The notes under the pieces were generated by a model. That model searched no databases. It worked only from the letters and a program-made list of their open reading frames with translations, and was not told the origin of the DNA. The position numbers and the translations under genes were made by a program. This document shows positions 1 to 64,000 of a DNA stretch of 64,000 nucleotides, piece after piece. The DNA comes from a virus, in the IMG/VR virus record IMGVR_UViG_3300010167_000004, positions 1 through 64,000 of that record; one strand, 5' to 3'. The number at the start of each line of letters is the position of its first letter. The stretch's first letter is position 1.

Positions 1-525
1 AGATACAGCACCCGGAGGTGGAGGAGGCATATCTCCCGGAGGAGGTGCGCCACCAGCATCCATCGGAGGTGGAGGAGGCATATCTCCCGGAGGAGGTGCG
101 CCACCAGCATCCATCGGAGGTGGAGGAGGCATATCTCCCGGAGGAGGTGCGCCACCAGCATCCATCGGAGGTGGTTCAACAGGTGGAACATCTGTTGGAG
201 GTTCTATCCCTGCTTCCGAAGGTGGAGTATCACCGCCAACGGCTTCGTCAACTGCCTTCTCCACCTTATTAATTTTGCCTGAAATAGCATTGATCTCTGT
301 GCGCAACTCATCAAGTATCGCTGTAACTGCTGATTCAATAGCTGCGGACGTATCGATCCCTTGCGAATCAAGCTTTGCCAAGATAGCAGCACCTATACCT
401 TCATCATCGGAAAAGCCTTTACCGTGCTTACCGATGAAGTCAGATAGACGCTCCTTATCTTTGCGGCCCTTATTCTCGGATTCTAAGGCTCCAAGACGTT
501 CTGCCATTTTCGCTAATTCGTCCAT
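1..525 (-). CDS. partial CDS (3' end beyond left edge): late-module protein ending in 3 perfect 17-aa Pro-rich repeats (MDAGGAPPPGDMPPPPP)
   Basis: Hand translation of the minus strand from ATG at 525 (MDELAKMAERLGALESENKG...) stays open to position 1. It is absent from the ORF track because there is no stop in the window. GGAG lies upstream. Confidence 0.6.
   Translation of the reverse strand, partial: MDELAKMAERLGALESENKGRKDKERLSDFIGKHGKGFSDDEGIGAAILAKLDSQGIDTSAAIESAVTAILDELRTEINAISGKINKVEKAVDEAVGGDTPPSEAGIEPPTDVPPVEPPPMDAGGAPPPGDMPPPPPMDAGGAPPPGDMPPPPPMDAGGAPPPGDMPPPPPGAVS
14..166. repeat. 3 perfect tandem copies of a 51-bp unit plus a partial 4th, inside the partial CDS
   Basis: GGAGGTGGAGGAGGCATATCTCCCGGAGGAGGTGCGCCACCAGCATCCATC starts at 14, 65 and 116. 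A partial copy starts at 167. Confidence 0.95.
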
Positions 526-540
526 ATCCACTCCATCTCT

Positions 541-569
541 ACAATATCATAATGATCCCCACGGATCAA
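541..569 (-). promoter_or_regulatory. sigma70/sigmaA-like internal late promoter, TTGATC-17-TGaTATTGT (minus strand)
   Basis: -35 TTGATC at 564-569 and extended -10 TGATATTGT at 541-549. It shares a ~40-nt conserved block with 6516-6544. Confidence 0.5.
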
Positions 570-577
570 TGTCTAAT

Positions 578-1717
578 TTATAAGAAATCAGCCCATGTTG
601 GCCCAGTAACATTATTCATTTTAGACCACGCTGATTGATCTTTCTTTAAGAATTTACTAATCTCATGTGTAGATGACACTAACGATTCCTCAACTGCCAT
701 GATTGTAGCATTATTCAAACTCGCAAATCGTTTTGCAATGTTCGCACGAAGATAATTTACAACTACATTCGATGGATATGTAACTAATGAATCAGGAGTC
801 CATCCCAATTCTTTAGCAACGCCGTCATCGTGATCCAACACCACGACACCCATACCTGTATAATCATTATACTTCGCACTAAGAAACTCTAAATTAGAAT
901 CACGGCCCATATAATCAAATGGGTTATATCTCTTACGAGTAAATGCCCCTAGCAAATCTTCAATGATGTATGACTCAAAATCTCCAGTAGGCGTATCACC
1001 ATTAAGGACATGCTCATAAGAAATAAATAAATAAGGATGATCTAATATAAAAGATCGTATCTCGTAACCCTCTCGTTTAATAGAATTAGTGAGGTTTACT
1101 TCCTCGGTAGATCCCCGTGTTCTGAATATATACTCATTCAACTCTGCGGCGGGGGTTTCCCCCTCTTGTACTAATTCAAACATTCCATATCTAAATATAT
1201 CATCCTGTTTCGCTGGTACTGTACTGAATATCTTATAGTCACGATTATTCTTCGTGAATGTAAGGAAGGGAGGCTCTGGTACATACTCAAGCCACACCCG
1301 CCGTGTCGGAGCATCCCAACAAAATAAATCATTACCTGATATACGGTATGTCCACGGAGAATTCATATCATTATACCCGGCTTCTTTGTATACTTTACGT
1401 GGGCTGGACAAATCCCTAGAGGCAAATACTAATATAGATTGTTTTAGCATGCTCGGTAATCGTGTCAATCGCTGATCGATTGGCATTACCACGGAATAAA
1501 ATCCTGAATCTACTTGTGATATACGCTCATAACAATATGCCCATAATTCCGTAAGCGTATTCATTATATCACGGAATGAGAATGAGTTGATAGCTTTTGC
1601 TTGCGCCAATTCCATAGCATCATAAATAATGTCTGACGCATAACATTTAAGCTGCACCTTCTGTTTCTCCCTCCCCGCCTTCTTCTGCCGGGGCTGATTG
1701 TGTAAGTGCCAATGCAC
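578..1717 (-). CDS. virion-module protein of unknown function (up to 379 aa; start probably the ATG at 1615)
   Basis: Long ORF in the late operon. The upstream 64-aa ORF ends at 1647, so the first non-overlapping ATG is MELAQAK at 1615. No motif recognised. Confidence 0.75.
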   Translation of the reverse strand: MHWHLHNQPRQKKAGREKQKVQLKCYASDIIYDAMELAQAKAINSFSFRDIMNTLTELWAYCYERISQVDSGFYSVVMPIDQRLTRLPSMLKQSILVFASRDLSSPRKVYKEAGYNDMNSPWTYRISGNDLFCWDAPTRRVWLEYVPEPPFLTFTKNNRDYKIFSTVPAKQDDIFRYGMFELVQEGETPAAELNEYIFRTRGSTEEVNLTNSIKREGYEIRSFILDHPYLFISYEHVLNGDTPTGDFESYIIEDLLGAFTRKRYNPFDYMGRDSNLEFLSAKYNDYTGMGVVVLDHDDGVAKELGWTPDSLVTYPSNVVVNYLRANIAKRFASLNNATIMAVEESLVSSTHEISKFLKKDQSAWSKMNNVTGPTWADFL

Positions 1718-1841
1718 TTGTCACATGGCCTTGGAACCAATCGGTGAATGACTTCGTGATCTCATCACGTACATTCTTTGACTCACCTACTTGTTCCTGT
1801 ATCTTTGATAATACCATATCATTCATTTGTTGTCGTGTCAT
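1647..1841 (-). CDS. small protein with an acidic Gly/Glu C-terminal tail
   Basis: 64-aa ORF packed between neighbouring genes. It ends in APAEEGGEGETEGAA. Confidence 0.55.
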   Translation of the reverse strand: MTRQQMNDMVLSKIQEQVGESKNVRDEITKSFTDWFQGHVTSALALTQSAPAEEGGEGETEGAA

Positions 1842-1847
1842 TTTATG

Positions 1848-3281
1848 CTATCGCCTACCTAATGTTAATGGAGTATGCACGGCAAACCGTCTATGACTAT
1901 CCTGCACATTACGCACAGTATTTTGAATAGTCTGATACGTACCGCCAGTTCTACCCACAAAATCGCTCATAAATTGATTTACTCCTGTTAGAAATGGAGC
2001 CTCCAGATTAACCCCTAAAACACTCGCAGTTGTTGCAATAGTAAGTCTATCCCCATTACTCGCTGCCGCTGCCGCTAGCATCAATACAATACGTTCTTGA
2101 TCAATATCTAATGCCACAGAAGCTTCTGCTAAAGCTCTTTGATAAACCGAACCTGAATTAATTTCTTTCAACATGTTCTCAACATCAACCGTACCCATAT
2201 TAAATGCAAGACGAAGCTCTTCATTGCTTACTTCTCGAAGCTTTTGAAGATCATTAGTAGCTAATGCACCATTCTGTACTACAGTATTAAGTATCTCATC
2301 TGCTTTGACTATACGATCAAGCTGCTGATAACCTTCTTTCTTACCTTGTAAAGCTAACTGTTGTGCTTGCTCCATCTTATCATGCATCTCGATATTCGGT
2401 GTCATCTGGTATATTTCTGCTGCACGACCTACCATACCCATACCGGGAATAAAATTCATAGTAGAAGCATGTTGATCTCTTTGCGCTTGTAGACGTTCTG
2501 CCATACGCTGAAAATATTCGGTACGTTGCGCAGCATCAGTCTTAGGTACAGACGCTTGATCTAATCCAGATTGATCAAGACTTGCTGATCTACCAGCGGC
2601 TCCCGTTTGTCTATATGTTATATCTCGTGAAGTAAGACCTGCATCTGAAACATCATCCCATACTCTCGCTCGGTATCCATCACCTGTTTGTTGTGGAGGT
2701 GATTGATTATTATTATTATTATTATTATTATTATTGTCATTCGTACTATTCGTATCGCTAGTATTATTAGTATTATCTCCTCTATGATAAGAAAGATCAG
2801 TAGGATCTCTTATATAAATATCAGCAATAGAAGAATTAGGAATTCCCTTTTCCCCACGAGCTTTCCTGACTCCTAATACCCCCCAAATATCTTTAGCCTC
2901 TTTAGTAAGACTAGCATACTCTTGACGAAATACTTTTAACCGATCTATTTGCTCTTGAGATAACACACTTTCAGATCCATAATCTGAAATCATATCATTT
3001 ATAGGCTTAATATCGGCTATCTTTTTATCAATCTGCTGTAAAATAAACTGATACCGTTTTACTAAATCCTCTGTCTTTTGATTTTCAGGCTTCTTTGCAT
3101 TAGCTTCAGCTACTGCCTGATTAGCCGATGACACAAAGGAATCTCTTGAAGATTGCTTTATCTGATCTATCTTTCTATCAAGTTCAGTAATTCTAGCACT
3201 ATGCTTCATCATACCTTCTGCGACTAATTTTTTACGTTCATCCTCTAATTTTTTTAGATCATTATTAAACAAATCACTCAT
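1848..3281 (-). CDS. coiled-coil virion protein with an Asn10 tract
   Basis: 477-aa ORF with SD AAGGAGG upstream. The N-terminus is K/E-rich and helical, followed by TNDN(10)QSPP. Confidence 0.8.
   Translation of the reverse strand: MSDLFNNDLKKLEDERKKLVAEGMMKHSARITELDRKIDQIKQSSRDSFVSSANQAVAEANAKKPENQKTEDLVKRYQFILQQIDKKIADIKPINDMISDYGSESVLSQEQIDRLKVFRQEYASLTKEAKDIWGVLGVRKARGEKGIPNSSIADIYIRDPTDLSYHRGDNTNNTSDTNSTNDNNNNNNNNNNQSPPQQTGDGYRARVWDDVSDAGLTSRDITYRQTGAAGRSASLDQSGLDQASVPKTDAAQRTEYFQRMAERLQAQRDQHASTMNFIPGMGMVGRAAEIYQMTPNIEMHDKMEQAQQLALQGKKEGYQQLDRIVKADEILNTVVQNGALATNDLQKLREVSNEELRLAFNMGTVDVENMLKEINSGSVYQRALAEASVALDIDQERIVLMLAAAAASNGDRLTIATTASVLGVNLEAPFLTGVNQFMSDFVGRTGGTYQTIQNTVRNVQDSHRRFAVHTPLTLGRR
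2706..2735. repeat. (ATT)10 perfect trinucleotide microsatellite, read as (AAT)10 = Asn10 on the coding strand
   Basis: Read directly: gattg + 10 x att + gtc. Confidence 0.95.
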
Positions 3282-4936
3282 ACAACAGCCTCCTTTATAG
3301 AGGCAACTTCTTGTGCCAATTTTTGTATAGCAGTATTTGATTCATCCGCTAATGCACTTACAGCACCAGCTGTCATAAGCGCAAGACGACCCGTATCTAC
3401 AGTCTTAACACCCTCTGGAGTTTCAATAATACATGCTGGATTTACTTCTTCAATATCCTGTGCCATCGGGCCGATGTGAGTTTCATTAGGATCGATGTTT
3501 GGATCTACTGCCTGTGCCTCCGGCTTATAATTATACACATAATTTCGTATATGTTTCATGTAACCATTCAACACATCATCTTTCCAAATAGATGAATGTT
3601 GAATATCGTATTTATAGGGATCGCCTCTATCGACAAGTGCATGCAAAAACTCTAATTCATGCGCACGATACGGAGGCCCTTCCGCTAAAATACCTCTTGC
3701 AACATCGTATGGATCACACCCCTCTAATTCTTTATAATCTTCATCAGACAATGTACCTGACCGTAACATTTTAGCAGCATCCCTACCATGATATACGTAC
3801 TTGATGTTCTTATCAGAACCTATCCGTCTAGGTGTATAAGATGATCTAGGATTAATCGTTTTCCAAACTTGATCTACTTCAAATCTATACTGCGTATCTA
3901 TATCCGACAATTTATTTCGCCTCGATACATCATCCAATGTCGCATCATTTTTAACTCCCTCTATCTCTAAATTACGTTTAGCATCAAGTTGAGCCATATA
4001 ATCTCTAAGGATTCTACCTTTAGCGGCAGTCTGCATTTCTGGTGCAAGACTAGATATTTGACCTAATCCTTGTTGTATTTCCCGTAATCCAAACTGTGAC
4101 TGATTACCGACACCACCCATACCTAATATACTAGACAAAACACCGGGTACTGTTCCTAATGCCCATCCGCCTATATCAGCCCATCTATTCTTACGTGTGA
4201 CTTCACTAAGTGGAGGTTCGTCATCTTCTTCATCATCCACAATAACACTAACACCACCCGATGATCCACCCGATGATCCACCCGATGATCCACCCGATGA
4301 TCCATTATTATCATCGTCAATAATAGTAAATCCTTTTTCCAATATAGACCGATTATCAGTTGGCTTACCTTCAAGCCCTATTTTACCTTTAGGCGCATCC
4401 TCAATTTTCTCAATCTGTTCTACAGTCTGTTCAGCTTCTTCCTTTTTAGTTTCAAGATCTTTCGGTAATTTACCAGCCTTAGCTAACCACATATTAACTA
4501 TAATAGCTAATTCATCATCTTTAATCGTCTTAATATCACCAAACCCATCACCTTTCTTATCTACAAATTCATTATACCACTTCTCGAACGATGAATAGTC
4601 CTGATCTTTACCCTTAGACTTCAAGATCATCTTTACTCTTGAGTCAGAATCCTTGTCAGGATCAACATTAAGATCAGGTGTCGCTGGCATATCAGAAGCC
4701 GCAATAGTCTCCTCACGCATTTTATCTATAGCATTAAACGCTTTATTACGCTCCTTATCTTCTGACCCCATTAATTTCGCCAGTTGTATAGCATCGTCCA
4801 TACCCGCACTCATACTAGGATTCTTATTATTAGGCCCAGCCCCACCTATATTAGCAAGTTTAGTAGCAGCAGATCCTACACGTCCAGCAATGTCCATACC
4901 TGTTTTTACTGCAAGTAAAGCTGCTAATAAACTCAT
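3278..4936 (-). CDS. virion or fibre-like protein with a (GGSS)4 linker and a C-terminal intramolecular-chaperone (peptidase S74-like) domain
   Basis: 552-aa ORF with SD GAGGAG. It has GSDKNIKYV followed by HIGPMAQDIEEVNPACIIETPEGVKTVDTGRLALMTAGAVSAL, which resembles the S74 autocleaving chaperone of tail spikes and fibres. Confidence 0.7.
   Translation of the reverse strand: MSLLAALLAVKTGMDIAGRVGSAATKLANIGGAGPNNKNPSMSAGMDDAIQLAKLMGSEDKERNKAFNAIDKMREETIAASDMPATPDLNVDPDKDSDSRVKMILKSKGKDQDYSSFEKWYNEFVDKKGDGFGDIKTIKDDELAIIVNMWLAKAGKLPKDLETKKEEAEQTVEQIEKIEDAPKGKIGLEGKPTDNRSILEKGFTIIDDDNNGSSGGSSGGSSGGSSGGVSVIVDDEEDDEPPLSEVTRKNRWADIGGWALGTVPGVLSSILGMGGVGNQSQFGLREIQQGLGQISSLAPEMQTAAKGRILRDYMAQLDAKRNLEIEGVKNDATLDDVSRRNKLSDIDTQYRFEVDQVWKTINPRSSYTPRRIGSDKNIKYVYHGRDAAKMLRSGTLSDEDYKELEGCDPYDVARGILAEGPPYRAHELEFLHALVDRGDPYKYDIQHSSIWKDDVLNGYMKHIRNYVYNYKPEAQAVDPNIDPNETHIGPMAQDIEEVNPACIIETPEGVKTVDTGRLALMTAGAVSALADESNTAIQKLAQEVASIKEAVV
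4254..4301. repeat. 4 perfect tandem copies of a 12-bp unit (CCACCCGATGAT) encoding (GGSS)n
   Basis: Units at 4254, 4266, 4278 and 4290, read directly. Confidence 0.95.
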
Positions 4937-6498
4937 GCAAATCTCCTCATCATACTTCTTTGCGCTAATTGAATTTGCTTCATATCAAAATCACTAAGCA
5001 CCGGAATAATGTTAGTCTTAATTCGTCTATCAGATGGAGTATCTACTATTTCAACAGGTAACGTCTTAACATTATTAGCTTTAACCGCCTTAAAATAATC
5101 AACAGCACGTCCTGAATAATCCCACTTAATAGACTTACCTTGTTGCTTTGCAATTTTCCCTTGACTCGTTACAGCTTCAGCTTGTTGTTGAATGACAGAT
5201 AACTGCTCTGACGTAAACCCTAAACGGGCAAGATCACGCTGTGCATCAAACGTACCAGCGACCCATTTTGTTTGTGCATTAGTTAATGCTGTACTGCCAT
5301 CTTGAGAATTAATATCGATAGGAGTACCTGTTTGAGAAGGATCGGGCCTTGTTCCACCTTCACTTTGAGTACCTTCTGCCGCCGCTTTAGCTGCTGCATC
5401 TGCGGACTCATCACCCGGTTTTCGCTCTGTATCACCATTCTGACCTGTAGTACCCGGATTTGCACCATAACGGCTACGCTGATCATCAGTCATCGCACGC
5501 CATGTTTCAAAAGATATTTTACCACGGGCATCTATATTCTGCACTCTCCATTGTTCATACGCTCGTTTATCAGATGTCTCTTTTTCAGAGGCTTGCCCCG
5601 CCTTATTCATTAACTCATCTTGTTCTCTATTACGTTTAAGCATCTGCTGATAATCATGCTGCGCTGCTACACGTTCTTTCTCCTCGGCTCTCGCTCCAGC
5701 CTCGGTCTGACGTGCAGTAAGCCCACGCTCATAGGCTTTCTGTTCCTCACCAAGTTTATACTGCTGTGCCATCTGTGCTGCTTGTCCAGCAAATCCAGCA
5801 CGTGCTTGTTCTGCCTGTTGCGCACCAGCCAACGCTGCCGCACCAGCACCAGCCGCACCACCTAACTGCGCCCTCGCTTGCTCCCCAGCTCCTCTCGCTG
5901 TCGCTTCGGTAAGCATTGCCGCACGTACAGCTTCTGGCTGTGCCGCCCGTGCTGCTGCCGCAGACTCATACTCACGCTCTCGTGCTGCTTGTTCTTCCAA
6001 CGCACCTATACTACGTGTAAATGCTTCGTTAGTAGGCGCATTACCAGCACCGCCCGCACCACCACGTAAAATATCACCCGCTATTGATTGACCAATACCT
6101 CTCCAATCTTGTGGAACCATGAATGGTTGACCTTTATCTGTTTGCGTAGGAAGGGATTGAGAATTATTTTGAGCAGCGATTTGATCTTGTGTGGCTTTTA
6201 ACTGTGCTTGTGCATTATCTCGATCCGCTTGAGAAACTACTTGATTATTATTACGATTATCTGTTTGCGTATATGCTAATTGAGATTGTCTTTCTCTATT
6301 CGCAGCACTTAATTGTTCAGAAGTTAAAGCATCAACATCTGCCTTATTTGCACCATATCCACCCTGTATACCTTCTTGATTACTCACAGGACGTGAGAGA
6401 ATATCTTTAACATAAGCCTCCCAATCAGGTGTGTCAGGAGTAAAGAATTGATTCGCATACTGAATTGCATTAATTAATAGTTGATTATCAATCGCCAT
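4933..6498 (-). CDS. Ala/Gln-rich low-complexity virion protein; the C-terminus carries an SDRRIKTNI motif
   Basis: 521-aa ORF with SD GGAGA and its own promoter-like motif. It has long AQ/AG-rich segments and the last 35 aa begin like an S74 chaperone domain. Confidence 0.75.
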   Translation of the reverse strand: MAIDNQLLINAIQYANQFFTPDTPDWEAYVKDILSRPVSNQEGIQGGYGANKADVDALTSEQLSAANRERQSQLAYTQTDNRNNNQVVSQADRDNAQAQLKATQDQIAAQNNSQSLPTQTDKGQPFMVPQDWRGIGQSIAGDILRGGAGGAGNAPTNEAFTRSIGALEEQAAREREYESAAAARAAQPEAVRAAMLTEATARGAGEQARAQLGGAAGAGAAALAGAQQAEQARAGFAGQAAQMAQQYKLGEEQKAYERGLTARQTEAGARAEEKERVAAQHDYQQMLKRNREQDELMNKAGQASEKETSDKRAYEQWRVQNIDARGKISFETWRAMTDDQRSRYGANPGTTGQNGDTERKPGDESADAAAKAAAEGTQSEGGTRPDPSQTGTPIDINSQDGSTALTNAQTKWVAGTFDAQRDLARLGFTSEQLSVIQQQAEAVTSQGKIAKQQGKSIKWDYSGRAVDYFKAVKANNVKTLPVEIVDTPSDRRIKTNIIPVLSDFDMKQIQLAQRSMMRRFA

Positions 6499-6515
6499 TA
6501 CACGTCTCCAATTCT

Positions 6516-6544
6516 ACAATATCATAAAATCATGCCACGATCAA
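6516..6544 (-). promoter_or_regulatory. sigma70/sigmaA-like internal late promoter, TTGATC-17-TGaTATTGT (minus strand)
   Basis: -35 at 6539-6544 and extended -10 at 6516-6524. The block TTATGATATTGTAGA..TGGAG is shared with 541-569. Confidence 0.5.
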
Positions 6545-6552
6545 CCACTGAT

Positions 6553-6825
6553 CTATGGTAAAATAAACGGAGGATACGGGACAAGACTTTTTGCATGAGC
6601 ATTAAGATTCTCACCCTCTAAATCCCGCCGCCGTCTCCTAACTGGCTGTGATATATCCCTTGTACGTTTCTTAAAAGGATACCTCTCAAATTCATCATCA
6701 AGTATTATTACCTGTTGTTGATCCTGTAAAGGAATATCACTCATCAGCCATTCCTCAATACGTGCTATATTTACATTTATGATATTCACCATTTCAGGAT
6801 CAATATCATTCGCCTCAAACCTCAT
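6553..6825 (-). CDS. small hypothetical protein
   Basis: 90-aa ORF with SD GAGGAA. Its start overlaps the giant ORF stop (TAATG). Confidence 0.65.
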   Translation of the reverse strand: MRFEANDIDPEMVNIINVNIARIEEWLMSDIPLQDQQQVIILDDEFERYPFKKRTRDISQPVRRRRRDLEGENLNAHAKSLVPYPPFILP

Positions 6826-9800
6826 TACATTTCCTCAATGTTCTGCACATCAGGACGTGTTACCAACGGAGCTGTCCTCGCCTCACTAATTACAGACACA
6901 TGCACTTTGAGTTGTCGAATGGACACAATTCCGTCTGACCAAATAAACAACTTCTCACTATTTCCTGCACCGTTGCGACCATTGAATCGGAAGTTGTAAT
7001 ATCCGCTTGACCCACTACGCCTGTCAAATAAATCTTCTTTAAGATACAATCGTGTAACTTCACTTTGTTTGAATCCTCCGACTGTTTGCAATTCAGACGC
7101 AAGATTAACTGTAACATAACGATCCCTCAATATCTTCTTCATTAGATCAGTTAAAGCAAAACTAATCTCCCATTCAAATTGACATTCTTTATTTTCATCC
7201 ACACCTAAGAAGGATGTCGCTAACTTAAACGGCTCAATATAATAACCATTGATAGGATTAACCCTACTGTTACCCCAATCATAATCCCTCTCCTCCCAAA
7301 AATCATTTAACTTATTATTCTCTGGCTTGAACCAATGTGTGAAGAATTTACCTGTACGCTCATTCATAGGTATACCATCATTCGGCCCGTCTAATGGATG
7401 TTCACCCTCACGGAACATATTCTCTTGCAATACAAAGCGATTGATTTGTCCACGTCTCGGCCCTTGTAGTGCAAGCCCTGACGCTAAACCATAGTATTTG
7501 AAATCCGCAGAAATCTTATCATTGTTAGAATTAATATATGGAAGTGACATTACATTCTTATTCGGAGGATATACCTGTCCAATGAAATCTTGATCAACAC
7601 GTATTATAGTAAGTCTATTTTCCATTATCGTTCTAAACGCCACTTCCTGTGACACAAAGTCCCATGTACCTGACACTACATCTTTGAATCTAAAGGCCGT
7701 ATTCACTTTCTCTAATGTATCTGATCCAGTAAATGTATAGAACGCATGAATAGTCGGAGAATAGAACCATGCAATCTTCGGAGTAGAGCCAAGATATGTC
7801 AAGCCTAATGTAGCCACAACATCTTGTAACGATATGGTTCCCATCGAAGCATTTACCCGTGAAATATATTCTGCATTAGCTCTATACGCCTGACCGTAAA
7901 TCACAAAGTCATGCGCTATCGGCTTTTTAGCACGTGGGTTTGTTGTACGCAAATCTGTTGTTAATGATGTAATACCATCAATAACATGCGCTTTATACGT
8001 AGCAATTCCCTGAACAGCGGCCGGGAGTATTGCCACATTATTATGTACTATCGGAATAGAGTATCTATAACCTTGCAAGTTTTCAGGAGATCGCCCCATA
8101 TTACCAAGATACCGTGAATATATCTGTACCTTATGTAAATATGTATCTAATTCAGGAACCGCCGTAAACTTCCCAAAGTATGATGTGGGAGGAGGAAGGG
8201 CTGCCGTCTTAAAGGCGTCCTGTGCAACATGACTAAATACAGAGTTTTGGACTTCTGCGTCTACACCAACCTCACCAGTTAATTTAGCAATCCTATTTGT
8301 GTAACCATCAAACCCATGATACGTCCCTAACTTTTTGATCGTGTTATACCCTGTAGTATTAAACAATACTGTATCACCAGAGAATACTCTTGGGAATAAT
8401 GTATCATTACTGATCTCATTCGTAACTTCCACACACGTGTATGTTGAGGCAACTAACGGTACTTCATTTTTAATTACCACATTACTCGGCGCACCATCCA
8501 ATATCAATGTATCCCGAACACTCACACCAAATATCTCACCAGCAATGGCAGAATAAAATAATTGCGCCGATGGATATACACAAAAGTCAAATAACCCCGG
8601 CTCACTGAATACTGGATAACCCGTATCTATTTTGACAGGTAAATCCAGTAACGAATCTTCGGCAAAGAAGCTATCTACACCTTGTACTAGGCTGCAATTA
8701 TCATAAAACTCTGTACGTTTTGTCTGTGTCGCAAACTTTAATATACGCTTCTCATAATTTCGTGTAATTGGAAAACCTTCATCCTTATACAATTCAACCA
8801 TCTCTGGTTGTGTGACAGGCATTAATTCAGTTTGATTAATTATATGTGAATGAATATCCTGTGTCGGATATGAATACACCATATGCTTAGAACCAACATT
8901 AACATTCGGCTGATACTCCATTTTAACATCAAATGTATTTACACCCTGCACGGGCTGTACTCCAACTAGACCAGTATTATTTATGTCAAGCGGCCCGACA
9001 AATGGAATTGGTATCGGCGGTATGCGGATTCCTAATTGAGAACCACCACCCTGCGCACCATGTGAATTACTATAACTACCAGATATACGGCTGCCCTGCA
9101 CAAATTGAATCTGTGTAAATCCGGGGCCAGCGAACACATTTTGATTTGCAGAAATACTATATACACCTGACAAACCAAGCCGAGATTTAGCAACAGACAA
9201 CGCACGTGGCTGGCTATGCATACCAGAATTAGAAGCATTAAACATTGCCATAATACCTTCGGCAATTTTATCTCTATAATACTTTCTATTCATAGAGATA
9301 CGACCTAACTTTGCTGATTCTTTTTCCTCTTGTGAATCCCACTCTGGCTCTTGCCATACTTTCTTCCATGCATCTTTTCGTCTCTGCGATTTCTCCTCTT
9401 GCGTTTCTCCTTCTCGCACACCATTCCAACGATCTTTCCTATTACTACTACTGTCATTAACTATGCGATCCATAACATTACCTAATTTATCAGCAGCTAT
9501 ACTTGTCGCTGTAGCCGTATTCGCCATAAGAGCCAACGCCACACGATACAATGTATTATTAATCATACCAGCTACACGTTCTGCCTTCTGTTCATCCTCA
9601 TAATAATCTTCATCCTCGGTCATCATATTAACAGACCAATAATTCAATACTGCCGCACTCGTTGTCCTCGCCCACACCCAAGCAGTAGCAAGGAATACCA
9701 CAAGAGGATTCGGGAAAATGAATTCACCTTTAACTCTGGTGTCAATCCCTGATCCTTTTGCACTTTCACTCGCTTTATATCTGCTAAACCGTAACGGAAG

Positions 9801-12800
9801 ATTTTTTAATCGGAATTGATTTCCGTCAAACTTTGCACCAACACATATACCACCATTAAACACATCATCAACAAAACATAATGACTGACCAGAAATAAAC
9901 GCACGCTTTTTCTGTGTCATAGCAGCACTTAACTCTGGCTTATCCCGAAGCGACACCCTCATTCCCTGCCGCATATTCATAGCATACGCTGGTATAGCAC
10001 CACCCGTAACCGTCCCATCGATCCCGACACACCCATAACCATTAAATACAAATGGACGAGATTTTAATACCAATGTCCATTGATGAACACCACGGTCATA
10101 TCTAATCCCAAGCAATACTGTGCCTTCATACAATGTCGATGTCACTTCAATGTTGTTCACAAAGAATGATGGAACAGGAGGCTGACCAATAAATGATAAT
10201 GTACTACTGGAAAATCCATTACGTTCAACTGTAGTAAACTTAAATGTTTTCTCATTCCATGTCGGACTAAACTGATTAGTAATTTGTTCTTCAAATAATA
10301 AATCAGTAGTCCGGGTAGATACATAACGTATTTTAATACCAGTATCAATCGGTTCAATTACATAAAGATATGGCAATTCCTCCACCGCACACGTAACACC
10401 ATATTTGAACCCATCAGATCTACTACCGAAAATTTCTTCCCTTGGGCGTGATTTTATTTGCTCCCAATAACCACCATCTTTAGACGATTTCGGTTTTCTT
10501 TCACCGTCTGTATCAATATAACTTAAATCAGTATTTCGTTCCAATAGAATTAAACTATCTGCGGTAAGTTGTAAGATATGATCCTGATCGATATACCAAA
10601 AGTTTTCTGTCGCCGCATCACTATCAAACTGCGTTGTCAATACTGCAAAATCATCTTTCGGCGATGACAGTGATAATGCCTTTTTATCACCTGTGCGGAG
10701 ATCATGCGCTAGGCATCGAATATAAGCCTCGCCATCGAACTCTACTGTCACACTAGAAGTTTTCGGCTCCCTTAATTCTTCCTCTTTGTCATACTCTGTA
10801 CGGGGCATGTATTCAAATTGAACATCAACATCTGTATCTGTTGCTATAAGCCCAATATATTTTATATCCTCACTCGCCCTCTGATATATCCCTTTCGGCA
10901 AAAAGGTAATAACGCCTTTATCAGAATCCCTAAATAGGAATCGTACAACACTCCCATTTTCAGAAACATTATAAGGACTCTTATTATATTCCTCGTCCAA
11001 CTGTAGCTGTAATTCCTCACTTGACTCATCATCCTCGTCTATTTCTGCATTACGAACATCGTCAATTAAATCTAATTCCTCGACACTGACAGGGTACTCA
11101 CCGACACTACGAACATAATCAGTGGTATTGCCAATTTCAATTTCATCACTCTCTTGCTTATAGGCATACACGCCATTCAATAACTGAATAATAAACTCAT
11201 CATCCCGGCTATCTTTGAACACCATATCCATTACATCTGGACTACCATTTGCAGAAATAAATTCATAATCACTTACCATTCCAGATGGCGGCAACATAAA
11301 CATTCTACGCAATTTAATAAATCGTTCTGTAGCATCACTCAACCCCGGCAGAATCCACCGTGCCGGACGCTCCACGCTCTCACGAGTAACTACTCCGATA
11401 TTACCCATTTGCATATCGAATGAATATCCACCAGCACGATACGTAACCTCGGTACGTCCCGGCCTACCTAATGTTGCCTGATTAATTGTTGTAAGATATG
11501 TAGCAATTTCAGATGGCGACACACCAGAGAAATTAAAGAACATGTCCTGTTCATGATCATCTAGTGCATATTGCACTGACTGACCGGGCAGCATTGGGAT
11601 TAACGTACCACCAGCATTAGTAAGCGTATTTAGGAAATCCCACGGTTGAAATACTGCTTCGACACCAACCTCCTGTACTCGTCCTAATGGTATCTGCATT
11701 ATATTTTTATTCGATGATCTAAACGCAATCTCATCAATATATAAAAACTTACGTGGAATAAAATCGAATGTAATACCAAGCTCTTGTCCTGATGATTTTT
11801 GTTGTCGCACTTGAGTAAAACTTACATTAATAATACCCCCAGTAAGATCTTCATTCATTTCTATATTTTTTAGCTCCATTAAAGAGCTTTCAGATGTGAC
11901 ATCTAATGACCAATCTCCACTCTCTACTTCATGGCATCTTAACGTAAACCCAACACTCTCATTCCCCTTGATAGCTAAATTTACAATAGCCTTATGCGCA
12001 TAAGACACTCCGTAAAATGGTATACCGCTACCCCAACTGATACTCGCCCAATGAGTAAATTGCACATTTTGCAAACCTTGTATTTTTTGAAGGCTTATTT
12101 GTTTATACACAGCAGTATCAAGCTCTATACCACTACCATAAGCAATAAATTGAGAGTTATTAGGATCTTGGATAGTCTCTGCCGCAGTACCTACTTGATT
12201 AAATAAATAATTAGGGCCACCCTCAAAAGAAACTCTATTCCCCCAATAAGATCCAGCATTATCAAGACCCCAACTGATTTGATCAGGACGATACCACATA
12301 TTTTCAGGATACTTAAATGTATAATCAAAACGTAATAACTTATCTTCTTCAATATAATTATTAGATGTAAAATAAGGCTCGTCATTATCATTCATTGTTT
12401 CAGAAAATATATCCTTAAATAAATCATCCACATTAAACCGAAAATTATACCAATGGTATAGATCGATACTCTGTAAATCTAAGCCCTCATTACCATAATC
12501 ATTCTCAAAGTATTTATAGAAACTACCCTCCCCAATATCCTCATAAATAAGACCACTATTCACAAAGTTTCTACTATCTTCTTCCTCCTCTATAAATCCA
12601 TCATTCTTACTATCATCGTCTACCCTCCAACAATCCCACGGAAGTGCCGCAGTAATAGTAATAACCGTGCTTGCTGTGGTAACGCCTGTCGCTGTTGCTA
12701 ATCGAGGAAACCATTGGGAACCTGACACAAATAAACCATTATCAGGAGGACTCCCCGGATCTAGCTGTTCACCATTTAGTACTAATCTAATTCTACCATA

Positions 12801-14990
12801 ATTAGTAATAGAATATGGATCTGTACGATTTATTGTAGCAGCCCTCACTCTACGTGTAAGATAACCAGTTTTAGGTGTTATAGTCACCCCATCATCTTCT
12901 ATTTTTTCCCACGTATAAGCACGCATCTGATAAATATATACATCGTCACCACTAACTTCTAACTTAAAATGAAAGTCAGGATCTATAGATCCATCATTCA
13001 CACTATCCATATTCTCAATAAGAGAACTCTTAAATATGAACTCTTTACCAGTTATCGGTTGAAAATCTGTAGGCCCTTGGGAACCACGTTGATATGAAGC
13101 TCCCGGCACAAATGCACATCTATTCCAAATAGCCGAATCTCCAGAACCCCACTGTATATCCGCCGTTGTACCTTTATAGTAGGGAAATATACCATTAAAG
13201 ATGACCGCCACTTCCCTATTCTTCATAGGATAAACGAAACCATCTTTTTCGTATGGAGGAGAGTCATCATCTGAAATAGAAGCCGTAGTAAATCTAAATG
13301 TATAATTTGGACAATAATATATAGGCCATAATGTTTTTGCAACAGAGGTAATACTTGTTTTCAAACAAATGCTATTTGTAGATTTAGGATAATAGCCACT
13401 CTCAAATGCACTTAATCTAACATCATCCCACCCCCAATGGAAATTATTACCAGATATACCTTGTTCTGGAACTAACATATCATCAAAAATCTTAACAACC
13501 TTCAAACTGTCTCGTCCGTATTTATCAATGTCTTTAATCTCGCATCGTGAATCAGAACGAACAGACATTCTGTAAGCTCTACCATTACTAAGATAATTTT
13601 GATTCCACGCATAAAATGGAGTATTTATACCAGAATCTTCATTCACAGCATTTTGAGTAATTACAACTTTTTGAATAAACCCATCAATCCCATTAAACGA
13701 TAAATTATCTAATGCAGTAACAATCATAAAAGATGATGAAAACTGACCCGATAAATGTAATACGCCATCCAAATATGGCTGATTATCTATAGTGGGCCAA
13801 TCTTGTCGTCCAGCTTCATAAGCACCTAACACTACACTCGGCTGTGGAAGGCTTAATGCTTTTGCACGATCAGTTAAAGCGGGGGTAACAGCTAATCTAT
13901 ACGGCCTTCGTGCTAAAGGATTAACCTGTGTAATTGCTTCTTTAACACTTACCATTAAATCTACTTGTGTAGATGACGGATTCTGCACAGTAATTTCAAC
14001 AGACTCATTTACTGTATCCACAACATCTGGATTAACTACATAGCCCAAAGGATCTAAACCTAAATGATTACTTAGTATAGGATCAGTATGATCATCTTGT
14101 AATTGTATATTACTTTCGCCATCTGCAAAAGTCAATGTAGTAATACCATTCTCTTTCTCTACTCTTGAAATACTTAAATCATTCGCAACATTATGCTCAA
14201 TCAATAATGGATATACCATTACTAAATTATCTTCATCTTTTAATTTCCGAAGCACCGTAGCCGTAATAACATCTTGCCCAAAATCCATGAAAGCTTCATA
14301 ATCATTAGGAACATATGCGGGCCAGCTATCATTCCCATCTTCTTGATATTCCTCCATCAACCGAGTATATGGATCTACTAACAAACGGAACATATAATCT
14401 TGAGGATTATCAGGATTTATAGTAGTATTGCCCCATTTATATGTACTGCCCGTAATAATATATTTCTCATACATCTCCCCCGGTACAGGGTTTTCAGATG
14501 GGTAATATGTACTCGCCGTTGGAGCCAATACATCTACAAGATTTGTAGAATCAGGCAATCGTTCAACCATAGGATCAACTACATCACCTACTTTAGTCTG
14601 ATCCTCTAATATATCACCAAAACCAGCAGTAAATTCAAGATTCTTTAAGTACTGCGTCCACGGAAACGACACATGCAGAGCGTATGGTACATCCTCATAG
14701 AACCAAAAATTGCGTATAATCTCATCTTCCAAGATCTGCGGTTGCGGAAATGGATCTAATTCATCAGAATTATACTTAATTACATGTGTATATAACACTC
14801 GATAATCATATCTATACCAATCAGCAAAGATTCCATCACCTTCATATTTAATTGAATTAGAAAGAAACCCACTGACAGGAGCTTGTGGATTATATGAAAA
14901 GGTTGGACGCTGTACGTTGACAATCGCATCTTCTAATGATGGTTCAAGAGGAGAATTTATCGGTATGTCATATACATCTGCATTATCCAT
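6825..14990 (-). CDS. giant virion-module protein (2721 aa), function unassigned
   Basis: Uninterrupted 8.2-kb ORF with SD GGAAGG. Its start overlaps the stop of the putative portal gene. There is a central hydrophobic/Gly-rich segment. No catalytic motif recognised. Confidence 0.9.
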   Translation of the reverse strand: MDNADVYDIPINSPLEPSLEDAIVNVQRPTFSYNPQAPVSGFLSNSIKYEGDGIFADWYRYDYRVLYTHVIKYNSDELDPFPQPQILEDEIIRNFWFYEDVPYALHVSFPWTQYLKNLEFTAGFGDILEDQTKVGDVVDPMVERLPDSTNLVDVLAPTASTYYPSENPVPGEMYEKYIITGSTYKWGNTTINPDNPQDYMFRLLVDPYTRLMEEYQEDGNDSWPAYVPNDYEAFMDFGQDVITATVLRKLKDEDNLVMVYPLLIEHNVANDLSISRVEKENGITTLTFADGESNIQLQDDHTDPILSNHLGLDPLGYVVNPDVVDTVNESVEITVQNPSSTQVDLMVSVKEAITQVNPLARRPYRLAVTPALTDRAKALSLPQPSVVLGAYEAGRQDWPTIDNQPYLDGVLHLSGQFSSSFMIVTALDNLSFNGIDGFIQKVVITQNAVNEDSGINTPFYAWNQNYLSNGRAYRMSVRSDSRCEIKDIDKYGRDSLKVVKIFDDMLVPEQGISGNNFHWGWDDVRLSAFESGYYPKSTNSICLKTSITSVAKTLWPIYYCPNYTFRFTTASISDDDSPPYEKDGFVYPMKNREVAVIFNGIFPYYKGTTADIQWGSGDSAIWNRCAFVPGASYQRGSQGPTDFQPITGKEFIFKSSLIENMDSVNDGSIDPDFHFKLEVSGDDVYIYQMRAYTWEKIEDDGVTITPKTGYLTRRVRAATINRTDPYSITNYGRIRLVLNGEQLDPGSPPDNGLFVSGSQWFPRLATATGVTTASTVITITAALPWDCWRVDDDSKNDGFIEEEEDSRNFVNSGLIYEDIGEGSFYKYFENDYGNEGLDLQSIDLYHWYNFRFNVDDLFKDIFSETMNDNDEPYFTSNNYIEEDKLLRFDYTFKYPENMWYRPDQISWGLDNAGSYWGNRVSFEGGPNYLFNQVGTAAETIQDPNNSQFIAYGSGIELDTAVYKQISLQKIQGLQNVQFTHWASISWGSGIPFYGVSYAHKAIVNLAIKGNESVGFTLRCHEVESGDWSLDVTSESSLMELKNIEMNEDLTGGIINVSFTQVRQQKSSGQELGITFDFIPRKFLYIDEIAFRSSNKNIMQIPLGRVQEVGVEAVFQPWDFLNTLTNAGGTLIPMLPGQSVQYALDDHEQDMFFNFSGVSPSEIATYLTTINQATLGRPGRTEVTYRAGGYSFDMQMGNIGVVTRESVERPARWILPGLSDATERFIKLRRMFMLPPSGMVSDYEFISANGSPDVMDMVFKDSRDDEFIIQLLNGVYAYKQESDEIEIGNTTDYVRSVGEYPVSVEELDLIDDVRNAEIDEDDESSEELQLQLDEEYNKSPYNVSENGSVVRFLFRDSDKGVITFLPKGIYQRASEDIKYIGLIATDTDVDVQFEYMPRTEYDKEEELREPKTSSVTVEFDGEAYIRCLAHDLRTGDKKALSLSSPKDDFAVLTTQFDSDAATENFWYIDQDHILQLTADSLILLERNTDLSYIDTDGERKPKSSKDGGYWEQIKSRPREEIFGSRSDGFKYGVTCAVEELPYLYVIEPIDTGIKIRYVSTRTTDLLFEEQITNQFSPTWNEKTFKFTTVERNGFSSSTLSFIGQPPVPSFFVNNIEVTSTLYEGTVLLGIRYDRGVHQWTLVLKSRPFVFNGYGCVGIDGTVTGGAIPAYAMNMRQGMRVSLRDKPELSAAMTQKKRAFISGQSLCFVDDVFNGGICVGAKFDGNQFRLKNLPLRFSRYKASESAKGSGIDTRVKGEFIFPNPLVVFLATAWVWARTTSAAVLNYWSVNMMTEDEDYYEDEQKAERVAGMINNTLYRVALALMANTATATSIAADKLGNVMDRIVNDSSSNRKDRWNGVREGETQEEKSQRRKDAWKKVWQEPEWDSQEEKESAKLGRISMNRKYYRDKIAEGIMAMFNASNSGMHSQPRALSVAKSRLGLSGVYSISANQNVFAGPGFTQIQFVQGSRISGSYSNSHGAQGGGSQLGIRIPPIPIPFVGPLDINNTGLVGVQPVQGVNTFDVKMEYQPNVNVGSKHMVYSYPTQDIHSHIINQTELMPVTQPEMVELYKDEGFPITRNYEKRILKFATQTKRTEFYDNCSLVQGVDSFFAEDSLLDLPVKIDTGYPVFSEPGLFDFCVYPSAQLFYSAIAGEIFGVSVRDTLILDGAPSNVVIKNEVPLVASTYTCVEVTNEISNDTLFPRVFSGDTVLFNTTGYNTIKKLGTYHGFDGYTNRIAKLTGEVGVDAEVQNSVFSHVAQDAFKTAALPPPTSYFGKFTAVPELDTYLHKVQIYSRYLGNMGRSPENLQGYRYSIPIVHNNVAILPAAVQGIATYKAHVIDGITSLTTDLRTTNPRAKKPIAHDFVIYGQAYRANAEYISRVNASMGTISLQDVVATLGLTYLGSTPKIAWFYSPTIHAFYTFTGSDTLEKVNTAFRFKDVVSGTWDFVSQEVAFRTIMENRLTIIRVDQDFIGQVYPPNKNVMSLPYINSNNDKISADFKYYGLASGLALQGPRRGQINRFVLQENMFREGEHPLDGPNDGIPMNERTGKFFTHWFKPENNKLNDFWEERDYDWGNSRVNPINGYYIEPFKLATSFLGVDENKECQFEWEISFALTDLMKKILRDRYVTVNLASELQTVGGFKQSEVTRLYLKEDLFDRRSGSSGYYNFRFNGRNGAGNSEKLFIWSDGIVSIRQLKVHVSVISEARTAPLVTRPDVQNIEEM

Positions 14991-16741
14991 TACATACCTT
15001 CCACAATCGGGGCTTCCTCACCTCCACCTTCTTCTGGCGGCGGCAATGATTCCATCGGAGGCAACTCCCCCTCTGCCATAGCTGGCTGCGCCAACATTAT
15101 ATTACCTAATTTCATATCCTCAACATACAACATCATCAGGAAATCAATAAGCCGCTTCACTTCTGCACAATCTTCGGAGCCGCCAACAGACATTATCTGC
15201 ACCAATCTCAATGAAGCAACCTGACGGAGTAAATTCGGCTCGATAGTAAAGTTTAGATCACAATAACATGCCTCTCCCATCAACACACCAGCAACAAACC
15301 GCTCCACTTGCACCCGTTGATAGTTTAATTCCTCTGGTTCTGCCCCTGCGCCACCAGTAGCGTCATTATCATGGACAGGAAGTACATCAATGTATGCCTC
15401 ATCAATCAATTTATGCACTTTCTCCCATCCACTCCCCTCATCTATCACCGCTTTATACTGAATATAGTATAAAATCACCTCTTGTATATGATGAGCGAGC
15501 GAAGCCAACTGACTTTGGAACCCGGAGTCATTATATTGGTTCAAAGCAACCATCTGCGCCGCAGATCTCATGCTTTCTAGCTCCAAAGATATGTTCTGTA
15601 CCCCTGCCAACTCAAACATTTGACCCTTTAATGCCTCAACTTCCGCACTTAACTGCGGATCTAACGGTGTTGGCTGCAATACAGTCATCAATTCTGCGGG
15701 ATCTCGCACCGTATCAAGGAATAAACACTCCCCTGCGGCGTTCCCAATCTGCTTTACAACCACCTCTGACTCACGATTAAACACTGGAACCGGGCCTTTA
15801 TAGTTGACTAATAACTGTGTTTTCTTCGCTAAAAGCTTGTTTAATGCCCGTTGTAAGGGGTATAATAAGTCAAAGAGTGACGATACAGTGGTCTTTCTGA
15901 CCCCTAAATCCCACGAAAATGACGATAAAAGCACATGATCAAACGGATAATCGGTCTCCGGCCCCATATCTGACCCTATCGCAACGTACTTTTTATGCCT
16001 AAAACAGTCAATATACAGCCTCAAATCCACTCTTTGCTTCGTATTACCAAGGTTTTTAACCTTCTCGTCATTAAAACCATGTATGTACGGCCCTAATGCG
16101 CTCACTGGAAACGACCAATCACGTATCAAAACACGTTTTAGCTTGCCGTCTGCGAACTCTGACTCATATACACCCAACTCCCAATCGGTTATTTTGCGTA
16201 TTTCATGCGACCACGGGTCGATAAACACATGTGAGAACCCTAAAATAGCCGCATCATGGAATGATTCAACCGCAATTCTATTCAATTTATGCTTTCTAAC
16301 CGTTGCTTTCAACACTCTTTCTATCTCATCACGATAAATTAGGTACAAAGCTGTCGGAACATCAGCAGTTAACTTATAATCGAAGGTAGTATTACCTACT
16401 CTTGACACAACCAAATCAATAATCCCCTTCAAATAGTTAGATGACAGCCCGGTTCCTGTATCTGTACGCTCTTGATCCTGTAATGTGAATGGTACAGTGT
16501 TATATGATGATCTTGACCAGTCATAATCTTTCAATGATGGAAACAATTTATTATAAAATGCACATATTTTTAGATATTCCTTCGTATATTTATCTTCAAT
16601 CAACGATGTTAGGCGATAGAAGTCTGATCTAATGCCTTCTGGAACCATCATTGACTCATAATGATCCTCTTGACGCACAGGATATTGTGTCGGTTGATAA
16701 AAACCTGTGATTTTATTCTTCTCAAAATTAATTTTAGCCAT
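14990..16741 (-). CDS. putative portal protein (assigned by size and position only)
   Basis: 583-aa ORF downstream of terL in the head module, with SD AGGTGG and an acidic Pro/Gly/Glu C-terminal tail. No diagnostic motif recognised. Confidence 0.4.
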   Translation of the reverse strand: MAKINFEKNKITGFYQPTQYPVRQEDHYESMMVPEGIRSDFYRLTSLIEDKYTKEYLKICAFYNKLFPSLKDYDWSRSSYNTVPFTLQDQERTDTGTGLSSNYLKGIIDLVVSRVGNTTFDYKLTADVPTALYLIYRDEIERVLKATVRKHKLNRIAVESFHDAAILGFSHVFIDPWSHEIRKITDWELGVYESEFADGKLKRVLIRDWSFPVSALGPYIHGFNDEKVKNLGNTKQRVDLRLYIDCFRHKKYVAIGSDMGPETDYPFDHVLLSSFSWDLGVRKTTVSSLFDLLYPLQRALNKLLAKKTQLLVNYKGPVPVFNRESEVVVKQIGNAAGECLFLDTVRDPAELMTVLQPTPLDPQLSAEVEALKGQMFELAGVQNISLELESMRSAAQMVALNQYNDSGFQSQLASLAHHIQEVILYYIQYKAVIDEGSGWEKVHKLIDEAYIDVLPVHDNDATGGAGAEPEELNYQRVQVERFVAGVLMGEACYCDLNFTIEPNLLRQVASLRLVQIMSVGGSEDCAEVKRLIDFLMMLYVEDMKLGNIMLAQPAMAEGELPPMESLPPPEEGGGEEAPIVEGM

Positions 16742-17822
16742 TACGCACCACCTGACTCACACCTTTTGAATGAGGCGTCAATGTCTGATTGATAACTTTC
16801 ATATCTTCATCGCTCACTCCACCAATTTTAGCATTACTCATAAACTTTTTCTTATTTTCTTTAAGCAAAGCTGGCATAGCCTCAAGTGTACGATCTCTTA
16901 CATCTCGTTGAATAACTTTAGTAGGAGAATACTCATCCAAAAATGCCTCTAAATAAGCTTCTAACCTCTCTGGTTCAATACTCCTCAAAGCATCTTCAAC
17001 TAATAATTTTTCCCGTATCTCATTATATACTGAATACTGTGGGCCTCGCCTAAGCAACTCACGTATTTGACTTCTTTTACGTTGCTGTTTAGTTGCCTCA
17101 TCTAACAACTCTACAGGAGCGTCATAAAGGCTCACCGAACTAGGATCTCTATCTTTTACATGAGCCTTCATTTCTTCTCTCTGACTCTCTGGTATATGCG
17201 CTCTCCGCATAATGCTATCTTCAACTTCTTTCTTAGTAACATTTACATTATTATTTTCTGCCCAATCATATACTGCTGCAATAGCCTTCCAATAATTCTC
17301 ATTAGACGAATTACTTAAGCTATGTAATTTCCGCATCATATCCAACTTTTCTTTAGGTACATTTCCTCTATATGTACGCTTAGATCTATCAGATATTTTC
17401 TGTTTTAATCTATCCTGACCTTCAAACGGATCAATAGATTCTTCTTGTGGTTCCATCTCATTAAGATACACATGCCAATCACCAGCAAGACCTTCATCAT
17501 CCGTCCGTTTACCTAATACCTTATGAATCCTAACAGGATAGCGTTTAGTATCCCTACTATTACCCGTAAGATAATCCCATAACTCTGACTGACTTTCAGG
17601 ATCTATCTTCGCAGCAGAAAACCCCGGCTGACTTCCAAAACTACTTGACTCTAAATGAAAATCTCCGGGACGCTCTGCGTCAAACTGCTCTCGCTGACCT
17701 ACCCTAGATATTTGCCGCTCTCGCTCTCTTGTAGATCTAGCTGGAGTAAAGAATGGGATTAGTACTTTCTCACCAGTAGGAGTTTCTTTTACACGAAACC
17801 CTTTGACAAAACTATCCATCAC
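16734..17822 (-). CDS. hypothetical head-module protein
   Basis: 362-aa ORF with SD AAGGAA, charged and helical. It overlaps the next gene by 8 nt. Confidence 0.75.
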   Translation of the reverse strand: MMDSFVKGFRVKETPTGEKVLIPFFTPARSTRERERQISRVGQREQFDAERPGDFHLESSSFGSQPGFSAAKIDPESQSELWDYLTGNSRDTKRYPVRIHKVLGKRTDDEGLAGDWHVYLNEMEPQEESIDPFEGQDRLKQKISDRSKRTYRGNVPKEKLDMMRKLHSLSNSSNENYWKAIAAVYDWAENNNVNVTKKEVEDSIMRRAHIPESQREEMKAHVKDRDPSSVSLYDAPVELLDEATKQQRKRSQIRELLRRGPQYSVYNEIREKLLVEDALRSIEPERLEAYLEAFLDEYSPTKVIQRDVRDRTLEAMPALLKENKKKFMSNAKIGGVSDEDMKVINQTLTPHSKGVSQVVRNG

Positions 17823-18061
17823 ATTTCCTTATGACCATTCTTTAACTTATCAGCCAACAACGGCCCACCACCAGCAATAATACCCTGCGTACCTACGAGA
17901 GCGGTAAGCAATGGTAACGCTTGTAACCATAAGCCTAATCGGACTGTCTCCGCTAAAGGTACAGCAACCATTGTATATCCAATAATTGCCGCAACCTCTA
18001 TCACCCATGCTATCTGTAATAAGCGTAAAGAAAATGCTTTTTTCTTCTTCACCTCATCCAT
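17819..18061 (-). CDS. small membrane protein (2-3 TM segments)
   Basis: 80 aa with hydrophobic runs LLQIAWVIEVAAIIGYTMVAV and LWLQALPLLTALVGTQGIIAGG. SD GAAGGA. Confidence 0.7.
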   Translation of the reverse strand: MDEVKKKKAFSLRLLQIAWVIEVAAIIGYTMVAVPLAETVRLGLWLQALPLLTALVGTQGIIAGGGPLLADKLKNGHKEM

Positions 18062-18681
18062 TACTTCAAATCCTTCAACAGCACATTACCTTTAACCAAA
18101 AAACCAACACCAAACGCCCACAATGCAATAGCCTCACCAAAATAAATACACGGTGAAAAACCAAAGATCCTAGCACCGCCGAAACCAGCAATCAATCCCG
18201 CAATCATCGTAATACCACATACCTTATATATTTTATTACGCAATGCCTTACGTGACCCCTTCTCAATGTCTTTCGCCGACTTCGTAAACTGAAACAACAT
18301 CATCCAACTAATACCCGCAAAAAACATAATCGCACCAGTCAGATGCAACACATTAGTAATATACATTGGTAACTGCAAAAAGTTATGCACGGTTGAACCA
18401 TAACTCACTGGAAACAAGGAAAGCACGAGGCCACCAACGCCAGCGATTTTAGATATACGGGCATCCGTCAAATCATATCCCTGATAGAATATCAGGAACA
18501 CGCTTGCCGCACCCATCAACATCATAAATATCGCCACTGAATTCATGTAGTACGTTGCGGAAATTGACGGCAGAAAAAATCCATGCCCTCCAAATACCCC
18601 GGCACTAATCCAGATAGCAATAGGCAGTATTGCACCCATAATGCCAATAAACTGACGCTGGCGTAACATATCCTTATCCAT
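18061..18681 (-). CDS. polytopic membrane protein (~6 TM segments)
   Basis: 206 aa with six hydrophobic stretches. SD AGGGGT. Confidence 0.75.
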   Translation of the reverse strand: MDKDMLRQRQFIGIMGAILPIAIWISAGVFGGHGFFLPSISATYYMNSVAIFMMLMGAASVFLIFYQGYDLTDARISKIAGVGGLVLSLFPVSYGSTVHNFLQLPMYITNVLHLTGAIMFFAGISWMMLFQFTKSAKDIEKGSRKALRNKIYKVCGITMIAGLIAGFGGARIFGFSPCIYFGEAIALWAFGVGFLVKGNVLLKDLK

Positions 18682-18690
18682 ATATTACCC

Positions 18691-18939
18691 CTAAAGTTTT
18701 TCCGTAGCCAATACGAAGTTTGCTACAAGGCTCCACAACTCACCTTCATACTTCTTGAATCCCTCAAACGGTGTACCAAGGCCAGTATCCTTCGTCACGC
18801 CAAGAATGATTTCTTTCATCCGGTCGTAACTATTATCAGCCAACTGTTGCAACTCGGTTGACGTAAGAGGAGCCACGACCCCCCGACCATGCTCATCAAA
18901 CGGCGCAATCTCTTTTACTGTAGGATCATAATAAAACAT
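18691..18939 (-). CDS. hypothetical protein
   Basis: 82-aa ORF with SD AGGAGG. Confidence 0.7.
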   Translation of the reverse strand: MFYYDPTVKEIAPFDEHGRGVVAPLTSTELQQLADNSYDRMKEIILGVTKDTGLGTPFEGFKKYEGELWSLVANFVLATEKL

Positions 18940-18957
18940 AATTTCCTCCTATGTTAT

Positions 18958-19323
18958 TTATAATACACCTTGGACTTCCGCAGCATCCAGCAACGCTTCC
19001 AAGGTCACATTCCCTGCTAATACATCTAACTGTTGATCCTTATTACTAATATCCTGTGTAATAGGTATATCACAAGTAATCAACAACTCTTGACCGTTCT
19101 TGTTTCTCAACAAGACCTGACAATTATTCTTTTTGAAATAAACGGCTTTATTCAATAAAGCAACAAGAAACTCTACTGACCATTCCTGTTCCTTTAATAA
19201 ATCCAACGCCTTGTGTATCTTAGCACGCTCGTTCTGAACATTGACTAACTGCTTATACACCTCGTCATTCTTTATCTCATCAAGGCTTTGTTTAATAGAT
19301 CGTATGTCCGATAAGATCCCCAT
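18958..19323 (-). CDS. hypothetical protein
   Basis: 121-aa ORF with SD GGGGAT. Confidence 0.7.
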   Translation of the reverse strand: MGILSDIRSIKQSLDEIKNDEVYKQLVNVQNERAKIHKALDLLKEQEWSVEFLVALLNKAVYFKKNNCQVLLRNKNGQELLITCDIPITQDISNKDQQLDVLAGNVTLEALLDAAEVQGVL

Positions 19324-19324
19324 A

Positions 19325-19747
19325 TTACTTTATCCCCAATATAGAGGCTGCATATTTTTCCATGTCGATGCCATCATCTTTTTTAACTGGTTTCTTTTCT
19401 GCTGACTTCCCTGCAAATAGCTTACCAAGCGCACTCAACGCTTCCTCAAAATCAGCCACGTCACTATCTGACTTCAACCCTTCTTTCTTCATCCGAAGTA
19501 TCTCTGTACGTAACGGATTTGTAGACTGATCAAAATCAAAGACAATGGCATCATCTTTTTCTTCTTCGGTCTCTACATCTTCCTCATTACCACTCACCAA
19601 ATCAGGTTTATCACCCAACGCCTCAACCGCACTCATATCTGACTTAGGCATTGAGTCACCTTCCGTTTCTACAACAACATCAGGTGCTTTTTCTTCATCA
19701 TCTAAACCCTTAGTGAGAATAGCCATAGTTTCGTCATTACTCCTCAT
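19325..19747 (-). CDS. acidic protein (scaffold-like composition)
   Basis: The ORF reaches 19771, but AAGGAG sits 6 nt upstream of the ATG at 19747. D/E-rich. Confidence 0.65.
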   Translation of the reverse strand: MRSNDETMAILTKGLDDEEKAPDVVVETEGDSMPKSDMSAVEALGDKPDLVSGNEEDVETEEEKDDAIVFDFDQSTNPLRTEILRMKKEGLKSDSDVADFEEALSALGKLFAGKSAEKKPVKKDDGIDMEKYAASILGIK

Positions 19748-20285
19748 CTGATTCTCCTTGCATAACGCCATCTAAGATAACTTTTATATCCTCGTCACTA
19801 AGCACTATATCTTTCACTCCTATATCACTAGGAGGATCAGGCTCTAGTACGATCTCATTCTTACCAACTTCTCTAAGTTGTGGTACATCTTCCATCGGCG
19901 CACCCTTAATACCTTTGAGTAAATCCTCATACTCCTGATCTCGTTGAAGCTGTATACGCTCACGTAACAATCTATCCACTAGATCGGGATTCTTAAAAAA
20001 CTTCATACGCAATTCAGGATTCTGCATTTTTTCCACAGCATCTTTAAGCTGACGATGATAAGCATTATACTGTTCCTCATCTATCTTGCTCAAATCCTTA
20101 TTATCCTTTAACGAATACGTATCGATGCCTTTAACTTTCGCCTTAGCGTACTGCTTATCTACTTCTTGTTCCTTGGCCTCTTTCGCCAACTTATCTGTTA
20201 AACTATCAATAGTAGCAATCTTGATACGCCCCGGCTCATACATACCCGTAACATCGTTTTTTTCAAACGGGATCTTAACTGCCAT
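19737..20285 (-). CDS. hypothetical protein; N-terminus is similar to that of the putative portal
   Basis: 182-aa ORF with SD GGAGG. MAVKIPFEKNDVTGMYEP compares with portal MAKINFEKNKITGFYQP. Confidence 0.75.
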   Translation of the reverse strand: MAVKIPFEKNDVTGMYEPGRIKIATIDSLTDKLAKEAKEQEVDKQYAKAKVKGIDTYSLKDNKDLSKIDEEQYNAYHRQLKDAVEKMQNPELRMKFFKNPDLVDRLLRERIQLQRDQEYEDLLKGIKGAPMEDVPQLREVGKNEIVLEPDPPSDIGVKDIVLSDEDIKVILDGVMQGESDEE

Positions 20286-22128
20286 TCAAAACCTCCAATC
20301 CAACGGCGGGCCACATAGCATATCGCAACGCTGGTAATAAGTCTGGATGATATGTCTTATCATCTATCTCTATTGTTAAATTACCATTAGGATCACGTTT
20401 TAGCACTGTCATCTCGCACTCACGAACTGTAGCACCGTTTTCAGGAAGCAACAAGTCACCAGTACGGAGCATGTCCCGGACTTTATCCTGCATCAAAATC
20501 TTATCAACTTTGTGTGCATTACCAATCTGTAATTTCAAATCCGGGTAGTTATCCAACTTCACATTAGCTAACAACTCCTGTGTCAACTGCTGATCGCTAC
20601 TATCTGCTTCCCATTGGATAAGTTTATTTGCTTCTTTAGGATTAAGATGTAATTTCTGCATTAACCAATCTAACGAATACGCCCATATCAATTTAGTTTC
20701 TTTCTTCAACTGCATGAGCATTGTCATATTCTTTTCCACAGTCAACCGATTAAACTTAGACTCGTAAAAGATAAACCCACGCCGTTGTGTATCGCTCCAT
20801 GCAACACCAATAACTGCGTCATTATCCGACACGCCATAATCCAATCCAAAATAAATATGAGTAAGATCGATTGTCGGAACCGCATCATCGTTCCACGTAT
20901 GGTATTCAGGATATAACAACGCATCTTCGTCATAGGCCCATTTGCCAAAGTACTCACGCTGTATAAACGGATTCGTAATCTCAATCCCTTTCTCACGTGC
21001 TTTCTCTGTGACAAACGCATTAACATCACCTAAGTACGGATTATCAAAGCACGTCCATTCAAAGTGAGGCACATCTAAATGCTGCCAAACTTTCTCACCA
21101 TACGTGCCTTTAATCTTCGGAGGAGTACCAACAAGAAGCAACTTATAGTCCGAAGCATAGGCGAGTTGCATGGGCTCAAGAACCTCCGTCTGCATGTACT
21201 CCAATAATTCGCTCTTGAGATGGAAGAATTCATCAATGATAATGACTTTCGCATTAAGCCCTCTTATTAAATCCGGGTCTTTAGTATTAGACAACCCACG
21301 AATGATTATCTCTGAACCGTTACTCAACTTGCGCCAATTAAGCCTATCTCCCTTATTATCCCGTAATTTAAGTTTATCGATGATATTATTCATCGCTTTA
21401 TTAATCAACCCATCCTGTAGCTGCATCGTCTCACCAATGCACAAACAGGTGGTATTAGTATTCCGCAACCCTTCAATCAACAACAAAGCTGCACACAATT
21501 CTGTCTTACCAGCCTTGCGTGAGCAACACACCATCACGGTTCCCGGCCCAGTATTCAACACCTCCAACTGTTTATCAAACAGGTAATGCACAATCTGAAA
21601 TACCGTACCAGCATTATTATAATCAAGATCCTGCAATCGTGCTTCGGGAATCCTGCCCTCTACCCGATCCATAATATACGTAGCGGCTTTCACATCGCCA
21701 CGCAACGCCTTACTATACAACGCCTCAATCAATCTATCCTTACGAGCCTGATCCGATTGCCCCGTTGAGATCATCCACTCCACAACTTTCAAATCGTCCC
21801 TAGCATTAGTAACTGATTTCTCGATTAAACGCACAGTCTGACGTGTTACCTCTGACCTACCCTGCGTAGTATCCACAGAGCCAGTTATAGCGGCTTGCTG
21901 TAACACTTTCTCCCATGAAGCCACAATCGTCTGTGCCGTGCGCCATACGCCATTGCTATCCCTGCTAACCCATTCCTGTAGTGTCACGCCCCTCTTATTC
22001 GCAAGAGAGTAAATAGAATCGAATATGTCATCCTGTATGCCTAATTCTGATACATCACGAACCGACCTTTCCAAGAGGAAAGTCCTCAAATCACGAGTCA
22101 TATTCAACGTAGAGTCACTACTTATCAT
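20275..22128 (-). CDS. terL: terminase large subunit with a ~190-aa TerS-like N-terminal extension
   Basis: Walker A CSRKAGKT (T4 gp17 type, SRQLGKT), Walker B KVIIIDEF and a nuclease region GLDYGVSDND. The N-terminus contains GDVKAATYIMDRVEGRIP, typical of small terminases. Confidence 0.85.
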   Translation of the reverse strand: MISSDSTLNMTRDLRTFLLERSVRDVSELGIQDDIFDSIYSLANKRGVTLQEWVSRDSNGVWRTAQTIVASWEKVLQQAAITGSVDTTQGRSEVTRQTVRLIEKSVTNARDDLKVVEWMISTGQSDQARKDRLIEALYSKALRGDVKAATYIMDRVEGRIPEARLQDLDYNNAGTVFQIVHYLFDKQLEVLNTGPGTVMVCCSRKAGKTELCAALLLIEGLRNTNTTCLCIGETMQLQDGLINKAMNNIIDKLKLRDNKGDRLNWRKLSNGSEIIIRGLSNTKDPDLIRGLNAKVIIIDEFFHLKSELLEYMQTEVLEPMQLAYASDYKLLLVGTPPKIKGTYGEKVWQHLDVPHFEWTCFDNPYLGDVNAFVTEKAREKGIEITNPFIQREYFGKWAYDEDALLYPEYHTWNDDAVPTIDLTHIYFGLDYGVSDNDAVIGVAWSDTQRRGFIFYESKFNRLTVEKNMTMLMQLKKETKLIWAYSLDWLMQKLHLNPKEANKLIQWEADSSDQQLTQELLANVKLDNYPDLKLQIGNAHKVDKILMQDKVRDMLRTGDLLLPENGATVRECEMTVLKRDPNGNLTIEIDDKTYHPDLLPALRYAMWPAVGLEVLNGS

Positions 22129-22141
22129 AACCCACCATTTA

Positions 22142-22732
22142 TTACAAAATCTCTACAAACGAAACACCTGACAAAATACTCGTAACCTCTGCAACCTTAT
22201 CCTTCGGCAGCCTCAATCTAAGCACCGCCCACTGATTATCTATCACACTCGGAACCACAGGTGCTACATCACCCACCTTCAATTTAATCCCAAGTTTAGC
22301 AGTATCTATCTTAGGACAATCAGCCACGAACTGTACTAAACCCTTCGGGGTTATATGCCCCCGTGGTATAGACATAAGGAGCAGCGAATTTTTCGCCTCC
22401 TCCAACGTATCCTCTATAACAACCACCACCGGGTACTCATCATTCAGCACCGAAGGATCGTTATGATCAGCGATCCACTGTATCGCCTCAATACGTCTAT
22501 GTCCATCTAACACATAATGCGGCTGTGAATTATGCCACTCTGCATCATACATCGTTCCGTCATTAGGTTTATGCCAAATGCTCAATGGTTGTTTCAAACC
22601 ATCATGTAACAATGACTCTGCAAGACTTTTAATATCTTGTTCCGAACGCTTCTTGAGGCCGCCCTGAAACGGCAGCAACGCTGTGAAAGGGAGTGTGTTA
22701 CTCACCTGACACTTAAATTGAATAATACCCAT
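22142..22732 (-). CDS. ParB N-terminal-domain (ParB-like nuclease) protein
   Basis: HYVLDGHRRIEAIQW matches the ParB/Srx DGHHR-type motif. SD GAGGAG. It lies immediately upstream of terL. Confidence 0.7.
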   Translation of the reverse strand: MGIIQFKCQVSNTLPFTALLPFQGGLKKRSEQDIKSLAESLLHDGLKQPLSIWHKPNDGTMYDAEWHNSQPHYVLDGHRRIEAIQWIADHNDPSVLNDEYPVVVVIEDTLEEAKNSLLLMSIPRGHITPKGLVQFVADCPKIDTAKLGIKLKVGDVAPVVPSVIDNQWAVLRLRLPKDKVAEVTSILSGVSFVEIL

Positions 22733-22760
22733 TGTCCGTTAACTCCTCTACTGTTATACG

Positions 22761-22991
22761 TTATTTCGATTTTGATTTATTTATCTTATTATAAATCAAA
22801 CTCGCCCCTTCACTAATACTACCAGCAGTAATCATAACTATCTGATATATCCTATCAGTATTTTCTGATACACCCTTCAAACAAAGAACACCTGTGAGGC
22901 ATAGCACGCCCCCGATAATCAATAGCCCCGGAACTATGATCGTTGCCCAATCTGCGATATTTTTAACTATGTTGCTCATCTTCTCGCTCAT
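22761..22991 (-). CDS. small membrane protein, first gene of the late block
   Basis: AAGGAG sits 6 nt upstream of the ATG at 22991 (MSEKMSNIV...). TM segment WATIIVPGLLIIGGVLCLTGVLCL. Confidence 0.6.
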   Translation of the reverse strand: MSEKMSNIVKNIADWATIIVPGLLIIGGVLCLTGVLCLKGVSENTDRIYQIVMITAGSISEGASLIYNKINKSKSK

Positions 22992-23125
22992 TATTTTCTC
23001 CTTCATATTCCTGTGGGTGATCCTAACCCTCTGTCTCCTGACCCTCAAAATGGTGGGAACCGTTACCCTCGGACAAAGAATAACGGCTCGTAGGCCCACC
23101 ATAAATCCAGTAGAGGATCAGTATA

Positions 23126-23154
23126 ACAGTATCACACAATGTTCAGGGAATCAA
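23126..23154 (-). promoter_or_regulatory. candidate late-operon promoter, TTGATT-17-TGaTACTGT (minus strand)
   Basis: -35 at 23149-23154 and extended -10 at 23126-23134, about 130 nt upstream of the first late gene. The architecture matches the two internal late promoters. Confidence 0.4.
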
Positions 23155-23284
23155 CCCATAATTTGTAGTTATTATTTCACCATGACATACGTTGACGTTT
23201 GTCATATCAGCGTAATCACCCTCGGCGCAATTCTGTTATATAGAAGATTTCCGCCCCGGAACCAAGGCCGATGAAAAGCCCAAA

Positions 23285-23376
23285 GGTTCCAGCCCAAAGC
23301 CGAATGGCAGATTAAGGATGGTTCAAGGCCAAGACTGAATGGTTCAAGCCCGGATTGAATGGAGGATTAAGGATGG
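23285..23376. repeat. three ~22-bp direct repeats (GGTTCnAGsCC-n5-GAATGG) interleaved with two AGATTAAGGATGG boxes
   Basis: Copies at 23285-23307, 23320-23342 and 23341-23362. Boxes at 23309-23321 and 23364-23376. Confidence 0.85.
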
Positions 23377-23438
23377 CTCGTGACCCTTGATGAGCAGTCC
23401 CGTGAACGAAGATCGCCAAAAGATATGATGTGTTTTGA

Positions 23439-23499
23439 GGGTCGATCCAGCTAAATTTAGGGGCCTTTTTAGAGGTATATTATACCTCTAGATCGACCC
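23439..23499. repeat. nested palindrome: outer arms GGGTCGATC/GATCGACCC enclosing the 21-bp perfect palindrome TAGAGGTATA-T-TATACCTCTA
   Basis: Outer arms at 23439-23447 and 23491-23499. Inner palindrome at 23470-23490. Confidence 0.9.
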
Positions 23500-23540
23500 A
23501 AGGAAATCCCGGTTTTTGATCGTAAAATAAATGATCTTTT

Positions 23541-23780
23541 TGTGATTTTTTGAGATTGATGGGTGCAGAATAGTGGTAGGTGGTGGGTGATATAGGGGCT
23601 TGGAGCATGAGGATGGTGGTGCAAAGTGTGAAAACGTAGGGAAAAGTGGGGAAAATTGAGAGGGTAGGTGAGAAGGAGGCAGGAGGTCAGACCTATGGGT
23701 GAAGGTAAAATGTTAAGATTTATTGAGAGTAAGAGGGGGTCATAATAAATGTTAGCGTATGAGAGAGGAGAACATTTTAT
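23541..23780 (+). other. G-rich, C-depleted tract (hand count ~94 G vs ~12 C in 240 nt on the plus strand)
   Basis: Counted by eye over four sequence lines. Many GG/GGG/GGGG runs and no ORF. Confidence 0.85.
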
Positions 23781-24267
23781 CTATAGCAGGATTTCCGGTG
23801 CGCAACAGGTGTGGTGGGGGGTTCAAGGGATGTTTACCTTGGATGAGAGTTGTTAGGTATTTGAATACGGCGATGAGTTTGACATCTGCTTTCTCGTTAT
23901 TTAAGTATATCATTCTATGATGCTAGCATAAAAGTGTGTGAAGATCAAGGGTATATTTACAAGTATTTTGACAAAATAAAAATGTTGAGATCTTCCGAGA
24001 GGTGTTATCCAAGTGCATTTGCACATGTTTATATATTTATATTGGACTATTCAAAAATCGGGGCGGTTTGTACCATGTGGTAAAATGGCGCATCGGTTGA
24101 CGGAAACCACGGGGCAGGGGCAATGAGCCAAGACCCCCGGAGACTTTTGAAGGTGAAAGCGTGGTTTATAAATACCGAATTGAATGTCAAGGATCAAGCT
24201 CCATTGTCTTGATTGACAATACTGAAATGACCCATAGATAAATACAACGGGGCTTGAGACATTCTCT

Positions 24268-24367
24268 CTAGTCAATGACGTATATTGCTAGTCAATGACG
24301 TATATTGCTAGTCAATGATTTATATTGCTAGTGAATGAAGTATATTTTTAGTTGATTTAATTTGCGA
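24268..24367. repeat. iteron-like array: 4 good plus 1 degenerate tandem 20-bp repeats (CTAGTCAATGACGTATATTG)
   Basis: Units at 24268, 24288 (identical), 24308, 24328 and 24348 (decaying). CTAGTCAA recurs at 24443, in the SD region of the first early gene. Confidence 0.9.
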
Positions 24368-24385
24368 GTAAAGGGTATTGTTTTT

Positions 24386-24414
24386 TTGAATAGTTTGTTG
24401 TATATTAGTATTAT
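24386..24414 (+). promoter_or_regulatory. early promoter, TTGAAT-17-TATTAT
   Basis: -35 at 24386-24391, an exact 17-nt spacer and -10 at 24409-24414, about 45 nt upstream of the first plus-strand gene. Confidence 0.6.
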
Positions 24415-24434
24415 AACACTTCGTATGAAGTGTT
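24415..24434 (+). promoter_or_regulatory. 5'-UTR hairpin, AACACTTC-GTAT-GAAGTGTT
   Basis: 8-bp perfect stem with a GTAT loop, between the -10 element and the SD. Confidence 0.6.
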
Positions 24435-24460
24435 GAAGTTTGCTAGTCAAGGGGTATGCT

Positions 24461-24769
24461 ATGAATAAGATAACGTTATATGTGGGATTGAATGATAAGG
24501 ATACCAAACGTCAAGAGATCAGCACTGTTGAAGCATGCAAGATTATCTATAATCTAGTTACTTCTAATGTGGACGGATGCTCTGTTTTTGAAGGACACGG
24601 GGTATACAAGCATAATAACGGAAGTATCGTTATAGAGACATCGTTAAAGGTAGAGCTGTATGATATAACCGATGATCAAGCCTATGCAATTATTGATCTG
24701 TTAAAGAGGGCATTGAATCAAGAATCTATTATCTTACAGAGGGAAGTAGTCAATTCGGAATTCGTATGA
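24461..24769 (+). CDS. hypothetical early protein
   Basis: GGGGTAT SD upstream of the ATG at 24461 (MNKITLYVGLNDKDTK...). 102 aa. Confidence 0.75.
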   Translation: MNKITLYVGLNDKDTKRQEISTVEACKIIYNLVTSNVDGCSVFEGHGVYKHNNGSIVIETSLKVELYDITDDQAYAIIDLLKRALNQESIILQREVVNSEFV

Positions 24770-24779
24770 TAATCGGATA

Positions 24780-24815
24780 GCATGGATTGATCCTGTTGTC
24801 AATCCATGCTATAAT
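24780..24815 (+). promoter_or_regulatory. promoter-operator cassette: TTGATC-17-TGcTATAAT with an 11-bp inverted repeat GCATGGATTGA/TCAATCCATGC across it
   Basis: -35 at 24787-24792, -10 at 24810-24815 and IR arms at 24780-24790 and 24799-24809. Confidence 0.65.
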
Positions 24816-24833
24816 ATCATAAGGGAGTATACA

Positions 24834-25028
24834 ATGAAGTATAGCATGAATGACAGGTTAGCATTTTTTGAATGGTTGAATGGCATAGTAAAACCAGAGT
24901 ATAAATCATCTCGGTGTTATTATGGATTCTGGAACGAAGCTATTGAAGCTGATCAGAACGGTCGGGGCTATGAAGTAGCTTCCATGTATACGGTACTCAA
25001 TAGACCGTATTCATATCGGTTATCATAA
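24834..25028 (+). CDS. hypothetical early protein
   Basis: 64 aa, SD AAGGGAG. Confidence 0.7.
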   Translation: MKYSMNDRLAFFEWLNGIVKPEYKSSRCYYGFWNEAIEADQNGRGYEVASMYTVLNRPYSYRLS

Positions 25029-25040
25029 GGAAGGTATGAA

Positions 25041-25238
25041 ATGATATATAATAAAATAGTAAAAGCCGATAATCGGGTAGATCATAGGATTATTGCCTAT
25101 ATGAGCGATACAAGACTATACACTATTTACTCTGTAAGGACATTGAAAACTAATAGAGCGGTACATAAGATTGACTATAGGCTAGAGCTTATCAATAAGG
25201 CCATAGAGCAGGGATTATTCACGGAGGTCAAAAAATGA
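25041..25238 (+). CDS. hypothetical early protein
   Basis: 65 aa, SD AAGGAAGG. Confidence 0.7.
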   Translation: MIYNKIVKADNRVDHRIIAYMSDTRLYTIYSVRTLKTNRAVHKIDYRLELINKAIEQGLFTEVKK

Positions 25239-25450
25239 CGAATAAGAGGACTAGTACAATGGAGCTTGGGTATTCCATGCTATACGGAAATAGGGTATAC
25301 ATATACAATAGAGATCGGGAAGTAGTGGGAAGGGGATTCCTCTATTGTATCAATAGCGTTTTATATACGGTCTTTAATGGTACTGTATACATGCTAACTG
25401 ATAGCGGTCTACTTCCGCTATATTCGGATAAGTACCGATACGGAGTATAG
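25235..25450 (+). CDS. hypothetical early protein
   Basis: 71 aa, ATGA start/stop overlap, SD GGAGGT. Confidence 0.7.
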   Translation: MTNKRTSTMELGYSMLYGNRVYIYNRDREVVGRGFLYCINSVLYTVFNGTVYMLTDSGLLPLYSDKYRYGV

Positions 25451-25480
25451 AGTAAGGATAGATATGGCATAGAGGAATCT

Positions 25481-25516
25481 TGCCGATAAACCATTAAGTT
25501 TTATAGTTTATCGGCA
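25481..25516 (+). terminator. 11-bp-stem hairpin (TGCCGATAAAC/GTTTATCGGCA) after the gene stop; possible terminator
   Basis: Perfect inverted repeat with a 14-nt loop followed by TTGT. There is no long T-run. Confidence 0.4.
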
Positions 25517-25567
25517 TTGTATAGATCATAGGTAGTTTACCTATAAACAATTTTACGGGGGTATGAA

Positions 25568-25942
25568 ATGAGAGTAATAACACGTGAAGCTGTTCACGCA
25601 TTGATCAGAGGACATAAGTATTACAACGATAATACTTATGTAAGGGTATTCTCTAACGGCAATAGGGAATTATGCTTGCATGATAATAGAATCGTATGGT
25701 ATGATAAGGGTAAATACTACTTGTCATTATGTGGCTGGAATACGAATACAACACGGGATCGGTTGAATGGATTCCTATTCACTATCGGGGCGCATGCTAA
25801 AATAGTTACCCGGAAGTATGTTCCATATATTCAGTACAATGACGGAAGGAAGGTACAGATTAGCGGTAGAGCTACATTGTCATTCAATGATGATGATGAT
25901 GAGCTTATAGTGGCTTCATTTGATCCAAATTATAGGGGGTAA
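25568..25942 (+). CDS. hypothetical early protein
   Basis: 124 aa, SD GGGGGTAT. Confidence 0.75.
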   Translation: MRVITREAVHALIRGHKYYNDNTYVRVFSNGNRELCLHDNRIVWYDKGKYYLSLCGWNTNTTRDRLNGFLFTIGAHAKIVTRKYVPYIQYNDGRKVQISGRATLSFNDDDDELIVASFDPNYRG

Positions 25943-25945
25943 GGT

Positions 25946-26119
25946 ATGGCGGGGGTTTATCGGAGAAATGGCAATGGTAGGATGATCACTATATCAGTAT
26001 ATGATCCAATTCATTCTATCTATCGGGTATACTATAACCAATATAATATACAATTCTATACGGCGCAGACTACTTATAAGATCATTCAGAAGTTTGATCT
26101 GGTAAGGGTTGATTTGTAG
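25946..26119 (+). CDS. small hypothetical protein (57 aa, below the ORF-track cutoff)
   Basis: Hand translated as MAGVYRRNGNGRMITISVYDPIHSIYRVYYNQYNIQFYTAQTTYKIIQKFDLVRVDL. SD GGGGGTAAGG. Confidence 0.5.
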   Translation: MAGVYRRNGNGRMITISVYDPIHSIYRVYYNQYNIQFYTAQTTYKIIQKFDLVRVDL

Positions 26120-26126
26120 ACATACT

Positions 26127-26162
26127 GCATGGATTGATTCTGTTGTCAATCCATGCTATAAT
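26127..26162 (+). promoter_or_regulatory. second copy of the promoter-operator cassette: TTGATT-17-TGcTATAAT with the same 11-bp inverted repeat
   Basis: -35 at 26134-26139, -10 at 26157-26162 and IR arms at 26127-26137 and 26146-26156. Confidence 0.65.
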
Positions 26163-26174
26163 AAGGATGATAAT

Positions 26175-26645
26175 ATGATCATGTTTCATTCATCTAATAA
26201 ATTATTCGATGTATTTGATAATAGGTTTATCCAAGAGCTTGGCTTTCATTTCGGTACTAGGGTACAAGCGGATAATAATTTCAATAGGCTTGACATTATG
26301 CCGAATAGCCAAGGCCATAAAATTGGATATATTTATGAATGTGAATTGAATCTGATACGTATTCTTGACATCAGTATTGATCTCGGTAAATGGGATTATG
26401 AAATGATAGAAGAATACTTTAGTCCTTATGCGAATGATTATCTTGAGTTGGATAATCCGCATGAATGGGATTCAGTAAATACCATAGAGGACTTTATAGT
26501 ATTCATTCAATCTAAAGGGTATAACGGTATGAAGTATATCAATCATTATGAAGGAAATGGAACGGATGACAGAGAGGATGAAGCTTTCATAATCTTTAAT
26601 GATTATGATATTACAATAAAAACTATCTATACGGTAGTATTATAA
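26175..26645 (+). CDS. hypothetical early protein
   Basis: The ATG at 26175 (MIMFHSSNK...) lies just downstream of the cassette -10. The track ORF start at 26109 lies upstream of the promoter. Confidence 0.7.
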   Translation: MIMFHSSNKLFDVFDNRFIQELGFHFGTRVQADNNFNRLDIMPNSQGHKIGYIYECELNLIRILDISIDLGKWDYEMIEEYFSPYANDYLELDNPHEWDSVNTIEDFIVFIQSKGYNGMKYINHYEGNGTDDREDEAFIIFNDYDITIKTIYTVVL

Positions 26646-26657
26646 GGGGAAGAAGGT

Positions 26658-26768
26658 ATGAAGTATATTGCAAAGTGTCATCAGAGTAAGGAAGTGAAGG
26701 ATGTTTCCAAGAATACATGGAAACAGTATCGGAAGATTGTCAGATCATTAAAGAGGGGGGCGGTATGA
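26658..26768 (+). CDS. possible 36-aa basic peptide
   Basis: SD GAAGG. ATGA overlap with the next gene. Confidence 0.35.
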   Translation: MKYIAKCHQSKEVKDVSKNTWKQYRKIVRSLKRGAV

Positions 26769-26959
26769 GCAAATATAATGGCTTGTATAAAGATCAAGAC
26801 CTATGTTTACAGGTGCAGTATGATGAGTATAATTTATATACTTGCATGTGGGGCATGAGCCCAGCTTCAATAACCGTATATACGATGCGGTCTATGACAT
26901 TGAAACAGCTTAGAAGATATATGTATCTTCATAATTGCAAGGCATGGAGGGCAGTATGA
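26765..26959 (+). CDS. hypothetical early protein
   Basis: 64 aa starting MSKYNGLY. SD GGGGGGCGG. Confidence 0.65.
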   Translation: MSKYNGLYKDQDLCLQVQYDEYNLYTCMWGMSPASITVYTMRSMTLKQLRRYMYLHNCKAWRAV

Positions 26960-27288
26960 ATAATTTGAATAGCGTATTGATAGAGGGGAATATGGTTAGA
27001 AACCCTCTATCTGATACAACTGTTAGCGGATCAATAGTTTGTCGTTTTACTATTGCTTCCAATAGATTCTATCGAATAGAGGATAGTAATGAAGTTGAAA
27101 AAGAAATATCTTTTTTCGATGTGGAAGCATGGGGCAAGCTCGGCAAAGATACTATGAGTAAGGGTAAAATAGGGAAGGGCGTCCGGGTAGTTGGACGGTT
27201 GAAACAAGAGCGTTGGACAGATGATGACGGCAAGCCACATTATAAGGTTATAATAGTGGCGGAGCATATCGAATATACAAGGAGCTAA
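26956..27288 (+). CDS. OB-fold single-stranded DNA-binding protein (short, lacks an acidic tail)
   Basis: NSVLIEGNMVRNPL...FFDVEAWGKLG...VRVVGRLKQERWTDDDGKPHYKVIIVAEHIEY follows the bacterial SSB pattern. SD GGAGGG. Confidence 0.7.
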   Translation: MNNLNSVLIEGNMVRNPLSDTTVSGSIVCRFTIASNRFYRIEDSNEVEKEISFFDVEAWGKLGKDTMSKGKIGKGVRVVGRLKQERWTDDDGKPHYKVIIVAEHIEYTRS

Positions 27289-27289
27289 T

Positions 27290-27619
27290 ATGGATACATT
27301 AAAATTATCGGGGAAGATGATAGATATTCCTATAGTTAAGGGGTTTAACTATAGGGAAGCGGTAGAGCATGCGGATACGATTGAAGATAAGGACAAGATC
27401 CATGCTATGCAAACTATATGGGATAGTATAGAATATACCCGTGATCATTATGATATAGGGGTTGAGACTACCTATTGGTTTAATGGCAAACAGTTGACGG
27501 ACGTAGAGATCAATAGCTTTGATCAATCTATTGTGCATAAGTATTCAGTAGTTTGCAATTCCGTGCTTGCATGTATACGAGATACTTGCAATGCCGTGAT
27601 AAGTACAACGAGCTATTAG
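27290..27619 (+). CDS. hypothetical early protein
   Basis: 109 aa, SD AAGGAG. Confidence 0.7.
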   Translation: MDTLKLSGKMIDIPIVKGFNYREAVEHADTIEDKDKIHAMQTIWDSIEYTRDHYDIGVETTYWFNGKQLTDVEINSFDQSIVHKYSVVCNSVLACIRDTCNAVISTTSY

Positions 27620-27626
27620 TATGGCA

Positions 27627-27670
27627 ATGTGTCAAGGGGACTTGACACATTGGATCAATTTTAGTATACT
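27627..27670 (+). promoter_or_regulatory. promoter TTGACA-17-TATACT whose -35 lies in the 3' arm of a 10-bp hairpin (ATGTGTCAAG-GGGA-CTTGACACAT)
   Basis: IR arms at 27627-27636 and 27641-27650, -35 at 27642-27647 and -10 at 27665-27670. Confidence 0.6.
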
Positions 27671-27701
27671 ATATGTATACAATATCAATGGGGGTATGAG
27701 T

Positions 27702-28058
27702 ATGATAGTGAAAGTGATTCATTCGGAAGCTCAATTCAGTCATTACTTTGAAAAAATGGATAGAGATCAATTCTCGCCGGAAGGGTATGGCAAGCTATTT
27801 CAATACTATGATAGTCTATCTGATGAAACGGGAGAGCCTTATGAGATAGATGTAATAGCTATTTGTTGTGAATGGACGGAATACGATACTGTAATGGAAG
27901 TAGTCCATGCTTATAACATCGACATTGACGAAGCAGAGGATGATGAATCGGCAGAGGAATACAACGAGCGAATTACAGAAACAGTTATGCAGGAGCTATT
28001 GAATCATACGATAGCTTATCATCTTGAGAATGGCAATATCTTATTGCTAAACTATTAG
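27702..28058 (+). CDS. acidic hypothetical protein
   Basis: GGGGGTAT sits upstream of ATGs at 27696 and 27702. 118 aa. Confidence 0.7.
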   Translation: MIVKVIHSEAQFSHYFEKMDRDQFSPEGYGKLFQYYDSLSDETGEPYEIDVIAICCEWTEYDTVMEVVHAYNIDIDEAEDDESAEEYNERITETVMQELLNHTIAYHLENGNILLLNY

Positions 28059-28076
28059 TATAGGGGGGCATGAAAA

Positions 28077-28655
28077 ATGACGAAAGAACAGAAAAGTTTA
28101 ATCATTGAACAGTTAGCGGAGCTGTCCGGGGAACAGGTAGTGGATTTATTCATTGACTACCACGGTACTCAAATTATAACAGAGGACTTTATGAATCATT
28201 GTATCAATGAATCCGCTATTGACGGGTACGATATTACATGTGATCATTGTGGGGACACTATAGGATCATTGGCAATGTATCGGGAGAATGGATGCCCCGA
28301 ATGTAAGAATTGCCACAAAGCCCTATGCCCCTCTTGTATTGTAAACTGTTCTGATGAGAATGACCGTTGTCAGGAATGTGCAGACAACTTCCATGAATCC
28401 GCCGGATGCGATACATGTGCTAGTTGTAATGGAAGTTGTACGGACTATAAGGATAGCACGCCGGGGGCAATCACATACGGTCAATGTGTGTATTGGTTAC
28501 ATGAAGCTGAAACATGCTATGATTGTGATCTGGCATTGACATCTGATGTGGATGCCTATAAAGGGGAAGATGGTAAATGGCGTTGTGAGAAATGTCATTA
28601 TGAGGATGAGGATAATCAGCGGGCTTATGAACGAAGCCAAGGGTATATACTATGA
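28077..28655 (+). CDS. Cys-rich multi-zinc-finger protein
   Basis: 192 aa with at least 7 CxxC pairs (CDHCGD, CPECKNC, CPSC, CQEC, CDTCASC, CYDC, CEKC). Confidence 0.75.
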   Translation: MTKEQKSLIIEQLAELSGEQVVDLFIDYHGTQIITEDFMNHCINESAIDGYDITCDHCGDTIGSLAMYRENGCPECKNCHKALCPSCIVNCSDENDRCQECADNFHESAGCDTCASCNGSCTDYKDSTPGAITYGQCVYWLHEAETCYDCDLALTSDVDAYKGEDGKWRCEKCHYEDEDNQRAYERSQGYIL

Positions 28656-29110
28656 TATTGGATAAGCGTACAGTAGTGAATAAGTATCAGAGGATTAAGG
28701 TTGTCATTGAGCAATTATCCGGGTCAGGATTCGATTGTAAATGGCAGATAGATAATAAGAAGGGGTATGTCAGAGCATATACTGAATGGCATAGGATGGA
28801 TCAGCATGGTTTCTATGCTGGATACATACCCTTTACTTTGATCATTCCCAAAGGCAAGCCGATAGACTTTAGACTTATGGGTCATGATCATAGTTTGCGT
28901 ACACTACAGACATACTTCATTGACGATTATATATCGGATAGTGTGGCGCAGGTGCTACATGATGCGGGTATAGCCTATGGAAATTATAGGCGGCCTTATA
29001 AGGTTGAGAATGGACGGGTTGAAGTGATATACTTAACGGATCATTGCCCGGTATGCCAAGAGCAAACATGCCTAGCATGTGAACATCAGAATACAGGGGG
29101 TATTAAATGA
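28652..29110 (+). CDS. hypothetical protein with C-terminal CPVC...CLAC
   Basis: 152 aa, ATGA overlap. Confidence 0.7.
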   Translation: MILDKRTVVNKYQRIKVVIEQLSGSGFDCKWQIDNKKGYVRAYTEWHRMDQHGFYAGYIPFTLIIPKGKPIDFRLMGHDHSLRTLQTYFIDDYISDSVAQVLHDAGIAYGNYRRPYKVENGRVEVIYLTDHCPVCQEQTCLACEHQNTGGIK

Positions 29111-30021
29111 GTAACTGGACTAAAGAGAAAACTATAACTGTATCGGTAGAGGACTTTGTTGATAAGGATGCTATATATCATACTACCTATGTCAATGAGG
29201 ATAATCATACCTGTTTAGTACAGGTGCTTCCCGATACTATGGACGCAAGCCCACGGGATGACTTCAATAATTTATGGACATGGGTAACTAGCATGGATGC
29301 CGGGTATAGTGATAGAGACCCAAGCTATAACAAAGACAATGCAAAGTATCCGGGGTCATGGTCATCAGGTAAATGGTACAGGGTAGAGGACTTTGTAGAT
29401 GATGACGGTCATCTTGATAAACAATTCTTGAAAGATAATATGGTAGTCAGGCTCTATTTGTATCGACATAGTGGCGATACGATCCGTGCTGGTAGTGGTT
29501 GGAATGACGGTGAATTGCCACAAGGCCATGCCCGTTTCGATAGTGGGTGCATGGGGTTTGCGTTTGTCAGTTATGAGGAATTGAAAAGAGCATACGGCAA
29601 ACATAATTACAATACTGTTGACGGTAAATCAGTATATACAGGTGTACCATTGAAACGTATTACAAAAGCTTTACGGGATAAAGCTATGGCGTGCTTGCAT
29701 CGTGAAGTAAAGATGATGAACATGGCGAATAGTGGGGAAGTGTACGGATTCAAGATAACTGATCTGGAAACGGAGCAAAATGATTCATGCTGGAATTATT
29801 ATTGTGATAGCTTCACAGACTTACGGGAACAGCTTGCATGTTTCATCACGGATTATACGGATACAACACTTGAGCAAGCGGAAAGTATTGCCTTGCGTGC
29901 GGTGGAGCTTTCATTCTGGGAACGGCATTATTACATAGATGAGAATGGTAAGGAAGTAAAACGTGCGGAGCCGCTTTCCCGTACAGAAACAACAGTCAAT
30001 GGTATAACATATATCAATTAA
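29107..30021 (+). CDS. hypothetical protein
   Basis: 304 aa, SD GGGGGTAT, ATGA overlap. Confidence 0.75.
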   Translation: MSNWTKEKTITVSVEDFVDKDAIYHTTYVNEDNHTCLVQVLPDTMDASPRDDFNNLWTWVTSMDAGYSDRDPSYNKDNAKYPGSWSSGKWYRVEDFVDDDGHLDKQFLKDNMVVRLYLYRHSGDTIRAGSGWNDGELPQGHARFDSGCMGFAFVSYEELKRAYGKHNYNTVDGKSVYTGVPLKRITKALRDKAMACLHREVKMMNMANSGEVYGFKITDLETEQNDSCWNYYCDSFTDLREQLACFITDYTDTTLEQAESIALRAVELSFWERHYYIDENGKEVKRAEPLSRTETTVNGITYIN

Positions 30022-30034
30022 AGGGGGGTATAGA

Positions 30035-30241
30035 ATGAAGATAGAGATCGATGAGAAAACTCAAATTGCAGTTGTGTGGTCAGTAGAGGACGTGCTAGAA
30101 GTACGCCCGGATTTAACGGATGATCAAGCAATGGAAGTATTACTCCATTGTAAATCTCACCATGACGCTAGCATAGGTATATCATGGGACATACTTAAAT
30201 GTGTAGCGAGTATTTTATATCCACAGGAGGGAAACAAATGA
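30035..30241 (+). CDS. small protein, paralog of 30441-30629
   Basis: 68 aa. The N-terminal MKIEIDEKTQIAVVWSVEDVL is identical in the paralog. Confidence 0.7.
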   Translation: MKIEIDEKTQIAVVWSVEDVLEVRPDLTDDQAMEVLLHCKSHHDASIGISWDILKCVASILYPQEGNK

Positions 30242-30444
30242 AGTATAGAGTATCATTATGTTTCACTACATATCGTGTATATGATGATGTAGAAGCGAGT
30301 AACGAAACGGAAGCCATTGAGAAATGCCGTGAGAGTTGGAATGAAGGTAACGATGATGGACAAGATGATCTTATGATTATGCCTTTACCAAATAACGATT
30401 ATGCAGAGGATTTATCTATGGAGGATCAGGAGGGAAATAAATGA
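30238..30444 (+). CDS. small acidic protein
   Basis: SD AGGAGGG upstream of the ATG at 30238 (MKYRVSLCF...). Confidence 0.65.
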   Translation: MKYRVSLCFTTYRVYDDVEASNETEAIEKCRESWNEGNDDGQDDLMIMPLPNNDYAEDLSMEDQEGNK

Positions 30445-30629
30445 AGATAGAGATAGATGAGAAAACTCAAATCGCAGTTGTGTGGTCAGTAGAGGACGTA
30501 TTAAGTGTGTGTCCAGACTTAACTAAAAAGCAAGCAATGGATGTATTACTTGCATGTAAAGAGAGCCATTGTATTGCAGGGATTTCATGGGACGTTATCT
30601 CGGATACTGCCGTAGGTATGTACGGGTGA
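30441..30629 (+). CDS. small protein, paralog of 30035-30241
   Basis: 62 aa with SD AGGAGGG. The first ~63 nt are nearly identical to 30035-30097. Confidence 0.7.
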   Translation: MKIEIDEKTQIAVVWSVEDVLSVCPDLTKKQAMDVLLACKESHCIAGISWDVISDTAVGMYG

Positions 30630-30633
30630 TAGT

Positions 30634-30819
30634 ATGATACGAATAGTCTACAAAGTAACCAATGAATCCAAAGAGAACTTTATATGTGGGGTCAAAGAGT
30701 TTACATATAATGCCGGGACACAGGAGCTTACGGTACATTATGAGGAATCGGATGAGCTAGAGATCATTCGGTGGGTGGTACACATGCTTGTATATGCGCT
30801 GGAACCAGAGGAGGGATAA
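30634..30819 (+). CDS. hypothetical protein
   Basis: 61 aa, SD GGGTGA. Confidence 0.6.
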   Translation: MIRIVYKVTNESKENFICGVKEFTYNAGTQELTVHYEESDELEIIRWVVHMLVYALEPEEG

Positions 30820-31572
30820 ATGAGATTAAAACTGTCAAGTAACCTATTCAATAGGGTAAGCCAGCCGGGAACGTATCATGGATTCTCGGATCACATTGAA
30901 GGCATTGAGCAACGGGAGAATGAGTATCACGATAGCGATGAGTGCATGTATATAGATGAGCATGAGCAGGGTCAGCTCTCATTGTTTCCCCGTACAACAG
31001 GGGACTATGATCAGAACTATCTTGAGCATAGGATACAAGTACCGAATCCAGACTGGAAGCCGGGGCATTATGAAATGAACTATCGGGATTACTGTATACA
31101 CATTTCTAAAATATGGGTGGATAAGTTTATTGAGCGGTGCAATGAGATCGGTGTTCAGGCCAGAATAAAATACACCGGGATAGATATGCCCCGTGAGTAC
31201 AACTTTGCGGATGATTGCGCCCTGTTCACATTCGATACTAGCCGGGAGAAGATGGATAAGATATTCAATGACATACGGTATAACTATAAGGACGTATTCC
31301 CTACGTTTTTATATGACAATTATAAATCGTATGACGGATTCTTTTCTTTTCTATCGCACGAATGGCATGATTGGCTATACAATATAACACAGGCCACCGA
31401 TACAGGCGGCTATGAGCATGCAGTATGGCAAGCCCTCCATTTCTATCTCTGGAAAACCAATGCGGAAGCAGAGGAATGGAGCCGGGACTATGAGGAAGCT
31501 GTCTATGATAATGACGGGTGCTATTCCTATTTAGAGTTTGTGGAAGATGAGCCAGAGGAAGAAGTTATTTAA
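30820..31572 (+). CDS. hypothetical protein
   Basis: 250 aa, SD GAGGAGGG. Confidence 0.75.
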   Translation: MRLKLSSNLFNRVSQPGTYHGFSDHIEGIEQRENEYHDSDECMYIDEHEQGQLSLFPRTTGDYDQNYLEHRIQVPNPDWKPGHYEMNYRDYCIHISKIWVDKFIERCNEIGVQARIKYTGIDMPREYNFADDCALFTFDTSREKMDKIFNDIRYNYKDVFPTFLYDNYKSYDGFFSFLSHEWHDWLYNITQATDTGGYEHAVWQALHFYLWKTNAEAEEWSRDYEEAVYDNDGCYSYLEFVEDEPEEEVI

Positions 31573-31611
31573 TTTATAGGTATAAACCGCCCCGTATGGG
31601 GCTGGTATGAT
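31573..31611 (+). promoter_or_regulatory. TTTATAGGTATAAAC box + GCCCC-GTAT-GGGGC hairpin + extended -10 TGgTATGAT
   Basis: Box at 31573-31587, hairpin at 31589-31602 and -10 at 31606-31611. A related arrangement occurs at 42227-42270. Confidence 0.45.
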
Positions 31612-31630
31612 AAGCTTATGGGGGTATGAT

Positions 31631-31834
31631 ATGAGATTAAACATTGAACTGAATATATTTTGGAAACGGAATGTCGATAAAGATGATTATGAAATGTTGA
31701 AAAATGAGAATGAGGAAGTCTTATTCTATAGTGAGCAAGATGTAATAGACTATATTAAATCTACACTGGAGAGTAATGCCCATTATGATGATCTTCCATT
31801 GGTGGTGAATAAAATAAAGGCGATGAAGCTATGA
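31631..31834 (+). CDS. hypothetical protein
   Basis: SD GGGGGTAT upstream of the ATG at 31631. 67 aa. Confidence 0.65.
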   Translation: MRLNIELNIFWKRNVDKDDYEMLKNENEEVLFYSEQDVIDYIKSTLESNAHYDDLPLVVNKIKAMKL

Positions 31835-32043
31835 GAACTAAAACAGAATTATATGTGGTGATAGAATGGGAGCCACAGGAACAGGAAGAAGTAGGGCAAG
31901 ATGATCCTATACGAACCACTACTGATCTAGCTTGCTATATCAGTAGTGTATTGAAACAGCATGCCTTCATAGATAACCAAAAGTATTGGCAGATTAAATC
32001 AGTAACGCCGGGAAGCTCAACTACATATAGCGGAGGGGGATAA
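31831..32043 (+). CDS. hypothetical protein
   Basis: 70 aa, ATGA overlap. Confidence 0.6.
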   Translation: MRTKTELYVVIEWEPQEQEEVGQDDPIRTTTDLACYISSVLKQHAFIDNQKYWQIKSVTPGSSTTYSGGG

Positions 32044-32168
32044 TGAGAACCGAGAAAAGTAGGATGATTTATCATCAGTATTACGGACATACCTATATTA
32101 GAATATGGGTATCAATCGTAGGGCTTATCATAGGGATAGGTATAGGTTTATTCATAGGGGGTATGTAG
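32043..32168 (+). CDS. possible 41-aa single-TM micropeptide
   Basis: Hand translated as MRTEKSRMIYHQYYGHTYIRIWVSIVGLIIGIGIGLFIGGM. TAATG overlap upstream and TAGTG downstream. Confidence 0.4.
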   Translation: MRTEKSRMIYHQYYGHTYIRIWVSIVGLIIGIGIGLFIGGM

Positions 32169-32359
32169 TGAATCCAAGAGGGACAAGGTTATTGCTTATG
32201 GCGATCTGTAAGCAATGGGTTGCGGACGGTAGGCCGGAGCAGGGGCGTGCTATTGTGGAGCGGGTTGCTACGGTGCTACGCACGGAGCATATCAATAGGC
32301 GAGCATGGTATAATCAGGCCAAGTTTATAGCACGTGAGGGAACCAATGGAAGAATATAA
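32168..32359 (+). CDS. hypothetical protein (GTG start preferred; alternative ATG at 32105)
   Basis: GGGGGTAT sits 4 nt upstream of the GTG at 32168. The ATG at 32105 has no SD. Confidence 0.5.
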   Translation: MNPRGTRLLLMAICKQWVADGRPEQGRAIVERVATVLRTEHINRRAWYNQAKFIAREGTNGRI

Positions 32360-32552
32360 ATGTGAGCAATGTGGCAAAGTAATCTTTGTTGGACAGACAC
32401 TTCCCGATGGTGTTATATCTACCATGGAAGATCATGAGGGATGGATCAAAGGTGCTGGTATATGTGTAGCATGTGAGCGAGAGCTATGCTATGAATGTGC
32501 AGATGGATGGATCAATGATATGTGTCAGACATGCAATGAGGATAGCGTATGA
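32346..32552 (+). CDS. zinc-ribbon protein
   Basis: CEQCGK...CVAC...CYEC...CQTC. SD GAGGGA. Confidence 0.65.
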   Translation: MEEYKCEQCGKVIFVGQTLPDGVISTMEDHEGWIKGAGICVACERELCYECADGWINDMCQTCNEDSV

Positions 32553-32914
32553 TCCCCGGTGATCTTATATTGGCAAATCATACCGAGAACATCGGAACAT
32601 TCCGTGCCGATTGCTCTACACGTATAGCAGAATTAAAGCATGCTATAAGACAAGCCATGAACCAGCAAACAGTAGATGGTGAAACATGTACCCCGGCCTA
32701 TGCGCAGAAGGTCAGGACGGACAGCAAGCGGGAGATACATGTATTACATCTTATGGATTCAATGCTTGCATGTATAGAGGAAAGTGTAGATCAGCATATA
32801 CCAGCACGGTTAAGACTAACACCGATGGCATATATGGGGTTGGATAAGTTATTGTATCCAATGAAACGACAGAACAAACGGAGGGGACATGACAACGAAA
32901 CGACACAAAGATAG
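32549..32914 (+). CDS. hypothetical protein
   Basis: 121 aa, SD GAGGAT, ATGA overlap. Confidence 0.65.
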   Translation: MIPGDLILANHTENIGTFRADCSTRIAELKHAIRQAMNQQTVDGETCTPAYAQKVRTDSKREIHVLHLMDSMLACIEESVDQHIPARLRLTPMAYMGLDKLLYPMKRQNKRRGHDNETTQR

Positions 32915-33071
32915 AGTGAAGGCTATTAAACGGACAAAGCATAGGATGAAAGATCCAAACTATGCACCGACATATATTGACGATATATACGTAGGGTATC
33001 GGCAGACAGCAACGTATAAAAAAGCCAGAGAGGAGGCGAAAAGAAATGTCAACACAAAACATGACGATTGA
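32889..33071 (+). CDS. small basic protein
   Basis: 60 aa, K/R-rich, SD GGAGGGG. Confidence 0.55.
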   Translation: MTTKRHKDRVKAIKRTKHRMKDPNYAPTYIDDIYVGYRQTATYKKAREEAKRNVNTKHDD

Positions 33072-33390
33072 AGGATTGCTAGGTTTAGTTGGGCGTATCC
33101 ATACGTGGGATAAGTTGCCCCAAGATATTGTAATGAGGGCGGTTGATCTGTATTCAGATTGTCTGGATATGATCAATGTAAATGATACATTTTTTGATAA
33201 ACTTAAAGGTGTAAGTAATCCAATGGAGCTAATGATTCAGCAAGGTATATCATTAGACAAAGCATTGGCGGGGATACGCCGGGCGTATGAGGCCAAGGTT
33301 GCCAATGGATCACAGGCAGATAATCCAGAACAGCTCGCAGATATGTTAGAGAATGTGAGGCAGGCTTATGCCAAAGCTCGGCAGAGATAA
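33046..33390 (+). CDS. hypothetical protein
   Basis: 114 aa, SD GAGGAGG. Confidence 0.65.
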   Translation: MSTQNMTIEGLLGLVGRIHTWDKLPQDIVMRAVDLYSDCLDMINVNDTFFDKLKGVSNPMELMIQQGISLDKALAGIRRAYEAKVANGSQADNPEQLADMLENVRQAYAKARQR

Positions 33391-33574
33391 GAACAAACCC
33401 AAGACGCAACACATGATTGATAGGGATCATGTGGTGCTAGAGCAATCCCGGAAGAAGTATAAGGCCGGGGAATGGAACGTGGGCGAAACTATATCACACC
33501 TAGCCTTACATGGATGGAGCGCAAGCATGGCAGAACGCCTAGTAACCAAATGGAAGATGGAGCAAGAGGCATGA
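33368..33574 (+). CDS. hypothetical protein
   Basis: 68 aa, SD GAGG. Confidence 0.55.
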   Translation: MPKLGRDKNKPKTQHMIDRDHVVLEQSRKKYKAGEWNVGETISHLALHGWSASMAERLVTKWKMEQEA

Positions 33575-34029
33575 AAGAGCGAGACTTCAAGTTAGACTTA
33601 TGCAATGCCTTACGCAAAAAGGATCTATTCGTTCAACCAATCCAGACCCGTACCCGTGCTGGTGTACCAGATCTATACATAGCTGGTAGATTAGATGATT
33701 CTAAATGGGTACATGTGAACCAATGGATAGAGTGCAAGGTGGTGAATAAAGTATTTCCGGGGCTTGCAGATAACAGCGTGGAAGCACGTGCTATCAATGG
33801 GAAGATGCGACCGATCCAAATTAAGTTCGAGCCGGGGCAACAGGAATGGGCGTTGGAGCATTACCAAAAAACTGGAAGGTTTACTGTTGTGATGGTTTGC
33901 TTTAATGATGGATGGTATGGGTTCAAGATGTACCGATTCTATCCAGAGGGTAAGGTTCCAGTGTATCATTTCCATAGCATGACGGGTGAGGATTGGTGGA
34001 CGGTGTTCAAAGAAGTTTGCTTTGAATAA
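33571..34029 (+). CDS. VRR-NUC / PD-(D/E)xK nuclease
   Basis: GVPDLYI ... QWIECKV gives the PD...ExK core. The ATG at 33571 overlaps the upstream stop (ATGA). Confidence 0.6.
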   Translation: MKERDFKLDLCNALRKKDLFVQPIQTRTRAGVPDLYIAGRLDDSKWVHVNQWIECKVVNKVFPGLADNSVEARAINGKMRPIQIKFEPGQQEWALEHYQKTGRFTVVMVCFNDGWYGFKMYRFYPEGKVPVYHFHSMTGEDWWTVFKEVCFE

Positions 34030-34044
34030 TTTATAGGTATAAAC
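34030..34044 (+). promoter_or_regulatory. TTTATAGGTATAAAC box (the 18-mer TAATTTATAGGTATAAAC is identical to 31570-31587)
   Basis: Exact repeat read directly. It sits immediately after a stop codon at the head of a 135-nt leader. Confidence 0.5.
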
Positions 34045-34167
34045 TGTAAATAGTAAATGATTTGTGATAGAGTAATAGAGTATACCAAGAGGGTATAGGC
34101 GATTCAAGTAATCGTGGATGAAAAAGAATCGAATGAACTAATTCCTATCTGGTAGAGGAGATTTATT

Positions 34168-34605
34168 ATGGGACTGTTGAATAATCAGGGTGCGAGTGTT
34201 CAGGGTGGTGCGGCTCCCGCCGCTAAGGTAGTTGATCCGCAGGTCAAGGCTGCAAAGAAAGCAGAAAAAGAAGCTGCCAAGAAATTGGTGTCGGACTACT
34301 TCAATCCAATTCGTAATACGCTTGAGCCTAAGCTCATTGCGGCATTTGAATTGATCACCAAGGCGGCGAAGGCTGGCGGTGGTGGATTTGGTGAGCCGAT
34401 CTTCACTGGTCTGTTCGGTGATTCACCCAAGGTTGGCGACAAGGTTACACTTCGTCAGGTCATTGAGAAATACTACAAAGGTATTGACTACATGCAGAGC
34501 AAGTGTCGCATTTGGAAGCAGAAGAATGTGGCAGATGTTGAGTATGTATTCAACCCGCAGAATCCTATGGATTCGCATTACATCATCAAGAAGCTTGGCG
34601 CATAA
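34168..34605 (+). CDS. Lys/Ala-rich protein of unknown function in its own transcription unit
   Basis: 145 aa with strong SD AGAGGAG. The N-terminus is AAKKAEKEAAKK. GC is visibly higher and codon choice differs (AAG, GGT, GCG) from neighbours. It is flanked by the box at 34030 and the double hairpin at 34615-34670. Confidence 0.8.
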   Translation: MGLLNNQGASVQGGAAPAAKVVDPQVKAAKKAEKEAAKKLVSDYFNPIRNTLEPKLIAAFELITKAAKAGGGGFGEPIFTGLFGDSPKVGDKVTLRQVIEKYYKGIDYMQSKCRIWKQKNVADVEYVFNPQNPMDSHYIIKKLGA

Positions 34606-34614
34606 GTACCCTAG

Positions 34615-34670
34615 CCGTAGGCTCATAACCTACGGTATGTGTTTACAACTCCCCTTCGTATGAAGGGGAG
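34615..34670 (+). terminator. double hairpin (CCGTAGG/CCTACGG and CTCCCCTTC-GTAT-GAAGGGGAG) after the gene stop
   Basis: Perfect 7-bp and 9-bp stems. The downstream sequence CCTATTAAAA lacks a strong U-tract. Confidence 0.5.
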
Positions 34671-34693
34671 CCTATTAAAAGCGGGAGGTTATT

Positions 34694-34876
34694 ATGTTAT
34701 ACGATGACGAAGAAGATGATATTGACGATACACAGGATCAGTATGATGAGGATGCTGATTTTGATAATGACGATATAGATGATGAGGACTATGATGACGA
34801 TGATGATCTTGACGTAGATGGCTACGAAGATGATGACGATGAGGACGAAGAAGATTACGATGACGAGGAGGTTTAA
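34694..34876 (+). CDS. 60-aa poly-acidic protein (candidate DNA mimic)
   Basis: MLYDDEEDDIDDTQDQYDEDADFDNDDIDDEDYDDDDDLDVDGYEDDDDEDEEDYDDEEV, with no basic residue. SD GGGAGG. Confidence 0.7.
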   Translation: MLYDDEEDDIDDTQDQYDEDADFDNDDIDDEDYDDDDDLDVDGYEDDDDEDEEDYDDEEV

Positions 34877-34878
34877 TT

Positions 34879-35652
34879 ATGGCACAGAGAGACATCCCAT
34901 CAAGCGGGGAATCATACTGGTCAGTGGCGCAAGAGTGCGCACTTAGAAGATGTAAGAAAAAATGTAAGGTGAAGTTTGATAGCAATAGATGTCAGAGATG
35001 CCGGGTGTATATCCGTAGGTATGCTCCTAACACTAACGAGAGTGCTATACAAATGCTCATGCTTCAAGCGGATACGGAAGCCTACAAATATAAATTAGAT
35101 CGCCGTGGGCATCATTTCAGATATGCTCTGGCAATGGTTATATTTATTTTGTTGGCAATATATGGCTGGAACCGTCACATAGAATTATATAATGTACCGC
35201 CATATCAATTCAAGACAAAGACACAAATAGTTGTACCACATAAGCCACCGACTCAAACATCTACAGCATATAATACATCGGCGCAAAGCGTTAAAGAGAA
35301 AATTGAATGGACATTAGAGCAAGTTGATTATGCAATGCGTAGACCAATAGATGTGAATGGTGACGGTCTGATAAATTGTATTGATGCTGCTGTATTATTT
35401 TATCAGCACTATCCTGATGATAAAAAATATGTAGGGATTATATTAAACTATAATCCAAGCACGGGCTTCAACCATCTATTTAATGTAGTATGGTTGAATA
35501 ATACATGGATAGGAATTGAGCCACAAGCTTATTATCTTGAAGGATGGTTTACAAAGTCATATTTTATGCGAGATTTTTGGCCTTCCTCTTTATATGATTT
35601 CACGATAAATGAAGATCAGACAGATAAATATACTAAATATGTGAGGAGGTAG
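34879..35652 (+). CDS. membrane-anchored transglutaminase-like / papain-fold Cys-protease-like protein with a dockerin/EF-hand-like loop
   Basis: TM segment YALAMVIFILLAIYGW, a DVNGDGLINCIDAAVLF loop, then NHLFNVVWLNNTWIGIEPQ, giving a Cys...His...Glu/Asp order as in transglutaminase-like cores. Confidence 0.45.
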   Translation: MAQRDIPSSGESYWSVAQECALRRCKKKCKVKFDSNRCQRCRVYIRRYAPNTNESAIQMLMLQADTEAYKYKLDRRGHHFRYALAMVIFILLAIYGWNRHIELYNVPPYQFKTKTQIVVPHKPPTQTSTAYNTSAQSVKEKIEWTLEQVDYAMRRPIDVNGDGLINCIDAAVLFYQHYPDDKKYVGIILNYNPSTGFNHLFNVVWLNNTWIGIEPQAYYLEGWFTKSYFMRDFWPSSLYDFTINEDQTDKYTKYVRR

Positions 35653-35654
35653 TT

Positions 35655-35720
35655 ATGTTCGGAATAGCATGTATAGGTATTGTAGTAACAGCTATACTTT
35701 GGATAGCAACAAGCGTGTAA
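35655..35720 (+). CDS. possible 21-aa hydrophobic micropeptide
   Basis: MFGIACIGIVVTAILWIATSV. SD GAGGAGG lies 5 nt upstream. Confidence 0.35.
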   Translation: MFGIACIGIVVTAILWIATSV

Positions 35721-35789
35721 TTCACAGGATAGTGATGTATCCTGATGGGTTGTTGTGCCAAACCTTTCCGTGTTGAGGGTTATCAATAC

Positions 35790-35881
35790 GGGCTTGAGCC
35801 TATAGTATATGGTTGTACGGTTGATGGTGGCTTCATACCTCCTTCCATCAACAGGTGTGGGTTCGATTCCCACTAGGCCCC
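35790..35881 (+). ncRNA. tRNA-like element: acceptor stem + canonical T-arm, but a non-canonical core with a long hairpin
   Basis: GGGCTTG pairs with TAGGCCC (2 G-T pairs). T-arm is GTGGG-TTCGATT-CCCAC at 35857-35873. The 60 nt in between hold an 8-bp stem GTTGATGG/CCATCAAC (35820-35852). I could not draw a D arm or a normal anticodon arm. Confidence 0.45.
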
Positions 35882-35955
35882 ATACAAAGCCTGTGAGTAA
35901 GTGCAGATGGTAGATGAACGCTATGCGTGAAATCACCGGAGCCATATCAGGCGGT

Positions 35956-36064
35956 ACGGAGAGCGGGGATCTAGGGCAATACGTCCCGACAAAATGCTAT
36001 CTAATCAACGGCATTGATTCTATACACGCTAGGTGATTACTCCGGGTGTAAGCCCCGGTTCCGT
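35956..36064 (+). ncRNA. structured module 1: ACGGAG...TTCCGT closing helix with an adjacent CCGGG-TGTAAGC-CCCGG hairpin
   Basis: Complementarity read directly. The internal hairpin is AATCAA/TTGATT. Confidence 0.4.
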
Positions 36065-36115
36065 TATCCTTCCTCAAAGGATGAATGTTGTAGGTGACGC
36101 ATGGGAACCTTCGGT

Positions 36116-36180
36116 ACGGAGAGAAACAATAGAGTGAATATGCAACAGCAGGGTGCAAGTCCCGGCTCCGTTATCTTTTT
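36116..36180 (+). ncRNA. structured module 2: ACGGAG...CTCCGT closing helix with an adjacent GGG-TGCAAGT-CCC hairpin, then TTATCTTTTT
   Basis: The 3' motif GGGTGCAAGTCCCGGCTCCGTTATC parallels GGGTGTAAGCCCCGGTTCCGTTATC in module 1. A T5 run follows. Confidence 0.4.
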
Positions 36181-36422
36181 ATCACGGTAAAGTTATACGA
36201 ATGACATCGCCTATAACTTTATGAATGTGAGTCCGATACCGTGTGGAGGGCCACCGCAAACCTGACGTTGTAGAGGAGCATTAGAACGCCGGAAGCTGAA
36301 CAGGGGACTTGGTGCAATGAGTAGGGGTAACAGACTGTATAAAACGCTTGGCGAATAACCTACTTAGAACCAGAGGCGTGACGGTGTGGAGAGACACACA
36401 TATTTTATTTCAGGGGGTATTT

Positions 36423-36788
36423 ATGACATCGGACATTATCATTGATTTATTTTTCTGGCATCAATTACTACAATTTGGTAGTGCCCTCCTAACTCCATTT
36501 GTAGCTGTGAGTATTGCGCTAACAGCAGTACTATGGATAATATCTATTGCATGGGAAGATGATGAATGGGTTACGTATAAGAAGGCTACACTATTTAAGT
36601 ATGCGCATATAGGATCACTTATAACTAGCATAGTTATTATACTATTTGCTACAGTAATTTTTTTCCGTGACGTATGGTTAAAGACAGAGATTGCTAAAGT
36701 AGTTGTCCCAAATAGTTTAGACATTATGGATTCTGTGAGCAGGGAAGTTAAGGAGATGTGGAATATACTAAAAGGGTTACTAAGATGA
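36423..36788 (+). CDS. membrane protein with 3 TM segments (holin-like topology)
   Basis: SD GGGGGTAT upstream of the ATG at 36423. Three hydrophobic segments. 121 aa. Confidence 0.65.
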   Translation: MTSDIIIDLFFWHQLLQFGSALLTPFVAVSIALTAVLWIISIAWEDDEWVTYKKATLFKYAHIGSLITSIVIILFATVIFFRDVWLKTEIAKVVVPNSLDIMDSVSREVKEMWNILKGLLR

Positions 36789-37015
36789 CAGCAGTATTTT
36801 GTGATATATGCGGTGAGGAGATTATCAAGCGTGACTACCAAATCATTAAATCGTCTGTGCTTTCATTTCATTTCAAAGATGTATGTAAAACATGTCAAGA
36901 TGCATACGATGTAGTGAATGAAAAACAAATGATCCTAACGCATATGCGACAAGTAGGCAGGGTTAAATCATCCCCAATATGTAGAGACAGTAGTGAATAT
37001 AAGGAGCCGTTATGA
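36785..37015 (+). CDS. zinc-ribbon protein
   Basis: CDICGEE...CKTC. ATGA overlap. Confidence 0.6.
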   Translation: MTAVFCDICGEEIIKRDYQIIKSSVLSFHFKDVCKTCQDAYDVVNEKQMILTHMRQVGRVKSSPICRDSSEYKEPL

Positions 37016-37551
37016 TCATAGCAATAGACTTCGATGGTACTTGTGTCACGCATGATTACCCTAATGTCGGTAAGGACATCGGTGCTGTACCAGTATTGAA
37101 ATGGTTAGTGAATGAAGGGCATCAGCTAATACTTTGGACGATGAGAAGTAAAGGTCAGTTACATGACGCTGTAGGATGGTTTGCTAAAAATGAAATCCCA
37201 CTGTACGGATGCAATAAAAATCCTAATCAGTCATGGTCAGATTCTCCAAAAGCATACGCTGAATTGTATATAGATGATGCGGCATTAGGCTGCCCTCTTA
37301 TGCTTGAACCGAATATATCACCGAGGCCATTTGTAGATTGGAAACGAGTAGAGTATAGACTTAAACAAATCTTTGCAGGACAATTAAAAATCGGACATAC
37401 TGCATTAGTACTGGGAGGAACTAATGAATCAGATCATGATGCTGATAATGACCATTGCGCTAGAGGTGGGGATTCCCCCACAATTTGCACTTGCCATAGC
37501 ACTAACGGAGAATCACACATTAAACCCAAATGCTGTCAGCAAGCCGAATAG
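37012..37551 (+). CDS. HAD-superfamily phosphatase-like protein
   Basis: IAIDFDGTCVTH gives the DxDxT motif I. SD AAGGAG. The 3' 128 nt overlap the next gene. Confidence 0.65.
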   Translation: MIIAIDFDGTCVTHDYPNVGKDIGAVPVLKWLVNEGHQLILWTMRSKGQLHDAVGWFAKNEIPLYGCNKNPNQSWSDSPKAYAELYIDDAALGCPLMLEPNISPRPFVDWKRVEYRLKQIFAGQLKIGHTALVLGGTNESDHDADNDHCARGGDSPTICTCHSTNGESHIKPKCCQQAE

Positions 37552-37837
37552 AAATGGTACGATAGATTTAGGTATCATGCAGTTAAACAGTGCTAATTTC
37601 GGGCATATAAATTGGCGTGATCCTGCAACAAATATCCGGGCAGGGTGTGAGCATATTAAAATGTTAATAAATAGGCCGGAGACAACTACCTATTGGAGTG
37701 TGGCTATAGCCTATAATGCCGGGATAAATCGGATACGGAATCCTCCAGCCTCTACATTAAGGTATGCGGATGCCGTAATAAAAAAGTTTAATGAGTTAAC
37801 ATATGGTGGCGTAGCACCTATACTATTAAGGAAGTGA
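37424..37837 (+). CDS. lytic transglycosylase (SLT domain)
   Basis: ALTENH (catalytic Glu), GIMQLNS and AYNAG. SD GGGAGGA. Confidence 0.75.
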   Translation: MNQIMMLIMTIALEVGIPPQFALAIALTENHTLNPNAVSKPNRNGTIDLGIMQLNSANFGHINWRDPATNIRAGCEHIKMLINRPETTTYWSVAIAYNAGINRIRNPPASTLRYADAVIKKFNELTYGGVAPILLRK

Positions 37838-37839
37838 AT

Positions 37840-38154
37840 ATGGAAATAAGCACGTCACTGTTAATATCTATCGGTACATTAGTTGCTACATTAGCGACAT
37901 CGTATGGTGTATACAAGACAAAGATGGCGCAACATGAGAAAGAGATCAATGGAATGGGCATGAGCCTACGGGAACAAATCAAAGATGTATCTGCCCGGAT
38001 AGATAAAGAATTAAGTAATCTGAAATCGGATTATATAAACAAGATGGAAACGCATGAAAGAGAAAGTGACAAAGCGTATAGGGATCTGATTGTAGATGTT
38101 TCTCTATTGAAAGAGAGACAGAATGTACTTAAAGATAAGGTGGATAAGTTATGA
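37840..38154 (+). CDS. N-terminal TM + coiled-coil protein (holin- or i-spanin-like topology)
   Basis: LLISIGTLVATLATSYGVY followed by a charged helical region. SD AAGGAAGTGA. An alternative GTG start is at 37834. Confidence 0.6.
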   Translation: MEISTSLLISIGTLVATLATSYGVYKTKMAQHEKEINGMGMSLREQIKDVSARIDKELSNLKSDYINKMETHERESDKAYRDLIVDVSLLKERQNVLKDKVDKL

Positions 38155-38528
38155 CATATGTAGGATTGGACGGGCCAGAACTATTAAACGAGTGTGGTGA
38201 TAATGCACAGAAATGGGCGCAAGCGTTCATGGAACTTGTGTATACAAGAGCTGTTACTGTTGATGAAGGGCTGATGATTAGCTGGTTTGCTAATGCTATT
38301 GAGCGTACAAGAGATCTAATACATCAAAAACAACGGCTTAGTTTTACCTCTACTATGTGTGATGAATGTAGCAAGATAGAAGGTATGGTATACATACACT
38401 CTAAATGTCATCCTGAATCTCCTACATGGGTATGTATAGATAGGGATAAATCAGAAATTAGTATTAGATGCGCCGAATGTAATAAAATTGTACTCCAGTC
38501 AAATGCGTTTACATTCGGCGGGGTATGA
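38151..38528 (+). CDS. hypothetical protein with a C-terminal zinc-binding motif
   Basis: 125 aa with CDEC...H..CH...C...CAEC. SD AAGGTGGA. Confidence 0.65.
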   Translation: MTYVGLDGPELLNECGDNAQKWAQAFMELVYTRAVTVDEGLMISWFANAIERTRDLIHQKQRLSFTSTMCDECSKIEGMVYIHSKCHPESPTWVCIDRDKSEISIRCAECNKIVLQSNAFTFGGV

Positions 38529-38791
38529 CAAAAGACAAATTAGAACAGTTACGGCGGCAGATAAATGATCCGGGATATATGGATAGAGCGGTCAATGTAT
38601 TAGCTGATAACATAGTGAATGGATTAGTGGAGTTACGAGTTACAAAGTATTGCAAACGGTGTAACACATATAAAGAGGAAGATGCCTTTGCTAATAATTG
38701 TAAAGCCAAAGACGGCAAGAATTATTATTGCCGCCCCTGTCAATCAGAATTGATGAGAATATATCAGGAGAGGAAACGTGGGAAGTTGTAA
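38525..38791 (+). CDS. zinc-ribbon protein
   Basis: CKRC...CRPC. ATGA overlap. Confidence 0.6.
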   Translation: MTKDKLEQLRRQINDPGYMDRAVNVLADNIVNGLVELRVTKYCKRCNTYKEEDAFANNCKAKDGKNYYCRPCQSELMRIYQERKRGKL

Positions 38792-40700
38792 TGTATGTTG
38801 GGCATGGAAGCCGCATGAATGGAACGGATGGAAGTGGGTAGATACTCAAGCACCATGTCAGATGATGGATAATGATTTGCTCGTAGGCCCGGATAATTCA
38901 TGTCAGCACTTTGCTATTATTAAACCAGCAAACTGGCAAGCACGTATAGAGCATGTGACAACGAAGAAGGATGATCCAATTTCACATGATGACTTTCTTA
39001 ACTCAATGGCAGACTGGTATAAAAATAATCAGTCTAAGTTTGATATGGTAAATATCAAAGAGGAGGTAGATGATGAATACTACGGACATCAAGAGGATGA
39101 CTTTCAACGATATAAAGACGAGAGCGAGATTGCTTTATTTCACGATATGGGCATGGGGAAGTCAGCTACCATACTTCGTGTGGCTGCTCATAAGTATCGT
39201 AATGGTGACATTAAGACACTACTCATTATCGCACCTAATGACGTGCATAAACAATGGGCTGTGGAGCAAATACCTAAGTGGTTGCCAAAGGATATTGATC
39301 GTGAAGTTAAATGCTTTGGAGGTAGAGGCGGAACTAAGGAGTTACATCCGTTCTACTACACCGATTACTTTCAGATCGTGGTGGTTAATATAGATACATT
39401 TAGTACACCTAAGAAGTGGGAAGATATAGCAGCATGGGTGAAGGCGACTAAATGTATGGTGATACTTGATGAAGCAACGAGTATTAAAAACATTAAATCA
39501 AAGAGGACAGAGAGGTTATTATATGAGTTTAACGAAGTGGTTCGGAGGCGTAAACAAGTTATCAGTAGTATACCATGCACTGTTGCACGGGCTATACTCA
39601 CAGGTACACCAGTTACGAATGGCGTGCTTGATCTATGGAGTCTGTTTGAGTTTCTCCGTCCTAATTATTTTAAGAGGAACTATTACAGCTTTCGTAATCA
39701 CTATGCGATGTTAGCAAACATTACTACAGCCTATGGTAGTGCGCAAATACTTATCAACCCGGAATTGTGGGAGAGTATTAAACGATGTAGCGATTATATA
39801 CAAGCCAATCAGGTGTTCGGTGTATCACTAGAAACATACAATATCATTCAATCACAGGAAACATTTAGAGGAGCATATAAGAATGAAGATGAACTTAAAA
39901 AACTTATTGAACCAATTAGTAGCTTCCGTACTCTTAAAGATTGCGTTGACATGCCTCCGCAGATATACAATAAAAAAACCGTTACCATGTCACTTGAGCA
40001 ATTCAAAGCATATGAATCGATGGAACGAGAACTGTTGGCGATGTATGGCGGAGCTACAACGACAGCAGCCAATAAGCTGTCGGCTTTAATCCGCTTGCAA
40101 CAAATTAGCTCTGGGTTTATCGTACAAGGGCAATTATCATTAGACGAGGAGGGTAATGTAAATGAAGATTACGATTTGGAACCGGGTGAAATTATGTGGC
40201 TTGGTAATAGCTTGCCTAAGCTTGAGGCTATATACCGTGATATTGAGGAATCAAGCAAACCCAGTATTGTTATCACTCGCTTCTCAGCTGAAGCGTCAAA
40301 GATATATGATGATCTACAACGGAACAACAGAGTGCTATTATATACTGGGTGGAAGAAAACAGGTACAATAGAAGATTTTAAGGAAGGTAAATATGAAATA
40401 CTGGTTGCAAACATTAGGTGTATCAGTAGGGGATTTAACTTACAAAATGCTTATCAAATGTTTTTCTATAGTAACACGTTCTCTCTTGAAGATCGCTTGC
40501 AAACAGAGGGACGTATCTTTAGGATTGGTCAACGGAATACATGTGTCTATACAGACTACATCAACGAAGGAACCATTGACCTTAAAGTGGTGGGAGCATT
40601 ACGACAAAAACGAGCGTTGCTTGATTATATTCGAGGTACATCATTGACAGCATTGCTCAAAGATGAAGATGAGGTAACAATAATGGAAAGTAATATATAA
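38778..40700 (+). CDS. SNF2/SWI2-family helicase
   Basis: GMGKSAT (motif I), ILDEATSIKN (II), LTGTPVTNG (III) and QTEGRIFRIGQ (VI). GTG start after AGGAGAGGAAA. Confidence 0.85.
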   Translation: MGSCNVCWAWKPHEWNGWKWVDTQAPCQMMDNDLLVGPDNSCQHFAIIKPANWQARIEHVTTKKDDPISHDDFLNSMADWYKNNQSKFDMVNIKEEVDDEYYGHQEDDFQRYKDESEIALFHDMGMGKSATILRVAAHKYRNGDIKTLLIIAPNDVHKQWAVEQIPKWLPKDIDREVKCFGGRGGTKELHPFYYTDYFQIVVVNIDTFSTPKKWEDIAAWVKATKCMVILDEATSIKNIKSKRTERLLYEFNEVVRRRKQVISSIPCTVARAILTGTPVTNGVLDLWSLFEFLRPNYFKRNYYSFRNHYAMLANITTAYGSAQILINPELWESIKRCSDYIQANQVFGVSLETYNIIQSQETFRGAYKNEDELKKLIEPISSFRTLKDCVDMPPQIYNKKTVTMSLEQFKAYESMERELLAMYGGATTTAANKLSALIRLQQISSGFIVQGQLSLDEEGNVNEDYDLEPGEIMWLGNSLPKLEAIYRDIEESSKPSIVITRFSAEASKIYDDLQRNNRVLLYTGWKKTGTIEDFKEGKYEILVANIRCISRGFNLQNAYQMFFYSNTFSLEDRLQTEGRIFRIGQRNTCVYTDYINEGTIDLKVVGALRQKRALLDYIRGTSLTALLKDEDEVTIMESNI

Positions 40701-40767
40701 CTAAATAATCTAAACCATCAGTAACCAATTAAAAATAAATAAACAACTTAGCATAGTGGAGGTTACG

Positions 40768-40947
40768 ATGACAGTACCAGAACTTAATTTATGCTCCGAC
40801 AAAGTATGGGAGTATTGGAGGAATGGAGTTAAGTTACAGACAGCTTTTAATCATGTGACTAAAGGTTGGGAACAATCAGACAAAGCACGTTTGCGTTCAA
40901 AAATGATTGAGCGTCACGGTGCTGTATGGAGGGCATTAAAATGTTAG
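40768..40947 (+). CDS. small hypothetical protein
   Basis: SD GGAGG upstream of the ATG at 40768. 59 aa. Confidence 0.55.
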   Translation: MTVPELNLCSDKVWEYWRNGVKLQTAFNHVTKGWEQSDKARLRSKMIERHGAVWRALKC

Positions 40948-41159
40948 CAGAGGACAGTATACTAAAGATAAAAGCAACACACGTATTCAAATGTGGGACA
41001 TGTGGTAAACGAATAATCATATATGATTGCACTAGGGAACATGCCATACGTAATGTACTTATACAACAACATCATTGGATACATAATGGAATGGCAAAAC
41101 AATGGTGCAGCGAGGCGTGTCATGTTAAAGCTATGCAAACGGAGTCAGTATGCACATAG
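40941..41159 (+). CDS. zinc-ribbon protein, paralog of 41150-41344
   Basis: HVFKCGTCGKR...KQWCSEAC. SD GGAGGG. Confidence 0.6.
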   Translation: MLAEDSILKIKATHVFKCGTCGKRIIIYDCTREHAIRNVLIQQHHWIHNGMAKQWCSEACHVKAMQTESVCT

Positions 41160-41344
41160 AAACAGTACACACATTTGCTTGTGACACATGTGGTAAACAA
41201 GTTAAGGTTAAGAATTGTAACATGGACTATGCAATAAGTACCGTACTTGTTAGACATCGTGGTTGGATATGGGACGGTAAGTATAAACAATGGTGCAGTA
41301 AACTATGCCTTGCGGAACGTATGCTAAAGAAGGTATCAGCGTAA
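41150..41344 (+). CDS. zinc-ribbon protein, paralog of 40941-41159
   Basis: HTFACDTCGKQ...KQWCSKLC. Confidence 0.6.
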   Translation: MHIETVHTFACDTCGKQVKVKNCNMDYAISTVLVRHRGWIWDGKYKQWCSKLCLAERMLKKVSA

Positions 41345-41405
41345 ACCGCCGTTGGCGAGAGACGAGGATATAAAATGTTCAAGGGGTGACAACACCTCAA
41401 GGGCG

Positions 41406-41473
41406 ATCTTAGGCCATGCTGTTATGGTTCCCCTCCCAAATCTCCATAGCAGAACCACATGGCCTAAGATTTT
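41406..41473 (+). terminator. long bipartite hairpin (13 + 9 bp) with a 16-nt C-rich loop, followed by TTTT
   Basis: ATCTTAGGCCATG pairs with CATGGCCTAAGAT and CTGTTATGG with CCATAGCAG. The loop is TTCCCCTCCCAAATCT. Confidence 0.55.
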
Positions 41474-41485
41474 AAGGATGACATT

Positions 41486-41662
41486 ATGGATGAAAAGGAA
41501 GAAGCATTTGCAAACCAAGTAATGGAAACATTAGAAGCTACATTTGATATAATGAATAAGCGGATTAAATTACTAGAGGAGACATTGCTACAACTTATTG
41601 ATAAGGTGGCAATCCTAGTGGATGATTATAATAACCATATCCATAATCAGGATAACCCATGA
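41486..41662 (+). CDS. small coiled-coil protein (58 aa, below the ORF-track cutoff)
   Basis: MDEKEEAFANQVMETLEATFDIMNKRIKLLEETLLQLIDKVAILVDDYNNHIHNQDNP. SD AAGGATGA. It overlaps the methyltransferase start. Confidence 0.5.
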   Translation: MDEKEEAFANQVMETLEATFDIMNKRIKLLEETLLQLIDKVAILVDDYNNHIHNQDNP

Positions 41663-42186
41663 ACATTGGACAAATGCTTCAAAATGGCAAGCCACAAGAC
41701 GAATGGTATACACCAACCTATGCTGTATATCCTCTAGTACCCTACCTTAAACCAAACAGTACAATCCTATGTCCATTCGATCAGGAGATTTCAGCTTTCG
41801 TGCGGGTGCTTCATTCAGTTGGGCATACGATATGGTACGAACATATCAAAGACGGTAGAGATTTCTTTACGATCACACCAGACGAAGTAAAGCATGTCGA
41901 TTACGTGATCAGTAATCCACCGTACTCGGTGAAAGATAAAGTGTATCAGCATCTATTCCTATTAGATAGACCATTCGCTATGCTCGTAGGTGGCGTAGGA
42001 TTGTTTGAAGGTGCGAGACATTCTATGTTTAGTCATCGAGAGGTAGAGGTAATGTGGCTATATCCACGGGTGTCATACTTTAATCAAGAGTGGGATGAGA
42101 TAGGCTCGCCACCGTTTCAATCAGTATACGTTTGTTCTAGGGTGTTACCTAAACCTCATATCTTTACCACTATGCAGAAAAGATGA
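41659..42186 (+). CDS. putative N6-adenine DNA methyltransferase
   Basis: VISNPPYS matches motif IV (D/N/S)PPY. DEWYTP at the N-terminus resembles phage Dam-type enzymes. Confidence 0.6.
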   Translation: MNIGQMLQNGKPQDEWYTPTYAVYPLVPYLKPNSTILCPFDQEISAFVRVLHSVGHTIWYEHIKDGRDFFTITPDEVKHVDYVISNPPYSVKDKVYQHLFLLDRPFAMLVGGVGLFEGARHSMFSHREVEVMWLYPRVSYFNQEWDEIGSPPFQSVYVCSRVLPKPHIFTTMQKR

Positions 42187-42226
42187 TGTGTTTTAAGGTC
42201 GAAGCTTACCCCCGCTGACTGCCCTT

Positions 42227-42270
42227 TTTATACCTATAAACCGGCCCAAAGGCCGGGACTGTGATATAAT
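42227..42270 (+). promoter_or_regulatory. TTTATACCTATAAAC box + CCGGCC-CAAA-GGCCGG hairpin + extended -10 TGaTATAAT
   Basis: Box at 42227-42241 (reverse-complement orientation of the 31573 box), hairpin at 42241-42256 and -10 at 42265-42270. Confidence 0.5.
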
Positions 42271-42304
42271 AAAAATAAATAATCTTTTAGAGGAGAATCG
42301 GACT

Positions 42305-42862
42305 ATGGAAAACCAAGACGAAGATTTGAGTCATCTTGTCGCTGACGCCCCATCTGCTGCATCCGAAGTGATACAGGATATACAGGCGAAGATACGTAAG
42401 ATGCGAGAGCTAGAGATCGATATGCTTGAGAAGCAAGAGCTATTCAAAGCTGCCGAAAAAGAGTTTGAGGAATACAAGGCATCTGTAGTGCTTGCAAGTA
42501 TGACAAGTGCTGGACTTAACTCAATCGAAGATGAGAATGGAAACTTTGTTAAATTAGAAACGAAGTGGTATTGTAACCCTAACAAGAACGATGCGGATCG
42601 TAAGATCATTGAAGCATGGTTAATGAAACAGGGTGGCGACTTCCTTATCAAGCGTAAAGGTGAAGTGGAAGCAGAGCAGTTGGATATGATGCGTTCTGCT
42701 GGCATACCCTTCGCAGAAAAGATTGATATGAATACCAATTCACTTAAAGCATTTCTAAAAGATGCCCTTGGTTACACTAAGGGAAGCGTTGCAAAAATCT
42801 CTTTGGAAGAAATACCCGACTGTATACATTTTGTAATAGCGAATGAGGTTATTACAGGATGA
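42305..42862 (+). CDS. coiled-coil protein (possibly Gp157-like or Gam-like; not resolved)
   Basis: 185 aa, SD AGAGGAG. The N-terminal heptad-like region sits in a replication/recombination context. Confidence 0.7.
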   Translation: MENQDEDLSHLVADAPSAASEVIQDIQAKIRKMRELEIDMLEKQELFKAAEKEFEEYKASVVLASMTSAGLNSIEDENGNFVKLETKWYCNPNKNDADRKIIEAWLMKQGGDFLIKRKGEVEAEQLDMMRSAGIPFAEKIDMNTNSLKAFLKDALGYTKGSVAKISLEEIPDCIHFVIANEVITG

Positions 42863-43083
42863 CCGATCAAGCCCCACTGAATTGCTCTTGCCCTAAATGT
42901 CATACTGATATTCAGGTGCTAATGAGGCACAACACAGACGAGAACCATGTTATGGATTCAGTGCAAGAGATGATGGGGGATGATCTTAAACTGGTCGGGA
43001 GTTATACATTTATCGGAGAGAGTAAATGCACATGCGGTAATTTAATAATAGCGTGTCTTACAATATCTGCACAAGCCATTTAA
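42859..43083 (+). CDS. zinc-ribbon protein
   Basis: CSCPKC...CTCG. ATGA overlap. Confidence 0.55.
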   Translation: MTDQAPLNCSCPKCHTDIQVLMRHNTDENHVMDSVQEMMGDDLKLVGSYTFIGESKCTCGNLIIACLTISAQAI

Positions 43084-43102
43084 TTAAGGTGGAGGGAATC
43101 CC

Positions 43103-45844
43103 TTGCTATCGGATAAAAGCAACCGGGATTACAATAACGTACTAGGTGTTACGTATAAAGAAGCGAAGGATCTGATGGAGGTTCAAGAGCATCTCATAAG
43201 TAACCAAGCGGGTAAAGGTTTCGCCAGTAGGGATCTATGCGAAAAGTTTGCACGTGACAACCACATGGACGTTACTGTATACATGAAATCATTAGGCACA
43301 TTCCGTAGCGTGAGTCATCGTGGAGACAGCTTGACTCACGCTGAATGGAATCGTCTATATAGAGACATTCTTTATTACTCCTATGAAACGAACACAGGAG
43401 ATACAAAGATTGCTTATTATGACGCTAGTGGTTATCACAACTTGATCAAAGCAAAGATATTTGGGGAGCAAGCAGATGGAAAATATCAGCCGTTATACTA
43501 TAGAGATTACTTCGTGCCTACAGGATACTATAGTGAGGAGCGAGGTGCGTTTAATTCTGCACGATCTTTTACAACGTTTGCTAGACAAACAGGAGCAGAC
43601 ACAGAACATATCTATACGTTGCTCAAGGCTCTTGCAGGAGAATGTTACCCCTACCTATTATCTTGGTTACGACACAAACTTATCTACCCTACCAAAAAAA
43701 TCGAAGTCATTCCTATCTTTACTGGAAGCCAAGGAACAGGAAAAAGCACCTTCGGAGAAGTCATCTGCAAAGCACTCTTTGAACAGGAGAACGTAATTGT
43801 ATCATACCAGTTTGATAGTGGCGCACGGTTCAACGCAGATCAGGCAGATGCCCTTGTTGTATGTATCGAAGAAAAAACACAAGAAGATAAGCGTAATACC
43901 GCAAGTATGCTCAAGTCATCTGCCACAGCAACACAGGTACGTAAAGAAAATAAAGGCGTTGACCCATATTATCAAGACAGTCACACAGCGTATGTCATGT
44001 CAACTAATGAGGTTGTCCCTATTAAGTTTGAGGATAGAGATAATCAGAGAAGGTTTATGATTATGGAAGTAGATCCAGATTTCACACGAGACAAATCAGC
44101 CTTAGCGGATGAGGTATTCACACGCCTATATGGTTACGATGGTAATGGTAATGAGGTCACTACACGATTAGTAGATGATAAAGCAGCTATTGAACAATTC
44201 AAATATGAATTACTCCATGAAAGAGATACCGAGGGTGTAAACTATCGTCAATTTCCAAAGACTGACGCATATCATCGCTGCTTTAATATACCCCGGACAG
44301 GTGAATCTATTGAGGTTGAGACAACGATCAAGGCTCTTGCGCCGTTCATTAAGGAGTCACTACTCAAGCGTACAGAAGTAGATCGATTATTCATTGAGGA
44401 TGACGGAGAAGTGCATGAGATATTCTTAGACGGTGTAATCCATGACACTAACGCTATGCAATTTGTAAGCGGTAAAGGGGGACGTACAGATCGCCTTGCT
44501 ATATGCAAACAATTAGTATTCAGTAATGCAATGGGCCAAGCACTTAGTCCGTCAGTAGTTGATCGTGTGTTATTAGATATGCGTAAATGGTTACTTGATC
44601 TATATAATTTGACACTGTTAGCAGACACTAATCCACCGAGCAATGGTTTTAAGAATATACATACGAAGGTAAGGACATCACCAGCCGCATGGTTCGCACT
44701 AAAACAAGGAGGAGAAAATGATGTATCATCTACGCCGAAAGTGGATGTTTCTAAGGCACAGGGTACAATGCAAAATACGAATAAAAAAGATACGGCTCAA
44801 ATGGTTGCTACGAACACGATTCAACCCGAATCAAGAGCAAAGATTACAGTGCCTACTAGAGCAATTACGGAACGTATAGGACAAAGAGCCAGATATAATC
44901 ATAAGTTTTTATTTGATCCAGATGGTGAGTTTGAGACACTTAATGAGATTCGACCAAAACATTATGACGCATGTATGAAATGTTATAGCAGGGGTAATAT
45001 AACAATGGCTCTATGTAAAGCATGTCCTCATAATCGGCGTAAAGAAACCGCCGCATATATGGATACATTCTTATTAGAATCTGATACTGTTTCTAAAACG
45101 ATTGAGGCAATCGAAGATAAACTAGCTGCTACATTTAGTCCTGACGATAAAGTAGAAGCAGAAGTGTTCTATGCTGGCAGACTTAAAATACAAGAGAGCG
45201 AAGCTATTCGTCTATTTAATAGTAAGCAGATATGCAGGGTAGTGTATTCGGGTAGTAAGTCAATACATATGTTAGTGCGCATACAAGATAGCCCACGCAC
45301 ATTAGACGAAAGAGTATGGCTTGATGCTTACCTCAAATCAACACTCTCTGATCGTTTAGTATTTGATGCGAGTACAAAAGATCCTACTAGGCTTACACGC
45401 TCACCTGTTGAGAAAGAACGTATTACTACTTATAAGAGTTATCAATTCAAAATTATTGGTGAGCAAAGATTACTTCAAGAAAATTGGGATAATGTTCTCA
45501 ACATAAATTGGCGTGGGATATACGAGGCATGGAAAAATGCGCCATTATCATCGTATGAGCAGCGTGGTAAATTACTGCCAAGTAAACCTATCTACCATGA
45601 AGCGGTTAAATCTATCCTAGATGAGACGTACTTTATAGATCGTAGGTGGGCTGGTATGAGGCAAGAGACATTCTTCCCGGCGTATAGGTTACTTCGTGCA
45701 ATGGGTTATTCTACGAGGGAGTTATGGAGAGAATTGAACAAACAAATTGATTCACATTACCAACGTGATCAAATTGAGTATTGGAAAAGTAGACAAACGT
45801 CAGATATAATCAAATCAATAGATAGAGAGTACGATGAAAACTAA
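43103..45844 (+). CDS. replicative helicase (VirE/D5-like P-loop) fused to a C-terminal AEP-type primase domain
   Basis: GSQGTGKST (Walker A), ALVVCIEE (Walker B), a Cys4 cluster CMKC...CKAC, then YSGSKSIHMLV and FDASTKDPTRLTRSP, which look like AEP motifs II and III. TTG start after GGAGGG. Confidence 0.75.
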   Translation: MLSDKSNRDYNNVLGVTYKEAKDLMEVQEHLISNQAGKGFASRDLCEKFARDNHMDVTVYMKSLGTFRSVSHRGDSLTHAEWNRLYRDILYYSYETNTGDTKIAYYDASGYHNLIKAKIFGEQADGKYQPLYYRDYFVPTGYYSEERGAFNSARSFTTFARQTGADTEHIYTLLKALAGECYPYLLSWLRHKLIYPTKKIEVIPIFTGSQGTGKSTFGEVICKALFEQENVIVSYQFDSGARFNADQADALVVCIEEKTQEDKRNTASMLKSSATATQVRKENKGVDPYYQDSHTAYVMSTNEVVPIKFEDRDNQRRFMIMEVDPDFTRDKSALADEVFTRLYGYDGNGNEVTTRLVDDKAAIEQFKYELLHERDTEGVNYRQFPKTDAYHRCFNIPRTGESIEVETTIKALAPFIKESLLKRTEVDRLFIEDDGEVHEIFLDGVIHDTNAMQFVSGKGGRTDRLAICKQLVFSNAMGQALSPSVVDRVLLDMRKWLLDLYNLTLLADTNPPSNGFKNIHTKVRTSPAAWFALKQGGENDVSSTPKVDVSKAQGTMQNTNKKDTAQMVATNTIQPESRAKITVPTRAITERIGQRARYNHKFLFDPDGEFETLNEIRPKHYDACMKCYSRGNITMALCKACPHNRRKETAAYMDTFLLESDTVSKTIEAIEDKLAATFSPDDKVEAEVFYAGRLKIQESEAIRLFNSKQICRVVYSGSKSIHMLVRIQDSPRTLDERVWLDAYLKSTLSDRLVFDASTKDPTRLTRSPVEKERITTYKSYQFKIIGEQRLLQENWDNVLNINWRGIYEAWKNAPLSSYEQRGKLLPSKPIYHEAVKSILDETYFIDRRWAGMRQETFFPAYRLLRAMGYSTRELWRELNKQIDSHYQRDQIEYWKSRQTSDIIKSIDREYDEN

Positions 45845-46151
45845 ACCAAAAGAAGTACGATTACTAGGAGTTATGTATAAAGTGGTCTATTTCGATGATA
45901 TAAAAAGATTTGATCTAGGCGCAGTAGGATACATAGACTATGAGAGCAGGGTGATAGGCATATGGGAAAAATTAAATATCAGGGATACATGGCAATGTAT
46001 TATACATGAAGCCTTACATGGTATTAGCAATGACTTCCATATGGATTGGTTAGAGAAATGCCATGATGATGACATAGATAGGTTAGCATTACTGCTAATA
46101 AACTTCATAGAGGAGAACATATTAAATGGCGAAAGACATAACAAAAGATGA
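45834..46151 (+). CDS. small HExxH zinc-metallopeptidase-like protein
   Basis: IIHEALHGI. 105 aa. Confidence 0.55.
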   Translation: MKTKPKEVRLLGVMYKVVYFDDIKRFDLGAVGYIDYESRVIGIWEKLNIRDTWQCIIHEALHGISNDFHMDWLEKCHDDDIDRLALLLINFIEENILNGERHNKR

Positions 46152-46695
46152 TCCAGTATTCTTATACATACTGATCGATAAACTACAGCCATATATCCAA
46201 GCAGCACGCCAATGGTGGGCTGATAAAGAAGGGCATAGTTTCCAGACAACCAGCACGTTTCCTATCAAATGGGGGCCGCCGGGGTTCTATGAGAAATGTA
46301 CCCGCTCACCACGTCAGTCACCAGTGTACGGTATACAGGCATTTCCTATAGTGCATGTATCACATCTTCAATTACCACGCATGCCTTTAGGTGCTATGAG
46401 CATGGTTGAAAAGTTAACCAAAGATGGTATTGAGATAGAGGAGTTTGTAATCATCGGTAAATCCGGGCTTCAAAGCACGAGCCGATTAAGTTTATTCCTC
46501 TGTATTATACCAAAGAAAGAGTTAGAAGCACGGTCAATGTCACGATGGGTATACATGCGGCCTAATGAAATGATTGAATTAGTGAGTGGCGCAGTACCTA
46601 AGTCACTAGTAGAACGGCTATTACCATTTGCCGTAGAGTATAAAGGCGATATTGGTATGGAAACTATAGGTATAAATAGTAAAAGAGTAGAGTAG
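46126..46695 (+). CDS. hypothetical protein
   Basis: 189 aa, SD AGGAG. Confidence 0.65.
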   Translation: MAKDITKDDPVFLYILIDKLQPYIQAARQWWADKEGHSFQTTSTFPIKWGPPGFYEKCTRSPRQSPVYGIQAFPIVHVSHLQLPRMPLGAMSMVEKLTKDGIEIEEFVIIGKSGLQSTSRLSLFLCIIPKKELEARSMSRWVYMRPNEMIELVSGAVPKSLVERLLPFAVEYKGDIGMETIGINSKRVE

Positions 46696-46837
46696 TATGA
46701 TAGAATATCATTACCTAGCTTCGTTGAAGAAGGTTTGATATATTCGGTACATAGCATATTACATAATATATAGTGTATTGTGTTTTGAGTCTACCAGTTA
46801 TGTATCGAGAATGAATGAAGTTGTAAGGAGAAGTAAG

Positions 46838-47599
46838 ATGGCAAAGCAAGAAGCAAGCAGTCAAACTTCGGGTGTAAACGCAACACCAGATGCGTTGGAT
46901 GAGGATTTTCTCAATCAGTTTGCAGGGCAGAAACAAAGTGAGATACCGCAAGAGGCGTTATCAGTAGCGTTTCTTTCCATCACCAATTCGTTGAGTGATG
47001 CGGTTGCTAACAAGCAAGCCGAGGAAGGGGTATTCTTCAATTCTGGTACGGGTCATGCGCTAGGTGCAGAGGTACGTGTAGTACCTGTGGCCTACAAAAC
47101 CGTATGGGATGAGAAGGATCGGGCAGGGAAAACATTGATGAGGTATGAGCCAAAAGGTATACCTGTCAATCTCGTGCCGCCCCCTCCGGGTAAGCCGGGT
47201 TATCCCACCATGATCAATCCTGACACGGGCAATCAGATAGTAGAGACCTTCGCTTATGCGTTGGTACTGCCTGATGACCCCGGAGCCGGGTTCGTAATGC
47301 TCACGGCTGGTCTTGGAAGTATGAAGATTTTCCGCAGATGGAACACCATGATGAGTCAAGTACGGTTGCCGAATGGCGATCCGGCTCCGATTCATCTTCG
47401 GACATGGCGGCTCATAGCGGGAAGCAGAATATCCAAGACAACGGGCAAAGCGTTCTACGGCTTAGACAACATCGTTGATGAGGGATGGGTTAAGAGAGAT
47501 CTACATCAAGCCCTCATACTTCCAGCACGAGATCGTTCTCATCAATTCTTGCTCGCCGCACCTACGGGTGACAGCACTGACGCAGAGGCGGCAGAGTAG
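46838..47599 (+). CDS. hypothetical protein with an acidic C-terminal tail (possible ssDNA-binding or annealing role)
   Basis: SD GGAG upstream of the ATG at 46838. 253 aa ending GDSTDAEAAE. No motif recognised. Confidence 0.7.
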   Translation: MAKQEASSQTSGVNATPDALDEDFLNQFAGQKQSEIPQEALSVAFLSITNSLSDAVANKQAEEGVFFNSGTGHALGAEVRVVPVAYKTVWDEKDRAGKTLMRYEPKGIPVNLVPPPPGKPGYPTMINPDTGNQIVETFAYALVLPDDPGAGFVMLTAGLGSMKIFRRWNTMMSQVRLPNGDPAPIHLRTWRLIAGSRISKTTGKAFYGLDNIVDEGWVKRDLHQALILPARDRSHQFLLAAPTGDSTDAEAAE

Positions 47600-47605
47600 G
47601 ATCAT

Positions 47606-47639
47606 GTGTGCCGAAGGGATTTATTCCCCTTCGGCATGC
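47606..47639 (+). terminator. GC-rich hairpin (GCCGAAGGG/CCCTTCGGC, extendable) after the gene stop
   Basis: 9-bp perfect stem with a 7-8-nt loop. No T-run follows. Confidence 0.45.
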
Positions 47640-47706
47640 GTGAAATATAGGTATGTTGTACCTATAAATCGTACATGTAAAAGGGAAAAATTGTGAGTGA
47701 AAACAC

Positions 47707-47985
47707 ATGATGTTACTTCGATGTCCCATTTGCAAAAAGGTTCTAGGCCCGGTTCTAGCGGCTGACGATACAGCAATTCACATACCGCAGAATAATGCGT
47801 ATGTTCAAAAATACATTTGCTCTGGCTGTATGAAACCATTGATTATTAAAGTAGAGGTAAACGATGGACAAAGACAAACTAACCCCTATACAGGGTATTC
47901 TTTCCAAAGGGGATCTCCAATGGGAGGCGGGAGCGGGGGGAACGGATGGTGGCATGGAGGCGGTGGGGGCGGTGGTAGAGGGTAA
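47707..47985 (+). CDS. zinc-ribbon protein with a Gly-rich tail
   Basis: CPICKK...CSGC, then GGGSGGNGWWHGGGGGGGRG. Confidence 0.5.
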   Translation: MMLLRCPICKKVLGPVLAADDTAIHIPQNNAYVQKYICSGCMKPLIIKVEVNDGQRQTNPYTGYSFQRGSPMGGGSGGNGWWHGGGGGGGRG

Positions 47986-48274
47986 GAAGTTTGATCAGGG
48001 TAAACTCCAATGGCATACCATAAACCCACTTATGGAACAAATAGAACAAGTAGTCAAAATACTAGAGGATGGTGTTAAGACGTACGGTCTGAACAACTGG
48101 ATGAATGTTACACCATTTGAAGAACGATATAGCAATGCCCTGATGCGGCATGTCACCGCATACATGAAGGGTGAGATTACAGATCCTAACAGTTGCCGTC
48201 ATCATCTAGCTCATGCTATATGTAATTGTTTGTTTCTAATGCACGGAGGAAATAACAATGCCGAAACAGAATAA
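47864..48274 (+). CDS. MazZ-like dATP/dGTP diphosphohydrolase-domain protein (start uncertain; alternative ATG at 47954)
   Basis: KKFDQGKLQW...GVKTYGLNNW...ALMRHVTAY...DPNSCRHHLAHAICNCLFL matches my recollection of the K.D.GK...KYG..NW...RH...HLAH pattern. Confidence 0.6.
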   Translation: MDKDKLTPIQGILSKGDLQWEAGAGGTDGGMEAVGAVVEGKKFDQGKLQWHTINPLMEQIEQVVKILEDGVKTYGLNNWMNVTPFEERYSNALMRHVTAYMKGEITDPNSCRHHLAHAICNCLFLMHGGNNNAETE

Positions 48275-48458
48275 GCAAGATGTATTATATACAGTGCAAT
48301 TACCTGAAAAGGGTTGCTTTAAGTGTAAGTCATCACGATTTAATTCGTATGGTATGCCTACTTGTGACCTATTAGAATCAGGTAACGAGGTAGATTTCGT
48401 AGGTATTTGTAATCTATATGAGGAACAAGCAAATGGACTCAATCCAACCCATGATTAA
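48258..48458 (+). CDS. small hypothetical protein
   Basis: 66 aa, SD GGAGGAA. Confidence 0.55.
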   Translation: MPKQNKQDVLYTVQLPEKGCFKCKSSRFNSYGMPTCDLLESGNEVDFVGICNLYEEQANGLNPTHD

Positions 48459-48612
48459 TTTAGAGTTAACACTAGAAGAATTAGCATTTATATCTAAGCA
48501 AGTGGATCGCTACATGGAATCTAAAAATCATCCATCTACTATTGCCCTCATGCTGCAAGAAAAAATAGAAGATGCCTCAATGAAACATACAAGGACACTA
48601 CGATGGACGTAA
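48433..48612 (+). CDS. small hypothetical protein
   Basis: SD GAGGAA upstream of the ATG at 48433. 59 aa. Confidence 0.5.
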   Translation: MDSIQPMINLELTLEELAFISKQVDRYMESKNHPSTIALMLQEKIEDASMKHTRTLRWT

Positions 48613-50405
48613 TAGCGGTAGACATTGAAGTACAAGAATCTAACCTTAACGACTTAGGGCCGGGGGAAATACGCAATGATGGATATATTCTATCTGTAGG
48701 TATCACCGGGCCAACAGGTACGGTTGTATATAACTACAATGATCCTAATGACTATGATCAAATAAAAAATATACTAGCAAATCCAAATACAATTAAAGTC
48801 ATGCACAATGCAGTATATGACGCTTCGTGGCTACAAAATGGGGCTGGATTCAAAATCAATGGGCCTATCCATGACACTATGGCTCAAGCAGCATTGATAA
48901 ACGAATATGCTGGACACTATGACTTGGATAGTTGTTGCTTACGTGAAGGTGTAGAAGGCAAGAACTATGAGGATACTATTGAACAATGGTGGCATGAGAA
49001 TGGATTCCAAGGCAAAGCAATCGCCAATCTTGCTACAATACCACAACATATTAGAGATAAATATAATGCGCAAGACGCTAAAGCAACGTATGAATTGTAC
49101 CATAATCAGAATGTGAAATTAAAAGCAATGCGCTTACAAGAAGCCGCAGAACTGGAATATGCACAGATACCTATTGTGGTGGAGATGCGCAAGAATGGTA
49201 TACGTATTGATATACCAAAGATTGATCAGTATACCATACAGACTCAACAGGAAGTAACAGAAGGATTGGCACATCTTGAAAGTAAATATGGTTTAACATC
49301 ATTGACAAAGCGTAAAGGGCCGGGGGCATTGCCTACTGTTATACAGGAACTTGGCCTAGCAGATCAGTGTGGTTCAACACCTACAGGACAATTAGCGGTG
49401 GGTGTTGAATCATTGTCACTTATTGATCACCCATTCATTGAAGCGGTGATGGCGTTAAAACGAAAGCAAACTATGTTAGAGAAGTATCTAACTTCTGCAC
49501 TTGTAGACTTTCGTATAGGAGATAGAATACATGGATCATTCAACCCTTACCTCTCTTACGAGGGTGGAACAATTACTGGACGATATAGTAGCAAGCAGCC
49601 AAACATGCAAAACTTTACTAGCCGAGAGGAGAAAGGCGGCGACATCATCAGAAGCGTCTTTCTCCCTGATGAGGGATGCTTACTTGGAAGCTTTGACTAT
49701 AAGCAGATTGAGTATAGACTCCTTGCGCACTTTGCAATCGGCCCCGGAAGTGAAGCGTTACGTGAGAACATACGCCAAGGAGCGGACTACCACAAGTTAG
49801 TACAATCCATGCTCGGATGGGATTTCCCTGACGCACGTAAGGTTGTTAAGAACTTTAACTTTGGTATGATATATGGTATGGGTTTGAATGGATTCAAAAA
49901 GAAGTTTGCATTGGAAGTACGCAAGGCAGCACGAGCCGTAGGCATGACAACAGATCAATACACCGAGAAGTATTATAATGAATATATGCGAAGGATGACA
50001 TTCATACGTCCTACTGTAAATAGCATACAGGTATTAGCAAGGCAGTATGGAAGTATCAGAAGTGTAGGTGGACGTATACACCGTCTACCACCGGACGGCA
50101 GGGACTATGCTATTGTCAACTATCTCATTCAAGGCTCCGCTGCTGACGTGCTTAAAATGGGGCTTAGAGATGGATGGAACGCTGGAGTATTCAACGTACT
50201 CAACCTCCATCTAACCGTGCATGATGAGAATGTATTCTCTATACCACGCACTAAAGAGGCTGTAGAAGCAGCACGAGAGTTTGAGCAACTAATGTCTAAC
50301 TGTTGCAAGGGATTAAAAATACCTATCAACATTGACGCAGAAGTAGGGCCAGATTGGGCGAATGTAGATAATCAGCAATGGGTACAATTACAAGAGGCTG
50401 TATGA
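48603..50405 (+). CDS. family A DNA polymerase with a 3'-5' exonuclease domain
   Basis: Exo I AVDIEV, Exo II HNAVYDASWL, Exo III YNAQDAKATYEL. Pol motif A FDYKQIEYRLLAH, motif B RKVVKNFNFGMIYGMG, motif C VHDEN. Confidence 0.9.
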   Translation: MDVIAVDIEVQESNLNDLGPGEIRNDGYILSVGITGPTGTVVYNYNDPNDYDQIKNILANPNTIKVMHNAVYDASWLQNGAGFKINGPIHDTMAQAALINEYAGHYDLDSCCLREGVEGKNYEDTIEQWWHENGFQGKAIANLATIPQHIRDKYNAQDAKATYELYHNQNVKLKAMRLQEAAELEYAQIPIVVEMRKNGIRIDIPKIDQYTIQTQQEVTEGLAHLESKYGLTSLTKRKGPGALPTVIQELGLADQCGSTPTGQLAVGVESLSLIDHPFIEAVMALKRKQTMLEKYLTSALVDFRIGDRIHGSFNPYLSYEGGTITGRYSSKQPNMQNFTSREEKGGDIIRSVFLPDEGCLLGSFDYKQIEYRLLAHFAIGPGSEALRENIRQGADYHKLVQSMLGWDFPDARKVVKNFNFGMIYGMGLNGFKKKFALEVRKAARAVGMTTDQYTEKYYNEYMRRMTFIRPTVNSIQVLARQYGSIRSVGGRIHRLPPDGRDYAIVNYLIQGSAADVLKMGLRDGWNAGVFNVLNLHLTVHDENVFSIPRTKEAVEAAREFEQLMSNCCKGLKIPINIDAEVGPDWANVDNQQWVQLQEAV

Positions 50406-50611
50406 ATACATGGATCTTCTGGTGCAGTATGTGTAATTCCGCATTAGTGGCGATCTGTAAGACATATGAGGAAGGGGTAGAACAACTACGTGCTAATGGG
50501 CATGAGTATATAGATGAGATCAAACAAGTAAAATGTAGCCTATGCTTGTATAAAGAGCGAGAGCAAAAAGAAATGAATAAGATGGAGGCGCACATTGAGT
50601 TGGAAGTTTGA
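50402..50611 (+). CDS. zinc-ribbon protein
   Basis: CSMC...CSLC. ATGA overlap with the polymerase stop. Confidence 0.55.
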   Translation: MNTWIFWCSMCNSALVAICKTYEEGVEQLRANGHEYIDEIKQVKCSLCLYKEREQKEMNKMEAHIELEV

Positions 50612-50771
50612 ATTTGAAAAATATACGCATACGTTATCACCAGAGAAACGTAAGAGTATGACCATAGAAGATTGGTTTAAGTTAGGATACCAAGCCGCAG
50701 AACAGCAACACAAGAGATCATTGCAAAACTATGATCCAGTATATAACCCACATGGAGAAATAATTGTATGA
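50595..50771 (+). CDS. possible 58-aa protein with a TTG start
   Basis: GGAGG sits 6 nt upstream of the TTG at 50595. It fills an otherwise empty gap, and its stop overlaps the next ATG. Confidence 0.35.
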   Translation: MSWKFEFEKYTHTLSPEKRKSMTIEDWFKLGYQAAEQQHKRSLQNYDPVYNPHGEIIV

Positions 50772-50920
50772 AAACAAAAACATTCAAAATGCCACTTGCC
50801 CTATGGCCTAAGAAGTATCGGAAGTACACGTCATTTCGATACAGTATGAATCAAGTTGATGGTACAAAAGTGAAACGTCTTAAAGATGAAAAAGAGGAGT
50901 TAATGAAATATGTTAAGTAA
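50768..50920 (+). CDS. possible 50-aa basic protein
   Basis: MKTKTFKMPLALWPKKYRKY... ATGA overlap upstream. It overlaps the HD gene start. Confidence 0.4.
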   Translation: MKTKTFKMPLALWPKKYRKYTSFRYSMNQVDGTKVKRLKDEKEELMKYVK

Positions 50921-51524
50921 ATGGCTATTGGAACCTCATACAGAGAATGAGTATAAGGAAATGGTTTATGAAACATTATCAGTGCATAAGCAACAGTTAG
51001 ATGAGTTATGGAACTGGGTTTGTAGCACTGACTACTTCAAAGCACCAGCGTCAACGCAATACCACGGTGCTGAACCATTTGGTTTAGTAAAACATTCATT
51101 GGCAGTATGGGATGCTTTGAAAGAACATACGCAACATTTATTGCCGCCAGAAGTAGGCCGGGGTACAGATGCGTATGACCGGGACGGATTAGTGGCGGCG
51201 TTATTCCATGACGTTGTGAAATGTAATCTGTATAGAGAAGTACAGAAATGGCGTAAGGATAAAAACGGTAGGTGGGAGTCATATCCCGGCTATGAAGTTG
51301 ATGTGACACAGATACAAATTGATCATGGAGCAGAATCATTACGCCGTATTGAAAAGTATTACGAGTTTGAACATGAGGCATGGGCTATGGCGGTGGCCTA
51401 CCATATGGGGCCGCCTGATCAATATATAGCAAAAAAGCAATACTATCAGGCGATAGAGGCATATCCAGAAGTGTTATGTTTATATACGGCTGATGTATAT
51501 GCTACATTTATCACAGGATATTAA
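50910..51524 (+). CDS. HD-domain phosphohydrolase (YhaM-type HD)
   Basis: PASTQYHGAEPFGLVKHSLAV, AALFHDVVK, DHGAES. Confidence 0.7.
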   Translation: MLSKWLLEPHTENEYKEMVYETLSVHKQQLDELWNWVCSTDYFKAPASTQYHGAEPFGLVKHSLAVWDALKEHTQHLLPPEVGRGTDAYDRDGLVAALFHDVVKCNLYREVQKWRKDKNGRWESYPGYEVDVTQIQIDHGAESLRRIEKYYEFEHEAWAMAVAYHMGPPDQYIAKKQYYQAIEAYPEVLCLYTADVYATFITGY

Positions 51525-51534
51525 GGAGTAGAAG

Positions 51535-51738
51535 ATGAATAAACCAAATGCAATCACATTACAGGAAGCTCTTGAAAAGGTGAATCGTTGCTATGACATG
51601 CAGAGCAACGAAAAGAATGAGTGCTTTGAACATGGACTCGGACATGGAACATGTGCGGCATGTGTTCATTATGTATCGGCTGGTACAGCATGGATGATGC
51701 TAGCAGCTATGGGCAAGACATCTATCGCTGCGAGGTGA
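51535..51738 (+). CDS. small Cys/His-containing protein
   Basis: 67 aa, SD AAGGAG. Confidence 0.6.
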   Translation: MNKPNAITLQEALEKVNRCYDMQSNEKNECFEHGLGHGTCAACVHYVSAGTAWMMLAAMGKTSIAAR

Positions 51739-51741
51739 TAT

Positions 51742-52095
51742 ATGTCTGTATCCACAGCACGTAATCAGAAGGGCTTCTCACGAGAGGTCTTTGCACGGCG
51801 GTTAAAAATAGCACGACTCGCACGTAACCTTACGCAAGAACAGTTAGGACGTAAAGCGGGTCTACAAGCATCAAGTGTATGCAAGTTTGAGAGCGCAGAT
51901 AGAGAGCCTACAGTGGTTAATCTTTATGCGCTGGCTATTGCATTATGTGTAACAGTGGATTACCTAGTAGGTAATGTTCCTAATGAATCAAATATGACAT
52001 TCAAAGATTTAACAGATAAGGACATTTGTATCATTGAGCGTATGCGAGAGTTTATGCTTGAATATAATAAAGAGGAGAAGGAAGAAAATGGCTGA
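51742..52095 (+). CDS. XRE-family helix-turn-helix transcriptional regulator
   Basis: LTQEQLGRKAGLQASSVCKFESADREPTVVNLYALAIAL. SD GAGGTGAT. Confidence 0.8.
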   Translation: MSVSTARNQKGFSREVFARRLKIARLARNLTQEQLGRKAGLQASSVCKFESADREPTVVNLYALAIALCVTVDYLVGNVPNESNMTFKDLTDKDICIIERMREFMLEYNKEEKEENG

Positions 52096-52477
52096 TGTAA
52101 ATTGTATGGTATTAACGGGACGATTGGTACGGGACGCAGAATTAAAAACATTCCCAAGCGGGACAGCGTTTCTATCATTCAGTATAGCAAACAACACAGG
52201 GTATGGGAATTACGCCAAGGTGAGTTACTTTAATTGTAAGCTCATTGGTAAAGGGGCAGAGGCATTAACCAAGTATATGCTGAAAGGCCAGTTGGTTGGA
52301 TTCTCTGGTGAATTAACAGCAAATGATTGGACGGGCAAAGATGGTACTAAACACCATGATTGGGAATTAACCACTATGAGTGTTAAACTACTAGGCGGTA
52401 AGAAAGAAACTACCACCCCGTCACATACTGATAATCCACCAATGCACGATGAAATACCCGAAGATATTACATTCTAA
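52088..52477 (+). CDS. ssb: single-stranded DNA-binding protein (canonical, with an acidic C-terminal tip)
   Basis: NCMVLTGRLVRDAELK...VSYFNCKLIGKGAE...FSGELTANDW. The C-terminus is EIPEDITF, like bacterial DDDIPF. Confidence 0.85.
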   Translation: MADVNCMVLTGRLVRDAELKTFPSGTAFLSFSIANNTGYGNYAKVSYFNCKLIGKGAEALTKYMLKGQLVGFSGELTANDWTGKDGTKHHDWELTTMSVKLLGGKKETTTPSHTDNPPMHDEIPEDITF

Positions 52478-52665
52478 TGTATGTGAAGTTGCGTCATATA
52501 GGATCTTCCCCCGCACGGGGTACAGATATATACTGCTATCAAGCAGTCACAGAGGACGGCAGGGATTTTATTTTCTATGACAGTATGTTATTGAAGGAGA
52601 AAGAAATTATCATGGACGACAAAGTTATTGAGATCTATCTTAAATCGCTAGAGGGAGGGGATTGA
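52477..52665 (+). CDS. hypothetical protein
   Basis: 62 aa, TAATG overlap. Confidence 0.5.
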   Translation: MYVKLRHIGSSPARGTDIYCYQAVTEDGRDFIFYDSMLLKEKEIIMDDKVIEIYLKSLEGGD

Positions 52666-52666
52666 T

Positions 52667-52948
52667 ATGGCGGCAGGAATTACAATCTATTTTCCAGACG
52701 GGCCACACACATTCATTACAGGGCAAACATCGTATGGTTGGGGAGCCAATGATGGTACAGTAACAGACATCGTTACGTTTGAAGAAGCCTCACCTGATTG
52801 TGTTGTGCGATTCTCCGATGGGACAGAATCACGGATCAATGGATTTCCATACGTCTATATCTCTGAAACAGAATACGAGCAGCCTGAACTAAACATGAAT
52901 ATGGAATCACAAAATGATGGAGAGGGAGAACCTAAAGGCTCTAGCTAA
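52667..52948 (+). CDS. hypothetical protein
   Basis: 93 aa, SD GGGAGGGG. Confidence 0.65.
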   Translation: MAAGITIYFPDGPHTFITGQTSYGWGANDGTVTDIVTFEEASPDCVVRFSDGTESRINGFPYVYISETEYEQPELNMNMESQNDGEGEPKGSS

Positions 52949-53111
52949 AGCGGTTATGACTCAATGGGTTAAAGATGGTCAACCTGATGACTTTGATAAT
53001 CGTGATATGTACGAGTGCTTATTAGGTATAGATGACGCAAAAAATACCCTCCCCGCTATGGGGGAGGGTTCATCACATCTGCGGAGTAACGAAACAGATG
53101 GGATTAACTAA
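52914..53111 (+). CDS. hypothetical protein, last plus-strand gene
   Basis: 65 aa. Its 3' part runs through the minus-strand terminator hairpin and overlaps the convergent gene by 8 nt. Confidence 0.45.
   Translation: MMERENLKALAKAVMTQWVKDGQPDDFDNRDMYECLLGIDDAKNTLPAMGEGSSHLRSNETDGIN
53038..53069 (-). terminator. intrinsic terminator of the late (minus) operon
   Basis: On the minus strand, ACCCTCCCC-loop-GGGGAGGGT (9-bp GC stem at 53046-53069) is followed by ATTTTTTG. It lies 35 nt after the last minus-strand stop. Confidence 0.75.
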
Positions 53112-53508
53112 ACAAACGGTAGCTGTCTACCGAATACAACGCCGCCGCAGGGCGGTTAGGATTCATTGAATCCCACCTCTCACCATCTTCTTCTAAGACG
53201 AAATGCCCATGCCCCGGACGTTTAATATAAACTACGCATATACCTTCTTTCGGCATCTCCCCTGATTTACATACTGATCTGAATACATTCCGTCCAATAC
53301 AATGATTAAGTATCGCAACAGGATTGATAATGAAGCAATCTTCCTCTATCCATCCCTTCGATAAACAATAATCAAAGATTGGTATTATTTCACGATCCAT
53401 CACAGGCTCATCGGTAATACGCTCTGACCATTCAAGCAAGCAGAAAAAATAACACCCGTATTCTTGCAGCATAGAATCTGGAAAATCATCTTGAATACCT
53501 TGCCTCAT
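53104..53508 (-). CDS. papain-fold (C39-like) cysteine-peptidase-like protein; candidate endolysin
   Basis: 134 aa with EYGCYFFCLLEW (candidate Cys) and RPGHGHFVLEE (candidate His). SD GTGAGG. It is the last gene of the late operon, next to membrane proteins. Confidence 0.4.
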   Translation of the reverse strand: MRQGIQDDFPDSMLQEYGCYFFCLLEWSERITDEPVMDREIIPIFDYCLSKGWIEEDCFIINPVAILNHCIGRNVFRSVCKSGEMPKEGICVVYIKRPGHGHFVLEEDGERWDSMNPNRPAAALYSVDSYRLFS

Positions 53509-53520
53509 ATTATTACCTCA

Positions 53521-53976
53521 CTATAAAAGTGTATGTACCCATTTCGGACATAGATTAAAGATCCATTTTGTCTTAGGGATGACGCCTAATATCAACATTA
53601 TTATCTTCAATGATGTCCACACGATCAAGATAGTCCACAATGTATTCTGGATTTTCTGTGAGCGTGCTAATTGTATCTCTAAGTTGATCAATTTCGTTGA
53701 GTAATCCGTTAGCAAATTCAACGAGTCTGTGAATTGTTGTTCCAAGATCGTGAACTGTTCCCGTGATGACTTCCAATTCACTTCCAAATCTTGATTGGAT
53801 TCTTTCAAGATCGCTATTGATTTGTTCAATTCGTCCAACTGCAATGTAGCCTGTTCTGCTAACATTGACAATATCTGACGCTGATCCGACTGTTCCTGTT
53901 GTGGTGCAGCTTGTGATACAAGCAATAACAAGCACAATAATACCGCACACAAAAGCCATGATTTTTTTAGACACAT
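53521..53976 (-). CDS. signal/TM + coiled-coil + C-terminal TM protein (spanin-like), frame A
   Basis: CAGGAGGAGGACA sits immediately upstream of the ATG at 53976 (MCLKKSWLLCAVLLCLLLLVSQAAP...). The C-terminus is LWTILIVWTSLKIIMLILGVI. Confidence 0.55.
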   Translation of the reverse strand: MCLKKSWLLCAVLLCLLLLVSQAAPQQEQSDQRQILSMLAEQATLQLDELNKSIAILKESNQDLEVNWKSSREQFTILEQQFTDSLNLLTDYSTKLINLEIQLARSQKIQNTLWTILIVWTSLKIIMLILGVIPKTKWIFNLCPKWVHTLL

Positions 53977-54001
53977 TGTCCTCCTCCTGACTGGTTGACA
54001 T
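53573..54001 (-). CDS. alternative-frame ORF encoding a lipoprotein-like product, frame B (embedded in frame A)
   Basis: SKKIMAFVCGIIVLVIACITSC is a lipoprotein-type signal with lipobox ITSC, followed by a D/E-rich helical region. No SD at 54001. Confidence 0.35.
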   Translation of the reverse strand: MSTSQEEDNVSKKIMAFVCGIIVLVIACITSCTTTGTVGSASDIVNVSRTGYIAVGRIEQINSDLERIQSRFGSELEVITGTVHDLGTTIHRLVEFANGLLNEIDQLRDTISTLTENPEYIVDYLDRVDIIEDNNVDIRRHP

Positions 54002-54017
54002 TTATATACAGAATGAT

Positions 54018-55040
54018 TTACCACCATTCAATACGCACATATCCATTACCTCCATATCCGCCATGTCCACCTATACCACCTCTACCTCCACCACCACCGC
54101 CACCACCGCCTCCTGCACCTCTATATCCATCTGTACCATTACTACCATCTATTTGAAAAGGCCAACCCATTTGCGCCCTTAGCCCACAACGTCCACCATT
54201 CCCCGGTATACCAAATACACCAAATGCATCATTAAACTTTGCACTACACGAGCCACCACCTCCACCACCTCCACCACTACCACGTGCGTCTGATACACCA
54301 CTATCTATATATACTTGTCCACCTCCACCAGCTTGCCCTCCCATTGTTGTTAGACCAATAGAAAATCCGTTCTCACCATCCCCACCAATATAATTTGACC
54401 CACCAGAAGTAGAATACTTACCCCCGCCACCACTATTACCACCACGCCCCGCAGACGAGTATTCACCATCACCACCACCCGCACCACCATAAGATCCGCC
54501 AGAAGGATTCGTGCTGCCACCATTACCGCCATTACCACCCGGTTCTCCACCAAATAAAAAAGTAAGATAAGGATAACCAGTTTGATAACTTAGATATGTA
54601 GGATCACCGGGATAAGAATATAAGTTATCAAATCTACCCCCTGCGCCAACTTTAATAAATATAGTTTGATTTGGGATGACATCTAATATAGTATCAACAT
54701 ACCCACCGCCACCACCTCCAGCACCTCCAGATCCACCTGTGGTATCTCCCCCAGTGCCACCCCCTGTACCACCACGTCCACCAGCGCCGCCGCCAGCAGA
54801 TGCCACAACTCTAATTTTGGTTACATTTGATGGAACGATCCATTCATAACTATCGGGTACAACCCATTCTAGTTTATGTAATGGGAATATCGACTTTGCT
54901 TTATTATCTACACCTACATATGCTTTTACAACAGTCTTTGCTTTATCATGGACATTTGCATATATACGGGAAATCTTTTTAGATAAGTTAACATCATTGC
55001 CAGTTAAAATAGACACATCGCTATCCTTATATCGGTACAC
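54018..55040 (-). CDS. glycine-rich-domain tail protein, paralog of 55027-56175
   Basis: GTG start. The N-terminal SRIYANVHDKAK..YVGVDNKAK is shared with its paralog. WIVPSNVTKIRVVASAGGGAGGRGG is followed by long Gly runs. Confidence 0.8.
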   Translation of the reverse strand: MYRYKDSDVSILTGNDVNLSKKISRIYANVHDKAKTVVKAYVGVDNKAKSIFPLHKLEWVVPDSYEWIVPSNVTKIRVVASAGGGAGGRGGTGGGTGGDTTGGSGGAGGGGGGYVDTILDVIPNQTIFIKVGAGGRFDNLYSYPGDPTYLSYQTGYPYLTFLFGGEPGGNGGNGGSTNPSGGSYGGAGGGDGEYSSAGRGGNSGGGGKYSTSGGSNYIGGDGENGFSIGLTTMGGQAGGGGQVYIDSGVSDARGSGGGGGGGGSCSAKFNDAFGVFGIPGNGGRCGLRAQMGWPFQIDGSNGTDGYRGAGGGGGGGGGGRGGIGGHGGYGGNGYVRIEWW

Positions 55041-56175
55041 CTATCCATTCAAATATGATCACACCATCAGCCCCATCACCACCATTAGATCCTGTATTCG
55101 TTCCAGAAGCACTACGTCCACCTGAACCACCAGCACCACCGCCCCCCGCTCCCCAACACTCCTTATCTGCTGGAAACCCCGGTGACATTTGCGCACCATG
55201 ACTAGGGCCAGCGTCAGTACCCCTATTACCATCACCAGCTCTTGGAAAATCGGCTATCACTAAACTACGATCTTTATTACCCCATTTGTTAATATCATAA
55301 AACCAACGCAGAATAGTGACAGGACTCATCCCTCCACCACCCCCGCCTCCACCACTACCCCTATTACCTCCGTAATCATACCCGCACATTCCACCTTTAC
55401 CTACAACAAGACCATCACTTGCTAGTATATGCTCATTTAATGGATCGAGATAATACTCCCCGTTATCTCCATATAGCTGCAGGGCTGGATTTAGATTAAA
55501 CGCATTATTATAGATGAAATTATTACGTCTTGGCCCACCATGCCCACCTAATAATGAACCACCTGTACTAGAGTCTACACTTGGTAAATTTGGTATAAAA
55601 CTACTTCCACCTTCTATCCTATTAGGTGCAGCCCAATTACTATTCACATTAACGAGGCCGGGATTACCACCGCCGCCACCATCAAGAGCAAGGATAAGGA
55701 TTTCATCATACATTGGCCCATTCTGTTGGATTAAATCAATGGACGTATATCCACCATTTGATCCACCTGTTCCATTACCAGATCCTCCCGGATGAACGCC
55801 GCCTCTACCACCAAATCCAACTCTCATTGAGAGTTGCTGCCCCGGCTCAAAATGATATAACTTTCTAAATACCCATGAGCCAGAACTGCCACCAGCACCG
55901 CCTCCACCACCATAGTATGAGCTGCCTTCACCACCGCCAGATCCACCACCCCCTCCTCCACCTATAGCAGTAATCCATATATTAGAAATACCCAAAGGTA
56001 CTGTCCAATAATGATTACCAATATCAAACATAACGCTATTAAGAGGAGCTATTCTTTTTGCTTTATTATCTACACCAACGTACACATTAGATATTCGTTT
56101 AGCTTTATCGTGAATGTTTGCATATATACGAGAAACATGTTTTGTGAAATTGTCCTCGCCAATTAAAATAGGCAT
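55027..56175 (-). CDS. glycine-rich-domain tail protein, paralog of 54018-55040
   Basis: 382 aa with WTVPLGISNIWITAIGGGGGGGSGGG and multiple Gly runs. Confidence 0.8.
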   Translation of the reverse strand: MPILIGEDNFTKHVSRIYANIHDKAKRISNVYVGVDNKAKRIAPLNSVMFDIGNHYWTVPLGISNIWITAIGGGGGGGSGGGEGSSYYGGGGGAGGSSGSWVFRKLYHFEPGQQLSMRVGFGGRGGVHPGGSGNGTGGSNGGYTSIDLIQQNGPMYDEILILALDGGGGGNPGLVNVNSNWAAPNRIEGGSSFIPNLPSVDSSTGGSLLGGHGGPRRNNFIYNNAFNLNPALQLYGDNGEYYLDPLNEHILASDGLVVGKGGMCGYDYGGNRGSGGGGGGGGMSPVTILRWFYDINKWGNKDRSLVIADFPRAGDGNRGTDAGPSHGAQMSPGFPADKECWGAGGGGAGGSGGRSASGTNTGSNGGDGADGVIIFEWIGVPI

Positions 56176-56178
56176 GCA

Positions 56179-57090
56179 CTAATCGTCCTCATATACAAAT
56201 AAAAGTGTACCCGTTGTTAAAGGTGAATTGACACCGGGATCGGTAGATTGAATAATAATAGGCGGCATCTTCTCCAAGAACGCATATGGATTTGGTATCA
56301 TAGGTATAAAATAACAACCAATTATTCTAGTAAGAATCGTTCCAGAACCTCCTGTATAACCAACTGTAATAGACACTACATCATCCTTTTTAACTGGCAT
56401 AATAGTGCTTATATCTATAAGTTGATTTAGATTGTCCATAATAGAAGAAGCCATCAATTTCCCATTAATAAGTATGGACGCATATATAAATACATTGGAT
56501 GATAAAGATACCAATACTGCTACATACCCATTCTTTTCAACTGTCCATGATCCACCATTAGTACCATTAATCCGATTTACACTCTCCATGTTTGTATAAT
56601 CAGGAGGTCTCATCATCAATGCTTCTGGTATCTTATATGCAGGTAAGCCCGTAACATCATTCACCCATTTGATCGGAACAAAATAACAACCAGACCATTT
56701 CAAGTTATTAGCAGTTGCATTAGTGACGAAAGGATCACGAGTCCAATCTGCCGGAGCGGGTGCGCCATTAGTAGATAACGTAATAATATCATTAACTTGG
56801 ACAGGTACTAATGTCTCTTGTGTCCAACCAGCCGCCACTGTTGTTATACCTGTATATACAATAATATCATTCTTCTTGACTATACATGTATTACCAACAG
56901 CAGCACCACTAATGCTGCAACGTACAAATCCATCATGCTCAACTTTCCATGATCCATTATTCGCTGTTATTTTGTTTTGCTTATGATATTCAGCATAGTT
57001 AGGTATAGCCCTATAGACATCATTAGATACTAATTGAGACATATCTTCCGGGTTTTCGCCGTGTTTTACAAATACATGTGTACGTTCCAT
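56179..57090 (-). CDS. tail-fibre tip-like protein with an internal tandem duplication
   Basis: NNGSWKVEHDGFVRCSIS...VKKNDIIVYT...GCYFVPIKW is repeated as NGGSWTVEKNGYVAVLVS...VKKDDVVSIT...GCYFIPMIP. SD GAGGAG. Confidence 0.7.
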   Translation of the reverse strand: MERTHVFVKHGENPEDMSQLVSNDVYRAIPNYAEYHKQNKITANNGSWKVEHDGFVRCSISGAAVGNTCIVKKNDIIVYTGITTVAAGWTQETLVPVQVNDIITLSTNGAPAPADWTRDPFVTNATANNLKWSGCYFVPIKWVNDVTGLPAYKIPEALMMRPPDYTNMESVNRINGTNGGSWTVEKNGYVAVLVSLSSNVFIYASILINGKLMASSIMDNLNQLIDISTIMPVKKDDVVSITVGYTGGSGTILTRIIGCYFIPMIPNPYAFLEKMPPIIIQSTDPGVNSPLTTGTLLFVYEDD

Positions 57091-57097
57091 AAATATA

Positions 57098-60000
57098 TTA
57101 CTCCTCTGATCCTGTAGGTATCAGTATAAGATCCCCGATATTATAGTTTTTCCAATTATCGCTTACAGTTAACATATCATTAACAATATGTGTCCTTGTT
57201 TGTGGGATTAACACCTGATAATCTTCGGATGAATCATCACCTGTTTTAACATACATCTTATCAATCTCATTCGATTTTTCTATATGTGTTTCAATAATAG
57301 TTTCTGTCCACGCTGGCGTAAATTGTGCAGATGTCCTTAATATATTATCAGTAGTGCCTGACAAACTTCCACCAGCTAATATAACAAATTGTTTAGCAAC
57401 CTCATCATATCCAACAATCGCAATACCAGATGAAGTAGCGAGTGGAATCGGTACATCAGTCCATGTTTCAAGGTCAGAAGATATACATAGATATACTTTT
57501 TCATTATAATTAGATTTAACGAATACAAATAATCCATTGCCATAACAAAATGATCTATAGTCTATCTCTTTAGAAGGCATACCGTAAGACCAATTAATAC
57601 CATCAATAGATACCATTATCAGAGGATATGCTGAACCAGCTTCTGCAATCGCTACAAATAAACCTAGTATATCAATATACTGTACTTTATTCCAATGTCC
57701 TATTATACTCGTTCTATTTGTCCATGTAATTCCATCAGGTGATGTCTTAACATAATATGTAGGCGTACCTACACCGGGCAAAGGAGATGACACCGCAACA
57801 AATAATTGTCTTGCTTGACTCCAACAGATTGAATTCCAACCGTTAGTGGTAGTAGTAGATGATGTACGAGAAGTCCATGTTTCTCCATCTACAGATGTAA
57901 ATATAGCCCCTGTTCCTCTTGCAATCGCCACGAATATACCAGTACCAGCACTACCATAACAAACAATCCATAGTGCATTATAGATAGCCGCATTATTAGT
58001 TTCACTTGTAAGCCATCCACCTCCACCACGTGAGTATGCGAAACTTCTATAAGACTGTCCGGGAAATGAACCAAGTCCAGTAGAGGCTATAGTTATATCA
58101 TTTGATGGAAAACGACCTGAACATATTGAATTCCAACCACTATTCTCAAGAGGTTTAAGAGCTACATAATCAGGATTAGATATGAGATCTGGATTATGAG
58201 TTATCTCTAATACATTCATATAGTCAGATGAATTTGTTCGTACAGCCTTTATCATACCTCTAGTATCCCATGTTCCATTATAACTAAAGCAGACGGCTCT
58301 CCATGTAGCAGATACACCAGATGATAAAAAGGTCATGTCATTTAACTCCGCCTCATGGTATACGTACCTACGAGTTACCGTAGTCCGTGGAAGTGATACA
58401 GGGATTACATCTCCAATCTTAAACTTATCCCAATCATCTTTTACAATTTGCTCATCGGTATATCCCAAATGAACTTTAGCACCACCCGATATAATTTGAT
58501 AATCGGTCAAAGGATCAGAGCCCGTACGAATATAACACTCAACATCTTTAGAAACAATTTTTTCTATTTGTGGTGGAGTGTACGTAGCATCAATATATGC
58601 CATTACTTGAGGTGTGCCTAATGATCCTCCATAAGACGATGCAATAAATATATTATCTTTGAAATACTGCAAACTTTGCCATTGACTCGTATTAACACCA
58701 TTATTCAACTCAAGGAGAGGTATCCATATATTCCCATGATCTAATGAGTATACTAACTTATACAAACTTTCAATAGGATTATGAAGAAGCCCTACAAATC
58801 TTCCACCATCATAACTAATATGTTCCCACGTACCCTCTACGGATGACGATAATACATTTACCCAAGTTAAACCAGAATCAGTAGACATAATAAGATGGTC
58901 ACTGGGTGTGATCACACCTTTAGATATGATGACCCATACGCCATCACCATAGTTAATTTTACGACATACGGAACCACTAGGAACATCTATAACATTCCAA
59001 TTAATACCATCTTCTGATCTTATAATTTGAGGTATATCACTCATAGCAGTAGCTATGAATACACCGTCCCCATATGCTATATGAAGCCAAACATCCGTCT
59101 CATGATCAAATACTTCTGTCACCGTCCAAGTTTCAGCGTTAGTAGAATACATAATACTGCCATCAAGGGATACCGCCACAAACATTCCATTACCATAACA
59201 TATAGCTTGCCACGGATGCTCAAGTAATGGATCAGGATCTACATAATACCAATCAATACCGTCAGTAGAATATGCTACATATCCTTGCGGATCATCACCC
59301 GCATTAACTGCTACATATTTACCATTACCGTAACAGATAGATGTCCATTTATCAGTAGCCGAAGGATCACTAATATAACTTGGAATCCAATGTTTCCCAT
59401 CAACAGATAGTAACAATGCCCCAGTACTAGATAAAGCCATAAGTAATGTATCATTATCGGAACATAATTTAACTATAGGTAATGCGCCAATATCATCCAA
59501 GAAAATAATTTCGCCATTTTGTGCCGGATGCTCAATAGTCCTAACCTGTGGGATTGAAATTATGTCACCATCTTTGAATGTAGCCCAATCGATACGCATA
59601 GATTCAACATCGGTGTATTCATAATGGACACCAGCACCAACTTCTATATCGCCTTCAACCAATACCTTTTTATCATTAAATGTAAATCCATCCTCATGAT
59701 CAGAATAAGCAGCAATACCTTTTGGGCTTACATGTACTGACGAAATCTCAACAACATCCGAATCATCTTTAGTTAACGACTGTATATCAACTGACGACTC
59801 ATTTACTTCGACTTTATTTTCATGGTATGTTATCGGGCCATATTCAAAATCAATTTTATGAATTAACGAGACTTGATCGTCTGTGTTATTAACTTGGGTG
59901 ACACCTTTACCCTCATTAACATGTGTGTATATAGACTCACGAGGTACAAAATTATCAGGATTCAAACCACCACTACCAACGGTTACACCAGTATCGAAAT

Positions 60001-62020
60001 CACCTATCCACCAGTTATTATTCGGCCCAATATGCGGGGATACCCCATCTTTTCCGTCCTCACCGTCCTCGCCATCAATACCTTCGGCTTTAACACCAGT
60101 GTTTACACCGCCTATAAACCAATGACCGCCATCAATATATGGTGTATCACCGTCAATACCTTCGGCTTTAACACCAGTATTGACATCACCAATAAACCAG
60201 TATTTTGCCTCTACACCGCTATATGCGAAAATAATATAAGCGAATAATTTATCTAGCATAGGGTGGCTTTCATAGTCAATATGCGTAATTACTGTGGATA
60301 AAGGATCTGCATAATATGTATTAGAATCATCAAATGTAAACATAGAATTATAGTCAAGATCTACTCCACTAATAGTATTATATATCCATTGGAACTTGAG
60401 TGTAGACAAGCCAAAAGCCGGATTAGTTACAACAATTTCACTATCAGAACCCCAAGGAGATTTTATTGTACCACGAAGTACAACTACGTCCTCACCTAAT
60501 GAATTTTTTGAAGTGATCAATAGTATATCCTTCTGACCAACTCCAACTATAGATACAATCTCATTATGTAAGTCCGCAGGATCAAAATCAATAATAGGCT
60601 TATAGTCATCATCCTTAGCGATAATAACCATTTTACCGCCTCTCACATCTAACCCAACATGCATCAAGTCTAACAGCGATTTATTTATTGGTAATGTATC
60701 TACTTCAATATGAGGCGTAAGACCATCAATACCCTCTGCACGAACACCTGTATCAACATCGCCAAAGTACCAGTTATTATTTTCAATGTGCGGTGTAATA
60801 CCCTGTGAGGGCATACCCTGATCCACACCGCCTATAAACCAATTACCATTCGGCCCGATATGTGGGGTTACACCAATCGGCCCTGCCAATTCCCAATGCG
60901 CAGGATTAGAACCTGATGCCACAACCCATACAAATAGGTTGCTATCCACAATCACGCTCTCACCAGCGTTACCTTGTGGAGCCTCGTCTATTGTACTATA
61001 TATACCAATGATTTTGAATCCAATACCCGGATCACCCTGTGCGCCTCGTGGCCCTGCTATAGCGTCCGCTATATGCCATTTCTGATCTTCCTTCGGAGTC
61101 CATAATACAAAGTTACGATTATATCTTTCTTCACCGTAGGCTTTCGCATAGCCAAACCATACGAAAGCTGTTTGACCGGGAATGGGCTGTAATTGTATAC
61201 CCTGATCATTCCATACACCTTGTTCTTGATCAAAAGTATAGAGCCGTGCATTTTCCATGACTAATGCAGTATCGCCAGTCATAAAGTAATACGGTATAAC
61301 TTCATTACCCACTACTGTATCAATGACAACTTTTTGGCCCGGATCAATCGAAGTAGCAACATCTTCAAGATTTTCAAAGATTACTGTTACACGATCCTGC
61401 CATGATAATTTACGAATAATATCACTGGTATATGCAATGCGCCGTTCACGATGCGCTAAATTACTAATGGAATTATCTATGACTAAAGGACGTTCACGTG
61501 AGTCTAATACCACACGAACAGACGGATTACCTACATCAAGCACCCGCCGCCCATTGCGCAATCCACGATTTAACAATGGCTTACGGTTTGTAGAGCCATC
61601 TAAATATGTATCAGTGCCAGCTAATCCTAGCGGGTTGGATGATGTGCCTTCACCTTTAAGGGTGTTATCAGTACGGACAAGCGTAGTTTCACTTGGAATA
61701 ACAGATAATGGATCTCCCGCTATACCTTTACCTCTCATGGTATGATCGGTAAATACTTGCCGTAAGGAAATAAGATCGTTCATATGAGGGGAAGCACCAT
61801 TGCCACCAATGGTAACGCCATCGGTATGTACTCGTTGTATCTTCAATGGATTTTGAGGAGTGCCATTTCCAGCAAGCGTACTATTTGTATGTATAGCATC
61901 CATTTTGGATTGAAGCTGCAATTCAAGTTGTGCCATACGATCTTTGACATCATTCAAATCACGCTGAATACTTAAATTGCCTTCTTCATCCGGGCCGTTC
62001 CATTTTGTAAACGTACTCAT
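57098..62020 (-). CDS. large tail fibre / receptor-binding protein (1640 aa)
   Basis: Collagen-like GPRGAQGDPGIG, repeated W(F/Y)IGGV(D/N)TGVKAEGIDG units, and two sets of ~6 W..I.YG.G.FVA blade-like repeats, each set preceded by a DxW..FK.GD.I module. Confidence 0.8.
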   Translation of the reverse strand: MSTFTKWNGPDEEGNLSIQRDLNDVKDRMAQLELQLQSKMDAIHTNSTLAGNGTPQNPLKIQRVHTDGVTIGGNGASPHMNDLISLRQVFTDHTMRGKGIAGDPLSVIPSETTLVRTDNTLKGEGTSSNPLGLAGTDTYLDGSTNRKPLLNRGLRNGRRVLDVGNPSVRVVLDSRERPLVIDNSISNLAHRERRIAYTSDIIRKLSWQDRVTVIFENLEDVATSIDPGQKVVIDTVVGNEVIPYYFMTGDTALVMENARLYTFDQEQGVWNDQGIQLQPIPGQTAFVWFGYAKAYGEERYNRNFVLWTPKEDQKWHIADAIAGPRGAQGDPGIGFKIIGIYSTIDEAPQGNAGESVIVDSNLFVWVVASGSNPAHWELAGPIGVTPHIGPNGNWFIGGVDQGMPSQGITPHIENNNWYFGDVDTGVRAEGIDGLTPHIEVDTLPINKSLLDLMHVGLDVRGGKMVIIAKDDDYKPIIDFDPADLHNEIVSIVGVGQKDILLITSKNSLGEDVVVLRGTIKSPWGSDSEIVVTNPAFGLSTLKFQWIYNTISGVDLDYNSMFTFDDSNTYYADPLSTVITHIDYESHPMLDKLFAYIIFAYSGVEAKYWFIGDVNTGVKAEGIDGDTPYIDGGHWFIGGVNTGVKAEGIDGEDGEDGKDGVSPHIGPNNNWWIGDFDTGVTVGSGGLNPDNFVPRESIYTHVNEGKGVTQVNNTDDQVSLIHKIDFEYGPITYHENKVEVNESSVDIQSLTKDDSDVVEISSVHVSPKGIAAYSDHEDGFTFNDKKVLVEGDIEVGAGVHYEYTDVESMRIDWATFKDGDIISIPQVRTIEHPAQNGEIIFLDDIGALPIVKLCSDNDTLLMALSSTGALLLSVDGKHWIPSYISDPSATDKWTSICYGNGKYVAVNAGDDPQGYVAYSTDGIDWYYVDPDPLLEHPWQAICYGNGMFVAVSLDGSIMYSTNAETWTVTEVFDHETDVWLHIAYGDGVFIATAMSDIPQIIRSEDGINWNVIDVPSGSVCRKINYGDGVWVIISKGVITPSDHLIMSTDSGLTWVNVLSSSVEGTWEHISYDGGRFVGLLHNPIESLYKLVYSLDHGNIWIPLLELNNGVNTSQWQSLQYFKDNIFIASSYGGSLGTPQVMAYIDATYTPPQIEKIVSKDVECYIRTGSDPLTDYQIISGGAKVHLGYTDEQIVKDDWDKFKIGDVIPVSLPRTTVTRRYVYHEAELNDMTFLSSGVSATWRAVCFSYNGTWDTRGMIKAVRTNSSDYMNVLEITHNPDLISNPDYVALKPLENSGWNSICSGRFPSNDITIASTGLGSFPGQSYRSFAYSRGGGGWLTSETNNAAIYNALWIVCYGSAGTGIFVAIARGTGAIFTSVDGETWTSRTSSTTTTNGWNSICWSQARQLFVAVSSPLPGVGTPTYYVKTSPDGITWTNRTSIIGHWNKVQYIDILGLFVAIAEAGSAYPLIMVSIDGINWSYGMPSKEIDYRSFCYGNGLFVFVKSNYNEKVYLCISSDLETWTDVPIPLATSSGIAIVGYDEVAKQFVILAGGSLSGTTDNILRTSAQFTPAWTETIIETHIEKSNEIDKMYVKTGDDSSEDYQVLIPQTRTHIVNDMLTVSDNWKNYNIGDLILIPTGSEE

Positions 62021-62485
62021 CTATTCCCCCACATCTGCCCGACTATTATTAAAGAAGCATAGCTCCTTAGACCAATACTCAATCCTAGTTTGTAGGAAAT
62101 TAGAAATACCTACACTTTTAATACAGGTATCAATCTTGTTTAACTGCTGATACACTTGTAAATACGTTTCAGTAAGGTGTATCATAGCAGTCTGGATCAG
62201 ACCTACACATTCTGATCTCGTAAATAACATTTCATCAATAGATCCATATCCAATCCTTGTCGCCGAACCATTCTTATTCGGTACAAGTATATCGAACATA
62301 CGGGCTTTCTCTGCAAGCTCATCATAATCATCTGCCGCTTCCTCATAATACGTCTTTAGTACACTGTGTATAGAGTCAAACTCTATACCGTGTACGTTTA
62401 GATGTAGGGTATGAAAATCACCTGACACACAATTAGCAAGATCCGCTAATTCGATCAGGGCAGCACCAATAATCTTGTCATCCAT
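62021..62485 (-). CDS. Dps / ferritin-like protein
   Basis: FHTLHLNVHGIEFDSIHSVLKTYYEEAADDYDELAEKA gives His-x11-His-x14-Asp-x3-Glu. This is the same spacing as E. coli Dps H51/H63/D78/E82. Confidence 0.65.
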   Translation of the reverse strand: MDDKIIGAALIELADLANCVSGDFHTLHLNVHGIEFDSIHSVLKTYYEEAADDYDELAEKARMFDILVPNKNGSATRIGYGSIDEMLFTRSECVGLIQTAMIHLTETYLQVYQQLNKIDTCIKSVGISNFLQTRIEYWSKELCFFNNSRADVGE

Positions 62486-62742
62486 CAGGTTCCTTCTTCG
62501 TCTGGTTCACCTGTGCCTTCGGGATCACCGCCCTCTGGATCACCACCTTCACCACCACCGTCACCCGGTTCTTCTGGCTCCTCTGGTTCACCCGGTTCTG
62601 CAAGTCCCATTCTTGCAAGACGTACCAACTGTTTAACTACAGACTGTACGCTATTATGCTGTGATCCTTTCTTCCGATCTCTGATCAGTACACCTAATTC
62701 TTCTGTAGCCTGATCCCAATTCAACGTCTTGACTCCGAGCAT
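62485..62742 (-). CDS. small protein with an acidic Pro/Glu/Gly tail
   Basis: 85 aa, SD AGGAGG, ending PGEPEEPEEPGDGGGEGGDPEGGDPEGTGEPDEEGT. Confidence 0.65.
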   Translation of the reverse strand: MLGVKTLNWDQATEELGVLIRDRKKGSQHNSVQSVVKQLVRLARMGLAEPGEPEEPEEPGDGGGEGGDPEGGDPEGTGEPDEEGT

Positions 62743-62753
62743 AGCATTTCCTC

Positions 62754-62945
62754 CTATGCAGTAGCTTGTTCTATTACATTTTCTTGAGGTGTTACCTCTG
62801 TAGTTTCGATGATCCTTATAATGTCTTTCGCTGTCTTAACTTGGGGACTATTGATAATCCCTAGTTTAATCAGATCATTCATTATAACCTCGTACATTGC
62901 ATCTTTACGTGCTGCACGTTCTTTGAAAGGTGTCATGTAAGGCAT
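62754..62945 (-). CDS. small hypothetical protein
   Basis: 63 aa, SD AAGGAGAG. Confidence 0.65.
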   Translation of the reverse strand: MPYMTPFKERAARKDAMYEVIMNDLIKLGIINSPQVKTAKDIIRIIETTEVTPQENVIEQATA

Positions 62946-62948
62946 TGT

Positions 62949-63824
62949 TTACTCTCCTTGTAACCAATTCTTAGGAGCTTTCTTTGCTCCCATTTGACTA
63001 AACTTTTTTGGTTTAGAAGATGTAGCTTCGGATTCTCCACCTATTAAACTCGCTAATTCTTTCTTTGTCATTGCACTAATACTACCATCTCTTTTTAGAA
63101 TACCAGATTTCTGCGCATCTATAAGAGCTTGTATATCTGCACGGTTACGCTTTGCTTTACCTGTAACCGTTACTTTACCATTCTCAACGGTAGGCTTATA
63201 CTGCTGGCTCTTACCAGACGAATAATCCACACCTGTAGCACCTCGGCGCATCCCCGGTTCATACCCGTAATGTAATGTTGTATACGGATATTTACTACCG
63301 TATCGTACAAGATTCGGTCTTGTATAGATACGCACCACGTCCCAAAAACGCTCGCCTACTTTACCGCCACTTAATATAACTGAATTTTTTAATTCAAAAA
63401 ATACGTTGGCTGGTACATGGTCATATAGCACCACTGAACCTTTATTCTCAAACTTAACCCTCATCACTAATCGTGATGGTGCATACTCAATTTTACTGAC
63501 CATTTTAGATTTGAGCATACTCTCATCAATTACTTCTGTAAATAACTTATCATCCTCTAGTCCACGCCATTGCAAAAAATCATCTGACGATGATTCACTA
63601 ACTGCCTTATTTTGAAATGTCATAGGTATTTTATTGGTAGGCCGCATTGACTTAGGTAAGTGTCCAAAGACACTATCTTTGCCCATCGGCTCCTCTACCG
63701 TATACCCGGTCTCAACATCTTGCGTTAAATGTTTCTTACCACCTCTAATAAAAGGTTGTGTGGCGATGGTGTCTCGTTCTTCCAAGTATCGTTGTATGTT
63801 TCTATAACGAGTCTCATTCGCCAC
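62949..63824 (-). CDS. KTSC-domain-containing protein
   Basis: MVSKIEYAPSRLVMRVKFENKGSVVLYDHVPANVFFELKNS...GERFW resembles the KTSC domain. GTG start after AAGAGGTGA. Confidence 0.6.
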   Translation of the reverse strand: MANETRYRNIQRYLEERDTIATQPFIRGGKKHLTQDVETGYTVEEPMGKDSVFGHLPKSMRPTNKIPMTFQNKAVSESSSDDFLQWRGLEDDKLFTEVIDESMLKSKMVSKIEYAPSRLVMRVKFENKGSVVLYDHVPANVFFELKNSVILSGGKVGERFWDVVRIYTRPNLVRYGSKYPYTTLHYGYEPGMRRGATGVDYSSGKSQQYKPTVENGKVTVTGKAKRNRADIQALIDAQKSGILKRDGSISAMTKKELASLIGGESEATSSKPKKFSQMGAKKAPKNWLQGE

Positions 63825-63837
63825 ACGTCACCTCTTA

Positions 63838-64000
63838 ATTAGTCCAATTCGCTGCTTCCGCAGGATTGATAATCTCATTCCTAAGATTGATCACTGTGTA
63901 AGCATACGGGACCTCGGTAAACAACGCACCCATCTCATGGAAAGCGATGGGGAGTTTATTGCTCGGATGTCTAAATCCTAGATAAGATTTACCGTCCTGC
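63838..64000 (-). CDS. partial CDS (5' end beyond right edge)
   Basis: The minus-strand frame is open from 64000 to the TAA at 63838 (...FHEMGALFTEVPYAYTVINLRNEIINPAEAANWTN). Confidence 0.55.

Follow-up and report, generated by a model that had tools for sequence, protein, structure and literature searches.

A 2721-residue protein of an uncultured phage lineage is a predicted giant tail nozzle/hub protein

Analysis of a 64,000-nucleotide stretch of viral DNA (positions 1–64,000 of IMG/VR record IMGVR_UViG_3300010167_000004, hereafter the window) reveals that a 2721-residue open reading frame, hereafter the giant, is a real, single gene under purifying selection. Structure prediction of its C-terminal region suggests that its product is probably the nozzle of a short-tailed phage tail, also called tail hub or 'tail tubular protein B'. 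The giant is most likely a member of an extensive uncultured lineage whose nozzle protein has been enlarged to ~1500–3300 residues. Since the last ~790 residues are predicted to be nozzle-like, it is most likely an enlarged tail-tip protein and not a virion RNA polymerase. The features discussed are listed in Table 1.

Table 1. Positions in the window of the giant gene, its predicted modules and neighbouring genes
Feature	Positions	Strand	Description
552-aa tail fibre	3278..4936	minus	C-terminal Peptidase_S74 chaperone domain (PF13884 at 2.8e-6); tail-fibre PHROGs
Downstream 90-aa gene	6553..6825	minus	TAATG-coupled; 45% identical to 93-aa gene in same place in L002
Giant ORF	6825..14990	minus	2721 aa, 307 kDa, pI 4.7; ATG start, TAA stop; predicted giant tail nozzle/hub protein
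C module	6828..8699	minus	Residues 2098–2721; predicted nozzle/hub-like core
Four long β-strands	8700..9185	minus	Residues ~1958–2097; 22–32 residues each, hydrophilic (AF2 + DSSP)
Helical part of M–C linker	9186..9770	minus	Residues 1741–1935; low-confidence AF2 helices, pLDDT 40–55
Hydrophobic helix	9648–9707	minus	Residues 1762–1781
M module	9771..10790	minus	Residues ~1401–1740; predicted second β-propeller-like domain; aligned in 115–129/150 listed relatives
Lineage-variable insert	10791..14750	minus	Residues ~81–1400; acidic, aromatic and Ser/Thr-rich, many indels
N module	14751..14990	minus	Residues 1–80; at extreme N-terminus in 172/181 members of at least 1400 aa
Putative portal	14990..16741	minus	583 aa; TAATG overlap with giant; upstream neighbour
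Large terminase TerL	20275..22128	minus	617 aa; Terminase_6N at 2e-7, phrog_979; near start of structural operon

The gene and its neighbourhood

An earlier interpretation made from the nucleotide letters (hereafter the sequence-only reading) had given the coordinates and length of the ORF as in Table 1, a 13% share of the window (12.8% as computed here) and TAATG-type overlaps on both sides of the gene, all of which were recovered. The ATG of the giant and the TAA of the preceding gene have one base in common at position 14990, as do its TAA and the ATG of the next gene at position 6825. The gene lies on the minus strand, which had not been mentioned. An ORF of this length might be an artefact, either of genes fused by misassembly (which the sequence-only reading had considered) or sequencing error, or a long frame arising by chance; the sole grounds for this explanation are length and missing annotation, and no support for it was found. 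Indeed, comparison with a relative of 58% identity gives dN far below dS over the conserved parts, dS being saturated, and the relative's ORF is unbroken in three independent assemblies (ENA, JGI and Logan). Moreover, 123 of 150 family representatives among the matches listed are at least 2000 residues long, with N- and C-terminal modules as in the window protein. Together, the dN/dS comparison, the intact assemblies, the family lengths and the terminal modules refute misassembly and chance, to which we attach a negligible probability.

In every family genome examined the giant is flanked by the TerL/putative-portal pair on one side and by tail-fibre genes on the other, and the order TerL, ~550-aa gene, giant, S74 tail fibre is found in the window as well as in genomes L002, L005, L006 and L011. 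This is a tail-module context as expected for a nozzle, the ~550-aa gene being a portal by position only. The sequence-only reading had placed the giant directly after a putative portal gene: the adjacency is correct, whereas the name 'portal' reflects the position after TerL alone. The 583-aa product has no family or structure match, even by a four-sequence profile; its counterpart, 70% identical in L002 and 42–46% identical in distant family genomes, invariably occupies the place between TerL and the giant in the genomes examined. The 552-aa tail fibre is encoded in the same operon, downstream of the giant, with equivalents downstream in L002, L011 and L012, and a second, separate tail-fibre gene encodes 1640 aa. 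A tblastn search with TerL gave no match in the deposited phage genomes (50,697 records). None of the gene products was recognised as an adaptor, portal or capsid protein, so that 'podovirus' is itself a term that we infer.

A modular family and its predicted fold

The giant has no match in Pfam, PHROGs, NCBIfam or PDB sequences, nor by tblastn in 50,697 phage records including the N4-like phages (Schitoviridae), in agreement with the sequence-only reading, which had noticed no recognisable motif; 17 of its relatives have no Pfam, PHROG or NCBIfam match either. An exhaustive search with HMMER, a tool proposed in that reading, identifies the giant as a member of a metagenome-only family and not as an orphan. 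It yielded 192 homologue clusters, all of them metagenomic, at a threshold of E ≤ 1e-3 (157 of these reach E ≤ 1e-30), with a median length of 2454 aa and the longest of 3334 aa. The family, which has no cultured member, occurs on contigs of ~56–74 kb, three of which were binned into metagenome-assembled genomes that carry the labels Lachnospiraceae (from water-deer rectum), Treponema and unclassified bacterium.

Three collinear modules are common to all members, N (~70 aa), M (~300 aa) and C (~620 aa), in the fixed order N, variable insert, M, linker, C. Conservation is universal at both ends of the protein, with the ~70 aa of N at the extreme N-terminus and the C module at the extreme C-terminus. 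The consensus of the former is M..Q.F.IPLDSPLD...DMLV...P.F..N.Q...G..L..S.RYE.DGWFAGW; the latter, present in 150/150 listed relatives and invariably C-terminal, is alignable in 5151/5151 pairs with a median identity of 44%, and contains the near-invariant motifs [DE]C.[FY]EW..[TN]F and, at its end, E[RK]L.IWSD...PL.TQ.DV. The insert between N and M varies from 64 to 1797 aa and is alignable in 388 of 5151 pairs; that of the window protein aligns with its closest relatives at residues ~80–360 and ~1050–1400 only. P0147, a minimal, complete member of 1522 aa with unchanged synteny, nearly lacks the insert.

The combination of AlphaFold and Foldseek that the sequence-only reading had suggested gave nozzle/hub matches for residues 1936–2721. 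These 786 residues were modelled as a monomer from a 39-sequence alignment (mean pLDDT 78.9, mostly 80–93 in the C module; pTM 0.67). The model is all-β with about eight groups of four short strands, and in the C module about seven to eight four-stranded blades (~2134–2475) are followed by a C-terminal β-sandwich (~2588–2702). For this region the prediction of long strands, a roughly seven-bladed propeller and a C-terminal sandwich carries fair confidence. The leading matches in the PDB (E 3e-6 to 5e-4, probability 0.92–1.00) come from at least eight phages and include the tails of HRP29 (8es4_E) and E1004 (9vvr), SU10 (7z47_G), 8i4m_A, 9nwi_Y, 9vyg_M and the T7 gp12 nozzle (8e4g_P, 7ey7_s, 7boy_s, 9jyz_P). 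Most targets are 772–912 aa in length, close to the 786-aa query; two shorter hubs have 445 and 512 aa. Against BFVD, 72 matches were obtained at E ≤ 1e-3 (E down to 6e-9, probability up to 1.0), and among the best 50 of these 72 the named ones are 'P22 Gp10 DNA-stabilising', 'Tail tubular protein B' and crAss 'Stabilization protein', with one exception, a phage protein named 'Lactonase, 7-bladed beta propeller'. The matched nozzle/hub proteins, which are hexameric, also come from Pa223, cyanopodoviruses and crAss-like phages.

The propeller of about seven blades with a platform, as in the T7 gp12/P22 gp10 nozzles, is therefore found in the model, the TM-scores being only 0.15–0.32 and the rmsd 15–40 Å. 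The unrelated propellers Sevenless and LRP6 have E-values nearly as good as those of the nozzles, so that part of the nozzle signal is generic propeller similarity. At the sequence level, PF25675, the Pfam label for T7 gp12 homologues, does not match the giant, a profile search of the PDB with the giant family is empty even at E ≤ 10, and hhalign against a T7 gp12 alignment gives a 41-column motif match at 10% probability; nozzle-family membership was thus not found with sequence models such as PF25675. Low TM-scores, the near-equal score of non-phage propellers and the lack of sequence-level homology to nozzle families would also be compatible with a tail-associated protein outside the channel, i.e. 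a giant propeller-built peripheral appendage or receptor-binding hub, with the true nozzle encoded elsewhere, possibly among the neighbours of 521, 477 and 379 aa without family match. The hypervariable insert, typical of host-recognition proteins, points in the same direction. We consider such an appendage unlikely, as the top-ranked phage matches in both libraries are nozzle/hub proteins from many unrelated podoviruses, aligned over the whole ~790 aa and of matching length, and separate tail-fibre genes exist (552 aa with S74, and 1640 aa). Moreover, conservation in the family is highest in the C module, a strictly C-terminal core, whose alignment in every pair at 44% median identity is not the behaviour of a receptor-binding tip.

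The M module is modelled with a pLDDT of 85–95 across residues ~1460–1740 and has weak, generic WD40/propeller matches in Foldseek (best E 5e-3). The structural assignment to a nozzle concerns the C-terminal ~29% of the giant, residues 1–1935 (~70%) being without specific match. Homology of all segments to ordinary tail or hub proteins, which the sequence-only reading had named as evidence against its view, thus applies to that C-terminal part and not to the rest.

The M–C linker and alternative identities

The M–C linker (~530 aa) usually contains the most hydrophobic, transmembrane (TM)-like segment of the protein. It represents 21% of the length, yet the overall hydrophobic maximum (taken over 19 residues) falls inside it in 85 of 111 relatives, and 113 of the 155 segments with a Kyte–Doolittle (KD) mean of at least 1.6 in the family lie inside it. 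In the window protein the highest 19-residue KD mean is 1.42, below the usual TM threshold of 1.6, and the hydrophobicity of the stretch is modest. Besides the hydrophobic helix of Table 1, an Ala/Thr-rich helix (1813–1855) and charged helices (1864–1921) are predicted. The sequence of this helical part is kept in only 4–7 close relatives, whereas the hydrophobic property of the linker is family-wide. The long-strand region that follows is conserved in 16–21 relatives, and the Gly/Pro-rich loop GAQGGGSQLGIRIPPIPIPFVG (1978–1999) forms the tip of a hairpin in the AF2 model. The central hydrophobic, Ala- then Gly-rich stretch described by the sequence-only reading exists, but not at ~1650–1900: the quoted peptides map to 1766–1782, 1819–1837 and 1978–1999, so that the feature spans about 1760–2000. 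Given the family-wide hydrophobic maxima in the linker, a membrane-active element within the giant tail protein stays plausible.

Several classes of giant phage protein have distinct signatures. The N4-like virion RNA polymerase (vRNAP), a T7-like single-subunit enzyme, has the motifs T/DxxGR, A, B (Rx3Kx7YG) and C, and the crAss-like virion RNAP a double-psi β-barrel (DPBB) with the metal-binding motif DxDGD. T7 gp16-type proteins are mostly α-helical, packaged in the head, and combine a lytic transglycosylase domain with membrane-binding helices. Tape-measure proteins are long and mainly α-helical, and are encoded in long-tail operons together with tube and chaperone genes.

An internal virion protein analogous to T7 gp16 or N4 gp50, possibly a vRNAP, would be stored in the head and, once expelled, form a trans-envelope channel or start transcription. 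The size of the giant is on a par with that of the N4 vRNAP (PMC13434306), TM-like helices are enriched in the M–C linker throughout the family, none of the scanned window ORFs was recognised as a phage RNAP, and 70% of the protein is without structural assignment. On the other hand, the single DxDxD (1385–1389) is not conserved in the closest relative, and the one R..K...YG-like site (2353–2366) has its K wrongly spaced, its presumptive helix contains a proline and its arginine is not conserved in P0002, the site not being kept in the nearest relative. Neither the window protein nor 17 relatives gave a Pfam match to an SLT, lysozyme, lytic-transglycosylase or RNAP domain, and there is no tblastn match to Schitoviridae or other phages. 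The modelled conserved modules are all-β propellers and sandwiches, not helical ejection or polymerase folds, and the structures matched best belong to external nozzle proteins; we therefore regard an internal protein as highly unlikely. The virion RNA polymerase suggested by the sequence-only reading is not supported in either form, the N4-like enzyme for want of an Rx3Kx7YG-type motif, a Pfam RNAP match and a tblastn phage match, and the crAss-like enzyme as DxDxD is unconserved and the modelled parts, all beyond residue 1200, are propellers and sandwiches. As for the comparison made in that reading with ejected or membrane-inserting proteins, the all-β external-nozzle match speaks against it as the main identity, while the family-wide hydrophobic linker agrees with it. 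A tape-measure protein was also rejected: the giant is predicted to be mostly β except for residues 1762–1921, and Pfam, PHROG and NCBIfam searches found no tape-measure, tube or sheath family in the operon.

Proposed function and comparison with known tail proteins

Nozzles of the T7 gp12/P22 gp10 type are hexamers beneath a dodecameric adaptor and constitute a gated distal DNA channel. As a nozzle, six copies of the giant (about 1.8 MDa) would form the distal tail channel under the portal/adaptor, and the propeller loops would gate DNA as in T7 gp12. The N-terminal ~70 aa may pack on the C-terminal sandwich to build an adaptor-binding platform, by analogy with the N-terminal 45 aa of gp12, which contribute strands to its C-terminal platform (PMC6702177); everything between N and C would then be an insertion. 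The hypervariable insert (64–1797 aa) would be a surface decoration in host interaction, and as such a candidate host-range determinant. In phi29, hydrophobic, pore-forming L-loops within the tube of the hexameric distal tail protein gp9 leave at genome release and build a hydrophobic helix barrel for penetrating the membrane (PMC6542822). By analogy, the TM-like linker helices could sit within or close to the tail lumen until a trigger releases them to breach or line the host membrane. Against this mechanism, which we infer, the hydrophobic helix of the window protein is weak (KD 1.42) and its sequence is kept in few close relatives.

T7, P22 and N4 divide the nozzle, host-recognition and membrane-penetration jobs among several proteins. 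That one polypeptide of 1500–3300 residues should unite a gated nozzle, a hypervariable host-recognition platform and a membrane-penetrating or channel-forming element is a tentative idea, on the doubtful side; if true, the tail tip would act as a self-contained device for injection, with no need for a separate ejectosome stored in the head. Conserved TM-like helices in a nozzle-type protein raise the question whether short-tailed phages can make their trans-envelope conduit out of the tail tip in place of head-stored ejection proteins. If the nozzle reading is correct, the largest gene in a widespread 'dark' phage lineage, which comprises at least 192 protein clusters, would have a function assigned. 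Members of this lineage can be found and classified in metagenomes with the N and C modules, which serve well as markers.

With N4 gp50 and T7 gp16 the giant shares its size as a structural-operon protein, a phage of ~65–75 kb and a possible membrane-active segment; it differs by its lack of RNAP/transglycosylase motifs or domains, its β-rich propeller prediction and the absence of any N4-like sequence match. The likeness to phi29 gp9 is a functional analogy only, in that the TM-like linker helices of the family could act likewise (PMC6542822): the fold differs, no phi29 knob is among the Foldseek matches, and the helix of the window protein is only weakly hydrophobic.

T7 gp12 consists of a seven-bladed propeller, a jelly-roll platform to which N-terminal strands belong, and a fibre dock (PMC6702177), an architecture that matches the predicted layout of the C-terminal part of the giant. 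T7 gp12 and P22 gp10 share with it a long-strand sheet, a roughly seven-bladed propeller and a C-terminal sandwich (predicted for the giant; 786 vs. 794 aa) as well as the tail-module gene context, and its conserved extreme N-terminus could complete the C-terminal platform as in gp12 (PMC6702177). The giant has no detectable sequence homology to either, its gene directly follows the putative portal and not capsid and adaptor genes, and ~1900 extra residues, absent there, contain the second propeller-like module, the hypervariable insert and the TM-like helices.

A precedent for an enlarged nozzle is the phiCrAss001 muzzle gp44, a hexamer of ~1 MDa at the tail tip and proposed gatekeeper, in which a T7-nozzle-like ring-joining domain and a seven-bladed propeller are combined with large lineage-specific domains (PMC10172136); crAss 'stabilization proteins' are among the BFVD matches of the giant. 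There is no sequence similarity between the two, and TM-like helices are not noted for gp44 in the available text (PMC10172136). Whereas gp44 is described there as enlarged by Ig and 'crass-fold' domains within the propeller blades (PMC10172136), the enlargement of the giant (N, insert, M, linker) precedes the propeller. If the nozzle reading is correct, the giant would be the largest nozzle/hub homologue known, with a hexamer of about 1.8 MDa that reaches about 2.2 MDa in members of 3334 aa, and would extend the crAss muzzle precedent for elaboration of the podovirus tail tip.

The giant gene and its family

The giant open reading frame, which encodes 2721 residues, runs uninterrupted from an ATG start to a TAA stop and takes up 12.8% of the window, in agreement with the approximately 13% of the sequence-only reading. 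The TAATG-type coupling described there is likewise found on both sides, the stop codon of the upstream gene for the 583-aa protein overlapping the ATG of the giant and the TAA of the giant overlapping the ATG of a 90-aa gene. The product is an acidic protein (307 kDa, pI 4.7) enriched in Ser/Thr, Asn, Gly and aromatic residues; self-BLAST revealed no internal repeats, and no paralogous domains were found elsewhere in the window. The earlier statement that it carries no recognisable motif holds, as searches of the whole protein against Pfam, PHROGs, NCBIfam and PDB sequences (phmmer), and by tblastn against 50,697 deposited phage genomes, yielded zero matches. A word-indexed protein search recovered a single relative, P0002 (2251 aa), which is 58% identical to the giant over the C-terminal 63% and keeps the N-terminus as well. 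The P0002 gene is unbroken in three independent assemblies (ENA, JGI and Logan), on a contig of ~65 kb with the same gene order, and comparison of the two genes reveals saturated synonymous sites with a dN of 0.16–0.46 in the conserved parts. An artefact of assembly error or gene fusion is ruled out by these intact assemblies and by the low dN against saturated dS, and we consider its probability negligible; the giant is a real, single gene.

The family came to light only through an exhaustive HMMER search with residues 1601–2721 of the giant as query, which identified 192 representative clusters at E≤1e-3, 157 of them still at E≤1e-30, the match always lying at the extreme C-terminus of the relatives. 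The 150 matches listed have a median length of 2454 aa and range up to 3334 aa; 123 of them reach at least 2000 aa. A renewed search with the family profile brought up no proteins from outside the family, and those recovered had neither a Pfam domain nor an informative name; scanning 17 diverse giants (~48,000 residues) against Pfam and PHROGs gave zero matches; the few named members are all annotated as "hypothetical protein". For the 58 members whose sources are listed, 56 come from metagenome collections only and two (P0012 and P0083) are unnamed NCBI records. Contigs bearing members reach 56–74 kb, and a scan of IMG/VR found the P0002 contig alone. When species genomes were scanned, a first DNA motif had no match and a second one, used on 185,579 genomes, retrieved only three MAG contigs, of 61.7 kb (Lachnospiraceae MAG, water-deer rectum), of 61.3 kb (unclassified MAG) and a fragment (Treponema MAG), which constitute weak evidence as to the host. 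The large terminase subunit (TerL) of the window had no tblastn match at E≤1e-5 in the 50,697 deposited phage genomes, and a literature search found no account of the lineage or of the giant protein. The predominance of metagenomic sources, the absence of named or cultured matches and the unmatched TerL indicate that the whole lineage is uncultured and far from deposited phages. The family marks a sizeable, uncharacterised and uncultured phage lineage.

Modular architecture and the hydrophobic linker

Mapping of all relatives onto the giant defines three universal, collinear modules: N at the extreme N-terminus (residues 1–~80), M in mid-protein (~1400–1690) and C at the extreme C-terminus (~2100–2721). 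The HMM places N at positions 1–11 in 172 of the 181 members of at least 1400 aa, while M is aligned in 115–129 and C in all of the 150 relatives listed. Near-invariant motifs of the C module include [DE]C.[FY]EW..[TN]F and, at the very end, E[RK]L.IWSD...PL.TQ.DV. All C-module pairs (5151/5151) align end to end, with a median identity of 44%; for the insert between N and M, 388 of 5151 pairs are alignable, at a median of 26% identity over 36% of the shorter insert, and its length varies from 64 to 1797 aa across the family (median 1098). One complete member of 1522 aa (P0147), found in the same gene neighbourhood, is nearly insert-free and a second one of 1490 aa (P0092) resembles it, from which a core of ~1500 aa and a lineage-specific insert of ~1320 aa in the giant can be deduced. 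No similarity was detected between M and C or between M and T7 gp12, and the former result leaves no evidence for an internal duplication.

The linker between M and C (~530 aa) is not alignable in sequence between subclades. Accounting for 21% of the length, it is where the hydrophobicity of the whole protein, taken over 19-mers, peaks in 85 of 111 members, the median of the maximum being 1.74; 113 of the 155 segments at or above 1.6 are located there (nominal binomial p of 4e-35, for sequences that are not independent). The Ala/Gly-rich hydrophobic peptides noted from the sequence of the giant are indeed present, but at residues 1766–1782, 1819–1837 and 1978–1999 instead of the proposed 1650–1900. 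With a Kyte-Doolittle mean of only 1.42 for its top 19-mer (1763–1781), the stretch of the giant is a weak representative of a property conserved in the family linkers. Such a stretch had called to mind an ejected internal protein; that the giant is one, or a virion RNA polymerase, is improbable, since the corresponding motifs and domains are absent (no RNAP, metal-binding, P-loop or zinc motif is conserved in it) and the folds predicted for its modelled parts are of the β-propeller type.

Operon and genome layout

The giant lies within the tail module of a minus-strand operon that encodes, in order, a ParB-like 196-aa protein, TerL, six small ORFs, a 362-aa ORF, the 583-aa protein, the giant, 90-aa and 521-aa proteins, a 552-aa tail fibre with an S74 chaperone domain, and 477-aa and 379-aa proteins. 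The order of TerL, a ~550-aa protein, the giant and the fibre is kept in distant family genomes, and the 583-aa protein retains 42–70% identity across the family. Neither PDB profile searches (with 2 and 4 sequences) nor hhalign against T7 gp8 matched the 583-aa protein to a portal, and it resembles no known protein; its label is putative, given by position. No tape measure, tube or sheath families were found in the operon, and ~20 structural ORFs had no match among capsid, portal, adaptor and tube families. The 379-aa protein, 70% conserved in the closest relative, is one capsid candidate; it had no match as such. The whole virion module belongs to an uncharacterised lineage. Adjoining the putative portal gene on its upstream side, the 362-aa ORF has no equivalent in the closest relative, which carries a 150-aa gene in that slot; the ORF matches weakly a PHROG of unknown function and has the appearance of an insertion peculiar to this lineage, the surrounding block being otherwise syntenic.

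Coordinates of the features of the window
Feature	Position	Strand	Remarks
379-aa gene	578..1717	-	
Giant ORF	6825..14990	-	2721 codons
362-aa ORF	16734..17822	-	
TerL	20275..22128	-	617 aa
tRNA-SeC, anticodon TCA	35796..35881	+	ARAGORN; early/replication block
SNF2 helicase	38778..40700	+	early/replication block
DUF5906/VapE primase	43103..45844	+	early/replication block
PolA	48603..50405	+	early/replication block
Gly_rich_2 (PF21722) paralogue	54018..55040	-	340 aa; 6e-3
Gly_rich_2 (PF21722) paralogue, adjacent	55027..56175	-	382 aa; 6e-8
Second very large ORF	57098..62020	-	1640 aa; weak PHROG matches to tail-fibre and two unknown-function families
KTSC-domain protein (PF13619)	62949..63824	-	same relative position in the relative (contig loci L001/L002, ~24796..25606)

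The window is nearly the whole genome, as it covers 64.0 kb of a 65.9-kb contig. The sign of the GC skew flips at ~22–24 kb and ~52–54 kb, exactly at the two strand-switch points that separate the minus-strand late genes from the plus-strand early/replication block. A second late block at 53–64 kb comprises two Gly_rich_2 proteins and a 1640-aa fibre-like protein; the latter has no match in Pfam or NCBIfam and probably serves as a long fibre or in receptor binding. The KTSC domain found near these proteins is unusual inside a virion-gene block. The sole tRNA of the window would, given its TCA anticodon, read UGA (suppressor-type). Genome-wide recoding of TGA is unsupported, because re-translation with TGA as a sense codon neither merges nor sensibly extends genes and because TGA terminates 29 of the 87 long ORFs.

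Predicted structure and comparison with tail nozzles

The AlphaFold2 model of residues 1936–2721, built from an alignment with 38 relatives, is almost all β (mean pLDDT 78.9, pTM 0.67). Four strands of 22–32 residues are predicted within 1958–2097, the Gly/Pro-rich peptide forming the tip of a hairpin among them; a membrane β-barrel was rejected because both faces of these strands are hydrophilic. Further on come about eight sets of four short strands at ~2134–2475 and an eight-strand sandwich at ~2588–2702. In a Foldseek search of the PDB with this model, tail nozzle proteins rank first (E of 3e-6 to 5e-4, probability 0.92–1.00): HRP29 (8es4_E), E1004 (9vvr), T7 gp12 (8e4g_P, 7ey7_s, 7boy_s, 9jyz_P), P-SCSP1u (8i4m_A), Pa223 (9nwi_Y), SU10 (7z47_G) and Pan3 (9vyg_M). 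Most of the alignments span 800–1040 columns on targets mostly of 772–912 aa; those of Pa223, Pan3 and 7boy_s are shorter (615–664 columns), the Pa223 and Pan3 targets having 445–512 aa. The BFVD database yielded 72 matches at E≤1e-3 (best 6e-9), and the named ones among the best 50 of these are "P22 Gp10 DNA-stabilising", "Tail tubular protein B" or crAss "Stabilization protein", with the exception of one phage protein labelled "Lactonase, 7-bladed beta propeller". The TM-scores to nozzles are low (0.15–0.32) and unrelated propellers (Sevenless, LRP6) come close behind in E-value; weighing these scores together with the nozzle proteins at the top ranks, we consider it unlikely that the giant is a peripheral β-propeller appendage whose nozzle likeness is generic. 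A second model (residues 1201–1960, mean pLDDT 65) is confident (85–95) only at ~1460–1740, that is, in the M module, which is β-rich with weak generic WD40/propeller matches (best E of 5e-3); the hydrophobic, Ala-rich and charged stretch 1762–1921 appears as low-confidence helices.

No link to nozzle families was found at the sequence level, the family profile recovering zero PDB sequences at E≤10 and hhalign comparison of the C module with T7 gp12 (taken as a single sequence or as a 24-sequence alignment) giving non-significant probabilities of 1–10%. The overlap is the short motif E.L.IWSD...L.TQ.DV, over 41 columns. Residues 2677–2719 of the giant (E[RK]L.IWSD ... PL.TQ.DV) resemble residues 409–449 in the middle of gp12, "SEELLIWSDEAQ...NLTTQFDVQD" (E of 3e-3, probability only 10%), a likeness that may go back to common ancestry, the order of the domains having been permuted, or be fortuitous.

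Taken at the level of the predicted fold, the giant is probably a phage tail nozzle/hub of the gp12/gp10 type with an elaboration of ~1900 residues. A hexamer of giants would form and gate the channel, and the N module would complete the C-terminal platform in the fashion of gp12, which would explain the universal conservation of the two extreme termini. The hypervariable insert would offer an exposed surface for host interaction. That one polypeptide serves as nozzle, receptor platform and membrane-penetration device, making a separate ejectosome unnecessary, is a more speculative and rather doubtful extension.

The published structure of T7 gp12 comprises a seven-bladed propeller and a jelly-roll fibre dock and platform, to which the N-terminal 45 residues contribute three strands (PMC6702177), a layout that fits the one predicted for the C-terminal part of the giant. 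The L-loops of phi29 gp9 are housed in the tail tube, exit and form a barrel of hydrophobic helices at the membrane (PMC6542822); they are the model we propose for the action of the TM-like linker helices, which would behave likewise. The podovirus nozzle/hub is itself a known kind of protein, and crassviruses already possess an enlarged one: the muzzle protein gp44 of PhiCrAss001 is an enlarged nozzle homologue with a hexamer of ~1 MDa (PMC10172136). What is new in comparison with known nozzles is the scale, 1500–3334 aa, and the arrangement, with an extension ahead of the propeller, a second propeller-like module and TM-like helices.

What the first reader, a model, noticed from the sequence alone, without database searches (positions are those of the whole stretch)
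35721..36422. ~700-nt ORF-free, highly structured block: candidate large phage non-coding RNA
Genes in this window are packed tightly, often with overlapping stop and start codons. Yet there is no SD-led ORF on the plus strand between 35720 and 36423.

The block contains:
- a tRNA-like element at 35790-35881
- two related modules at 35956-36064 and 36116-36171. Each is closed by an ACGGAG...YTCCGT helix with a GGG-TG(T/C)AAG(C/T)-CCC hairpin directly beside the 3' strand. This looks like an acceptor/T-arm minihelix. The second module is followed by T5.
- further perfect hairpins: ATCCTT/AAGGAT at 36066-36082, AATCAA/TTGATT at 36003-36019, and a C(TTCG)G loop at 36108-36114.

GOLLD and ROOL RNAs are described as phage-borne and adjacent to or containing tRNAs, so an ornate RNA of that kind, or a new one, is plausible. 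Alternatives are a decayed tRNA array or a long structured 5' leader for the membrane-protein gene at 36423.
Basis: partly seen in the sequence, partly recalled or inferred. Interest (0 to 1): 0.75.

Follow-up and report, generated by a model that had tools for sequence, protein, structure and literature searches.

The report
Array of phage tRNA-mimic small RNAs
The 700 gene-free bases are not one giant RNA but a string of small tRNA-shaped RNA genes, at the spot where two sister phages keep Y RNAs and a Ro60 protein, so this is a variant of a known theme.

Summary
The sequence features are real. The block is ORF-free and GC-rich. It holds a tRNA-like element and two repeated modules, each a closing helix with a T-loop hairpin beside its 3' strand.

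It is not a GOLLD/ROOL-type large RNA. Rfam finds only tRNA, the whole-block folding z-score is about 0, and module number and content differ between relatives.

- **T1 (35796-35881).** This is a conserved tRNA-shaped RNA with a grossly enlarged anticodon arm. Eleven of its 24 pairs covary across three phages. The UCA "anticodon" is not conserved and TGA is a normal stop codon, so it is not a suppressor or SeC tRNA.
- **T1 apical loop.** It conserves an anti-Shine-Dalgarno-like CUCCUU in four phages.
- **Modules A and B.** Their termini are identical to those of modules in a phage whose neighbouring protein is only 47% identical. Their interiors are unrelated.
- **3' end of the block.** A 92%-conserved 63-nt segment and a covarying terminator hairpin close it.
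- **Sister phages.** In two of them the same slot holds arrays of Y-RNA-like modules followed by a Ro60/Rsr gene.

The window has neither rsr nor the Y-module motif.

Best reading: an island of separately processed tRNA-mimic small RNAs whose partner is unknown.

The parts
35725..35744 (+). Hairpin CAGGAUA-GUGAUG-UAUCCUG just after the upstream coding region. The following UCCUGAU is shared with L014.
   Evidence: Sequence; MFE fold; alignment A2.
35768..35791 (+). Hairpin H0: CCGUGUUGA-GGGUUA-UCAAUACGG, preceded by the conserved UGCCAAACCUU.
   Evidence: z = -2.4. L014 has CCUACUG-UGGGUUA-UCAGUAGG at the same place, with the same loop and a changed but still paired stem.
35796..35881 (+). T1: a tRNA-shaped RNA. 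Acceptor, D and T arms are normal. The anticodon arm is an 8-bp stem (GUUGAUGG/CCAUCAAC) capped by a 17-nt loop, UGGCUUCAUACCUCCUU, which contains CCUCCUU.
   Evidence: Rfam tRNA 41.7 bits with 22 extra nt in the anticodon arm. ARAGORN 'tRNA-SeC(tca)'. Homologs are L014:3660-3748, L002:6695-6790 and L047:10040-10130. 24 pairs, 95.7% paired, 11 with changes on both sides.
35882..35951 (+). Spacer. It contains UAAGUGCAGAUGG, which resembles the UAGUGCAGAUGG 5' motif of the Y modules in L014 and L073, but the GGUUACUUC part is missing.
   Evidence: Sequence comparison. A profile of the full motif finds nothing here.
35952..36072 (+). Module A: CGGU-ACGGAG...UUCCGU-UAUCCUU closing helix, with the T-loop hairpin CCGGG-UGUAAGC-CCCGG directly 5' of the 3' strand. 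The ~80-nt interior holds a D-arm-like hairpin and the AAUCAA/UUGAUU hairpin.
   Evidence: Repeat families D2 and D4; fold; descriptor scan hit 35955-36065.
36066..36082 (+). Small hairpin AUCCUU-CCUCA-AAGGAU between modules A and B. Its 5' arm overlaps the conserved 3' tail of module A.
   Evidence: Sequence; MFE fold.
36112..36180 (+). Module B: CGGU-ACGGAG...CUCCGU-UAUCUUUUU, with the T-loop hairpin GGG-UGCAAGU-CCC. The 29-nt interior is purine-rich and unstructured, and a U5 run follows.
   Evidence: The termini (UCGGUACGG and GGCUCCGUUAUC) are identical to L002:7078-7147, while the interiors are unrelated.
36188..36221 (+). Perfect 10-bp hairpin UAAAGUUAUA...UAUAACUUUA with a 14-nt loop that starts CGAAUG.
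   Evidence: Inverted repeat I11; z = -2.5.
36249..36383 (+). 3' element. A 63-nt core (36249-36311) is 58/63 identical to the L002/L074 phage. It is followed by a lineage-specific hairpin and the conserved CAGAGGCNUGAC.
   Evidence: All three + frames are closed. There is no excess folding energy (z = +1.2).
36384..36409 (+). Terminator-like hairpin GUGU-GGAGAGA-CACAC plus AUAUUUUAUU, just before the SD of the 36423 gene.
   Evidence: Terminator scan. L074 has GCUCG-GAGAGA-CGAGC + AAUUUU at the same place, with a covarying stem and the same loop.

Best explanation
The block is an island of several separate small RNA genes derived from, and mimicking, tRNA. It is read on the + strand, probably as part of the upstream early/replication transcript, and is closed by the hairpin plus U-run at 36384-36409.

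Components shown here:
- **T1.** An L-shape-competent tRNA body whose anticodon arm has been replaced by a longer arm. That arm displays a conserved pyrimidine tract, CUCCUU.
- **Modules A and B.** Each is a 6-7-bp 'acceptor' helix coaxial with a T-loop hairpin. That is the minimal shape that RNase P, the CCA-adding enzyme and T-loop enzymes recognise (established knowledge). Their cores are unrelated to each other.

Inferred mechanism:
- Host tRNA-processing enzymes cut the transcript at these minihelices into stable 60-120-nt RNAs.
- These RNAs cannot decode, because none has an anticodon loop. They act as tRNA look-alike scaffolds or decoys for tRNA- or rRNA-handling proteins.

In two sister phages the same slot carries arrays of Y-RNA-like modules followed by a phage Ro60/Rsr gene. 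RNA surveillance or decay machinery of the Ro60/PNPase type, or tRNA-targeting host factors, is therefore the most likely class of partner. This phage has no rsr and lacks the Rsr-linked motif, so the partner here is unknown.
For: **Non-coding, + strand.**
- G-U pairs in conserved helices fit only the + strand.

**T1.**
- Four homologs all pass the Rfam tRNA cut-off with 22-30 extra nt in the anticodon arm.
- 11 of 24 pairs show compensatory change, against 0-1 in slid controls.

**Modules A and B.**
- The repeats are exact or nearly so within the window.
- Their termini recur in L002, where the adjacent protein is only 47% identical.
- The closing helix is kept through A-U to U-A and G-U changes.
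- 4 of 5 T loops keep the U..A T-loop pattern.

**Synteny.**
- The order is p145, p257, [block], (rsr), p179, SLT, helicase.
- L014 and L073 have TROVE plus Ro60-vWA genes right after their blocks.
- 15 modules in 4 rsr phages share an ungapped motif, (U)AGUGYAG-N6-RGUUACUUC.
- L014 also holds T1 and a tRNA-like RNA with an 80-nt Y-type insert.

**Family trait.** Similar odd tRNA-like RNAs occur in rsr-less relatives L013, L039 and L047.

**Terminator.**
Against: - There are no expression data, and no promoter-like site inside the block above chance.
- Thermodynamic z-scores of A and B are unremarkable (-1.0 and -0.6).
- Module B's T stem has an A-G mismatch.
- Only the termini of A and B are conserved, which could also reflect a DNA-level site or recent gene conversion.
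- Only three or four related loci were available, so covariation for A and B rests on very few changes.
- The window lacks rsr, the Rsr-linked motif and the GNCGAAN0-1G motif.
Confidence: 0.55

Rival explanations
1. The RNAs are true Y RNAs. They load a Ro60/Rsr protein supplied by the host, and the phage has dispensed with its own copy. They tether it to an exonuclease such as PNPase, as described for bacterial and Thermus-phage Ro60 RNPs.
For: - The block is positionally orthologous to the Y-module arrays upstream of rsr in L014 and L073.
- T1 and H0 are shared with the rsr-bearing L014.
- Y RNAs are known tRNA mimics and occur in phages (PMC4201824, PMC12135203).
- Fragments of the Y-module motifs persist: UAAGUGCAGAUGG, UUGUAGGUGAC, and the CCGUUAUCCUUCC tail.
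Against: - The Rfam YrlA and Y_RNA models give no hit at E <= 10.
- The profile of the clade's Rsr-linked motif finds nothing in the block or in L002/L074.
- There is no GNCGAAN0-1G motif.
- T1-like RNAs also occur in L047, and minihelix modules in L013, with no rsr in the fetched stretch.
- The host, and whether it has Rsr, are unknown.
Confidence: 0.15
2. The block is a decaying relic: a former tRNA / Y-RNA gene array that lost its partner gene rsr and is drifting, with no present function.
For: - The canonical Y motif has been lost.
- The interiors of A and B are unrelated to each other and to the L002 modules.
- Module B has an imperfect T stem.
- Folding z-scores are weak.
Against: - T1 keeps 95.7% of its pairs, with 11 compensatory pairs.
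- Module termini and a 63-nt stretch stay 92-100% identical while the adjacent protein is 47% identical.
- The terminator stem covaries.
- The phage packs its genes tightly, yet keeps 700 nt here.
Confidence: 0.12
3. The last third (about 36225-36410) is a cis-acting leader rather than a free-standing RNA. A conserved sensor or antitermination segment, followed by a terminator hairpin, gates read-through into the genes that start at 36423.
For: - The layout is a conserved 63-nt core, a variable hairpin, then a hairpin with a U-run immediately before the SD.
- The same arrangement occurs in L074.
Against: - No Rfam riboswitch or leader hit.
- No excess folding energy (z = +1.2).
- The downstream genes in the window (121 aa) and L074 (56 aa) are unrelated.
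Confidence: 0.1
4. One large ornate RNA of about 700 nt, of the GOLLD/ROOL kind or a new one.
For: A long ORF-free, GC-rich stretch next to or containing a tRNA-like element in a phage.
Against: - No Rfam hit.
- z is about 0.
- No long-range helices are conserved.
- Relatives have other module sets in the same slot, and the L002 phage has a real tRNA-Gln inserted among them.
Confidence: 0.03
5. T1 is a working UGA-suppressor or selenocysteine tRNA, as ARAGORN labels it.
For: ARAGORN call tRNA-SeC(tca); Rfam tRNA score above the cut-off.
Against: - ARAGORN's fold needs a poor D arm and a U-U pair in the anticodon stem.
- The covariation-supported fold has an 8-bp stem and a 17-nt loop.
- UCA is not conserved, and ARAGORN makes no call in L002 or L014.
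- TGA closes 13 of 50 long frames, so it is not recoded.
Confidence: 0.02

Closest known systems
YrlA / bacterial and phage Y RNAs (Ro60/Rsr partners; Rfam RF02553; Chen et al. 2014, PMC4201824; Thermus phage phiLo Yrl1/2, PMC12135203)
   Same: - They are small phage-borne tRNA mimics with T- and D-arm features.
- They are encoded in tandem on the same strand.
- In two sister phages they sit in exactly this slot, just upstream of a Ro60 gene.
   Different: - The window has no rsr.
- It has no GNCGAAN0-1G/CGAA bulged terminal stem and no RF02553 hit.
- It lacks the clade's UAGUGYAG..GUUACUUC motif.
- The topology is native, with ends at the acceptor helix. YrlA is permuted, with a closed acceptor and its ends at the anticodon side.
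Deinococcus radiodurans Yrn1
   Same: According to PMC4201824, Yrn1's T- and D-like elements lie in the native tRNA orientation relative to the RNA ends. T1, A and B are oriented the same way.
   Different: Yrn1 carries a Ro-binding bulged helix and is encoded next to rsr. Neither is present here.
Phage T4 stable RNAs 'species 1 and 2' (RNA C and D) in the T4 tRNA cluster.
   Same: They are non-decoding small RNAs embedded among phage tRNA genes. They have tRNA-like termini, are matured by tRNA-processing enzymes, and their function is unknown.
tmRNA tRNA-like domain; mascRNA/menRNA
   Same: They use an acceptor/T-arm minihelix as a handle for RNase P and other tRNA enzymes.
   Different: - ARAGORN and Rfam find no tmRNA here.
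- There is no G3-U70 pair and no tag reading frame.
- The mascRNA model scores only 19 bits against a cut-off of 42.5.
GOLLD / ROOL large phage RNAs
   Same: They are phage-borne, ORF-free and lie near tRNAs.
   Different: There is no model hit, no global structure, and the content is modular and interchangeable.

Membership tests
Canonical decoding tRNA (RF00005) | Cloverleaf with acceptor, D and T arms, and an Rfam score above the gathering cut-off | tested here: met
   T1 scores 41.7 bits against a cut-off of 29. The helices are supported by covariation.
Canonical decoding tRNA (RF00005) | 5-bp anticodon stem with a 7-nt loop (U33) and a conserved anticodon | tested here: not met
   - The anticodon arm carries 22 extra nt: an 8-bp stem plus a 17-nt loop.
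- The UCA triplet is not conserved in L014, L002 or L047.
- Modules A and B have no anticodon arm at all.
YrlA / Y RNA | Encoded next to, and on the same strand as, a Ro60/Rsr (TROVE) gene | tested here: not met
   tblastn with the L014 Rsr finds nothing in the 64-kb window. The feature is met in sister phages L014 and L073.
YrlA / Y RNA | Match to the Rfam YrlA (RF02553) or Y_RNA models | tested here: not met
   No hit at E <= 10 in 35500-36600. Even the rsr-linked arrays reach only 21-34.5 bits against a cut-off of 69.
YrlA / Y RNA | Ro-binding 5'-strand motif: GNCGAAN0-1G or GGUCCGA in a terminal bulged stem | tested here: not met
   No GNCGAAN0-1G in the block or in L002/L074. The only near match is AGUCCGA at 36230, with one mismatch. 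The motif would turn up in 31% of shuffles anyway.
Rsr-linked Y modules of this phage group (defined here from L014, L073, L075, L077) | Ungapped 5' motif (U)AGUGYAG-N6-RGUUACUUC inside a long terminal stem | tested here: not met
   An nhmmer profile of 15 modules gives no hit in 35.7-36.4 kb or in L002/L074 at E <= 100.
YrlA / Y RNA | tRNA-like domain with T arm and D arm | tested here: met
   T1 has both arms. A and B have a T-loop hairpin, and A has only a D-like hairpin.
YrlA / Y RNA | Physical binding to Ro60/Rsr | not testable with these tools
   This needs gel-shift or co-immunoprecipitation experiments.
GOLLD / ROOL | Match to RF01998 / RF03087 | tested here: not met
   No hit at the gathering threshold or at E <= 10.
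tmRNA | ARAGORN or Rfam tmRNA call with a tag reading frame | tested here: not met
   None found.
Intrinsic terminator | GC-containing hairpin followed directly by a U-run | tested here: met
   36384-36399 plus AUAUUUUAUU. The stem covaries with L074.

The most novel reading that the evidence does not exclude
T1 is the founding member of an undescribed class of phage RNA. It has a tRNA body, so it is processed, stabilised and perhaps delivered like a tRNA. Its enlarged anticodon arm presents a copy of the 3' tail of 16S rRNA, the anti-Shine-Dalgarno sequence. The apical loops read:
- window: AUACCUCCUUCC
- L047: GGCCACCUCCUUUUCC
- L002: GGCCACUCCUUUCC
- L014: GGACACUCCUUUUCC

Such an RNA could titrate Shine-Dalgarno sequences of selected mRNAs. 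It could also decoy factors or nucleases that act on the 16S 3' end. Modules A and B would be further tRNA-handle RNAs with other cargo.
Probability: 0.15. Interest if true: 0.8.

Novelty: new variant of a known kind. Interest (0 to 1): 0.5.

Why it matters
Phage tRNA genes are usually read as codon-usage helpers, or recently as counter-measures to tRNA-cutting defences. Here a family of ~60-kb metagenomic phages keeps a dedicated island of non-decoding tRNA look-alikes.

In two sister phages that island also holds multi-copy Y-like RNA arrays and a phage Ro60 gene. One of those RNAs (L014:3962-4107) has the YrlA design in unpermuted form.

If the RNAs are expressed, they give three things:
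- natural examples of the tRNA shape used as a processing and stability handle for other RNA cargo;
- a system for asking what Ro60-type RNPs and tRNA mimics do during infection;
- a testable candidate for an anti-SD mimic.

For annotation, it shows that ARAGORN's 'tRNA-SeC(tca)' call in such phages should not be taken as evidence of stop-codon recoding.

Tried and rejected
**Searches that found nothing**
- DNA searches of GenBank phages with the block and with 16 kb around it: no match.
- Exact-pattern scans for module and 3'-element sequences: none in IMG/VR, JGI metagenomes or GTDB genomes.
- Single-protein locus searches with the 257-aa protein and the helicase in IMG/VR: none.

**Searches that found only unrelated contexts**
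- The downstream 121-aa protein has no relatives.
- Homologs of the 257-aa protein mostly sit in other contexts without RNA blocks (L004-L012).
- A metagenome scan with the p179 alignment returned 80 loci, none from this clade.

**Alignments that failed**
- MAFFT could not align the modules or T1 plus L047 in register. Those comparisons were made by eye.

**Readings rejected**
- Large ornate RNA.
- Suppressor or SeC tRNA.
- tRNA with an intron: no U33 and no consistent anticodon after removing the insert.
- Protein-coding on either strand.
- MITE-like element: the interiors of the copies are unrelated.
- Membership of YrlA or of the clade's Y-module family.

Full report
**1. The observation**

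- **ORF-free and GC-rich.** Window 35721-36422 has no supported ORF. Its GC is about 0.50, against 0.33-0.40 on both sides.
- **Flanks.** It lies between a 257-aa gene (34879-35652) plus a 21-aa SD-led ORF (35655-35720), and a 121-aa membrane-protein gene (36423).
- **tRNA-like element.** ARAGORN reports one gene, 'tRNA-SeC(tca)', at 35796-35881. Rfam reports one family above its cut-off in the whole window, tRNA at 41.7 bits, at the same place.
- **No other known family.** A permissive scan (E <= 10) of 35500-36600 adds only a sub-threshold mascRNA hit on the same element. It finds no GOLLD, ROOL, tmRNA, intron, riboswitch or Y RNA.
- **Repeats.** CGGTACGGAGAG occurs twice exactly. A 28-nt GGGTGYAAGYCCCGGYTCCGTTATCYTT occurs twice at 86% identity.
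- **Structure claim fails.** The block as a whole folds no better than shuffles (z = +0.08 and +0.06). Parts range from z = -2.5 (two hairpins) to +1.2 (the 3' third).

The features exist as described. 'Highly structured' does not hold.

**2. Finding relatives**

- GenBank phages and exact-pattern scans gave nothing.
- The upstream 257-aa protein has metagenomic homologs. One of them (47% identity) sits on ENA contig L002 with the same upstream gene order and an ORF-free tail.
- The helicase 2.4 kb downstream has many relatives.
- An alignment-based scan of IMG/VR and two look-ups then gave three more loci:
  - L014 (helicase 78% identical);
  - L073 (71%);
  - L074 (80%).
- L074 overlaps the end of L002 by 82 identical bases, so the two contigs are taken as one phage.
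- The common gene order is p185, p145, p257, [RNA block], (rsr), p179, SLT, helicase.
- A more distant relative, L013 (64%), has only about 580 nt between the p257 homolog and the helicase.

**3. T1**

- **Architecture.** Homologs in L014 (49.8 bits), L002 (42.9) and L047 (36.3) all pass the Rfam tRNA cut-off. All have 22-30 extra bases in the anticodon arm.
- **Covariation.** On the three-way alignment the cloverleaf has 24 pairs and 95.7% of cells are paired. Eleven pairs changed on both sides. Slid controls give 0-1, and 0 of 500 shuffles reach the observed value.
- **Anticodon arm.** It is an 8-bp stem in the window (GUUGAUGG/CCAUCAAC). The cap varies in length.
- **Not a decoding tRNA.**
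  - ARAGORN's UCA sits in a fold that the covariation does not support.
  - UCA is absent from the homologs, which ARAGORN does not call at all.
  - TGA closes 13 of 50 long frames.
- **Conserved loop.** What is conserved in the cap is a pyrimidine tract. It reads CCUCCUU in the window, CACUCCUUU in L002 and L014, and CACCUCCUUU in L047. From general knowledge, this matches the anti-Shine-Dalgarno 3' tail of 16S rRNA.
- **Distribution.** A covariance model of T1 finds the family only in these phages among 0.9 Mb of related loci. Only one of the four, L014, has rsr.

**4. Modules A and B**

- **Shape.** Each is closed by ACGGAG/YUCCGU. A hairpin whose 7-nt loop fits the T-loop pattern (UGUAAGC, UGCAAGU) abuts the 3' strand.
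- **Counterparts in L002.** There are three modules of the same design:
  - 6793-6875, UACGGUG/CACCGUA, with a canonical T arm AGGGG-UUCGAUU-CCCUU;
  - 6908-7044, AGCGUAG/CUAUGCU, with CGUGG-UUCAAGG-CCACG;
  - 7078-7147, ACGGGGC/GCUCCGU.
- **Conserved ends, unrelated cores.** Window B and L002:7078-7147 share identical ends (UCGGUACGG; GGCUCCGUUAUC) but nothing in between. The fifth pair of the helix is A-U, U-A or G-U in different copies.
- **Wider occurrence.** Similar closing-helix-plus-T-hairpin units with UGCAANU loops occur in rsr-less L013 (6633-6716, in the same slot) and L047 (10127-10203). Other odd-length tRNA-like RNAs occur in L039, L044, L045 and L014.
- **Caveat.** The descriptor used for this scan is loose: 48 hits against about 23 in shuffles. 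Only the GC-rich hits are credible.

**5. The 3' end of the block**

- Positions 36249-36311 are 58/63 identical to L002/L074. This contrasts with 47% protein identity next door.
- All + frames are closed. The minus-strand 32-aa frame changes amino acids at most differences.
- Next come a lineage-specific hairpin, the conserved CAGAGGCNUGAC, and a hairpin plus U-run. That last hairpin is the only terminator-like site in the region. Its stem covaries with L074 while the loop GGAGAGA is kept.

**6. What sits in this slot in the sister phages**

- **rsr genes.** L014 has a 624-nt ORF-free block followed by a 493-aa TROVE plus Ro60-vWA protein (Pfam 5.7e-36 and 9e-14). L073 has a 428-nt block followed by a 485-aa TROVE/Ro60 protein.
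- **Module arrays.** Both blocks fold into series of long-stem modules.
- **Shared motif.** With two further phage rsr loci (L075, L077), 15 modules share an ungapped motif, (U)AGUGYAG-N6-RGUUACUUC.
- **Canonical and unpermuted YrlA.**
  - One L077 module has the canonical permuted YrlA layout (Rfam partial hit, 34.5 bits).
  - L014:3962-4107 is a tRNA (47.8 bits) with an 80-nt insert in the anticodon arm. The insert carries the 3'-strand-like motif and then the 5' motif. That is the YrlA design with the RNA ends at the acceptor instead of at the anticodon side.
- **Already known.** Phage Ro60 with upstream Y-like RNAs has been described (PMC4201824; PMC12135203). 98 GenBank phages have a TROVE homolog.

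**7. Is the window's block a Y-RNA array?**

Each test below comes out against:
- The window has no rsr.
- It has no RF02553 hit.
- It has no GNCGAAN0-1G motif.
- A profile of the clade's motif finds nothing in the block or in L002/L074.

Only fragments of the motifs remain: UAAGUGCAGAUGG at 35909, UUGUAGGUGAC at 36088, and the CCGUUAUCCUUCC tail.

T1-like RNAs and minihelix modules also occur without rsr. I therefore do not file the block as Y RNA. The shared slot and shared T1/H0 with L014 say that these RNAs belong to the same functional neighbourhood of tRNA mimics.

**8. Mechanism**

Shown:
- The block is non-coding.
- It is read on the + strand.
- T1 is under structural selection.
- The module termini and the 3' core are conserved.
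- The terminator hairpin covaries.
- The slot is syntenic with the Y-RNA/rsr cassettes.

Inferred:
- The block is transcribed with the upstream operon. No promoter-like site inside it rises above chance.
- Host tRNA enzymes mature the transcript at the acceptor/T minihelices into several stable small RNAs.
- Those RNAs act as tRNA-shaped scaffolds or decoys.

The identity of the partner is not known. Candidates are host Ro60/PNPase, tRNA-directed defence nucleases, and the ribosome or mRNAs through the anti-SD-like loop.

**9. Verdict**

This is a real, selected, non-coding feature, but it is a cluster of small tRNA-mimic RNA genes rather than one large RNA. It is a new variant of a known kind (phage tRNA mimics / Y-RNA-type loci) and of moderate interest. 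The anti-SD-like loop of T1 is the part most worth an experiment.

Noticed in passing
window 35655-35720 and 36511-36539: A 21-aa SD-led ORF (MFGIACIGIVVTAILWIATSV) lies just upstream of the RNA block. Its DNA (35677-35705) is 79% identical to a stretch inside the 121-aa membrane-protein gene just downstream (family D3). This may be a duplicated transmembrane segment flanking the block, as if the block had been inserted or rearranged there.
   Followed up: no
window 47864-48274, 48603-50405, 50910-51524: A dATP/dGTP diphosphohydrolase N-terminal domain (PF18909, 4e-24) and an HD-domain protein flank the family A DNA polymerase. This gene set is of the kind seen in phages that remodel nucleotide pools or use modified bases.
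   Followed up: no
window 37012-37551 (p179): This is a BT0820-family HAD-type phosphatase-like protein (NCBIfam 1e-23, below the cut-off; PDB 2obb 1e-18). In L014 its homolog comes right after rsr.
   Followed up: partly
L014:7001-9700, L073:8001-10988, L074:1793-4501: The helicase homologs of the three closest relatives carry an intein with an HNH endonuclease (Pfam PF14890 and PF13392). The window's 640-aa helicase is intein-free.
   Followed up: no
L014:3962-4107: This RNA scores as a tRNA (47.8 bits) and has canonical acceptor, D and T arms. Its anticodon arm is replaced by an 80-nt hairpin carrying the Rsr-linked motifs in reverse order. In effect it is an unpermuted YrlA.
   Followed up: partly
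L077:574-922: A phage-encoded tmRNA (Rfam 119.5 bits) lies about 1 kb upstream of that phage's array of Y-like modules and its rsr gene.
   Followed up: no
L039:9783-9920 and L047:10318-10482: These are homologous 138-165-nt tRNA-like RNAs with a covarying closing helix and a canonical T arm. They share the conserved internal blocks AURAGUAAGGCGYAGGUUCCUGCG and UCGGAUUGGCU. Rfam has no match for the L047 copy at E <= 0.1; L039 was not scanned.
   Followed up: no
L014:9972-10044: A 73-nt near-canonical cloverleaf with T loop UGCAAAU and C at position 33. ARAGORN misses it. The UGCAANU T-loop variant recurs in tRNA-like RNAs of this phage group, including window modules A and B.
   Followed up: no
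L013:6445-6480: A hairpin CUCGCAG-CCUUUCCCUUCCUUUAAU-CUGCGAG with a pyrimidine-rich, anti-SD-like loop. It lies at the start of the short non-coding stretch that occupies the block's slot in this more distant relative.
   Followed up: no

Follow-up and report, generated by a model that had tools for sequence, protein, structure and literature searches.

The DNA analysed here, referred to as the window, is a stretch of 64,000 nucleotides of viral origin. Near its right-hand part, at the end of an operon on the minus strand, lie two genes (A and B) that are read in different frames from a single stretch of 456 bases (Table 1). The original prediction had described two overlapping frames with features of envelope proteins, and both open reading frames are present on the minus strand as described. 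Frame A starts at the expected ATG directly behind AGGAGGAGG, and it shows the anticipated signal-like N-terminus with a VSQA/AP motif as well as a C-terminal transmembrane segment detected by hydrophobicity; the open reading frame listed at 53521–54027 is frame A plus an upstream stretch that reaches an earlier ATG lacking a ribosome-binding site. Frame B lies wholly within A, in the -1 frame of A. For this gene an extent of 54001–53573 and a lipobox, ITSC, had been proposed; the frame is open from the ATG at 54001 to the stop at 53573 and the lipobox is present, but the start had to be moved. The true start of B is almost certainly the GTG at 53974–53972, since the ribosome-binding site lies inside the nine extra codons of the longer version, an independent gene call supports the shorter one, and the N-termini of the family align at this position.

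Table 1. Features of the A/B locus and its neighbours (window coordinates)
Feature	Position	Strand	Details
DUF261 gene, 134 aa, putative cysteine-peptidase endolysin	53104..53508	-	PF03196, E-value 8e-11
Frame A gene, 151 aa	53521..53976	-	ATG 53976-53974 to stop 53523-53521
A-only 3' part, past the stop of B (tail KTKWIFNLCPKWVHTLL)	53521..53572	-	54% amino-acid identity across the family
Frame B gene, 133 aa	53573..53974	-	GTG 53974-53972 to stop 53573; gene call P0001
Lipobox ITSC of B, residues 20-23	53906..53917	-	Cys23 codon TGC 53908-53906; VSQAA in frame A on the same bases
Twin starts ATGTG	53972..53976	-	ATG 53976-53974 for A; GTG 53974-53972 for B
Single Shine-Dalgarno AGGAGGAGG, common to both starts	53980..53988	-	sequence reading
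Glycine-rich tail-fibre-like gene, upstream neighbour (context only)	54018..55040	-	weak PF21722 match

The comparison was based on 14 related metagenomic loci with readable DNA and a GC content of 28–53%; 12 of them constitute the family proper, and the other two (L002 and L007) carry an analogous pair, for which no homology is claimed because profile–profile comparison with the main family gave a probability of only 16–67%. In each of these 14 loci A and B are both open, although in L009 the A frame, while open, runs off the contig. The initiation region is a constant feature of these loci. In the window, AGGAGGAGG is followed by the spacer 'aca' and the ATG of A, and both starts are found 3–5 nt after AGGAGGAGG; likewise, each of the 14 loci has one strong ribosome-binding site 3–11 nt before both starts, and the offset between the starts of A and B is always 2–5 nt. 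The ATGTG motif is also present in L012, L014, L021 and L002, and the remaining loci show the variants RTGAATG, ATGTATG, ATGAAATG and GTGTCATG. The overlap includes all of B, which covers 0.00–0.88 of A.

The two families were recovered by sensitive HMMER searches; word-index homology searches with either frame gave nothing beyond the window's own protein. When B and A were concatenated and used as a phmmer query, two disjoint sets of proteins were obtained, i.e., 10 that match only the B half and five that match only the A half. Neither family matched Pfam, PHROG or NCBIfam models or known spanin families. No DNA similarity to cultured phages was found, and tblastn with a member of the A family against phage genomes gave nothing. 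Scans of genome collections were empty for both the A family and the DUF261 family, and so were those of viral contigs with a single DUF261 protein and with a distant B subfamily; the A alignment and the DUF261 alignment, used in the same way, each retrieved a single locus. The DNA polymerase matches are at most 30% identical and come from phages of many different hosts, hence they are uninformative as to the host. In every relative, just one of the two frames has been annotated by gene callers (B in the window, A in several other loci), and as a result half of the A/B system is missing from protein databases.

The A protein has a signal-like N-terminus (residues 1–23) with a hydrophobic core of 13–17 residues; judging from its sequence, this signal is probably cleaved after VSQA. 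The C-terminal transmembrane segment comprises residues 115–133 approximately (nt about 53578–53634; Kyte-Doolittle 2.4), it contains a Lys residue, accompanied in most relatives by an Arg, and it is followed by a short conserved tail. Between both ends, AlphaFold2 predicts a continuous helix from residue 27 to 132 with a mean pLDDT of 78 (83–91 in the centre). The a and d positions of the heptads in A show a hydrophobic occupancy of 0.70, versus 0.12 at other positions (shuffle p = 0.03), and this periodicity was significant in 18 of the 20 domains tested. The homologues of A (P0011, P0013, P0014, P0016 and P0020; E-values from 2e-20 to 5e-5) all have a hydrophobic N-terminal segment, a coiled-coil region, a conserved C-terminal transmembrane segment and a INKIIPWWLDVII-type tail. 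In the part of A that extends past the stop of B, nucleotide differences across the family amount to 0.43, 0.19 and 0.59 at codon positions 1, 2 and 3, respectively; the conserved second position and the free third position are the signature of an ordinary single coding gene. A is predicted to have the helical, coiled-coil periplasmic domain expected of an i-spanin, but it does not have the type II (N-in, C-out) topology in which the transmembrane domain is N-terminal. Given that its N-terminal core is short and resembles a signal-peptidase substrate, and that the strongly conserved anchor is C-terminal, A is not a canonical i-spanin although it could work like one, and we propose that it is a type I (N-out, C-in) inner-membrane spanin subunit.

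B shows the pattern of an o-spanin, i.e., an N-terminal signal, a lipobox Cys and no further membrane segment, since hydrophobicity analysis detected no transmembrane or hydrophobic segment in its mature part. The 10 homologues of B (E-values from 2e-21 to 6e-4) all have the lipobox with an invariant Cys. The TGY codon for this Cys is invariant in the 12 loci of the family, whereas the residues encoded over it in frame A are variable (QAA, QDA, QDV, IPA and AGV); in these 12 loci and in the 10 database homologues, position -1 of the lipobox is always Gly or Ser, and the residue at +2 is never Asp. Mature B would have 111 residues, and it is acidic and helical with 1.8% proline; AlphaFold2 predicts helices at residues 32–107 and 109–122 with a mean pLDDT of 74. 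From these sequence patterns, it is proposed that B is an outer-membrane lipoprotein acting as an o-spanin-like subunit, with predicted lipidation and sorting.

The coding capacity of both frames was evaluated against several null models. Given protein A of the window, only 0.0002 of GC-weighted synonymous recodings left the B frame open; the figure was 0.011 when synonymous codons were permuted within the gene, which is the strictest null for chance openness. Conversely, given protein B, the A frame was open in 0 of 5000 GC-weighted recodings and in 0.021 of permutations. With GC-weighted recoding the values were 0.003 or less for all loci in both directions. The permutation P per locus ranged from 0 to 0.044 for B open given A (summed log10 P about -35) and from 0 to 0.10 for A open given B, with the exception of L022 with 0.52 (summed log10 P about -32). 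At the amino-acid level, when the B frame was compared with a B profile from other clades, at most one in 300 A-synonymous permutations reached the real score in each of the 12 loci, and the corresponding test of the A frame had the same outcome. When the signal peptide and the lipobox were left out and the most generous null was used, mature B was significant at 1/200 or better in seven of 12 loci; the window was not among them, as 30 of 200 permutations reached its score.

Other measures discriminate poorly. The codon-usage likelihoods are nearly equal in the window (-534 for A and -538 for B), and the substitution counts in the overlap (0.51, 0.47 and 0.61 for a1, a2 and a3) taken alone are compatible with a weak constraint on A only; both count in favour of only one of the frames being a gene. 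An elevated conservation of synonymous sites, which had been suggested as a check, was barely seen for A (0.48 in the overlap versus 0.42 outside). Pairwise amino-acid identity is 26–32% for B and A versus 21% for the third frame, and by itself it is not decisive since this last value comes from a frame interrupted by stops. Nevertheless, both frames are open, and both proteins are conserved, beyond the constraint that the other frame imposes, in both directions. An assembly indel is not the cause of the two frames either: a Logan contig is identical to the window over 12.4 kb, and 13 other loci show the same arrangement of two frames. Of the checks that accompanied the original prediction, the search for an indel and the demand that both frames, and not one alone, be conserved and under selection in relatives thus favoured two genes, and we hold with very high confidence that A and B are a genuine pair of dual-coding genes, in which both frames are conserved, open and under selection.

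Regarding the genomic neighbourhood, the pair was expected between the tail genes and a putative peptidase at the end of the late operon, and this position was confirmed: genes of the PF21722 type lie upstream (a paralogue of the tail-fibre-like gene, at 55027–56175, matches PF21722 above the Pfam threshold), and the DUF261 gene, the last of the minus-strand operon, starts 12 nt after the stop of A. Residues Cys19, His100 and His102 of the DUF261 protein are invariant in seven homologues; a comparison of its profile with solved structures retrieved no relative. In the sister cassettes, a gene for a CHAP, Peptidase_C39_2 or Peptidase_M15_4 protein is located immediately upstream of the pair, while in the window DUF261 is downstream. 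The neighbours of the pair are types of peptidoglycan hydrolase, from four unrelated families, that replace one another between loci. Several loci also have small membrane proteins, possibly holins, upstream, and the gene order holin-like, endolysin, pair is observed in L010, L018 and L020. No recognisable holin was found beside the pair in the window, nor a homologue of the holin-like genes of the relatives. The pair has in this way the position of a member of a lysis cassette, in the window without an adjacent holin. L015 has a class 3 lipase upstream of the pair instead of a peptidoglycan hydrolase, and in L010 and L021 the pair adjoins an integrase. Lysogenic-conversion genes, too, are typically located next to an integrase.

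Considering these data together, we favour, with moderate confidence, the view that A and B form a new kind of two-component spanin, characterized by a type I inner-membrane subunit, an embedding in which the starts coincide, and a shared initiation region. Given that neither protein matches a known spanin family, Pfam, PHROG or NCBIfam, a spanin function is suggested by membrane topology and gene context, which are the grounds on which we infer it. Of the three readings contained in the original prediction, the one of an embedded Rz/Rz1-type spanin with a long overlap is therefore the best supported, with the amendments that A is not type II, that B is neither short nor proline-rich, and that the two genes begin together. 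The architecture is embedded, as opposed to overlapped or separated, and of atypical span. A spanin logically implies a diderm host, and accordingly the host would be expected to have two membranes.

The strongest competitor accepts that both proteins are real and co-expressed and assigns them another role in the envelope, such as a lysis-timing regulator, a holin/antiholin-like pair, superinfection exclusion or lysogenic conversion; we consider this unlikely, yet plausible enough to be weighed carefully. It would account for the lack of sequence similarity to any known spanin, for the two hydrophobic segments of A and the missing adjacent holin in the window, for the lipase in L015, and for the integrase in L010 and L021, which marks a common position of accessory genes. 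Against it, in independent lineages the pair is found closely packed, in the same orientation, directly before or after endolysin-type genes, which belong to four unrelated families, and the three loci with a holin-like gene and an endolysin in succession before the pair have the order of a lysis cassette. Overlapped genes that encode a lipoprotein and a membrane-anchored coiled-coil protein are, moreover, the hallmark of spanins (PMC6139136). The two hydrophobic segments of A are separated by the predicted helix with the heptad pattern described above. No holin is known to have a periplasmic coiled coil of 90 residues between two transmembrane segments.

A second possibility is a unimolecular spanin produced by a programmed +1 frameshift from B to A, with the separate full-length A being minor or absent. 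The A frame is indeed the +1 frame of B, the product would have the topology of T1 gp11, i.e., a lipoprotein signal together with a transmembrane domain at the C-terminus (PMC6139136), and the hydrophobic N-terminus of A could be a by-product of the T-rich codons for the signal peptide of B. This reading, also part of the original prediction, is disfavoured and is not needed, because in each of the 14 loci A has its own ATG (GTG in L017), no more than 5 nt from the start of B and well spaced from the ribosome-binding site that B uses. In addition, the conserved and unusual MN[EDV] N-terminus of B is best explained by the embedding of the ATG of A (ATGAATG); lipobox codons apart, no nucleotide motif with enough conservation to serve as a shift site was apparent from the alignments; and the helical domain of B is conserved up to the region of its own stop. 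As the genes are found, the lipobox is in B, the C-terminal transmembrane segment is in A, and B ends without a hydrophobic segment, which is not the arrangement of a unimolecular spanin; we regard the frameshift as very improbable. Finally, the idea that there is a single real gene and that the other frame is a shadow ORF held open by composition, to which T-rich DNA encoding hydrophobic peptides and A/G-rich DNA encoding polar helical ones in more than one frame could have lent some credit, has a negligible probability and was rejected on the comparative data, since A and B have separate homologue families, both frames are open even in a locus with 28% GC (the chance for B being at most about 0.04 per locus), the lipobox Cys is invariant and the twin starts are conserved, the tests for selection were passed in both frames, and the A-only tail has a coding signature.

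If A and B are a spanin, its mode of action can be outlined. One ribosome-binding site would offer the twin starts to ribosomes that initiate in either frame, and with starts 2 nt apart two different exported proteins would be obtained from the same 400 bases, roughly. B, acylated at Cys23, would probably reside in the inner leaflet of the outer membrane and would extend an acidic helix, some 90 residues long and with a heptad pattern; A, its N-terminus probably cleaved, would have a periplasmic heptad-patterned helix of about 90 residues as well, running into the C-terminal transmembrane segment. Once the endolysin has cut the peptidoglycan, a periplasm-spanning complex of A and B could destroy the outer membrane; both their interaction and this disruption are deduced from the predicted anchors and helices. 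A more elaborate version, which we put forward as a rather doubtful conjecture, is that the pair represents the first known case of a class of spanins with a type I subunit, two co-encoded coiled-coil helices, a ratio fixed by competition between starts, and a SNARE-like antiparallel zippering. The A:B ratio would be set by the competition of the twin start codons at the single ribosome-binding site. At any index i, the residues of A and B are specified by one and the same triplet, moved by one base, and for this reason the coiled-coil partners could be co-encoded and forced to co-evolve; likewise, with the lipid at the N-terminus of B and the transmembrane segment at the C-terminus of A, an antiparallel zippering that pulls the membranes together would be possible.

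Independently of its function, the locus offers an unusually clean example from nature of dual coding that is nearly complete, with a protein of 133 residues inside one of 151, conserved from 28 to 53% GC, where the signal peptides, the coiled coils and the start codons of A and B share the same bases. It may therefore be useful for studying the co-evolution of two structured proteins and the partition of initiation between frames. If the proposed function is correct, whole classes escape the current spanin searches, in which an N-terminal transmembrane domain is a requirement, and this may explain some phages considered to be 'spanin-less'.

Of the systems described so far, the closest is Rz/Rz1 of phage lambda, the prototype of the embedded two-component spanins. 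There, too, the gene of an outer-membrane-type lipoprotein is completely contained, in another frame of the same strand, in that of a periplasmic coiled-coil protein with a membrane anchor, and both are located in the lysis region beside the endolysin. The -1 frame relation is likewise already known for 116 o-spanins (PMC6139136). There is, however, no sequence similarity between the two systems, and Rz, a type II protein, has its transmembrane domain at the N-terminus, in contrast with the signal-like N-terminus and the C-terminal transmembrane segment of A. Mature Rz1 has about 40 residues and is proline-rich and unstructured, whereas mature B is a much longer, proline-poor helical protein. 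Embedded o-spanins usually span from 0.4–0.5 to 0.9–1.0 of the i-spanin length (PMC6139136) and usually have their own ribosome-binding site; B shares that of A and begins at 0.0 of its length. Taken together, A and B also resemble a unimolecular spanin such as T1 gp11 split into two chains; nevertheless, their anchors belong to two separate polypeptides, each with its own start, and their periplasmic parts are predicted helical coiled coils, unlike the domain of gp11, which is rich in β-strands (PMC6139136). Kongari et al. 2018 state that the role of an i-spanin could be filled by a type I inner-membrane protein whose transmembrane domain is C-terminal, but that such proteins were not covered by their search criteria (PMC6139136); it was a speculation without an example. 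The predicted N-out, C-in topology of A, its C-terminal transmembrane domain and its pairing with a lipoprotein agree with such a protein, with the difference that a candidate family of putative function is now available; if confirmed, it would be the first candidate for the type I i-spanin proposed in 2018 and never found. As for the twin starts of A and B, they bring to mind an arrangement from another lysis gene of phage lambda. The S holin gene (S107/S105) has two starts a few nucleotides apart in one initiation region, from which two lysis proteins are made in a fixed ratio; these starts are in the same frame and yield near-identical proteins, whereas those of A and B are in different frames and give rise to unrelated sequences.

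The two overlapping frames lie on the minus strand, between a glycine-rich tail-fibre-like gene and a DUF261 gene, the final one in the minus-strand operon, which starts 12 bases past the stop of A. Relative to B, A is in the +1 frame; B, which is in the -1 frame of A, is contained entirely within A and spans from 0.00 to 0.88 of the length of A. In the ORF list, A was extended to an ATG at 54027 and B to an ATG at 54001; both codons are upstream of the ribosome-binding site or on its far side, and are disfavoured as starts. The GTG is also where B begins in a separate gene call, made on a Logan contig that is identical to the window over 12.4 kb. The original prediction described the two ORFs accurately, except for the start codon of B, which is almost certainly this GTG instead of the ATG at 54001. 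The tail-fibre-like genes end, ahead of the lysis locus, with two adjacent glycine-rich paralogues carrying long GGxGG runs, and long proline-rich shadow ORFs are present on their opposite strand.

Features of the A/B locus and of other regions in the window and in related metagenomic loci (L handles)
Feature	Position	Strand	Evidence or remark
Glycine-rich tail-fibre-like gene, end	stop at 54018	(-)	read within 54030-53500
Ribosome-binding site AGGAGGAGG, strong; then aca, then ATGTG	53988-53980	(-)	sequence
Frame A	ATG 53976 to stop 53523-53521, 151 codons	(-)	sequence
Frame B	GTG 53974 to stop 53575-53573, 133 codons	(-)	sequence
DUF261 gene	53508-53104	(-)	PF03196, E-value 8e-11
Glycine-rich paralogues	54018-55040, 55027-56175	(-)	PF21722
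80-aa and 206-aa membrane proteins	17819-18061, 18061-18681	(-)	several predicted membrane segments each
SLT lytic transglycosylase, 137 aa	37424-37837	(+)	PF01464, E-value 1e-15
dATP/dGTP diphosphohydrolase N-terminal domain, 136 aa	47864-48274	(+)	PF18909, E-value 4e-24
Class 3 lipase	L015:3-563		PF01764, GYSLGAS motif; endolysin position, directly upstream of pair
Second twin-start pair	L002:1442-2179 and 1444-1893; L007:1302-end and 1306-end		also in L003, L004
Diversity-generating retroelement signature	L020:1-1464		bAvd and RVT_1 reverse transcriptase

Protein B opens with the n-region MSKK, which leads through a hydrophobic core to the lipobox ITSC (Cys23); an eight-residue Thr/Gly/Ser linker comes next, and then predicted helices at residues 32–107 and 109–122 (AlphaFold2, mean pLDDT 74). 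The mature protein has 111 residues, a net charge of -10 and 1.8% proline, and lacks a hydrophobic segment; its residue +2 is Thr in the window, and Asp never occupies this position across the family. Protein A begins with MCLKK, a hydrophobic core of 13–15 residues and VSQA/AP, and continues as a single predicted helix (residues 27–132; mean pLDDT 78, 83–91 mid-helix) that enters a hydrophobic segment at residues 115–133 and leaves an 18-residue tail. The soluble domains of both proteins show heptad periodicity, with Leu, Ile, Val, Met or Phe occupying 0.7–0.9 of the a/d positions versus 0.04–0.16 elsewhere (shuffle p ≤0.05 in 18 of 20 domains). The two signal peptides are encoded on identical bases; T-rich codons yield hydrophobic residues in either frame. 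Pfam, PHROG and NCBIfam models gave no match to the A or the B family.

Judged on the window alone, the evidence that both frames are open beyond chance is suggestive rather than conclusive. With protein A held constant, the B frame was open in 0.0002 of GC-weighted redraws and in 0.011 of the trials in which A's own synonymous codons were permuted; for the A frame with protein B held, these values were 0 and 0.021. The frames were not separated by a codon-usage model for which 12,855 codons from long genes of the window served as the training set (log-likelihood -534 for A versus -538 for B), and codon-position base composition favoured B.

A fast homology search with either frame found no relatives. 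When B and A were concatenated and the full set of 1.84 billion representative proteins was scanned with HMMER, the hits fell into two disjoint sets: ten proteins match only the B half (E-values 2e-21 to 6e-4), and another five match only the A half (2e-20 to 5e-5). Which frame had been annotated simply varied with the gene caller from one relative to another. By sequence, the ten B-type proteins are all lipoproteins; in each, the invariant Cys comes directly after a Gly, a position occupied by Ser in the window. The A-type proteins all start with a hydrophobic stretch that ends in LLFVSQD; their middle part is polar and helical, and a conserved hydrophobic segment in the C-terminal region precedes a INKIIPWWLDVII-like tail. 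DNA was retrieved for the matched proteins and for further relatives, which were reached by way of the adjacent DUF261 gene and by scanning metagenomes; all related loci are metagenomic contigs, many of them short, and several come from samples that we take to resemble termite-gut metagenomes. Both frames are open at every locus having the region, that is, the 12 loci of the family proper (the window, L008, L009, L010, L012, L014, L015, L017, L018, L020, L021 and L022) and two analogous ones (L002 and L007), with GC contents from 0.28 to 0.53; in L009 the open A frame continues past the contig end.

A second twin-start dual-coding pair was observed directly downstream of the DUF261 gene in L002 and L007. 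Its A-like protein (245 aa) combines a signal peptide and a coiled coil with two hydrophobic segments at the C-terminal end, and its B-like protein (149 aa) has an N-terminal membrane segment without a lipobox Cys. Both frames are equally conserved between the two loci (39% and 38% identity, E-value 4e-19 each), and comparison with the main family gave hhalign probabilities of 16–67%, for which reason the pair is treated as analogous to that family rather than homologous.

Under the strictest null, in which synonymous codons are permuted within the gene, the chance of a stop-free B frame was 0–0.044 per locus and that of a stop-free A frame 0–0.10, with the exception of L022 (0.52); the summed log10 P is approximately -35 for B and -32 for A, with floors applied and some loci being close kin. 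In all 14 loci the start codons of A and B are 2–5 nt apart, and a single strong ribosome-binding site is located 3–11 nt upstream of these twin starts (ATGTG, RTGAATG, ATGTATG, ATGAAATG and GTGTCATG). The odd conserved N-terminus of B, MN[EDV]K, is expected where ATGAATG has to contain the ATG of A, and every A protein of the ATGTG class starts with MC or MW. The lipobox Cys codon, TGY, is invariant in the 12 family loci and straddles two A codons, taking up position 3 of the first and positions 1 and 2 of the second; given that the A residues over it vary (QAA, QDA, QDV, IPA, AGV), these bases are fixed by the requirement of B and not by that of A. Past the stop of B, the tail of A (34–121 nt) shows 54% amino-acid identity and differences of 0.43, 0.19 and 0.59 at codon positions 1, 2 and 3, a pattern like that of the DUF261 gene used as a control (0.37, 0.30, 0.64); within the overlap, the differences are flattened (0.51, 0.47, 0.61).

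For each locus, the real B frame was also scored with a B profile from other clades against 300 A-synonymous permutations; its score was reached by at most one of them in 12 of 12 loci, and the mirrored test for A had the same outcome. A stricter version, substituting the real residue at permutation-made stops and omitting the signal peptide and lipobox, was significant (≤1/200) in seven of the 12 loci and marginal in three, and not significant in L009 and the window itself (30/200). Weaker or neutral evidence came from pairwise identity (A 37%, B 27%, third frame 21%) and from synonymous-site conservation of A, a check proposed originally, which is hardly higher in the overlap (0.48 versus 0.42 outside). 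The reading of one frame as a shadow ORF, contemplated in the original prediction, is untenable when the openness, start, lipobox, tail and profile tests are combined, given that both frames are open in 14 of 14 loci and profile tests are positive in both. As far as sequence comparison can tell, both frames are almost certainly coding, and selection on the mature domain of B appears real, but looser than on the C-terminal anchor of A.

The pair is always tightly packed, on the same strand, next to a cell-wall enzyme gene whose type varies by lineage. This neighbour is a DUF261 gene (Cys19, His100 and His102 invariant) in the window, in L002/L007, in opposite order, and in L016, where the A-like ORF is known from its C-terminal end only, at the contig end; a CHAP gene in L010 by Pfam and in L012/L013 on motif only; Peptidase_C39_2 in L008 and L018; Peptidase_M15_4 in L009 and L020; and in L015 a class 3 lipase, which may act in lysis by targeting lipids or the envelope. 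Lysis cassettes typically show such exchange of non-orthologous enzymes beside a partner that stays constant. In L010, L018 and L020, as well as in L002 and L007, small multi-transmembrane proteins are encoded ahead of the enzyme, resulting in the order holin-like, endolysin, pair. No holin candidate was found beside the pair in the window, and the holin-like genes of the relatives have no homologue in it; its only obvious holin-like candidates are the 80-aa and 206-aa proteins of the structural gene block, unrelated to those genes. In L020, the retroelement signature lies just upstream of the holin/M15 endolysin/A-B cassette.

DUF261 is a spirochaete-associated family. In its proteins (alignment A4), Gly-Cys-Tyr is kept without change close to the N-terminus, and P-x-H-x-H-F-V-L further on, a papain-like Cys/His arrangement suggesting that this uncharacterised family may be a peptidoglycan peptidase or amidase; no relative was found among solved structures. 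The second peptidoglycan-cleaving enzyme of the window, the SLT lytic transglycosylase, has a hydrophobic N-terminus and is encoded in the early/middle block, far from the lysis locus; it could be of the signal-anchor-release type or an injection enzyme. The PF18909 protein, whose gene adjoins that of DNA polymerase A, may point to editing of the nucleotide pool or to modified bases in the DNA.

The pair comprises two conserved proteins from one start region, with lipoprotein and membrane-anchor signals, heptad helices and a lysis-gene neighbourhood; from these sequence features, we consider a spanin function reasonably likely. A ribosome at the lone binding site would pick ATG or GTG, a choice that would fix the A:B ratio and make separate regulation unneeded. 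Both proteins would be Sec-exported; B would be acylated at Cys23 before sorting to the outer membrane, and A, its signal peptide removed, would stay in the inner membrane with its C-terminal segment as the anchor, adopting a type I topology. Their helices, of approx. 13 nm each, may pair across the periplasm through the peptidoglycan mesh; when the endolysin removes this mesh, the complex would rearrange, and the outer membrane would be ruptured or fused. With anchors at the N-terminus of B and the C-terminus of A, antiparallel pairing would draw the membranes together; alternatively, parallel in-register pairing would form a strut.

Among known systems, embedded two-component spanins such as Rz/Rz1 of lambda come closest. 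In the definition of Kongari et al. 2018 (PMC6139136), i-spanins are type II proteins whose transmembrane domain is N-terminal; according to that paper, embedded o-spanins usually start at 0.4–0.5 of the i-spanin length, 116 o-spanins are in the -1 frame, some o-spanins are partly helical, and type I proteins having their transmembrane domain at the C-terminus are possible i-spanins outside the criteria used. The same spanin classes are kept in a 2025 survey of lytic proteins (PMC12596118). The frame relation of A and B is not new, since -1 frame o-spanins were already reported. The pair differs from the Rz/Rz1 type in that the starts coincide, the ribosome-binding site is shared, both signal sequences overlap, and the lipoprotein is long and helical; the foremost new feature is the C-terminal anchor of the inner-membrane partner. 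The pair also resembles the unimolecular spanin T1 gp11 divided into two chains. Because A lacks one defining feature of canonical i-spanins, the pair is set outside the known spanin families, although it probably works like a spanin.
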